37,983 bases of DNA from a bacterium (GTDB taxonomy: Bacteria; UBA8248), in contig CBDBZY010000048.1 in NCBI GenBank assembly GCA_965213685.1, positions 1-37,983 of the forward strand, written 5' to 3'. A model generated the notes under the pieces. That model ran no database searches. It saw nothing but the letters and a program-made list of their open reading frames with translations, and was not told the DNA's origin. Each line of letters starts with the position of its first letter. Positions within the stretch are counted from its first letter, which is position 1. The translations under genes and the position numbers were made by a program. Shown in pieces: positions 1 to 37,983 of the stretch.

Positions 1-889
1 ACAAGGCGGCGAACAACATCGTTCCGCAGAGCGGGGGGCTTCGAGCCGGAGGAGATTTTTCGGCTCATCGAGGCCTACCCGAGCGTCAGCATGTTCGCGG
101 CGCCCACCATGGTGACGCGCCTGATGCGCAGCGAGGCGATGCGGGACGCCGACCTCGGGCATCTGAAGACCATCGCCTACGGCGGCGGCCCGATGTACGT
201 GGAGGACCTCAAGGACGCCATGGCGCGTCTGGGAGGGCAGGCTGGTGCAGGTATACGGCCAGGGGGAGAGCCCCATGACGATCACTGTGCTCTCGCGGGA
301 GCGGCACGCCGACGCCGGCCACCCGCGCCATGAGGAGCGGCTCGCCTCCGTCGGCGTCGCCCACTCCGTGGTGGAGGTGCGGGTGGCGGACGCCGAGGAC
401 AATCCCCTGCCGCCGGGCGAGGCGGGCGAGGTGCTGGTGCGCGGCGACGTCGTCATGAAAGGCTACTGGAACAACCCGGAGGCCACCGCGGCCGCCCTGC
501 GGGGAGGCTGGCTCCACACGGGCGACGTGGGGGTGCTGGATGCGGACGGTTTCCTCACCCTCAAGGATCGCTCGAAGGACCTCATCATCAGCGGCGGGAG
601 CAACGTCTACCCCCGCGAGGTGGAGGAGGTGCTTCTGCGCCACGAGGGCGTGCTGGAGGTCTCCGTCATCGGGCGGCCGCACCCCGATTGGGGGGAGGAG
701 GTTGTGGCGTTCGTGGCGCCCAGGGCCGGCCAAAGCGTGCGCGAGGAAGAACTCGACGGGTTGTGCCTGCGGCACATGGCGCGCTTCAAGCGCCCCCGGG
801 CGTACCGCTTCATCGAGCGCCTGCCCAAGAACCATTACGGCAAGGTGCTGAAGACGGCGCTCCGCCGGATGCTGGAGCGCGGGCCGTGA
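1..889 (+). CDS. AMP-binding acyl-CoA synthetase / long-chain fatty-acid-CoA ligase family, 5'-partial, with apparent 1-nt frameshifts
   Basis: ANL-family motifs YGQGES, GEVLVRGDVVMKGYW, GWLHTGD, DRSKDLIISGGSNVYPREVE and LPKNHYGKVLK. ORFs 91-333 and 245-889 join if one G is removed near 234-236 (giving LGGRLVQVYGQ). Confidence 0.9.
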
Positions 890-957
890 AGCGGGCGCGG
901 CGGCGCGAGTGCGCGTTCGGTTTTTCTTGCCGCTCTGGACGATGAAAGGCTTTGCGC

Positions 958-1380
958 ATGGATGATCTACGGAAAAAAGTCGAACACCTGAAGCTGGCAC
1001 AAGGCGTCGTTACCCGCATGGCGGGCAACAGCCTGCAGATGAAGACGTGGTCCGTCTCGCTCGTTACCGCAGCGTTCGCCTTCTCTGGGCTATCGGACGA
1101 TCCGCACTGGCTGGTTGCGGTGGGCGGCTGCATCCCGATCGCCGCCTTCTGGACGATGGACGCCAGGTATCTCCATCTCGAGAGGTGCTACATCAGGCTG
1201 TACGATGAAATCGTGGCCGGCGCGCCGGTTGCCCCCTTCGCTCTCAACTACCGCGCTTATGTGGGAGAAGTCGATTCCGTCTGGAGGATTGCGCTGTCCT
1301 GGTCTGTCTGCCTGTATTATGGCGCTCTCCTCGCGCTCATGCTCTTCCTGTTCATCATCCTCCGAACGACAGGAACCTGA
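958..1380 (+). CDS. Small multi-pass membrane protein of a defence-island family (putative membrane effector)
   Basis: ATG at 958 preceded by GAAAGG. Pattern HLKLAQGVVTRMAGNS...KTWS...FWTMDARYLHLERCYIRLYD plus about three hydrophobic segments. Resembles a family I recall next to TIR-domain genes (not verified). Confidence 0.65.
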   Translation: MDDLRKKVEHLKLAQGVVTRMAGNSLQMKTWSVSLVTAAFAFSGLSDDPHWLVAVGGCIPIAAFWTMDARYLHLERCYIRLYDEIVAGAPVAPFALNYRAYVGEVDSVWRIALSWSVCLYYGALLALMLFLFIILRTTGT

Positions 1381-1457
1381 CCATCCGTTTAAATCCAGCG
1401 GCTTGTGTGGACCGTCCCTCTCCCCATGCCGCCAAGAAGCCCCGCCCCCGAACGGCG

Positions 1458-2322
1458 TCATGCCCCGTCGGCCCGCTGCCGGTGCTTCTGCGTCAGATAA
1501 GCTGCGAAGGACGCACAGGCCCCCGAACATGAACACGGCCTCGTCCAAACTGACAGGGGCGGCGTCCTTGTCGAGCAGGGCATGGCGGATGCCCTCTTCG
1601 TCGTTGGTGTAGCCGTAGAGCTTTTCGAACGCCTGCCTGAGCGCCGGATGCTTCAGCAAACCAGCCTTTTCAAGGGAACGGAGCGCCGGGCCCAAGGTAG
1701 CGCTGGACCTGGGATCGATTGTTCGCGCCACGGATTCGACCGCAAGAATGCTGTCGACGATCGCATCGGGATACTGGCCCGCTTTGATATGCTCTGCCGC
1801 CTGACGTAAATGTCCTGCCGCTCCGTCCATGTCGCCTTCACGGATTGTTTCGATAGCCTTTTGGGTCGCCGCACCCTGTTCTTTGCTTGCGAATAGAATG
1901 AATTGGTAGGGCCTGCCCGAAGTGTCCAGCCGATAAGCTGCTCCATGCCCTTCAAACAACTTTCCAATTTCCAATGCAGCGTGGTCAATAATAACCTCTT
2001 CTGCAATGATAATTTCGACGAAATCTATAACCTTGTTAAAGTCTGCATTCATAACGAGATATTCTATATCGCGTATAGCCGCACGGTAGGAAGCGTCAAC
2101 TTGGCTTTTGGGCTTCTCGTAGTAGTTCCCCCATGCGGATTGGATTTTTTCTGTTATTGGATAATCTTGCCTAATCAACCTTTGCATAGCATCATAAATG
2201 CTATCGCAAATGGCGCGTCTCAAATCATGCGAAATTTCTCCAGGCCGCATCGGCTCCGGTAGCGGTTCGTACCCGTAGCGTTGCGAGAACGTGCGGCGAG
2301 GAGAGTCCTGGTAATCCGGCAT
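1458..2322 (-). CDS. AbiJ-related abortive-infection protein (AbiJ-NTD4-like N-terminus, HEPN-like C-terminus)
   Basis: N-terminal FSQRYGY motif and C-terminal AVESVAR...LGPAL...HPAL..AFEKLYGYTNDEEGIRHA. Removing one C from the C5 run at 1520-1524 gives the family-like end MFGACASFAAYL...ADGA* with stop at 1458-1460. The N-terminal half is visibly AT-richer than its neighbours. Confidence 0.7.
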
Positions 2323-2329
2323 CGCTGTC

Positions 2330-5722
<3,393 letters not shown>

Positions 5723-5857
5723 CGCACCCGTTTCCCCGCGCGCCTCCGCGATTGCGCGGGCGTCCGCGCCGCCGTCATGGACGCCATCCCGCACCACAAG
5801 CCCCGATTGCCCGTTCTTGTTTTCAGGGCTACGCCCAAGGCCGGGCACCATCCAGCC

Positions 5858-7207
5858 TCATCGCGTCCCGGCGCACGGTTTGGGCGAAGGTTCGACGTCG
5901 CTCATTCCGCCGGGGCCGAGAATCATCTTGTTCCAATCCGGTTTTTTCCGTTTCATCCAACCGCTTCAATATACCCTCGCGGCAGATGTTCTGTGCCGGA
6001 GGCGATCAGAGCCGGGTCCTTCTCCGCAGGTTCGAGCTTATCGGCGTGCACGGCGCTCGAGGCGGCGCTGTAGGCCTTGCGCAGCGTTTCTTGAATTTCA
6101 CGCCGCCGCTCGGAATCTTCCCCCAGATGCCCCGCCCCGTAGGTCGCGATGCGAAACCCTTTCTTGTTTTTGTTGCCGATTTCGTTAGAGCGCCTCCAGT
6201 GCGATCCGGATGTCGATGAGCTGGTCCTCGGCCATCCCCTCCCGCTTCGACTTGGACCCAACGGCTTATCGCCAGTTCCATGTTCTCCCTGGGCTTCCCG
6301 CCCCCATATCGCGCGCGATGGATATTCAGCGCCTCCTCCAGAGCCGCCTGCGAAACCTTACGGTCTTCGTTCTGCGGCGTCCGGACCGAACATTGTAGCG
6401 TCCACCCGATAGCGTGTCGCTGAACGCCTCCAGCGCCCCGAAGTCCCTCCACTCCAGGAACCAGTCGACACAGCCGTTGGAGGCCAGCGAAACCGACTCG
6501 CAAAAGTTGCCTAGCGACAGGTTCGGGCCCAGCCCCGGTGCCGGTTTGTACTCCCCTGCGCACAAACCAGGGATCGTGGGCTTTGTCCTCGTCGGGATGG
6601 TACAGCGCCGGAGACATTTCGCAGTCGATGGACATGACAACACCGCCCAGGAGGTCGTCCTCCGTTACCATACCCACAGAAGGGCAGGGACGCCGGGAGA
6701 TCCGCCGATGATTTCGGCAGCCTGTAGACCCGAATCCCTTCCGGCAGCCGCAACTCTTCGTCGACGTCCGCCCCCTCGAGCAAGGCGCCAGAACTGGAGG
6801 CGGAACGGCTCTCCGCTCGCCCATCCGAGTAGCATTTCGACCACTTGCGGCGCACTGGACCTGACGGCAGCCGCAATCAACGTCCTGGCGAACTCGGCAA
6901 CCGTCGGGTACGCCCAGCTTCCCGAACCACCGAGCAACAGAGGACCAATCCGTTGCCGATGCGACCCGTTCCTGCGTCCATGAACTCGGCGAGAGCCGGC
7001 CGCAAGCCTCGCGGCGAGATCCGCAACCGGAGCTTCGTCGATTTCCAGCTTCGAGGCGGGCCAAAACATCCAACTGTAATCGTTCCATCTCCTCTGCTGT
7101 GCGAGGCGCCTGTAGTCCTCCCATCCGATTCTTTCCGCTCGGTAAGAAACGAACGCGGAGTGCCTGACGCATCTCTCCAGGCAGTCGATCAGTTCCTGTT
7201 CATGCAT
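5858..7207 (-). CDS. ApeA-like HEPN-domain protein, multiply frameshifted as sequenced
   Basis: ATG at 7207 with an AAGGAG RBS. Frame-joined C-terminus reads AISRWVKSK...DQLIDIRIALEALY...KGFRIATYGAGHLG..SERRREIQETLRKAYSAASSAVHA...AQNICREGILKRL...PDWNKMILG. The end coordinate is reconstructed. Confidence 0.6.
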
Positions 7208-7318
7208 TTTATTGTTTCTCCTTGGTCGTTCTGCGTCATGCGGGGAATGCGCGAGAGTACATGACATCATACGCTGACTTGTTCCGGGCGTTCATCCGTT
7301 GCGTTGCCGGAAAAGGCG

Positions 7319-7346
7319 TTGACATGACGGCGCATTCCCGTATCAT
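7319..7346 (+). promoter_or_regulatory. Sigma70-type promoter of the cas operon
   Basis: TTGACA (7319-7324), 16 nt spacer, TATCAT (7341-7346), about 150 nt upstream of csb1. Confidence 0.7.
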
Positions 7347-7493
7347 TTCACGCGAGTTCCCACCCCGGAGGCAAGTTCTGTGATTCGTGTCCCAGCACAG
7401 CAGGTGTTCGGCCGTGCGCGGCCCCGGAGTCCACAGACCCGACGACAATCACATGGAACAGGGCGAACCGACGATCAAGCCGAGGAGCGAGAC

Positions 7494-8746
7494 GTGACGA
7501 TTGACTTTCAAGACCTGAGCGACGCCATCAGCAAGGGCGCCGCGTTCCGCCCGCATCTCCCGCCTTCAGCCGATCGGGGGCAAGGGCGACAAGCTTTTTC
7601 CGCCGACCTATCCGCGTGCGCCTGGGCGCCCCAACACCGATCCCCCGCGCCATGTGTTCGAGCGCCGGCGCATCGACGGTGCGGAAGTCTGGTGCGTCCT
7701 CATCGACAGCGTCCAGAGCCAGGCCAACCGGCTGGAGGAGGCGCTCCTAGCGGCGGCCGATGGAGACGGCGGCGGCGAGAAGATGCCGATTCCCTGCGTC
7801 ACGGTGGATTTCCGGGGCGCGGGACTGGAGCCGGTGGAGCGCATCACCTCGCTCGATGCGCCCCACCGGGTCTACGACGCCATCCTGCGGGATAGCCTGC
7901 TGAAGGGGCGTTCCGTTCATGAAGAGCGACGAAGGCAGGCGACTGGCGGCCGCGAAGCCGGCCGACGCGACCGCGCTGCTGGAGATATCGCCCACGGCGC
8001 TGGTTTTCGGCGCCTGGCACAGCCAGGGAGAGGGCGGCGGCCTCGGGGCGAAATTTCCGCGGACGATCGTGTCCGAAATCGTGGCCGTTGACACGCCGGT
8101 CGAGGAGCTCGTCGTCGATCAGCGAACCGGCGAAGTGGGCGCTCGAACCGCTGGCCGGCGCACCGGAAGCCGGATCGATCCGCTCGGCATTCTCCGAAAG
8201 GTAGAGGTGTTCGAGGGTGCCTCCGGCTGGAGCACCGACAAGCAGTCCGCGGGCAAGGGAGCGAAGAAGGTCCGCCCCTCGGAGATCAATCACAGCAACA
8301 TCAAGCCCTCTGTCGATCCGCTCGGCGTGACCTGCGACCATGCGGAGCACAGAGCCACGATTACGCTGGCGGGGATCAGGCGCCTGCGATTCGGCGGCGG
8401 GGCGCGCGATGTGGCGGGGCGCGCGCTTGTCGCGTCGCTCGGCCTCTTGGCGATCGCCGAGCAGGACGTGCGCGGATACGCGTTGCGGTCGCGCTGCGAT
8501 CTCGTTTGCGAGGATGGCGCCGCGCCCCTCGAGCTCGTGCATTGGGACGGCTCGTCAACCGCTGTGGCGTTCGATCGCGCCTCGGCGCAGGCCCTCTATC
8601 GGGAAGCCTATCGGCAGGCCGAAGACGCAGGCTTCGCCTTTCGCTCCCTCACGCTCACGCCGCAGGAGAAACTGGTCGAGATCGTGCGCAAAAGCCGCGA
8701 GCTCGCCTTGGAGGGAGAAGGCGGAGACGACGAGAGCGGCCGATGA
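7494..8746 (+). CDS. csb1: Type I-G (I-U) Cas7/Csb1 backbone protein
   Basis: GTG start after GAGGAG. Motifs LQPIGGKGDKLFPPTY, VLIDSVQSQANRLEEALL, ITSLDAPHRVYDAILRDS, SPTALVFGAWHS, SRIDPL and LRSRCDL. Frameshifts near 7550 and 7908. Confidence 0.9.
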
Positions 8747-10187
8747 GCCTCGTGCTCGAGATCGAGTTTCTGACCGGCGTGTGCCGCGCCGCGCGCGGCC
8801 CGGGCGAGGATTTGCCCGACTGGCCGCCCCAACCCGACCGCGTGTTCTCCGCGCTGGCGTCGGCCTGGGGAGTTCGGGGGCGAGACCCTTGTTGAGCGCG
8901 CGGCGCTGGAATGGCTCGAAGGACAACCGCCTCCCGTCATCCGGGCCAGCGCATACAGCGCCAGAACCGCACCCGACGTGTTCGTCCCGCCGAATGACCT
9001 GAAGTCGTCAACGGCGAGGGAAAACCTATCTCAAGGTGCTGCCGGAACACCGCCCGCGCCAGCCGCGCCGCTTTCCGGTAGCCAGGCCCGACGATCCCCA
9101 GGTGGAGCTGGCCTGGTCGGAAGCGCCGGACGCCGCGACCGTCGACGCCTTGAATGCGCTCGCCAGTTGCGTCGGATATGTCGGTCATTCCGCCAGCCTG
9201 ACGCGGTGCCGGTTCCTCGCTGGCGACGCTGGGAACTCGCAACGGAAACCGATGCCGGCGCGCCGCCGGGTCTATCCCGGACGGCTGCGTGAACTGGAGG
9301 AAGCGCACCGCGCCAAACCCGACCGCCCCGTGATCCGGCCGGGCGATCCCGTTTTCCCGGAACCTGCGCAGTCCCCCGAGATTTCGGTCGAATGGCTGAT
9401 CCTGGAGGCTGTGGGCGGCGAGGTGCCGGATACTCGCGCCTCGGCCCTCGTCGGCCGCCTCTTGCGGCAGGCGTTGATGGCCGGGTACCGGAGGGCGGGC
9501 CTGGGTGCCGAAATCCCCGAGATCGTGTCGGGACATGCGCTCGGCGGAACGCCCACGCGGTATCCGCACCTGTCCATAGTGCCCATGACTTTCGTGGGAT
9601 CCCCGCATGCCGACGGCCGCGTCTTCGGCTTCGCCCTGATTCCCCCGCCTGGCGAGACCCTGCTTGGAATCGACGGGTTTCGCGACGCATTCGAAGCGGT
9701 GGCGCCCTATCGCGCGGATGCGCAACGGCGCGTGATGACCTTGCAGGGACCGCCCCTTCGCACGCCGTTGCATCTCGCGCCCGCACCGGACGATGGAGAT
9801 ATGAAACGGTCGCTCCGCAGCGGGCCTTACCTCGGGGAATCGGCGCGGTGGGCCAGCGTCACGCCCATTGTGCTGGACCGGCACCTGAAGCGGAATGACG
9901 ACGCCGAAGTGCGGGGGCTTGTCGCGCGCGCCTGCGCGCATGCGGGACTGCCTCGTCCCGACCCCGCTCGGATTCGGGTCGGCAAGCACGCAGCCGTCCA
10001 GGGTGCGGTCCCCGCTCGGCCGTTGGCGGGCGAGCCGCCCTGGACCCGCTGGAAACTTCCCCAATCGCTGGAAAGCCGGCAGCTGGTCCACGCCGTCATC
10101 GACTTCGACCGCAGCGTGAGCGGCCCCGTCATTCTCGGTGCGGGCAGGTTCACGGGCCTCGGCCTTTGCCGCCGCGTGGGATATTGA
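8743..10187 (+). CDS. csb2: Type I-G Csb2 (Cas5-Cas6 fusion)
   Basis: ATGA overlap with csb1. N-terminal DWPPQPDRVFSALASA, GYVGHSAS, WASVTPIVL and the Gly-rich Cas6 end GPVILGAGRFTGLGLC. Frameshifts near 8890 and 9025. Confidence 0.9.
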
Positions 10188-13109
10188 GCGTGGAGCTTCG
10201 CCCCGCCGACTTCGCCGCGTTCTTCCGAACCGTCCACGATTGCGACCCTTTCCCCTGGCAGCAGGCCTTGGTCGATCAACTCGCGGACGCCGACGCATGG
10301 CCGGACGTGTTGGATCTGCCGACCGGTTCGGGGAAGACAGCGGCCCTGGACGCAGCGGTGTTCCATCTGGCGTTGCGCGCGGACGCGCCCGCCAAGGCGG
10401 CGTTGCGGATCGCTCTCGTCGTGGACCGGCGGCTTGTCGTGGACGATGCGTTTGCGCGTGCGCAGAAGATTGCTGACGCGCTTCTCCACGGATTGGACGG
10501 AACAACCGGGGGATGCGCGGTCGTCGCGGAAGTGGCCCCGACGCCTGCGGTGCTTGGCGGGCGAGGACGGCCCGCCCCTGGTCGCCCGACGGCTTCGGGG
10601 CGGTGCGCCGTTGGAGCACGATTGGGCGCGCACGCCAACGCAGCCGACCGTTCTGTGCTCCACCGTCGACCAGGTGGGTTCGCGGCTGTTGTTCCGGGGA
10701 TACGGCGTGTCCGACCGCATGAAGCCCGTCCACGCGGGGCTGCTCGGCACCGGCAGCCTGATCCTGCTGGACGAGGCGCATCTCGCCGAGCCGTTTCGGC
10801 AAACGCTCGCCGCCGTGTGCGCACTCGGCCGGGCCAACGTCAAAGTGGCGCTCTTGTCCGCCACGCCAGGGAAGACCGCCGGCGTTCCCTTTGCGCTTTC
10901 CCCTGAAGACCGAACCCACCCCGAACTGAGAAAGCGGATCGAGGCGCGCAAGCCTGTTGTGCTCAAGAAACCGCCCGTTCGCGGCGGCGCGAAGTCCACT
11001 GCCGAAGCGTTTGCGAAAGAGGCTCGCGCCATGGCCGACCGGTTGCGAGAGCGCGGGATTTCACCCGCCGCCGTGGGCGTCGTCGTCAACCGCGTGGCGC
11101 TGGCGCGGGACATATTCCATGCCCTGGACGGCGATGACGCGACCGACGCGGTGCTGGTGATCGGACGGTCGCGCGGCGTCGACCGGGATGCCATCGTCAA
11201 ATCACTACTCGCTCCGTTCCGGACCGGAGAACGCAATCGCGCAGACGCCCGGCCGCTATTCGTCGTCGCCACCCAGTGCTTGGAAGTCGGCGTCGACCTG
11301 GATATCGACGGCCTCGTGGCCCAGGCCGCCTCCCTCGACGCCCTCCGCCAGCGGTTTGGGCGACTGAACCGCGCCGGAAGGCCTATCGATGCGGAAGGCG
11401 CCGTCATCACCCTCGCCGAGGACGTCGCCAAGAAGGCCGACGATCCTGTCTATGGCGACCGCATCCGCCGCACCTGGGACGCTCTCAACGAGATCGCGGA
11501 AGACGGCGCAGTGGATTTCGGGGTGGAGGCCTTGCCCCAACTGTTGAAACAGGCCGACATCGCTCCGGACGACCTTTCATCGGAGCGCCCGGACGCGCCG
11601 GTTCTCATGCCCGCCTATCTTGACCTGTGGTCGCAGACGTCGCCGCGGCCTGCCGCCGACCCGGAAGTGAGCCTGTTTCTTCATGGCCCGGAGCGCACGA
11701 CGTCCGGCGTATCCGTCGTCTGGCGCGGCGACATCTCCGAAGCGGATATTAATGACAAGGCCCGGGTCGATGGCGTCAAGGAGGCGATTCGGCTGGTTCC
11801 CCCGCGCCCCGCCGAGACCGTCGAGCTCCCGCTTTGGGCCGCGCGCGCGTGGCTGCGCCGCCCGGACGGCACAGCCGCCGACGTATCGGATGCGCCCGAA
11901 CGCGAAACGGAAACGGATGCGGGGCGAAGTCCAGAGAGAGCCGGCTCAAGGCCAGCCCTCAGATGGGCGGGCCACGACGATCCCGACACGGGCATCGTGA
12001 GCGCAAACGATTTGCGGACCGGCGATCTGCTGGTCGTCCCGGCTGACTACGGCGGTTGCGACGGTTTCGGCTGGGCGCCGGATTCCGGCTCCCGCGTTGT
12101 CGACGTCGCCGACGAGGCGGCGCAGCCGTATTGGGGACGGTGGTGCGCCGTCCGCATCGCCGGGGATATCGTGCGCCCGCAGGAATGGTCCCGGATAGCG
12201 GACGCGCTCGCCTCCGAGGATGTCGGGAGTGCCGATCTGGTGGACCGCCTGCTCGAGGCGTTGCCGGCCGAGGGGGCGGAAGACGACGCGCAAGCCGATC
12301 CCCTGCTCCGCGATGTACGGAACCCGTTGGGTGCGCTTCGCCATGCCAGGGGGCGCATCGATGTGCACCTTCCCTATGCCGGCGGGGCAGGCGGAGGCGC
12401 CATCCTCGTCGCCGAATGCGGGGTATCTGAGCGGCCCGACCCGTCCGCGGCCGTCGCCGCGACAGAGGACGACGCGGCATCGCACACCTCCAGCCGGCCC
12501 GTGCGTCTCGACGACCATGTGCGCCGCGTCGCCCGGTTCGCGTCGGGGTTCGCCGAAACCCTCGGTCTCGACGACGTCGCGGATGACCTTCGCCTGGCCG
12601 CCGGCCTGCACGACGCCGGCAAAGCCGACCGGCGGTTCCAGACCATGCTTGCGGGCGGCGATCCCTGGAACCGGCCCGACGGCCCGACGCTGGCCAAGAG
12701 CGGCCGCTCATGGTCGGGCAACGCCTGGACGCGCGCCGGACTGCCCAGAGGATGGCGGCATGAGGCGTTGTCGGTGCGAATGGCGCGGACGCATCCCGAT
12801 CTGGCCGCAGCGCGCGACCCCGCCCTCGTCCTCTGGCTCATCGGGAGCCACCACGGTCGGGGCCGGCCTTTCTTCGGTTTCCTCGACCCCGCTCCCGAAC
12901 GGCCGCTGCCGTGCCTGGATGTCCCTGACTGGCGATTGCCGGAGGACGAATCGGGGCCGCAATCGCTCGCGTTCGACTTTGGCGGAGCCGACTGGCCCTC
13001 CCTGTTCGCGGACCTGAAGCGGCGCTACGGCATCTGGGGCCTGGCCCACCTGGAAGCGATTCTGCGCCTCGCCGACCATCGTGCCTCGGAGGAGGAGCGA
13101 ACTTCATGA
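10184..13109 (+). CDS. cas3: Type I-G Cas3 helicase-nuclease with C-terminal HD domain
   Basis: PFPWQ, LPTGSGKT (Walker A), VVDRR, STVDQVGSRLLFRGYG, DEAH, ATQCLEVGVD and QRFGRLNR. C-terminal LDDH...LHDAGKAD...RHE...HHG...LRLADHRAS. Frameshift near 10535-10540. Start is TTG 10184 or GTG 10190. Confidence 0.92.
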
Positions 13110-14084
13110 CCGCCTTCGCGACCCACCGTCTCGACGGGTTGGAGCCAGACAACCTACTCGCCTTCATGGCGTTTGCTCGGACTGCTGCGCACCCTTGAGG
13201 AGGCGCGACCCGATTGGCGTGCCCGCGTCTTTTGGACCGTCGGCGACCCTCCCCTGCGCCCGGCCTTGCGGACCCCGGAAGGCGTGAACGAGGACGCTTT
13301 GACAGAAGCAGCCGCCGAGGGGCTCAACGTCTTGACCCAACGCCACAAGTTCGACGGCCGCAGGAACCTGCAGCTCTCTCCAGAGGACGCGGCCGGAAGC
13401 CTGCGACGAGCCGCCTCGGGCGGGGACCGATACGCCGCCGACCTGTGGGCGGCCCTCGTCAGCGATGCGGCGGTGGCACGCGACGGCAAGAAGGCGGAGC
13501 CGACGCCCCTTTGCCTCATATTCGGCCAGGGGCACCAGCATTTTCTGGGACGCCTCGTTTCGGTTCCGCAAAAGAAAACTCCTCCGGACCGCGGCAAAGG
13601 ACGAAGCAAGAAGATCACGGTCTCCGAGACGGATTGCCTGGGCGAGGCCCTGTTCGCGCCCTGGAGGCGTCCCGATGCGACGGAGTCGTTTCGCTGGGAC
13701 CCCAACGAAGACGTCCGCTACGCGTTGCGCGCCTGGAATCCGACCGACGTCAAGACAAAGGAAACAACGCAACATGGCGCCAACAGGCTGGCCGCGGTCG
13801 GTCTTTCGGTTCTGACCGTTGTGCCAACAGAGCCGCGCGATGGTCAGGTGAGATTGGCCATGCTTGGCGGCCTTCGAGAGAGCGACGGGGGCTTCGTCTT
13901 TCGATGGCCCATCTGGCGGGAGCCGATCAGCCTCGCCTGCATTCGAGCGCTCATGGGGCATCCGGGTCTTGGAAACCGCGAGACGCTCGCCGCCCTCGGC
14001 ATCGTCGAGGTTCGCCAGGCCCGGCGAATTTCGTTCGGCAAATTCATGAACGTCACGAGGGCGGGCGCGGAAACCGCTCCGTGA
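13106..14084 (+). CDS. Short (~325 aa) type I-G large-subunit candidate (Cas8u2/Csb3-like)
   Basis: ATGA overlap with cas3. LDGLEPDNLLAFMA(L)LGLLRTL, FGQGHQHFL, EALFAPW, FRWDP, ANRLAAVGL and FRWPIW. Frameshift at about 13172-13174. Occupies the cas8 slot between cas3 and cas4-1. Confidence 0.7.
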
Positions 14085-15817
14085 CCTCCCGGCAACTCGA
14101 GCTTCACCTTTCCGCATCACCCGCAACCGGCGACGCTCCGCTCGTCCCGGCGCGGATGGTGAACGAGTTCGTGTACTGTCCCCGTCTCGCCTATCTCATG
14201 TGGAGTCATGCCGAGTGGGCGGAGACCGGCGACACCGTGGAGGGCCGGCGGGTTCACACGCGGGCCGACCGCCCGAACAAGCCGCTCCCCGCCCCCGAAG
14301 CGCTCGAAGGCGACGATACCAAGATCGTCAGCCGCTCTCTGACTCTCTCGTCGGAGAAACTCGGCGTTATCGCCAAGATCGACATCGCCGAGGCTGAGGA
14401 CGGGGTGGTCACGCCCGTCGACTACAAGCGCGGCAAGCGCCCCCACGTGGCGCGAGGCGCCTACGAGCCGGAGCGAGTCCAGGTCTGTCTGCAGGTGCTG
14501 TTGCTGGAGGAGCATGGCTACCGGGTCGAGGAGGGCGCCATCTGGTACGCACAGAGCCGAGAGCGCGTTCGGATCGTGCCGGACGACGCGCTCCGGACCG
14601 CAGCGCGGGAGGCGGTTAGCGGCCTGCGGTTGACGGTCGTCCGCGGCCGCATCCCGCCGCCGTTGCGGGACAGCCCGAAGTGCCCGCGCTGTGCCCTCGT
14701 GTCCATCTGCCTGCCGGACGAGGTGCGGGCACTCGGCGGATCCAACCTTGCGCCCCGTCCCATCGCGGTCGGGGCGGACAAGGCCCTGCCGTTGATTGTC
14801 CAGTCGCAGCGGGCGCGCATCACCAAGGAGGGCGAGACGCTCAAGATTGCCGACGAGAAACAGGGCGACACCAAGGTGCGGTTGAACGATGTCTCCGATG
14901 TCGCGCTGTTCGGCAACGTCTCGATCACCACGCCCGCGCTCACGACGCTGATGGAACGGGAGATACCGGTGGCCTTCCACAGCCACGGCGGGTGGTTCCG
15001 CGGCGTCGCCCACGGGGTCGGCCATCGCAATGTCGAGGTTCGCACGGCGCAGTACCGGCGCAGTTTCGACGCGCGCTACTGCCTGGGATTCGCGCGCGAC
15101 CTCGTGGCTGCCAAGATACTCAACCAACGGACCATCGTCCGCCGCAACTGGCGCACCGACCGCGAGAGTCGCAAAACCGTGCTGGATCGGCTCAACGCGA
15201 CCCGGCGGTCAACGGCGTACGCAGCCTCAACAAGCGCGCTGCTGGGCCTGGAGGGGGATTCGGCTGGGACGTATTTCCGGGCGTTCGCCGATCTGCTGGC
15301 ACCGCCCGGTGCCGAGAATTCCGCGGACGAAACAGAAGACCTGGCGCCGTTCCGCTTCGACGCGCGCAACCGCCGTCCTCCGACCGACCCTGTGAACGCC
15401 ATGCTGTCCCTCGCCTACGCCATGCTGACGCGCCACCTCACGGTAGCGCTCGCTACCGTCGGGCTCGACCCCTACCGCGGCTTTTTTCATGCGCCGCGCT
15501 ACGGCAAGCCCGCCCTGTCCCTCGACATCATGGAGCCGTTCCGCCCGATCATCGCCGACTCGGTGGTGCTGTTGGTGGTGAACACCGGCGAAATCTCTGC
15601 GGGCGACTTCGTGAGCGCTCCTACGGGAACCTCGCTGACCAGCACCGGACGACGGCGCTTCGTTGGCGCGTTCGAGCGGCGGCTCTCGCAGGAGACCACG
15701 CACCCGCTCTTCGGCTACCGGCTCAGCATGCGTCGGCTTTTGCTACTACAAGCGCGGCTGTTGTGCCGCCATTTGCTGGGCGAGTTGCCCAACTATCCGC
15801 ATTATCTTCCGAGATAG
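14081..15817 (+). CDS. cas1: Cas4-Cas1 fusion
   Basis: GTGA overlap with the upstream gene. Cas4 part: NEFVYCPR, KID...PVDYKRG, Q.CLQ, SPKCPRCALVSICLPDE. Cas1 part: GLEG, RNRRPPTDPVNAMLS, G.FH, LDIMEPFRP.IAD. Intact reading frame. Confidence 0.96.
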   Translation: MTSRQLELHLSASPATGDAPLVPARMVNEFVYCPRLAYLMWSHAEWAETGDTVEGRRVHTRADRPNKPLPAPEALEGDDTKIVSRSLTLSSEKLGVIAKIDIAEAEDGVVTPVDYKRGKRPHVARGAYEPERVQVCLQVLLLEEHGYRVEEGAIWYAQSRERVRIVPDDALRTAAREAVSGLRLTVVRGRIPPPLRDSPKCPRCALVSICLPDEVRALGGSNLAPRPIAVGADKALPLIVQSQRARITKEGETLKIADEKQGDTKVRLNDVSDVALFGNVSITTPALTTLMEREIPVAFHSHGGWFRGVAHGVGHRNVEVRTAQYRRSFDARYCLGFARDLVAAKILNQRTIVRRNWRTDRESRKTVLDRLNATRRSTAYAASTSALLGLEGDSAGTYFRAFADLLAPPGAENSADETEDLAPFRFDARNRRPPTDPVNAMLSLAYAMLTRHLTVALATVGLDPYRGFFHAPRYGKPALSLDIMEPFRPIIADSVVLLVVNTGEISAGDFVSAPTGTSLTSTGRRRFVGAFERRLSQETTHPLFGYRLSMRRLLLLQARLLCRHLLGELPNYPHYLPR

Positions 15818-15826
15818 GAGATGGGC

Positions 15827-16120
15827 ATGCACGACGAACGCACTTACATCGTCACCTACGACATTTCCGACAGCAAACGCTGGCGGCGAGTTTTCAAGAC
15901 CATGCACGGCTTCGGGGAATGGCTCCAACTGTCGGTGTTCCAGTGCCGCCTGTCGCGCCGCCGCCGCGCCGAACTGGAAACGAAGCTGCGCGAACTCATC
16001 AAGTCTGGGGAGGACCACGTGCTGGTGATCGACATCGGCCCGGCGGACAAGACCGATGTCGCCGTCATGAGCATCGGCAAGACGTTTTCGGCGATCGAAC
16101 GCGAGGCTGTCGTCATATGA
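15827..16120 (+). CDS. cas2: Cas2
   Basis: YIVTYDISDSKRWRRVFK and GEWLQLSVFQC. AGGAG at 15816-15820 favours ATG 15827 (alternative 15821). Confidence 0.96.
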   Translation: MHDERTYIVTYDISDSKRWRRVFKTMHGFGEWLQLSVFQCRLSRRRRAELETKLRELIKSGEDHVLVIDIGPADKTDVAVMSIGKTFSAIEREAVVI

Positions 16121-16384
16121 TTGCGCAAGCGAGTCCGGGGGCGGAGAGTCGTATGTCAGGCTTCGAAATCCAGTGCTGTCGGTCTCGCCGACCCGGTTCG
16201 AGCGGTGAGGGAGCGCAGGAGCGTCGGGGGCTGCTCGAAATATCGCAACCAGCAGATTTTCAAGAGTTTCTGAGCGTTGTCCAGACCATGAGAGGAGCCA
16301 GATAGGTGTCGACAGGCAGGGAATTTCCTGATCGCTCGAAATCGACCGGATTTGTCTTGACCGTCAAAGGGTTGTATGATGACT
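16121..16384 (+). promoter_or_regulatory. CRISPR leader
   Basis: Non-coding 264 nt between cas2 and the first repeat. Contains TTCGAGC/GCTCGAAAT motifs, IHF-like sites, and TTGTCT-17nt-TATGAT (16352-16380). Degenerate repeats occur at the far end of the array. Confidence 0.8.
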
Positions 16385-19300
16385 GCATCCGGGGCATATA
16401 CGCCCCGGCCTCATTGAAGGACGAGGTCGCTTGATCTCGCTCGCAGCCTTCACGAGCATCCGGGGCATATACGCCCCGGCCTCATTGAAGGTTAGGAACG
16501 GGCTCATAATACATCTGGAACTGATTGGGCATCCGGGGCATATACGCCCCGGCCTCATTGAAGGACCGACCCGTTCCAGCCATTCCCGCGCCTCTTGGAT
16601 CGCATCCGGGGCATATACGCCCCGGCCTCATTGAAGGCCGCGCCGCCGCCGCCGCGTCCAGGGCGGCGCCCATCCCGGGGCATCCGGGGCATATACGCCC
16701 CGGCCTCATTGAAGGAGTTTCCGCTCACTCGCATCCCAGTGCAAGATCATGGGCATCCGGGGCATATACGCCCCGGCCTCATTGAAGGGCCGTCGGCGCC
16801 ATCAAAAATTTCATCACACAGGCAGGGCATCCGGGGCATATACGCCCCGGCCTCATTGAAGGGAACGCTATTGCGAAGTGGAGGATCTGGACGAAGCGGC
16901 ATCCGGGGCATATACGCCCCGGCCTCATTGAAGGGCCCCCGGAGGTGGATACATCCCCTAAAGAAGAAGCAGTGGCATCCGGGGCATATACGCCCCGGCC
17001 TCATTGAAGGTCGTGGGCGCCGCCGAACTCCCGGATGCTCGCGTGCATCGCATCCGGGGCATATACGCCCCGGCCTCATTGAAGGATGAACAATCTGGCG
17101 AAGTGGTCCAGAGAGGGAGTAGCATCCGGGGCATATACGCCCCGGCCTCATTGAAGGCCGAGGCCGGGAGTGCGTATCGAGAATCTCAGTACGGGGCATC
17201 CGGGGCATATACGCCCCGGCCTCATTGAAGGGCGTTCGAGGGTCGCCATCGCCTCAATATCGCTGGGGTGCATCCGGGGCATATACGCCCCGGCCTCATT
17301 GAAGGAGTGGTGCGCTATTCAGTGGACGCCTGGTTGCCGCCGCGCATCCGGGGCATATACGCCCCGGCCTCATTGAAGGTCGACCTCGCTGGGTGTATCC
17401 GGGAACTGGGAATGCGCATCCGGGGCATATACGCCCCGGCCTCATTGAAGGGTTTCCCCGCGACCTGTCATCGTTGCTGCGTCGGACGCATCCGGGGCAT
17501 ATACGCCCCGGCCTCATTGAAGGATATGTTCTCGCGCAGGTATCCGCGATACACGTACCCCGCATCCGGGGCATATACGCCCCGGCCTCATTGAAGGGTC
17601 TCTCGGCAAGGCTGTCCTCGGTCAGGTTAATCAGTGCATCCGGGGCATATACGCCCCGGCCTCATTGAAGGGAGCGGGAAGCGGACGAAGCGTACTATCG
17701 TATGATCGGCGCATCCGGGGCATATACGCCCCGGCCTCATTGAAGGATGGATGCTTAGGAAAGATCCCAAGCCGTCTCAAGCGCGGCATCCGGGGCATAT
17801 ACGCCCCGGCCTCATTGAAGGTGCTATCCGCCTTGCTTGCCGTTTGCTGATAGGCATTGCATCCGGGGCATATACGCCCCGGCCTCATTGAAGGTGCGAT
17901 CAGTATGGCCGGCAAGTGGCGCGGATCGGAAACGCATCCGGGGCATATACGCCCCGGCCTCATTGAAGGGGACGAGCCGGGGGAGATACACCTATGGAGG
18001 CTCCGTGCATCCGGGGCATATACGCCCCGGCCTCATTGAAGCGAACGCGCTCGTCCGGAATCCGAAACTCTGTAATTGGCATCCGGGGCATATACGCCCC
18101 GGCCTCATTGAAGCGATTTCATGACGGCGTCCAGCATCCGCGAGAGGCCTGGCATCCGGGGCATATACGCCCCGGCCTCATTGAAGCTCCCCGTTGCGGG
18201 AGAAGCGGATGACGCCCTGGTCCTCGTAGGCATCCGGGGCATATACGCCCCGGCCTCATTGAAGCCCCCACGGCGACCCCTCCGTCTTCCTTGACTTCCA
18301 CGCATCCGGGGCATATACGCCCCGGCCTCATTGAAGCCAAATCCAACACCACGCAATCAAAACGCGCGGCGGAGCATCCGGGGCATATACGCCCCGGCCT
18401 CATTGAAGCATAGGCTCGGGTTCCTCGGGTGGGGAATCACTCCCTGGCATCCGGGGCATATACGCCCCGGCCTCATTGAAGCACGTCCACCGTGGAGGGT
18501 TCTGGCGTCGCCTCGCGCGTGCATCCGGGGCATATACGCCCCGGCCTCATTGAAGCGACGAGTTCGGAGACGCCCCAGTCGCGGAAGTAGTGCATCCGGG
18601 GCATATACGCCCCGGCCTCATTGAAGCATCCGCTGGCGCGAGTGGAAGGACGCCGAGGAAATCGGCATCCGGGGCATATACGCCCCGGCCTCATTGAAGC
18701 CGAATCGTTTCGGTCAGTGGACACTCGACGGCGGAGAGCATCCGGGGCATATACGCCCCGGCCTCATTGAAGCCGTCGAGACCTCGCTGCGAGCGTCCGT
18801 TCAAAGATGAGCATCCGGGGCATATACGCCCCGGCCTCATTGAAGCCCGCTGTCGAGTTTTACCGCTGCGTTTCGGTCGACGGCATCCGGGGCATATACG
18901 CCCCGGCCTCATTGAAGCGTGACCAGTACGTCCATCTGCCATGGAGGCGACTCGCGCATCCGGGGCATATACGCCCCGGCCTCATTGAAGCGTCTACGAC
19001 CTGCACGTCACCTGTGATCAACACGAGGCATCCGGGGCATATACGCCCCGGCCTCATTGAAGCGCGTCAGCACGGCGTCCATGATCCTCCACTGGGATGG
19101 CATCCGGGGCATATACGCCCCGGCCTCATTGAAGCGGGAGGCGGCGGGCGTTCCCGAACGACCGCTGCCACAGCATCCGGGGCATATACGCCCCGGCCTC
19201 ATTGAAGCGTGATGTCGATATACCCACTCGGGCGAGATGAAACGGGGCATCCGGGGCATATACGCCCCGGCCTCATTGAAGCAGTTGCATCATCCATTCC

Positions 19301-22300
19301 GGGTTGCAGGGTTTGCCGGCGCATCCGGGGCATATACGCCCCGGCCTCATTGAAGCCCTCCAGTTTCGTTTCGATCCTCGCCAGTCTCTGCGCATCCGGG
19401 GCATATACGCCCCGGCCTCATTGAAGCGGCGTGGTCCAGCACCGGCAGCAACAAGGACGCGAGGCATCCGGGGCATATACGCCCCGGCCTCATTGAAGCC
19501 GTGGAGATCGGCCCCATTCACGCCCCCGCCGGGGACCATCCGGGGCATATACGCCCCGGCCTCATTGAAGCCGTTTGAGGTTGTCCAACGAGGCAAACAG
19601 CGCTCCAAAGCATCCGGGGCATATACGCCCCGGCCTCATTGAAGCGAGAAAAGGTTCGGGCGTCCGGAGATCGTGCGCGAGGGCATCCGGGGCATATACG
19701 CCCCGGCCTCATTGAAGGTCGGTGTCGGTCTCGTTCGTAAGCCCGCGTACCCCCAGCATCCGGGGCATATACGCCCCGGCCTCATTGAAGCCGTTTGAGG
19801 TTGTCCAACGAGGCAAACAGCGCTCCAAAGCATCCGGGGCATATACGCCCCGGCCTCATTGAAGCGTGCCCGAAGTTGACGGGGTCAGCGGAGTAGTTTC
19901 GGCGGGCATCCGGGGCATATACGCCCCGGCCTCATTGAAGCTCGCGATCTGGGGGCGTTCCTGGCTGGTCTCTCGGGGCATCCGGGGCATATACGCCCCG
20001 GCCTCATTGAAGCCTGTGTGGCGAATTTGGCCTGGACTGCCTCACCGTCGCATCCGGGGCATATACGCCCCGGCCTCATTGAAGCCGGCGGCCGGCCTGG
20101 GACATCATCCGGGAGGGGCCTCGCGGCATCCGGGGCATATACGCCCCGGCCTCATTGAAGCCGTCGGGCCGGCATCGTGGTCGGTTGGACATCCTGAGCA
20201 TCCGGGGCATATACGCCCCGGCCTCATTGAAGCTTCTGTCGGCGCCACGATTTCCAGGCGCCGTCGGGGGTGCATCCGGGGCATATACGCCCCGGCCTCA
20301 TTGAAGCATTCCTTACTAGCCCATTCACGCCGGGGCCTTCGGGCGCATCCGGGGCATATACGCCCCGGCCTCATTGAAGCTTTTGAAAAAAAAGTGTTGT
20401 TTCACTGATTTTTTTCTCGCATCCGGGGCATATACGCCCCGGCCTCATTGAAGCGAGACGGCGCTGGCCGGCATCTGGCCGGGCGCCGTAGGCATCCGGG
20501 GCATATACGCCCCGGCCTCATTGAAGCTTCATCCGCTCGGACAAGCTCGACCTCTTCCTCGACCGGGCATCCGGGGCATATACGCCCCGGCCTCATTGAA
20601 GCATGACCATTCCGGCGGCGTCCGAAGCAAGGACGCGGAGCATCCGGGGCATATACGCCCCGGCCTCATTGAAGCTATCTCTCAGCATTGATTTTCCTCC
20701 CAGACGGGGCGGGGCATCCGGGGCATATACGCCCCGGCCTCATTGAAGCGGGATCAAGGGAGACTGGATCAATGAGTAAGCTGAAGCATCCGGGGCATAT
20801 ACGCCCCGGCCTCATTGAAGCTTTCGGATGGTCGACGCGAGATCGCGCCGGAGCGCCTCGCATCCGGGGCATATACGCCCCGGCCTCATTGAAGCCCCGG
20901 GCAGGCCCAGGAAGGCACAGCCCGAGAAGCGGGCGGCATCCGGGGCATATACGCCCCGGCCTCATTGAAGCATCCTGCCCGAGCCCACCGTCATCAATTA
21001 TGAGAGCTGCATCCGGGGCATATACGCCCCGGCCTCATTGAAGCTTTCGGATGGTCGACGCGAGATCGCGCCGGAGCGCCTCGCATCCGGGGCATATACG
21101 CCCCGGCCTCATTGAAGCATCCTGCCTTGTCGGGGCAGGACGCCTCAATGCTCGTGGGCATCCGGGGCATATACGCCCCGGCCTCATTGAAGCGTGCAGT
21201 ACCGCTGCATGAATTCGACCATCTCGTCAGGCATCCGGGGCATATACGCCCCGGCCTCATTGAAGCATGTCGCGTCCCCCTTTCGGTTTCCGGGGCGGGT
21301 CATGCATCCGGGGCATATACGCCCCGGCCTCATTGAAGCCAGCGGTGGAGCCGCTCGCAATCGCAGTGGGTGCGCGGCATCCGGGGCATATACGCCCCGG
21401 CCTCATTGAAGCGGTTTTCTTTTCCTGCCTTGCTTTCCCTGCTGATCTGGCATCCGGGGCATATACGCCCCGGCCTCATTGAAGCCCCGACGGACTTCAT
21501 CCCGTTTCGCTCGATCTCCCCGAGAGCATCCGGGGCATATACGCCCCGGCCTCATTGAAGCTGCCATTCTGGATGCGATATTTTCAGCTTTATCGAGAGG
21601 CATCCGGGGCATATACGCCCCGGCCTCATTGAAGCGTCCGTCGCAAGGAAAGGAGAACTAGGAAAAGGGGGCTGCATCCGGGGCATATACGCCCCGGCCT
21701 CATTGAAGCGCGTCGAAAAATGGGCGCCCGATTGATGGCACCAGGAGCATCCGGGGCATATACGCCCCGGCCTCATTGAAGCGCCTCGGCTGCTGACACT
21801 CATCGAGTCTCTTCTCGAAATGCATCCGGGGCATATACGCCCCGGCCTCATTGAAGCATCTCCCGATTTCCCAAGCTGCGAAACTGACCCAGACGCATCC
21901 GGGGCATATACGCCCCGGCCTCATTGAAGCGGGATTTTGGGGTCGGGTCATCCAACCCCTATAATTTGCATCCGGGGCATATACGCCCCGGCCTCATTGA
22001 AGCCGAGTATGGACGCGTTCCCCACTCGGACTTCTCGAGGCGCATCCGGGGCATATACGCCCCGGCCTCATTGAAGCGTGGACTTTATTACCTTCTCATC
22101 CTCTTCGTGAGACCGCATCCGGGGCATATACGCCCCGGCCTCATTGAAGGCCGCATCCGATCAGTCTCCGAGTTTGGGCGGCCAGTGTATCCGGGGCATA
22201 TACGCCCCGGCCTCATTGAAGGTCACCTCATATGAGATGATGGGCGGACCGGCGCGGTGGGTATCCGGGGCATATACGCCCCGGCCTCATTGAAGGCCAC

Positions 22301-25300
22301 CGATCACCTCATAGTGGATGGAGGCAGGGATGTATCCGGGGCATATACGCCCCGGCCTCATTGAAGGTGAGACGGCATCCATGATCTCCTCAGGAGATTT
22401 GAAGTATCCGGGGCATATACGCCCCGGCCTCATTGAAGGTGAGACGGCATCCATGATCTCCTCAGGAGATTTGAAGTATCCGGGGCATATACGCCCCGGC
22501 CTCATTGAAGGTGAGACGGCATCCATGATCTCCTCAGGAGATTTGAAGTATCCGGGGCATATACGCCCCGGCCTCATTGAAGGCGCTCGCAAAAGAGTCC
22601 GATAGTAGTCATCACCCACCCGTATCCGGGGCATATACGCCCCGGCCTCATTGAAGGGGCCTGAAAAGGGAGAACGATGGGATCGGATGCTCACGTATCC
22701 GGGGCATATACGCCCCGGCCTCATTGAAGGGGCGGCCTCTTCGATCGACTGCTCGGGGGCGCCGGCGGTGTATCCGGGGCATATACGCCCCGGCCTCATT
22801 GAAGGTTTTTAGGCTTTTTGGGGATGGGGTGGATGTGGTATGTATCCGGGGCATATACGCCCCGGCCTCATTGAAGGAGTTTGTCTTTCGCTCTGTAGTA
22901 TCCCGTCGAGCGCGGTATCCGGGGCATATACGCCCCGGCCTCATTGAAGGGACCTCCGCGACGCATCCGGTGCCTCCTACATCCCAGTATCCGGGGCATA
23001 TACGCCCCGGCCTCATTGAAGGCAATTCCAATTTTCGGGGCGATCGACTGCCTCTTCTGCGTATCCGGGGCATATACGCCCCGGCCTCATTGAAGGGTCA
23101 CGGACTTTGTTTTCACGCCGATGGCCACACAATCGGTATCCGGGGCATATACGCCCCGGCCTCATTGAAGGGTGGACAGCCGCCCGCTCCAGCCCCTGGA
23201 CGCCGCCGTATCCGGGGCATATACGCCCCGGCCTCATTGAAGGTGGCGGGCGATGCCAGAGGAAGTCGATGGCATCGTCGTATCCGGGGCATATACGCCC
23301 CGGCCTCATTGAAGGACGAGTGGAGACGCCAGCAGCAGCGCCGAAACGGACGGTATCCGGGGCATATACGCCCCGGCCTCATTGAAGGATCCCCACGAGC
23401 GCATCCACGTCCACGATGATGCGACGTATCCGGGGCATATACGCCCCGGCCTCATTGAAGGGCGAGCCAGTCGGATGCGTCATTGAGCTCTTTGCTGTGT
23501 ATCCGGGGCATATACGCCCCGGCCTCATTGAAGGATCCCCACGAGCGCATCCACGTCCACGATGATGCGACGTATCCGGGGCATATACGCCCCGGCCTCA
23601 TTGAAGATCTTCTTTCTTGGTATAAACGAACGGGCCTACCCCACGGGTATCCGGGGCATATACGCCCCGGCCTCATTGAAGAGACTCCGATGAGACCCGC
23701 ACGGCGCTCCGTGCGGGCGGGTATCCGGGGCATATACGCCCCGGCCTCATTGAAGGAGGTGAGCGATCGCGTCGAAACGGACGGCAAGACCTAGTATCCG
23801 GGGCATATACGCCCCGGCCTCATTGAAGATCCGAGACTCGGGAAATTTCGCCATCAATGGGTTGGCGGTATCCGGGGCATATACGCCCCGGCCTCATTGA
23901 AGATCGTTGCTGATCGTAGTATGCGACGGGGGTGTTGCGACGGGTATCCGGGGCATATACGCCCCGGCCTCATTGAAGAGATGGAGACGGCCAAGGGGAT
24001 GGTGGTGACCGGATGGGGTATCCGGGGCATATACGCCCCGGCCTCATTGAAGAGCGCGCGTAGCCTCCCTCCCTCCGCCCATAGCTGTAGGGTATCCGGG
24101 GCATATACGCCCCGGCCTCATTGAAGATTTCCCGGTCGGCGAAACCTGTCCACGACCACCAACTGGGTATCCGGGGCATATACGCCCCGGCCTCATTGAA
24201 GAGTTCCGGAGGATGAGACGGAGGTCGTGGATGAGAGGAGGGTATCCGGGGCATATACGCCCCGGCCTCATTGAAGCCGGACGATTCTCGGTGGCCAGTC
24301 CGTCCATATCAGCGTCGGGTATCCGGGGCATATACGCCCCGGCCTCATTGAAGGGCGATCAATTTACTGCTCGGAGAATCGATCGACAAGCAGTATCCGG
24401 GGCATATACGCCCCGGCCTCATTGAAGGTCGTATGATAAACGCGTCCTCAGCGAAGGTGGAATCGGTATCCGGGGCATATACGCCCCGGCCTCATTGAAG
24501 GGGGTCGTCTTGCCCGACGATGGAGTTGTGCGCGAGTTGTATCCGGGGCATATACGCCCCGGCCTCATTGAAGGACGGAGGCGACAAGCAATCGCCTGAG
24601 GTATCAGGATGGTATCCGGGGCATATACGCCCCGGCCTCATTGAAGGCCCGGAGAGTGTCTCACTCCCTTTCTTTTGAGTTTCTCGTATCCGGGGCATAT
24701 ACGCCCCGGCCTCATTGAAGGGGTCAAGTCGCCCCCACGAGCCGTTCCGAAGGAGCGGGTATCCGGGGCATATACGCCCCGGCCTCATTGAAGGATCCCG
24801 GCCGGCTCCCGAGCGTCGACCGATACCGAGGCGGTATCCGGGGCATATACGCCCCGGCCTCATTGAAGGAGGCATTACGGCAAAGTGAAAAAGATTCTTA
24901 TTTCTTTCGTATCCGGGGCATATACGCCCCGGCCTCATTGAAGGAGGCATTACGGCAAAGTGAAAAAGATTCTTATTTCTTTCGTATCCGGGGCATATAC
25001 GCCCCGGCCTCATTGAAGGGGTGCGAGATCGGATCGAACGCGCCATCGTGAATGGGATGTATCCGGGGCATATACGCCCCGGCCTCATTGAAGGCGGTGG
25101 ATGGGTCGACACGGACGAGCTCCGTGTCGGAAGTATCCGGGGCATATACGCCCCGGCCTCATTGAAGGAGGAAGTCTGCGATCTGGGCAAACAGCCCAGT
25201 CGTGGGTATCCGGGGCATATACGCCCCGGCCTCATTGAAGGCTATTGCCCTGAACAGACGCGCTGTGTGGCGCGTGTGGGGTATCCGGGGCATATACGCC

Positions 25301-28300
25301 CCGGCCTCATTGAAGGAGTCGCGGCAGCGCCGGCGCCTGCAGCACCAGCAGCCGTATCCGGGGCATATACGCCCCGGCCTCATTGAAGGTGTATTGTTGG
25401 ATGTCGGCTTCCATCACGGGAGGGAGAGGTATCCGGGGCATATACGCCCCGGCCTCATTGAAGGCTTGCTGACCTTCCGAAATCCCCCATATATTCGCGA
25501 AGTATCCGGGGCATATACGCCCCGGCCTCATTGAAGGATGGGGGAGCCCGCCTAACGTCCTGAAAGACGGACTGTATCCGGGGCATATACGCCCCGGCCT
25601 CATTGAAGGTGATCGCTTTCCGGCTGAAAGTGACACACAACGCGGTTGTATCCGGGGCATATACGCCCCGGCCTCATTGAAGGGGATAGCCCGTCTCCAG
25701 GAAATCCTGATCCGATTCGGAGTATCCGGGGCATATACGCCCCGGCCTCATTGAAGGACCTCCGACCAAGGAATTGCCCACGCCCAGAGCCGACGTATCC
25801 GGGGCATATACGCCCCGGCCTCATTGAAGGCCTGACGCAGCGGGTCCATTCATCATCAGGTGGGGGCGTATCCGGGGCATATACGCCCCGGCCTCATTGA
25901 AGGGTATCGGGGTCCGAAAGGAGAACCCCCTGAAAGTCCCAGTATCCGGGGCATATACGCCCCGGCCTCATTGAAGGCTAGGCGCATGCACAACCACCAA
26001 ACCCACAACCTCACGGTATCCGGGGCATATACGCCCCGGCCTCATTGAAGGCCGTGTCAAGATGCCACGAACGTCCGTCAGGTATTCGTATCCGGGGCAT
26101 ATACGCCCCGGCCTCATTGAAGGCCGTCCGCCTCCGCGCGCACGGCCGCGTACATAGTATGTATCCGGGGCATATACGCCCCGGCCTCATTGAAGGACGG
26201 GGACCCGGGTTGCGCGCCTAGGAAAAGTCCGGGTATCCGGGGCATATACGCCCCGGCCTCATTGAAGGAGTTTTAGGGGTGGAGGACAGGCCGCCACCAA
26301 AAGAAGTATCCGGGGCATATACGCCCCGGCCTCATTGAAGGTAGAGGAAGGGCGTCTTGCTGCTACTAATCTCCGACCTGTATCCGGGGCATATACGCCC
26401 CGGCCTCATTGAAGGAATGGTCGACGTCTCACCACCACTCCCGAGCCGACAGCCGTATCCGGGGCATATACGCCCCGGCCTCATTGAAGGACGGGCTGCT
26501 GACGCAACAAACCGATCCGGCCGATCCGGTATCCGGGGCATATACGCCCCGGCCTCATTGAAGGGCAGCATCGGATTCCGAAACTGACCCGACCGACCCG
26601 AGTATCCGGGGCATATACGCCCCGGCCTCATTGAAGGTGAGGGGATTCGAAAAGAAGCGGTCAATGAACATCCCGGTATCCGGGGCATATACGCCCCGGC
26701 CTCATTGAAGGGCATCCCATTTCCCTAAGTCTTTCAGCTAGGTGCCTCGTATCCGGGGCATATACGCCCCGGCCTCATTGAAGGGCATCCCATTTCCCTA
26801 AGTCTTTCAGCTAGGTGCCTCGTATCCGGGGCATATACGCCCCGGCCTCATTGAAGGGCACCGCAGTAGCTGGTGTTCTCGACAAGGTGACGAAGTATCC
26901 GGGGCATATACGCCCCGGCCTCATTGAAGGGCGTCTCATCTGCGACTGGGTGGGTCTGGGGAGGCCCGTATCCGGGGCATATACGCCCCGGCCTCATTGA
27001 AGGATCAGCGATCGGAAAAACCAAAATTCGGGCGTCCGCCGTATCCGGGGCATATACGCCCCGGCCTCATTGAAGGATCAGCGATCGGAAAAACCAAAAT
27101 TCGGGCGTCCGCCGTATCCGGGGCATATACGCCCCGGCCTCATTGAAGGTAGAGGAAGGGCGTCTTGCTGCTACTAATCTCCGACCTGTATCCGGGGCAT
27201 ATACGCCCCGGCCTCATTGAAGGAGTTCCGGAGCAGGAACGTGAAAAGATACCAACGGAGTATCCGGGGCATATACGCCCCGGCCTCATTGAAGGCTCGA
27301 TCTTGGCTCCTTGAAGGCGCCCGCTTGATGGTATCCGGGGCATATACGCCCCGGCCTCATTGAAGCCTGTCGAGGGGTCAATCCTGACCAGCTCGGTATC
27401 CGAAGCATCCGGGGCATAAACGCCCCGGCCTCATTGAAGCCGAGCCGTAGACACTCCGAATATCCCCTCCGCAATCGGCATCCGGGGCATAAACGCCCCG
27501 GCCTCATTGAAGCCTCGAGGGAGAAGGGGAGTGGAAACCGCTCGAGGAGCATCCGGGGCATAAACGCCCCGGCCTCATTGAAGCTTCTATGCGGATGCTG
27601 ACCAGTCCGGCGTCTCCGCCGCAATCCGGGGCATATACGCCCCGGCCTCATTGAAGCGCAGCACCTCACTCAGCTCGACTATCACGCTATCTAGCAATCC
27701 GGGGCATATACGCCCCGGCCTCATTGAAGCGTCGTGTTGCCCCCACTCCCCCCGCACTTTGTGGAGCGGCAATCCGGGGCATATACGCCCCGGCCTCATT
27801 GAAGCGTCGTGTTGCCCCCACTCCCCCCGCACTTTGTGGAGCGGCAATCCGGGGCATATACGCCCCGGCCTCATTGAAGCGCGCGGGGTGCGGTCTCTCA
27901 CCATTCCGGCGGGAGAGGGGCAATCCGGGGCATATACGCCCCGGCCTCATTGAAGGCAGGTATCGCATCGTGTCGCGATGGGGCGGGTCCTCGGCACAGC
28001 ATCCGGGGCATATACGCCCCGGCCTCATTGAAGGGTCATTTATGATCCGGTGCCATTCCCACTCCTTGGGGGCATCCGGGGCATATACGCCCCGGCCTCA
28101 TTGAAGGTCGAGCGATATGCGCGTCAATTCGCGATACTTGCGGCATCCGGGGCATATACGCCCCGGCCTCATTGAAGCGGCGCGGTCTCGGAGACGTTCA
28201 TGGTCGCGCGCCGGGCATCCGGGGCATATACGCCCCGGCCTTATTGAAGCCTCCGCCTGGTACCTGTAGAGTTTGCGGCGGCCGTACAGCATCCGGGGAC

Positions 28301-28400
28301 AGACATGCCCCGGCCTCATTGAAGGTTATATCATAGCCCGCCGGCGCGTTCGGAGAACGGGAATGCATCCGGGGCAGACACGCCCCGGCCTCATTGAAGC
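16385..28400 (+). CRISPR. Type I-G CRISPR array: 164 repeats / 163 spacers (hand count), 36-bp repeat G(C/T)ATCCGGGGCATATACGCCCCGGCCTCATTGAAG(G/C/A), spacers about 35-42 nt
   Basis: Regular repeat-spacer period of about 73 nt. 7-bp stem CCGGGGC/GCCCCGG and ATTGAAG 3' end. Trailer repeats at 28215, 28289 and 28365 are diverged. Confidence 0.99.
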
Positions 28401-28556
28401 GGGCAGGAGCATGGTCGTGAAGACGTGCGCTCTCCACGATCCCGGCCGGATGGCGCGGCTCAAGAAACAGCGGAGGTCGTTCTTGCGCAACGGTCCATCT
28501 CGCCTACTTGCCGGAAACACCCGCGTGCCGGATGCCTTCCTCGCGGCGGCAGCGGC

Positions 28557-30689
28557 ATGAGCGGCACGACCGAAGCCTTCGCGCGCGTCCAGATCAACGC
28601 CCTGCTCCAGGACGCCGGCTGGAACCTGACCGACGGCGTGAGCGTCCTGTACGAGCATGCGCTGCCGGACGGCACGTTGGCCGACTATGTGCTCTGCGAC
28701 CGGCAGGGCCGGCCGATGGCGGTACTGGAGGCCAAGCGCGAAAGCACCGATCCGATCGCGGCACAAGAGCAGGGACGGCACTACGCCGAACAGCTCGGCG
28801 TGCCGTTCGTCTTCTTATCGAACGGCGAGGAAGTGCGGTTCCTCGACCGCGAGACGGACGCCCACTCCCGCGAGATCGCGGGCTTCTATGCCCAGGACGA
28901 CCTGGAGCGGCGGATCGCCGCGCGGCGGATTCGCCGCGACCTCGCCGACCTCGCCATCGACCGCAGGATCGTCGACCGCGGCTATCAGATCGAGTGCATC
29001 GAGGCGCTGTCCGCCGAAGTCTCGCGCGGTCGGCGCAAACTGCTGGTCGAGATGGCGACGGGGACCGGCAAGACGCGCACGGCGGCGGCCTTCGTCAAGC
29101 GGCTGTTCGAGGCGGGGGTCGTCACCCGCATCCTGTTCCTGGTTGACCGCATAGCGCTGGCGCGCCAGGCCGAGGACGCGTTCACCGACCATCTGCGGGA
29201 CTATCCCTGCCACGTGTTGCGGCCCGGCCGCGTCTTCGACCGCGCGAAACGCATCACGATAGCGACCCTGCAGACCATGATCGCGGAATACCGCGCACTC
29301 TCGCCAGGATACTTCGACCTCGTCATCACCGACGAATGCCACCGCTCGATCTACGGGGAGTGGAGCGGCGTGCTGCGGCGCTTCGACGGCATCCAGCTCG
29401 GCCTGACGGCCACTCCGTGCGCGGCGGACGCCGACGCGCTCCCCGATCCCGAGGACGGGCGGTTCGTTCGGGACACGCTGCGTTTCTTCGAGCTTGCCGA
29501 ACCCACCTATCGCTACACGCTCCGCCAGGCCATCGGGGAGGGCCATCTCGTGCCCTACCGCATCTACCGGGCGATGACGGTGAAGACCGCCGCCGGGGAC
29601 GGGTTCGAGGTGCGGCGGGAGGAGCTCGACTGGACGGCGATGGACGCGGCCACCCGGGAGGAGTTCGAGGCGCTGTTCGCAACCTCGGATACGATCAAGG
29701 TGGACCCCCGGGCGCTGGAACGAAAATTCACCATCCCCGAGCGCAACCGCGCCCTGGTGCGGGAGTTCCGCGACGCGCAGGAGAAGGGTTTCACGGGCAG
29801 GGACGGGGTTCGGCGCCGGCCCGCCCGGGGCAAGACCATCGTGTTCGCGGTGACCCGGCGCCACGCCGAGACGCTGGCGGAGATGTTCGACCTGCATTTC
29901 GCGGACATGAAGCCACGCCCCGCCGTGCGCTACGCCGATTTCGTGGTGAGCGATGCGGGCGGCGGCCCCGCACCTGATGCGAGCGCCATCATCCAGCGTT
30001 TCAAGGATGAGGAATATCCGCAGATACTCGTCAGCGTGAACATGCTCGACACCGGCTTCGATTGCCCGGAGGTGGTCAACCTCGTCATGGCGCGGTTCAC
30101 GCGCAGCGCCATCCTCTACCGGCAGATGCGCGGGCGGGGCACGCGCAAGGCGCCGCACATCGGCAAGACCGGGTTCACGATATTCGATTTCGTGGGAGTG
30201 ACGGACTTCCACGGCGACGACGACGCGGAGGGCGAGGGCGGCCCGATCCGCGAGGGGGGCCGCCCGCCCGGCCCCGGCGATCCCCGCATGCTGCTGACCC
30301 TCGACGTGGACGACCACATCGACCCGGCGAGCCGCGACTGGCTGACGCTCGACGAGACGGGCCGCATCGTGCGCACGCCGGAGCACGAAGCGCGCGCCGC
30401 CGAGGTCGGCCTGCGCGTCGAGGCGTGGCGCGGGGAGCACGAAGAGTTCGGCGCGGAGCAGGCAAGATGGGCGGGCCTGATCGGCAGTCGGGTGAGGGCT
30501 GACGCGATGAATCTGGAGGCGTTCGGCAGATGGGATTTTGACGAACATCCCTTCGATGCGCTCGGCGGCTACGACCAGGCGCGGCGCGTGTTCGGCGGGG
30601 AGGAGTCGCTCGGCCGGCTGATTGCCGGGTTCAATGCGGCGGTGTTCGGGGGGAGGCCGGCGGCAGGCGGCCGCGCGGGGGAGCGGTGA
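28557..30689 (+). CDS. hsdR: Type I restriction enzyme R subunit
   Basis: ADYVL...VLEAK nuclease motif, RGYQ, MATGTGKT, LFLVDR, DECHRS, GLTATP, KTIVFA, SVNMLDTGFD and QMRGRGTR. Start ATG 28557 (MSGTTEAFAR). Confidence 0.92.
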   Translation: MSGTTEAFARVQINALLQDAGWNLTDGVSVLYEHALPDGTLADYVLCDRQGRPMAVLEAKRESTDPIAAQEQGRHYAEQLGVPFVFLSNGEEVRFLDRETDAHSREIAGFYAQDDLERRIAARRIRRDLADLAIDRRIVDRGYQIECIEALSAEVSRGRRKLLVEMATGTGKTRTAAAFVKRLFEAGVVTRILFLVDRIALARQAEDAFTDHLRDYPCHVLRPGRVFDRAKRITIATLQTMIAEYRALSPGYFDLVITDECHRSIYGEWSGVLRRFDGIQLGLTATPCAADADALPDPEDGRFVRDTLRFFELAEPTYRYTLRQAIGEGHLVPYRIYRAMTVKTAAGDGFEVRREELDWTAMDAATREEFEALFATSDTIKVDPRALERKFTIPERNRALVREFRDAQEKGFTGRDGVRRRPARGKTIVFAVTRRHAETLAEMFDLHFADMKPRPAVRYADFVVSDAGGGPAPDASAIIQRFKDEEYPQILVSVNMLDTGFDCPEVVNLVMARFTRSAILYRQMRGRGTRKAPHIGKTGFTIFDFVGVTDFHGDDDAEGEGGPIREGGRPPGPGDPRMLLTLDVDDHIDPASRDWLTLDETGRIVRTPEHEARAAEVGLRVEAWRGEHEEFGAEQARWAGLIGSRVRADAMNLEAFGRWDFDEHPFDALGGYDQARRVFGGEESLGRLIAGFNAAVFGGRPAAGGRAGER

Positions 30690-30693
30690 CGGC

Positions 30694-32327
30694 ATGCCCA
30701 TGACGCCCGAGCTGCGGGGCGGCGTCGACCGGGTGCGCGACTACCTGTTCGGCGGCGGCTATCCGAACCCGGTCCAGAACGCCGAACAGCTCAGCTTCCT
30801 GATCTACTTCTACATGTATGAGGCGGCGGACGCGGCGCGGGTGCGCGCGGCGCAGCGGCCGGGCGCCGCACCGTACGTCAGCGCGTTCGATGGCGAATGG
30901 CTCTTGCGCGACCCGCGAAACGCCCGCGAGCCCGGCGCGGCGACGGCACGGCGCGAACGCCTGCGCTGGTCCTCCTGGGCGCATGCGCTCAACGGCGAGC
31001 GGCTGGTCAACTGGGTGCGCGAGGAAGTGTTTCCGTTCCACGCAGAGCTTGCGGCGAGGGGCGCCACCGACTTCATGGACGGCGCCCGGCTGGTCATCGA
31101 CGAGCCGACCGTGCTCACCCAGGTCGTCAGCCAGTTGAACGACCTGCGTCTCGACCGGGTGGACGCCGACACCAAGGGCGACCTGTTCGAGCACGTGCTG
31201 CGCCAGATCCGGCAGTCGGGCGAGCTCGGCCAGTTCCGCACGCCCCGCCACGTCATCCGCGCGCTTGTCCGGCTCGTCGACCCCCGCCTGGGCGAGACCG
31301 TCTGCGACCCGGCGGCGGGGACGGGCGGCTTCCTGGTCGGGGCGTGGGACCACGTCCGGCTCGCCAACTCCTCGCCCGACGGGATCGAGGAGGTCGAAGC
31401 GGAGGGCAAGACAGTCCGGCGCGGCCTCGCCGACAAGTTGAAGCCCGACGAGATGAAGCGGTTGCGGGAGGAGACGTTCTACGGCGCCGACGTGGACCCG
31501 CAGATGGTCCGGCTCGCCACCATGAACTTGACCCTGCGCGGCCTCGACCGGGTGCGCATCCTGCGCCGAGACGCGCTCACCCGTCCTCTCGACCGGGCGG
31601 CGAAGGAGGAACTCGGCCTGCCGGCGCGCGGCTTCGACGTCATCCTCGCCAATCCCCCCTTCTCCGGCCGGCTGGACAGGGACCGCATCGTCGAGGAGGT
31701 GAGGGTCGGGCGGACGGCACAGACCGAGCTCCTGTTCCTGCAATACATGCTCAACCACCTGAAAGACGGCGGACGCTGCGGCGTCGTGGTGCCCGAGGGC
31801 GTGCTGTTCGGCTCCACCGGCGCGCACCGGGAGTTGCGCCGCCGGCTGGTCGAGAACAACACCGTCGAGGCGGTGCTGTCGCTGCCCGCCGGCGTCTTCA
31901 ACCCCTATTCCGGCGTCAAGACCTCGGCGCTCGTTTTTCGCAAGGGTGGCGCGACGGAGCGCGTCATGTTCCTCCACGCCGAGAACGACGGCTTCAAACT
32001 CGACGCCAACCACGACCAGCCGATCCAGGAAGACGACCTGCCCGGGCTGATCGCGGCGTTCCGCGATCGGGGGGGGGGGGGCGATGGGCCGCATGGCGGG
32101 ACCGGGACACGGACGCCGAGTGGACCGAAAACTGGTGGTTCGCCTGCGCCGACGCCATCCGCGCCGCCGATTTCAACCTGAGCGCAGGACGCCATCGCCC
32201 GCAGAACCGGGCGAAGGTGGAGCACCGCGACCCTCTCGAAATCCTCGGCGAGCTGCGAGCGATTGAGACGGAAATCCTGGGCGAGATCGACAAACTGGCC
32301 GAGGCGGTGCGGGAGGCGGGGGAATGA
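30694..32327 (+). CDS. hsdM: Type I RM methyltransferase subunit, out of frame at a G13 tract
   Basis: GDLFEHVL, GQFRTPRH, DPAAGTGGFL (motif I), ANPPF (motif IV) and VVPEGVLF. The C-terminus FNLSAGRHRP...DPLEILGELRAIETEI...AGE* lies in another frame after 32069-32081 and stops at 32327. Confidence 0.92.
32069..32081 (+). repeat. G13 homopolymer in hsdM
   Basis: Read directly. G11 or G14 would restore the frame. Confidence 0.85.
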
Positions 32328-32400
32328 GCAGGCATTTTTTGTTCCGATTTGGCTGGTCGATGATCGACTGTCCACAGCCCAATCGTCTCTGGTGCGCGTG

Positions 32401-33771
32401 ATGGCGGCGGGCAATGATCAAACGCAACGCATCCGCGACCCGGTCCACGGGCTCATCGTATTTGGCAGAAGTGGCGACAAGCACCGAGACGAGACGGACC
32501 GGATCGCATGGCGTTTGCTCAACACGCCCGAGTTCCAGCGGTTGCGTCGCATTCGCCAGTTGGGCTTCTCCGATCTGGTCTTTCCGGGTGCGACGCACAG
32601 CCGTTTCGCCCACAGCATCGGCGTCTACCACACCGCGCGCCGGCTCGCCGAAGTGATCGCGCGCCAGCAGGGGGAGAGGCACTCCGATCGCGAACGCGTT
32701 GCGCTTCTCGCCGCCCTCTTGCACGATGTCGGACACGGGCCGTTCAGCCATGCATTTGAGGTTGCGGCCCAAGCGGCGGGTTCGCCTAAAAAACGTCACG
32801 AGGGCTGGGGTGCCGAGATTATCCGAGGCGACACAGGGGTCAACCGCGTCTTACGGGAAGTGGACGATACGTTGCCGGAGGTGATCTGCGGGTTGCTGAA
32901 GGAGGAGGAACCCAAGGACATCTACGCCACTATCGTCTCAAGCCAGTTCGACGCTGACCGGCTCGACTACATCCAGCGGGACAGGATGGCGACCGGCGTC
33001 GAGTTTGGGCACGTCGATCAGGATTGGCTGTTCGATTGCATGGAAGTTGGAAAGGTCACCATTGGCAGAGAAGATCCGCACGAGGCGCCGTGCCTCTATC
33101 TTGGTTGGAAGGGCTTGTCCGTGGCCGAGGAATATCTGGAAGCGCGGTTCCGGCTTTACCAGATGGTTTATATGCACAAGACGACCCGGTCTGCCGAGAA
33201 GATGCTGGAGGCGTTGCTGGAGGATGTTGCGGAAGAAGCGAAGACCGAAGATTTGCATCCTGAGCAAAAGGAACCGGTATCGCGCTATCTAGCGTTGAAA
33301 ACCCCATCTCTTGGCGCCTATATCGATCTTGACGACGCGGTCGCTTGGGCCGCTATATTGGAATTTGCCAAACGACCGAATCAGCGGACAAAGACATTGG
33401 CGCGGCGCCTGCGGGACCGTGAACTCTATAAGTGCGTCGACATCGGCGTCCTCGATGACCCCGGCGGCAACCTGTATCGCCGTGTCCGACGCGAACTAAA
33501 TGAGCGCCCGATTGAGGAGCAAGGTTGCCTTTTGTTCGATGACGCAACGGTTGTTAAAGCTTACGAGTGGTACGATTTTGACGATGCTTCGGCGCTCAAC
33601 AAGGTTCTCTTGAAGACGCCATCGGACTCGGACGGACATGAGCCGAAGGACATTGCCACCATATCGCCTATCGTCAAAACTCTTCAGGAAAAGCGTATCC
33701 AGCGCGTTTATGCGCCTGATTCGGGTATAGCTCAGAGACTTCGAGAAATCATCGAGGAGGTCAGAAGATGA
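32401..33771 (+). CDS. HD-domain phosphohydrolase, SAMHD1/YwfO-like (putative dNTP triphosphohydrolase)
   Basis: IRDPVHG, TPEFQRLRRIRQLG, FPGATHSRFAHSIG, LLHDVGHGPFSHAFE, FDADRLDY and VYMHKT. Likely start ATG 32401. Confidence 0.9.
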   Translation: MAAGNDQTQRIRDPVHGLIVFGRSGDKHRDETDRIAWRLLNTPEFQRLRRIRQLGFSDLVFPGATHSRFAHSIGVYHTARRLAEVIARQQGERHSDRERVALLAALLHDVGHGPFSHAFEVAAQAAGSPKKRHEGWGAEIIRGDTGVNRVLREVDDTLPEVICGLLKEEEPKDIYATIVSSQFDADRLDYIQRDRMATGVEFGHVDQDWLFDCMEVGKVTIGREDPHEAPCLYLGWKGLSVAEEYLEARFRLYQMVYMHKTTRSAEKMLEALLEDVAEEAKTEDLHPEQKEPVSRYLALKTPSLGAYIDLDDAVAWAAILEFAKRPNQRTKTLARRLRDRELYKCVDIGVLDDPGGNLYRRVRRELNERPIEEQGCLLFDDATVVKAYEWYDFDDASALNKVLLKTPSDSDGHEPKDIATISPIVKTLQEKRIQRVYAPDSGIAQRLREIIEEVRR

Positions 33772-34319
33772 ACTCCGCGGATATTGTTGTTAATCTGATC
33801 AAACTGAATGGCGGAGAACTAGTTGGGCGTACCAGGCTGCAAAAATGCGCCTACCTTCTGCATCGCTGCGGGGCGAATTTCGATCTGGCCTTTGTCTATC
33901 ATCACTATGGCCCGTATTCCTTTGATCTCGCCGCCGGATGCACCGATGCCCTATCGGAAGATTATATCAAGAGCGAAGAAAAAGTCGGCCGGCACGGCGT
34001 GCCCTATGCGATCTTCATATCCAAGGAAGAAAGATCCAAGGAAGATGCCGATCCACCGCAGCCTCTCGGTGCGTTGTCCGCGGCAAAGGCTGACTCCCTG
34101 ATCCAGAAGATGCAAAAAGTCACGGACATCGTGCTCGAACTCGCCGCGACCATCGTTTTTCTGCGCGACGAATGGGACTACTACGGGAAAGGCAAGGTCG
34201 ACCCGGTCGAGGAGACGAAGGCCCGCAAGCCGCTGAAAGCGACGCCCGAACGCATCGAGAAGGCGCGTGCTCTGATCCGCGCTCTCGGTCTGGAAGGTGA
34301 GGTAGCGTCGGCGAGATGA
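33768..34319 (+). CDS. YwgA-like protein (similar to DUF4065/Panacea and DarG C-terminal antitoxin-type domains)
   Basis: GRTRLQKCAYLL, F.YHHYGPYSFDL and LELAATIVFL. ATGA overlaps with both the HD gene and hsdS. Confidence 0.75.
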   Translation: MNSADIVVNLIKLNGGELVGRTRLQKCAYLLHRCGANFDLAFVYHHYGPYSFDLAAGCTDALSEDYIKSEEKVGRHGVPYAIFISKEERSKEDADPPQPLGALSAAKADSLIQKMQKVTDIVLELAATIVFLRDEWDYYGKGKVDPVEETKARKPLKATPERIEKARALIRALGLEGEVASAR

Positions 34320-35476
34320 ACACACATGCCCGAGTTCCTCTCGGGGAAGTCTGTACCATCGTCGGCGGCGGTACTCCTCGGCGTAGCAACCCGACCTACT
34401 TTGGGGGCGCTATCCCTTGGGCGACGCCGACCGATGTGACGGCACTCGATTCCCTCTTTATCGAGCGAACAAAGGAAACGATCACAGAGCTTGGTTTGGG
34501 TGAAAGCAGCGCACGGTTGCTACCTGCTGGAACTGTCTTGATGACGAGCAGAGCCACTATTGGCTACACGGCGATCACAACTCGGCCTATGGCGACTAAC
34601 CAAGGCTTTGCCAACCTGATCTGTAGCGAACATGTCATGCCGGAGTATCTCGCATATTGGCTTCGCCACCAGCGTGAGCGCCTGATCCAGCTCGCCGGGG
34701 GAACTACCTTTAGGGAACTTCCGAAATCTACCCTCAAGAATGTCCTCATCCCCCTCCCGCCACTCGACGAGCAGCGGCGGATCGTCGGCGTCCTGAACCG
34801 GGCGGCGCAGATCGAGCGGTTGCGGGTGGGGGCGCAGGAGCGGTTGCGGGAATTCATCCCCGCGCTGTTCGCCAAGATGTTCGGCGATCCGGTGGAGAAC
34901 CCGATGGGGTGGGAGGTCGCGGCCCTTGGTGATTTGTGCGACGTAAATATTGGAAGAACCCCGCCTCGCAAAGAGTCACGGTATTGGGGAGGAACGCATC
35001 CGTGGGCCACCATCCGTGATCTTGACGGAAGCACTCTGATGTCTACGGCACAGGGCATAACAGATGATGCAGTAAACGAAGTAATGCCAATTCCAGTTGA
35101 ACCGGACACACTGTTGTTCAGTTTCAAGTTAAGTATCGGAAAAATGGCATTCGCAGGTCGAAGTATGTACCACAACGAGGCCATCGCTGCCCTTCCGATT
35201 CGTAATTGCAAGGCACTTGACCGAGAGTTTCTGTTCTACGCACTCAAGGCAAAAACCCACGAGGAAGGGGCGAATGACGCAGTTCTCGGAAAAGTGCTGA
35301 ACAAACGCAAAGTAGAAGAAATCCAAATCCCCCTCCCGCCGCTTGACAGGCAGCGACGATTTGCGGAGGTCGCGGGGAAGGCGCAGGCCGCCGTCGCGCG
35401 CGCGGACGCCGGAACGCGAACCGCCTCGAGTCTCACCGCCTCCCTCCTGTCCCGCCTGTTGGAAGACGGCGCATGA
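34316..35476 (+). CDS. hsdS: Type I RM specificity subunit (two TRDs)
   Basis: LGEVC...GGGTP, TSRATIG, TNQGF, IPLPPLDEQRRIV, FAKMFGDP..NPMGW, second TRD GRTP...FKLSIGK...HNEAI, and IPLPPLDRQRRF. Confidence 0.95.
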   Translation: MNTHARVPLGEVCTIVGGGTPRRSNPTYFGGAIPWATPTDVTALDSLFIERTKETITELGLGESSARLLPAGTVLMTSRATIGYTAITTRPMATNQGFANLICSEHVMPEYLAYWLRHQRERLIQLAGGTTFRELPKSTLKNVLIPLPPLDEQRRIVGVLNRAAQIERLRVGAQERLREFIPALFAKMFGDPVENPMGWEVAALGDLCDVNIGRTPPRKESRYWGGTHPWATIRDLDGSTLMSTAQGITDDAVNEVMPIPVEPDTLLFSFKLSIGKMAFAGRSMYHNEAIAALPIRNCKALDREFLFYALKAKTHEEGANDAVLGKVLNKRKVEEIQIPLPPLDRQRRFAEVAGKAQAAVARADAGTRTASSLTASLLSRLLEDGA

Positions 35477-35577
35477 CCGACATTGTGGACAGGGAGAGAG
35501 GAAGCGGGCTGGTGGCGAGGATTCGCGGACGCAGAACTGCGCCCGAACTCAGCCGTCCGCCGCATCGCCCGCCGGCA

Positions 35578-35665
35578 CGCTAGGAGGGAGCGATGGGTTC
35601 GGCGGAGGGGTTTGGACTTCGCAGCCGCGCCTGCCCGCGCAATCACGCCGCTCCCCTCCCTAGCG
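35578..35665. repeat. Imperfect inverted repeat between the convergent hsdS and Rid genes
   Basis: CGCTAGGAGGGAGCG (35578-35592) versus CGCTCCCCTCCCTAGCG (35649-35665), differing only in G-run lengths. Confidence 0.5.
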
Positions 35666-35670
35666 CCGCG

Positions 35671-37062
35671 TCAGGAGACGATCTCGGGCGCGCCCTCGCC
35701 CGTCCACGCGATGGCCGTCATCGAGACTTCCGCCCCGCCGACGGGCGAGGGTTCGGGCACCTCGATGGCGGTGAACGCGGGCCTGCGCCTCGGGAAGTAT
35801 TGTCGGAACAAGGGCTCGAGCGTCGACAGATGGGAGATGTTCCTGAGAAACAGCGTGAGGTGCGCCACCCCGTCCATCCCGGCGCCCGGGATTTTCATGG
35901 CGCTTTCCATCCGCTCCAGAATCCGCAACCCCTGGAGGAGCGCGCGTTTCGCCGAGGCGGCGGATCCTTTCGGGAGTTTTTTCCGGAGCGGCCCGCCCAG
36001 TTCGCTTTTTTTCCGAATCGGCTCCCCGTCCTCGTTCAGTCCGACGAGGTTCGAGAGAAACAACAGGCCGCCGGCCCCGACACCGAGGCTCATCTGGGCA
36101 CCCGGAGCGTCCTCCCCGCGAATCACCTCGCGCGTTATCCCCCCTCCCGCCATCAATGCGGTGGGTTCTATCTCGATTTTTTCTCCCTTGTGGCCGACTT
36201 CCGCCACCTGCATCACCGTGAGTGCCGGCGGATCCTCCGGGAAAAACCGCTCGTGGACGCGGTGGAACGTAGGGAAGTCGCGCATGTCCTGCAGGTAGAC
36301 GGTGATGTTCAATATGTTTTCGAGAGAGGAGCCCGACCCCTCCAGATGCTTTCGGATCAGGTCGTACACGAACCAGGATTGGGCGGCGATGGGGCCGTTT
36401 CTGCTGTCCTCATGACTTTGTCCGACGGACAGGAACCTCCCTTCCTCGGGAATGTCGGGGTAGTTGCGGATGAGGGGGGCGCCCGGCTTCGAGGTGTCTG
36501 TCGGAATCTGGCCGGCGACGAAAAGATAGGGCCCCGCGCCCACGACGTGCGAGAAATGCGCGGCGGCGGAGTGCGCTTTCGAGCCTTCGTGAACGGTTCG
36601 CCTCCCCAGCGTTTCCGCCGCCCCCGGGTGCAGGGCGATGCCGTCGATGTTGAAGCGGACGCTCCTCTCCGGGTCGAACGCGCCCATGCCTACGGCGGTG
36701 CTCGGCGCGGGGTCTTGCGGCTCGTAGTGGCGCCGGATGCTGTCGAAAACCGGGAAGAAGCGCTTGTCGAGCTGATACAGGTGGAAGCGGAGCAAATGCT
36801 CCAGCCCCCCGCCGTTTTCCCGCAGCGCGTTCCGCACGCCCTCATAGGTGGCGATGGCCTGCGCCCCGATGGGCGCCTCGATCCTGTCGACCCAGGGGTA
36901 GTTTCTGGTTCGTTTCGGTCCCCAGTCGCCGATTTCGGGGTAGGCGGCGCAAACGCTCCTCCTCTCCGGGTGAAGCCCCATCTGCCCGCTGAAGAACAGG
37001 AAAGGCCCCGCCGAAACGCACCGGGGCCACCTTCGGTGGTCTGCAAAGAATTTTCCGGACAA
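35671..37062 (-). CDS. Rid (YjgF/YER057c/UK114) family protein with three tandem domains
   Basis: Three units starting AGPFLFFSGQ, AGPYLFVAGQIP and AGGLLFLSNLVG. Each has the YL.D...F..F......F...P..T pattern and ends (I/V).(I/M)...A. TTG start 4 nt after the upstream stop. Confidence 0.8.
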   Translation of the reverse strand: MSGKFFADHRRWPRCVSAGPFLFFSGQMGLHPERRSVCAAYPEIGDWGPKRTRNYPWVDRIEAPIGAQAIATYEGVRNALRENGGGLEHLLRFHLYQLDKRFFPVFDSIRRHYEPQDPAPSTAVGMGAFDPERSVRFNIDGIALHPGAAETLGRRTVHEGSKAHSAAAHFSHVVGAGPYLFVAGQIPTDTSKPGAPLIRNYPDIPEEGRFLSVGQSHEDSRNGPIAAQSWFVYDLIRKHLEGSGSSLENILNITVYLQDMRDFPTFHRVHERFFPEDPPALTVMQVAEVGHKGEKIEIEPTALMAGGGITREVIRGEDAPGAQMSLGVGAGGLLFLSNLVGLNEDGEPIRKKSELGGPLRKKLPKGSAASAKRALLQGLRILERMESAMKIPGAGMDGVAHLTLFLRNISHLSTLEPLFRQYFPRRRPAFTAIEVPEPSPVGGAEVSMTAIAWTGEGAPEIVS

Positions 37063-37066
37063 TGTC

Positions 37067-37983
37067 TTATGCCTCGATGAGGGAGGGGGGGCGGAATGCC
37101 GTAATCTCCGGCGGCTCTTCCTCGTAGCGTTCCATCTCCACCAGCGCGCTGTGGGCGCTCGGCCCCTGTCCCAGCCGCGACGTTCCCCTGTCGGGCGTGA
37201 GGACGTTGGGGTTTCCGTGTTTGTCGAGCGCCCCGATGCGCCCGGGCTCCCTCGGGTCGTACCAGGCGCCCGTCGAGAGTTGAATCACCCCGGGGAGCAG
37301 GCGGTCGGAAATCACGGCGCCCGCGAGCACCGCGCCGCGGTCGTTGAAAATCCGGATGACGTCCCCCTCGCGGATTCCGCGCGCGGCGGCGTCGGCGGGG
37401 TGCATCCACGCCGGCTCCCTGCCGCGAATCTTGCTTCTCCGGCTGACGGTCCCGTTGTCCATCTGGCCGTGCAGTCTCGCGCGGGGCTGATTCGAGATCA
37501 TGTGCAGGGGGAATCGCTTCGCCAGCGCCCCCCCGAGCCATTCCGCGGGCTCCAGCCAGGCGGGGTGGGGGGGGCAATCCGGATACCGGAAGCCCTCGAT
37601 GCGCTCGGAATATATCTCTATTTTTCCCGAAGGCGTTTGCAGGGGGTGTCGTTCCGGGTCCTCCCGGAAGTCGGCCAGATAGACGTGCGGCGTCTCCGGC
37701 GGGGCGACCTCGGTATGCCCGCTCTCCCAAAAATGCGCGAACGTGTCGAGCACCACGCCCCGGGAGGCGGCTTTGCGGCGCGCCTCCTCATACAGGTGCC
37801 GGAGCCACGCCATCTCGCCCCGGCCTTCCGTGAACGCCTCCCGGAACCCCAGACGCCCGGCGAGGTCCGAGAAGATGTCGAAGTCGTGCCGGGCTTCTCC
37901 CACCGGCTCGATCACCTGGTGCATGGCCATGATGAAACGATCCCTGGAGCTCGACCCGATGTCGTTGCGCTCGAGCGTGGTGG
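37067..37983 (-). CDS. Molybdopterin S/N-oxide reductase (BisC/TorA/DMSO reductase family), C-terminal part; runs off the window
   Basis: TTLERNDI, AMHQVIEPVGEARHDFDIF, PLQTPSGKIEIYS, SNQPRARLHGQ, MHPADAAARGI, NDRG, GAWYDP and GNPNVLT. Confidence 0.9.
   Translation of the reverse strand, partial: TTLERNDIGSSSRDRFIMAMHQVIEPVGEARHDFDIFSDLAGRLGFREAFTEGRGEMAWLRHLYEEARRKAASRGVVLDTFAHFWESGHTEVAPPETPHVYLADFREDPERHPLQTPSGKIEIYSERIEGFRYPDCPPHPAWLEPAEWLGGALAKRFPLHMISNQPRARLHGQMDNGTVSRRSKIRGREPAWMHPADAAARGIREGDVIRIFNDRGAVLAGAVISDRLLPGVIQLSTGAWYDPREPGRIGALDKHGNPNVLTPDRGTSRLGQGPSAHSALVEMERYEEEPPEITAFRPPSLIEA

Follow-up and report, generated by a model that had tools for sequence, protein, structure and literature searches.

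Nucleotide depletion is an antiviral strategy common to bacteria and humans. Stand-alone anti-phage dGTPases of the Dgt type, encoded by single genes, were reportedly described by Tal et al. (preprint 10.1101/2021.04.26.441389). Clover combines an HD dNTPase and its partner in an operon of two genes; antiviral nucleotide depletion is carried out by the dNTPase CloA, which is reported to be toxic when expressed alone and is controlled by a small-molecule signal, its toxicity being suppressed by CloB (PMC12265719). A type I hsd operon can also house an effector gene that is not itself a restriction-modification (RM) gene. One such effector is PrrC of the EcoprrI type IC locus, described as an anticodon nuclease that has no partner gene of its own and is under documented control of the RM complex (PMC12707154).

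We analyzed a 37,983-nt stretch of bacterial DNA (the window; UBA8248 lineage, contig CBDBZY010000048.1) in which a type I RM operon carries two further genes, one for an HD-domain hydrolase (hereafter HD) and one for a small partner protein. HD resembles EF1143 of E. faecalis and SAMHD1 in full-length fold (TM 0.77 and about 0.70, respectively), HD metal site, and H-E dyad at an identity of only 27% and about 21%; unlike both, it is encoded with a dedicated small predicted binder, and the two genes form a mobile cassette within an RM operon. Dgt-type anti-phage dGTPases are HD-superfamily dNTP degraders too but belong to another subfamily, matching only the N-terminal ∼100 residues of HD. The pair is like Clover, by description, in its two-gene operon of HD dNTPase and partner and in the proposed antiviral nucleotide depletion, and restraint by the partner is here our proposal. 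CloB, however, is a Pol-beta-type nucleotidyltransferase, whereas the partner has no such domain by Pfam, NCBIfam, or PADLOC but a DarG-C-like fold, and its predicted mode of action is direct contact with another protein where Clover acts via a small-molecule signal. Resemblance to DarTG lies in the DarT-binding domain, whose fold the partner adopts over 159 of its 183 residues, and in an LQK...Y...YGPYS motif, but macrodomain and DarT are missing and the neighbor is an HD hydrolase. For the cassette as for PrrC, a type I hsd operon hosts the effector gene, but the proteins are unrelated, and control by the RM complex is unsupported for the HD cassette. Literature searches returned no description of the HD-partner arrangement, in agreement with the first-pass annotation, which knew of no characterized example; the gene lists of the Panacea/NetFlax papers (PMC8832971, PMC10440598) and of the dGTPase survey (PMC13519002) could still include the pair.

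We propose that the cassette acts as a nucleotide-depletion module of toxin-antitoxin-like design, complete in itself and carried along by RM operons, and it is probably an uncharacterized antiviral module. Our preferred reading, to which we give about an even chance, is a mobile two-gene cassette at the hsdM/hsdS junction whose partner restrains a dNTP-degrading effector until infection releases the restraint. HD and partner would be co-translated, and the small protein would bind the enzyme and hold it in check in the uninfected cell; infection would lift the restraint, dNTP pools would drop, and phage DNA replication would stall. The module would work alongside the RM enzyme, borrowing its transcription without being under its control. 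The dNTPase activity, inhibition by the partner, the antiviral role, and the trigger are what we infer in this proposal, and binding is predicted by a model.

Defense island and operon layout

The window is a defense island, containing an AbiJ-like gene, a Type ISP fragment, CRISPR-Cas, and RM genes. Its features are as follows.

1090..2322, minus strand: AbiJ-N-terminal-domain protein
2341..3723, minus strand: Type ISP C-terminal specificity fragment
7919..16120, plus strand: cas genes (GSU0053- and GSU0054-family, Cas3, Cas4-Cas1 fusion, Cas2)
16679..28177, unstranded: CRISPR array, 37-nt repeat, period ∼73 nt, ∼150 units, ending ∼250 nt before hsdR
28425..30689, plus strand: hsdR, type I restriction subunit, EcoAI/IB-like (Pfam ResIII 2.5e-33, Helicase_C, HSDR_N; PADLOC REase_I 1.1e-76)
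30622/30694..32327, plus strand: hsdM, type I methyltransferase, in two frames in this assembly (N6_Mtase 7.3e-51; MTase_I 8.4e-113)
32069..32081, plus strand: 13-G homopolymer inside hsdM, cause of the frameshift (alignment to relatives)
32328..32400, plus strand: 73-nt spacer from hsdM stop to HD start, left border of the cassette (read from the sequence)
32401..33771, plus strand: HD gene, 456 aa, EF1143/SAMHD1-type dNTP triphosphohydrolase homologue (Pfam, PDB, fold)
33768..34319, plus strand: partner gene, 183 aa, DarG-C-terminal-like (Panacea-related), predicted HD binder (PADLOC, NCBIfam, fold)
34316..35476, plus strand: hsdS, type I specificity subunit (Methylase_S 3.6e-45, two stretches; Specificity_I 5.8e-72)

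Open reading frame calls and profile searches place hsdR, hsdM, HD, partner, and hsdS in this order on the plus strand, as first annotated, and the two ATGA overlaps named at that stage, at 33768-33771 (HD/partner) and 34316-34319 (partner/hsdS), can both be read directly. The R, M, and S genes of a type I system are thus all present; the reading frame of hsdM is interrupted in this assembly. The hsdR start at 28425 is that of the longest ORF, and the first ATG agreeing with the N termini of relatives lies at about 28557; identity to hsdR of 10 related loci is 72 to 84%. A promoter and terminator scan that included the 73-nt spacer gave no site above chance, and across loci no operator is conserved upstream of HD, only a weak TTGAC-like element being present in some. 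The cargo had been described as AT-richer than hsdR and hsdM, and G+C is indeed 0.52 to 0.55 in the 3′ half of HD and the partner versus 0.68 to 0.73 in those genes; that of hsdS is 0.53 to 0.61. The suggested translational coupling of hsdS to the cargo holds in the window by virtue of the ATGA overlap but not as a conserved trait: partner/hsdS spacing varies among relatives, ranging from an apparent overlap to a distance of 269 nt in the five compared (L001, L008, L015, L023, L040), and the ATGA overlap at this border is particular to the window. The 4-nt HD/partner overlap is found also in 20 of 50 loci in one listing.

The HD protein

By sequence and fold, HD is a full-length EF1143/SAMHD1-type dNTP triphosphohydrolase homologue with all catalytic residues conserved, in keeping with the SAMHD1-like hydrolase and full metal-binding set originally noticed. 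It matches Pfam HD (6.8e-15) and HD_assoc_2 (6e-10), the E. faecalis HD dNTPase (2o6i/3irh/4lrl; 2o6i at 2e-42 by sequence) ranks first among its PDB relatives, and its structure model (pLDDT 92.2) aligns with 4lrl_B over 463 columns, C-terminal helical region included (Foldseek E 3.5e-22, TM 0.77, 27% identity). The motifs HSIG, HDVGHGPFSH, and DADRLDY singled out in the first pass are all present in the translation. Residues H66, R68, H71, H108, D109, H112, H117, H133, E134, D184, D186, Y257, and H259 are invariant in 40 HD sequences, and K260 is kept in at least 90% of them; the metal ligands H71, H108-D109, and D186 align to motifs of the E. faecalis enzyme, and the GHGPFSH histidines, the H-E dyad, and the Y..H.K catalytic/substrate residues are all in place. 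The H-E dyad is given as a requirement in the Clover paper (PMC12265719). HD may be expected to be an active dNTPase. Its match to the curated anti-phage dGTPase family NF041026 scores only 24.5 bits where the cut-off is 400, the PADLOC dGTPase match is confined to residues 24 to 124 (1.4e-8), and none of the PADLOC system models covers the pair.

The partner protein and its predicted complex with HD

The partner had been called antitoxin-like, with a resemblance to the C-terminal region of DarG, and PADLOC, NCBIfam, and fold comparison all point the same way. The PADLOC DarG match covers model positions 168 to 323 of 329 (1.7e-12) and the NCBIfam DarG match covers positions 184 to 334 of 338 (2.2e-9), the latter scoring 37 versus a cut-off of 250. 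Foldseek relates the partner model (pLDDT 90.9) to the DarG chain of 7yk3 with a probability of 1.0 and a TM of 0.60, and fold comparison with 7yk3_D gives Z 11.3 and rmsd 4.6 with 159 of 183 residues aligned, the runner-up having Z 5.7; identity to DarG is 13%. With 183 aa the partner corresponds to the C-terminal part of the DarG models and does not include the macrodomain (ADP-ribosyl glycohydrolase), and its neighbors are the HD hydrolase upstream and hsdS downstream in place of an adjacent DarT gene. No Pfam family, SocA_Panacea (PF13274) included, matches the partner at E 0.01 or better; in the partner search, PF13274 occurs in 13% of the members of one Atlas cluster at rank 27. The link to the Panacea/DUF4065 fold runs via DarG only: the LQK...Y...YGPYS motif is common to the partner and the DarG C-terminal/Panacea group, and DUF4065 proteins are described as homologous to the DarT-inhibiting domain of DarG (PMC13621843). 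YwgA, the other name first attached to the partner, is the label of a homologue in one source.

Complex prediction, suggested with the first-pass annotation, favors binding of the partner to HD. The median ipSAE is 0.68 (runs of 0.43, 0.68, and 0.75) versus 0.33 for the best control, a mark that 58 of 80 solved complexes attained but only 2 of 110 mismatched pairs; contacts agree between runs by at least 76%, and partner pLDDT is at least 80. The predicted interface holds the invariant partner residues G20, R21, Y47, R153, K154, and K157 and, on HD, residues 131 to 142, located on the helix that begins with H133-E134. The model also points to an acidic HD loop at residues 168 to 172.

A partner that binds HD could also follow the opposite logic, acting as a sensor or activator that switches the enzyme on through a winged-helix N-terminal half. 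Its N-terminal 112 residues do match winged-helix domains (Z 5 to 5.7), HD relatives lacking a partner are viable, and the partner stands alone at two loci; yet the one homologue with a solved structure serves as an inhibitor domain (7yk3; PMC13621843), the predicted interface touches the helix with the catalytic H133-E134, and a mere activator would not be expected to outlast HD, as the partner does at 15 loci. We consider activation quite unlikely and favor restraint of HD by its partner.

Pairing, decay, and mobility of the cassette

HD and partner are tightly linked and make up a cassette of foreign composition. Hits number 134 in genomes and at least 581 in metagenomes. Among 79 loci gathered through the partner, 76 have an HD match directly upstream of it, and an HD-anchored metagenome scan finds the partner in 12 of 13 rows of the window's HD clade. 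In more distant HD clades the partner is undetectable for 29 of 39 enzymes, and such enzymes therefore need not be toxic by themselves. In 15 of the 79 loci the partner is intact but HD is damaged or missing (decayed in 13, with the partner alone in L018 and L020) and the reverse occurs in 0 of 79, an asymmetry that is biased because the loci were found via the partner. HD and partner identities are correlated (Spearman 0.74, 780 pairs), which marks co-inheritance only. No match to the partner was obtained on plasmids by tblastn, viral contigs hold only 2 loci, both with HD upstream, and 22 genomes of the same genus yielded no close orthologue.

In 53 of 56 loci the pair has a lower GC3 than the DNA on either side (median difference, −0.14), loci adjacent to uvrA and uvrB included. 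The hsdM/hsdS junction shows presence/absence polymorphism: in a contig of public run X1, a related operon joins 32322 straight to 34326, from the end of hsdM to the start of hsdS, without the cassette. At L001, the cassette lies between two direct copies, 97% identical, of 169 nt from the hsdM 3′ end, and at 11 loci the pair has IS or integrase neighbors or is inserted in another gene (L005, L007, L021, L025, L026, L027, L037, L047, L056, L071, L078). Flanking direct repeats and cassette-free operons imply that the cassette itself is readily gained and lost. This speaks against a toxin-antitoxin pair that merely stabilizes the RM operon or island by addiction, with no direct antiviral action, and the repeated link to RM-type genes in particular suggests more than stabilization. 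The antitoxin-type fold, the predicted HD-partner binding, the overlap of the two genes, and the persistence of the partner where HD decays would all fit an addiction module, which we nevertheless judge decidedly unlikely.

The same data bear on a housekeeping or DNA repair role, in which the pair would regulate or clean the dNTP pool, a function proposed for YwfO/EF1143-type enzymes, with the partner as regulatory subunit and the RM position would reflect hitchhiking. Cellular dNTPases are the nearest relatives of solved structure, PMC4993169 treats YwfO-type relatives as housekeeping and PMC3814617 discusses YwfO-like proteins likewise, and partner-less relatives are common. Neighbors in the distant clade are mostly housekeeping genes as well: uvrA in 3 loci, uvrB in 3, smc, and ndk, along with thyX next to a nucleoside transporter, UDG, and carB. 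Patchy distribution, with no close orthologue in the 22 same-genus genomes, argues the other way, as do foreign GC3 even beside uvrA and uvrB, the IS/integrase associations and insertions into other genes, decay of HD in 13 loci, and the recurrent RM embedding. A housekeeping role thus appears unlikely to us.

The genes upstream of HD at L049, L051, and L071, which PADLOC labeled mad3/mad8, were considered as third members of a defense system and rejected, since Pfam identifies them as UvrA. At other loci the gene is SMC (L055), an ABC-F protein (L063), or UvrB (L042, L058, and L070).

Relationship to restriction-modification systems

RM-type genes adjoin the pair in 18 of the 79 loci, and in the other 61 none lies within two called genes; in the HD-anchored sample, 1 of 16 in-clade loci has an RM-type neighbor. 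The type I embedding recurs in 10 relatives, with an HD identity of 63 to 73%, but it is essentially one evolutionary event, and these occurrences are therefore not independent. Searched by tblastn, the window's hsd proteins had no match in the HD-anchored set of 80 metagenome and 2 viral loci. Capture by RM operons has nonetheless been repeated, the type III and DrmMI-like embeddings being independent of the type I embedding: L031 has the type III order mod-HD-partner-res, and a DrmMI-like methylase lies directly upstream of the pair in L045 and L061, with a further DrmMI-like case in L090. Recurrence of the pair in hsd operons and defense contexts, put forward as a check in the first pass, is accordingly borne out by the 10 type I relatives and the other RM types, but it must be tempered by the single origin of the former and by the RM-free majority of loci.

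Release of the HD enzyme by inhibition of the RM complex had been suggested from the outset. A PrrC-like guard would have the type I RM complex keep HD inactive until a phage anti-restriction block of RM set it free. The location inside the hsd operon, the translational coupling of hsdS to the partner in the window, the retention of the arrangement in 10 relatives despite their HD divergence, capture by other RM types, and PrrC itself as precedent (PMC12707154) are in its favor. However, 61 of 79 loci lack an RM-type gene inside that two-gene range, the cassette has stayed whole where its RM neighbors have decayed, both in L031 (split mod, truncated res) and in L004 (an hsdM remnant), the partner/hsdS coupling is not conserved, the hsd-embedded rows have about one origin, and the module carries its own predicted binder. 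We therefore set the guard aside as very improbable and retain a self-contained module restrained by its partner.

Implications

The question that this cassette addresses is how dNTP-depleting enzymes stay harmless before infection. It suggests a second solution beside the small-molecule signal of Clover, namely a protein binder of the DarG-C/Panacea fold; if so, a dNTPase would join the toxins controlled by this promiscuous fold, and the compact pair of genes would lend itself readily to experiment. The uptake of such cargo by several types of RM operon bears on how layers of defense are assembled and exchanged.

A bolder version is a long shot. At least three RM kinds (type I, type III, and DrmMI-like) would each have captured the module, the partner would act as a DarG-C-like nucleic acid mimic that plugs a regulatory surface of the dNTPase, and phage DNA or a DNA-mimic anti-restriction protein would displace the plug, turning a failure or blockade of restriction into dNTP collapse. 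If true, this would be a new trigger logic in nucleotide-depletion immunity and would give the Panacea/DarG-C antitoxin fold a class of toxin new to it.

Frame break in hsdM

In this assembly, frame 1 of hsdM meets a stop at 32181, and the conserved C terminus continues in another frame to 32327. The 13-G run may be a tract prone to slippage or else a mistake of the assembly. In public runs X1 to X4, contigs of relatives break at the G tract, and the window-identical contigs listed begin only from 32284 on. The run amounts to an excess of 5 nt over 9 related hsdM genes, none of which has a G run at that place; the related genes have a single intact frame of 538 to 583 aa.

Genomic context of the cassette

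The hsd operon, which carries a SAMHD1-like HD gene and its partner gene (together, the cassette), closes a defence island.

Features of the island and operon (coordinates, strand where assigned, assignment)
7919-28177: cas genes (GSU0053/GSU0054 families, Cas3, Cas4-Cas1 fusion, Cas2), then a CRISPR array
28425-30689, + strand: hsdR, longest ORF (Pfam ResIII, Helicase_C, HSDR_N; PADLOC REase_I, 1.1e-76)
from 30622, + strand: hsdM (N6_Mtase, 7.3e-51; MTase_I, 8.4e-113)
32401-33771, + strand: HD gene
33768-34319, + strand: partner gene, 183 aa
34316-35476, + strand: hsdS (Methylase_S, two stretches)

The gene order proposed in the first-pass annotation, hsdR-hsdM-HD-partner-hsdS on one strand, is borne out by five consecutive + strand genes. 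Direct reading of the sequence confirmed both of its ATGA overlaps (HD/partner and partner/hsdS) and its three HD motifs, and the cargo is AT-richer than hsdR and hsdM as it had claimed (G+C 0.52-0.55 versus 0.68-0.73); the partner/hsdS overlap is a peculiarity of the window. In this assembly hsdM is out of frame through a 13-G run (32069-32081) that adds 5 nt relative to nine related hsdM genes, all of them lacking a G run at that position. Either this run is a phase-variation tract prone to slippage or it is an error of assembly; if it is real, the RM system is off, and transcription of the cassette and hsdS may persist.

Further upstream in the island, positions 1090-7172 hold an AbiJ-N-terminal-domain protein and a Type ISP C-terminal specificity fragment, with adjoining ORFs that lack a Pfam match, and the Type ISP enzyme therefore looks fragmented. 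A - strand ORF beside this fragment contains runs of C14 and C30 separated by one G (4281-4325), and homopolymers of this kind suggest that the contig may contain sequencing artefacts. The CRISPR array spans about 11.5 kb, with roughly 150 repeats of 37 nt whose variants shift along its length, and ends about 250 nt before hsdR.

HD and partner proteins

The closest PDB relative of HD is the Enterococcus faecalis HD dNTPase (2o6i/3irh/4lrl, 2e-42), followed by SAMHD1 (about 1e-20), and its AlphaFold model (pLDDT 92.2) aligns end to end with the former (TM 0.77, 27% identity) and reaches a TM of about 0.70 with human SAMHD1. Thirteen residues are invariant in a 40-sequence alignment (H66, R68, H71, H108, D109, H112, H117, H133, E134, D184, D186, Y257, and H259). 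HD falls short of the curated anti-phage dGTPase models of PADLOC and NCBIfam.

A Pfam scan assigned the partner to no family, and a homologue is named "YwgA" in one source. The partner does match the C-terminal part of DarG models (PADLOC, 1.7e-12; NCBIfam, 2.2e-9), and the sole strong structural match of its model (pLDDT 90.9) is the DarG chain of the Mycobacterium tuberculosis DarTG complex (Foldseek TM 0.60, probability 1.0; VIA-align Z 11.3 over 159 residues), the next best in VIA-align being winged-helix domains on residues 1-112 (Z 5.7). DUF4065/Panacea proteins are described as homologues of the DarT-inhibiting DarG domain in PMC13621843. The partner family is moderately large, with 1837 cluster representatives at E ≤0.001 and 446 at ≤1e-10, almost all of them stand-alone proteins of 160-190 aa.

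Pairing and predicted interaction

A partner-profile scan of one genome per species returned 134 relatives, from which 79 loci were kept; in 76 of these an HD match lies directly upstream of the partner on the same strand.

State of the two genes at the 79 loci
HD intact, partner intact: 59
HD broken, partner intact: 13
HD absent, partner intact: 2
HD cut by contig edge, partner intact: 4
HD broken, partner broken: 1
HD intact, partner broken: 0

This asymmetry of decay is consistent with a toxin-antitoxin dependency, in a sample that is biased because the loci were found via the partner. That the cassette is purely an addiction module is quite improbable. In the reciprocal scan an HD profile was run against metagenome contigs, and the best 80 of at least 581 relatives were taken. 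In a tree of 92 HD proteins, the clade of the window's HD, set apart by a starred split (99), has a partner in 52 of 53 rows; among its HD-anchored rows the figure is 12 of 13, the exception being a long branch. The remaining 39 rows comprise 10 partnered and 29 unpartnered proteins, with at least seven changes of state. Pairing is thus near-obligate in the window's HD clade and facultative beyond it.

Modeling of the HD-partner complex supports binding. Three runs gave ipSAE values of 0.43, 0.68, and 0.75 (median, 0.68; best control, 0.33). In the benchmark, 58 of 80 solved complexes reached this mark, as did 2 of 110 mismatched pairs, counts that hold only roughly here as the model was fed our own alignments. 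The runs share at least 76% of contacts, with partner pLDDT of at least 80. The modeled interface joins invariant partner residues G20, R21, Y47, R153, K154, and K157 to HD residues 131-142, a helix starting with the H133-E134 dyad, and to an acidic loop at 163-172. To our knowledge there is no solved complex of a dNTPase with a DarG-C-like protein (the toxin-binding C-terminal domain of DarG), and it therefore seems unlikely that the score is owed to a memorised structure.

We infer that the cassette may well be a self-contained nucleotide-depletion module: HD would degrade dNTPs, the partner would bind and restrain it, and infection would lift that restraint, while the RM operon would drive transcription and add a first, complementary defence layer. 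Clover is a precedent, its dNTPase being toxic alone and suppressed by a partner according to PMC12265719; the opposite arrangement here, in which the partner activates HD instead of inhibiting it, is quite unlikely. The pair is undescribed in the portions of the full-text literature covered (including PMC8832971, PMC10440598, PMC13519002, and PMC12707154), although supplementary lists could hold it, and, supplementary files aside, that literature contains no description of a dNTPase within RM operons. What would be new is a protein regulator of a new type for dNTPase-based defence, itself a known kind, and a toxin partner for the DarG-C/Panacea fold.

Foreign origin and mobility

Several lines of evidence show a foreign origin for the pair. 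In 53 of 56 loci its GC3 is lower than that of the genes on either side (median difference, -0.14), a gap somewhat inflated by an ORF chooser that prefers high-GC3 ORFs, and a close orthologue is missing from all 22 same-genus genomes (best other match, 1.6e-23). Distant pairs within the genus are likewise low in GC3, and two of them (L082 and L083) have the reverse order, partner then HD, so pairing is independent of one fixed order.

Public runs of one study contain contigs that match the window exactly across 32284-34675. In the public run X1, a contig at a depth of about 260, above that of cassette-bearing contigs, connects the end of hsdM (32322) to the start of hsdS (34326) through 14 other letters; it represents a related hsdM-hsdS operon that lacks the cassette. 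X1 also has numerous diverged hsdM contigs at high summed depth, showing that the community contains an abundance of related type I systems that differ in their hsdS target-recognition domains. At locus L001, the 3′ end of hsdM recurs as a 169-nt stretch between partner and hsdS (the two copies at 6412-6580 and 8616-8784, 97% identical), and L006 has a similar repeat of 197 nt (79%). Such direct repeats around the cassette are a likely route for its gain and loss by homologous recombination. The cassette is cargo and not an ancestral member of the operon.

Elsewhere, the two halves of an amidase gene flank the pair (L037, 4984-9267), and a DDE transposase splits an HD gene (L025, 5333-7995). 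The genome containing the window (G000) has, at C44:223560-224967 (L080), another HD-like gene, distant at 29% identity, with a partner-like gene (E 9.5e-8) after it, and a further partner-like ORF at C44:205839. It totals 7.97 Mb in 71 contigs, against 2.9-4.6 Mb for 22 same-genus genomes, and may be a merged bin despite an estimated contamination of 3.7%.

Association with restriction-modification systems

In ten loci the genes immediately before the cassette are hsdR and hsdM, 72-84% identical to those of the window; L009 has no more than a remnant of HD, and in L012 hsdS precedes HD. There are hsdM remnants in L004 and L007, and hsdS lies upstream in L032. The HD trees have 40 rows drawn from 50 listed loci (L003, L005, L007, L010, L019, L032, L041, L047, L052, L054, and L078 are out). 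The 10 hsd-embedded rows all group within a single well-supported clade, the smallest starred set holding them in the careful tree having 15 rows, and the embedding label changes 3-4 times, compared with about 9 on average after shuffling, with 0 of 500 shuffles as low. Type I embedding therefore arose about once and was later lost in places, and its ten cases do not count as separate events.

Other RM types have captured the cassette independently. L031 (4964-10157) has the order type III mod (split into two ORFs)-HD-partner-res, with res matching just the initial ~300 of the ~900 model positions; here the cassette became embedded, independently, in a type III system that is decaying. A DrmMI-like methylase is directly upstream in L045, L061, and L090, with Zorya genes also adjoining L061; L077 has hsdS and hsdM on the opposite strand, and L033 a C5 methylase about 1 kb upstream. 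By our own tally an RM-type gene is adjacent in 18 of 79 loci, and 61 of 79 have none within two called genes. Among HD-anchored in-clade loci, 1 of 16 has an RM-type neighbor. The neighbor scans took two called genes per side at the 69 loci without window-like hsdR/hsdM (Pfam set, 125 proteins; PADLOC set, 114; Pfam covering 107 of the 114 and PADLOC 56 of the 125).

The first-pass proposal of PrrC-like control, in which the type I RM complex would hold HD inactive and release it upon RM inhibition, is very unlikely and is weakened on three counts. The cassette is autonomous, it persists beside decayed RM genes in L004 and L031, and its coupling to hsdS is not conserved.

Loci of the distant clade sit amid housekeeping genes, including uvrA in three (L049, L051, and L071) and uvrB in three (L042, L058, and L070); a housekeeping role for the pair is unlikely. 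The four uvr-adjacent pairs with a GC3 figure (L042, L049, L051, and L058) lie 0.14-0.34 below their flanks, and the position beside nucleotide-excision-repair genes would reflect either a hot spot for insertion or a link in function. PADLOC calls of mad3/mad8 at L049:3410-6574, L051:3426-6398, and L071:2795-5902 were rejected as housekeeping UvrA, scored at 1e-95 to 1e-100; these models are a source of false defence calls on UvrA.
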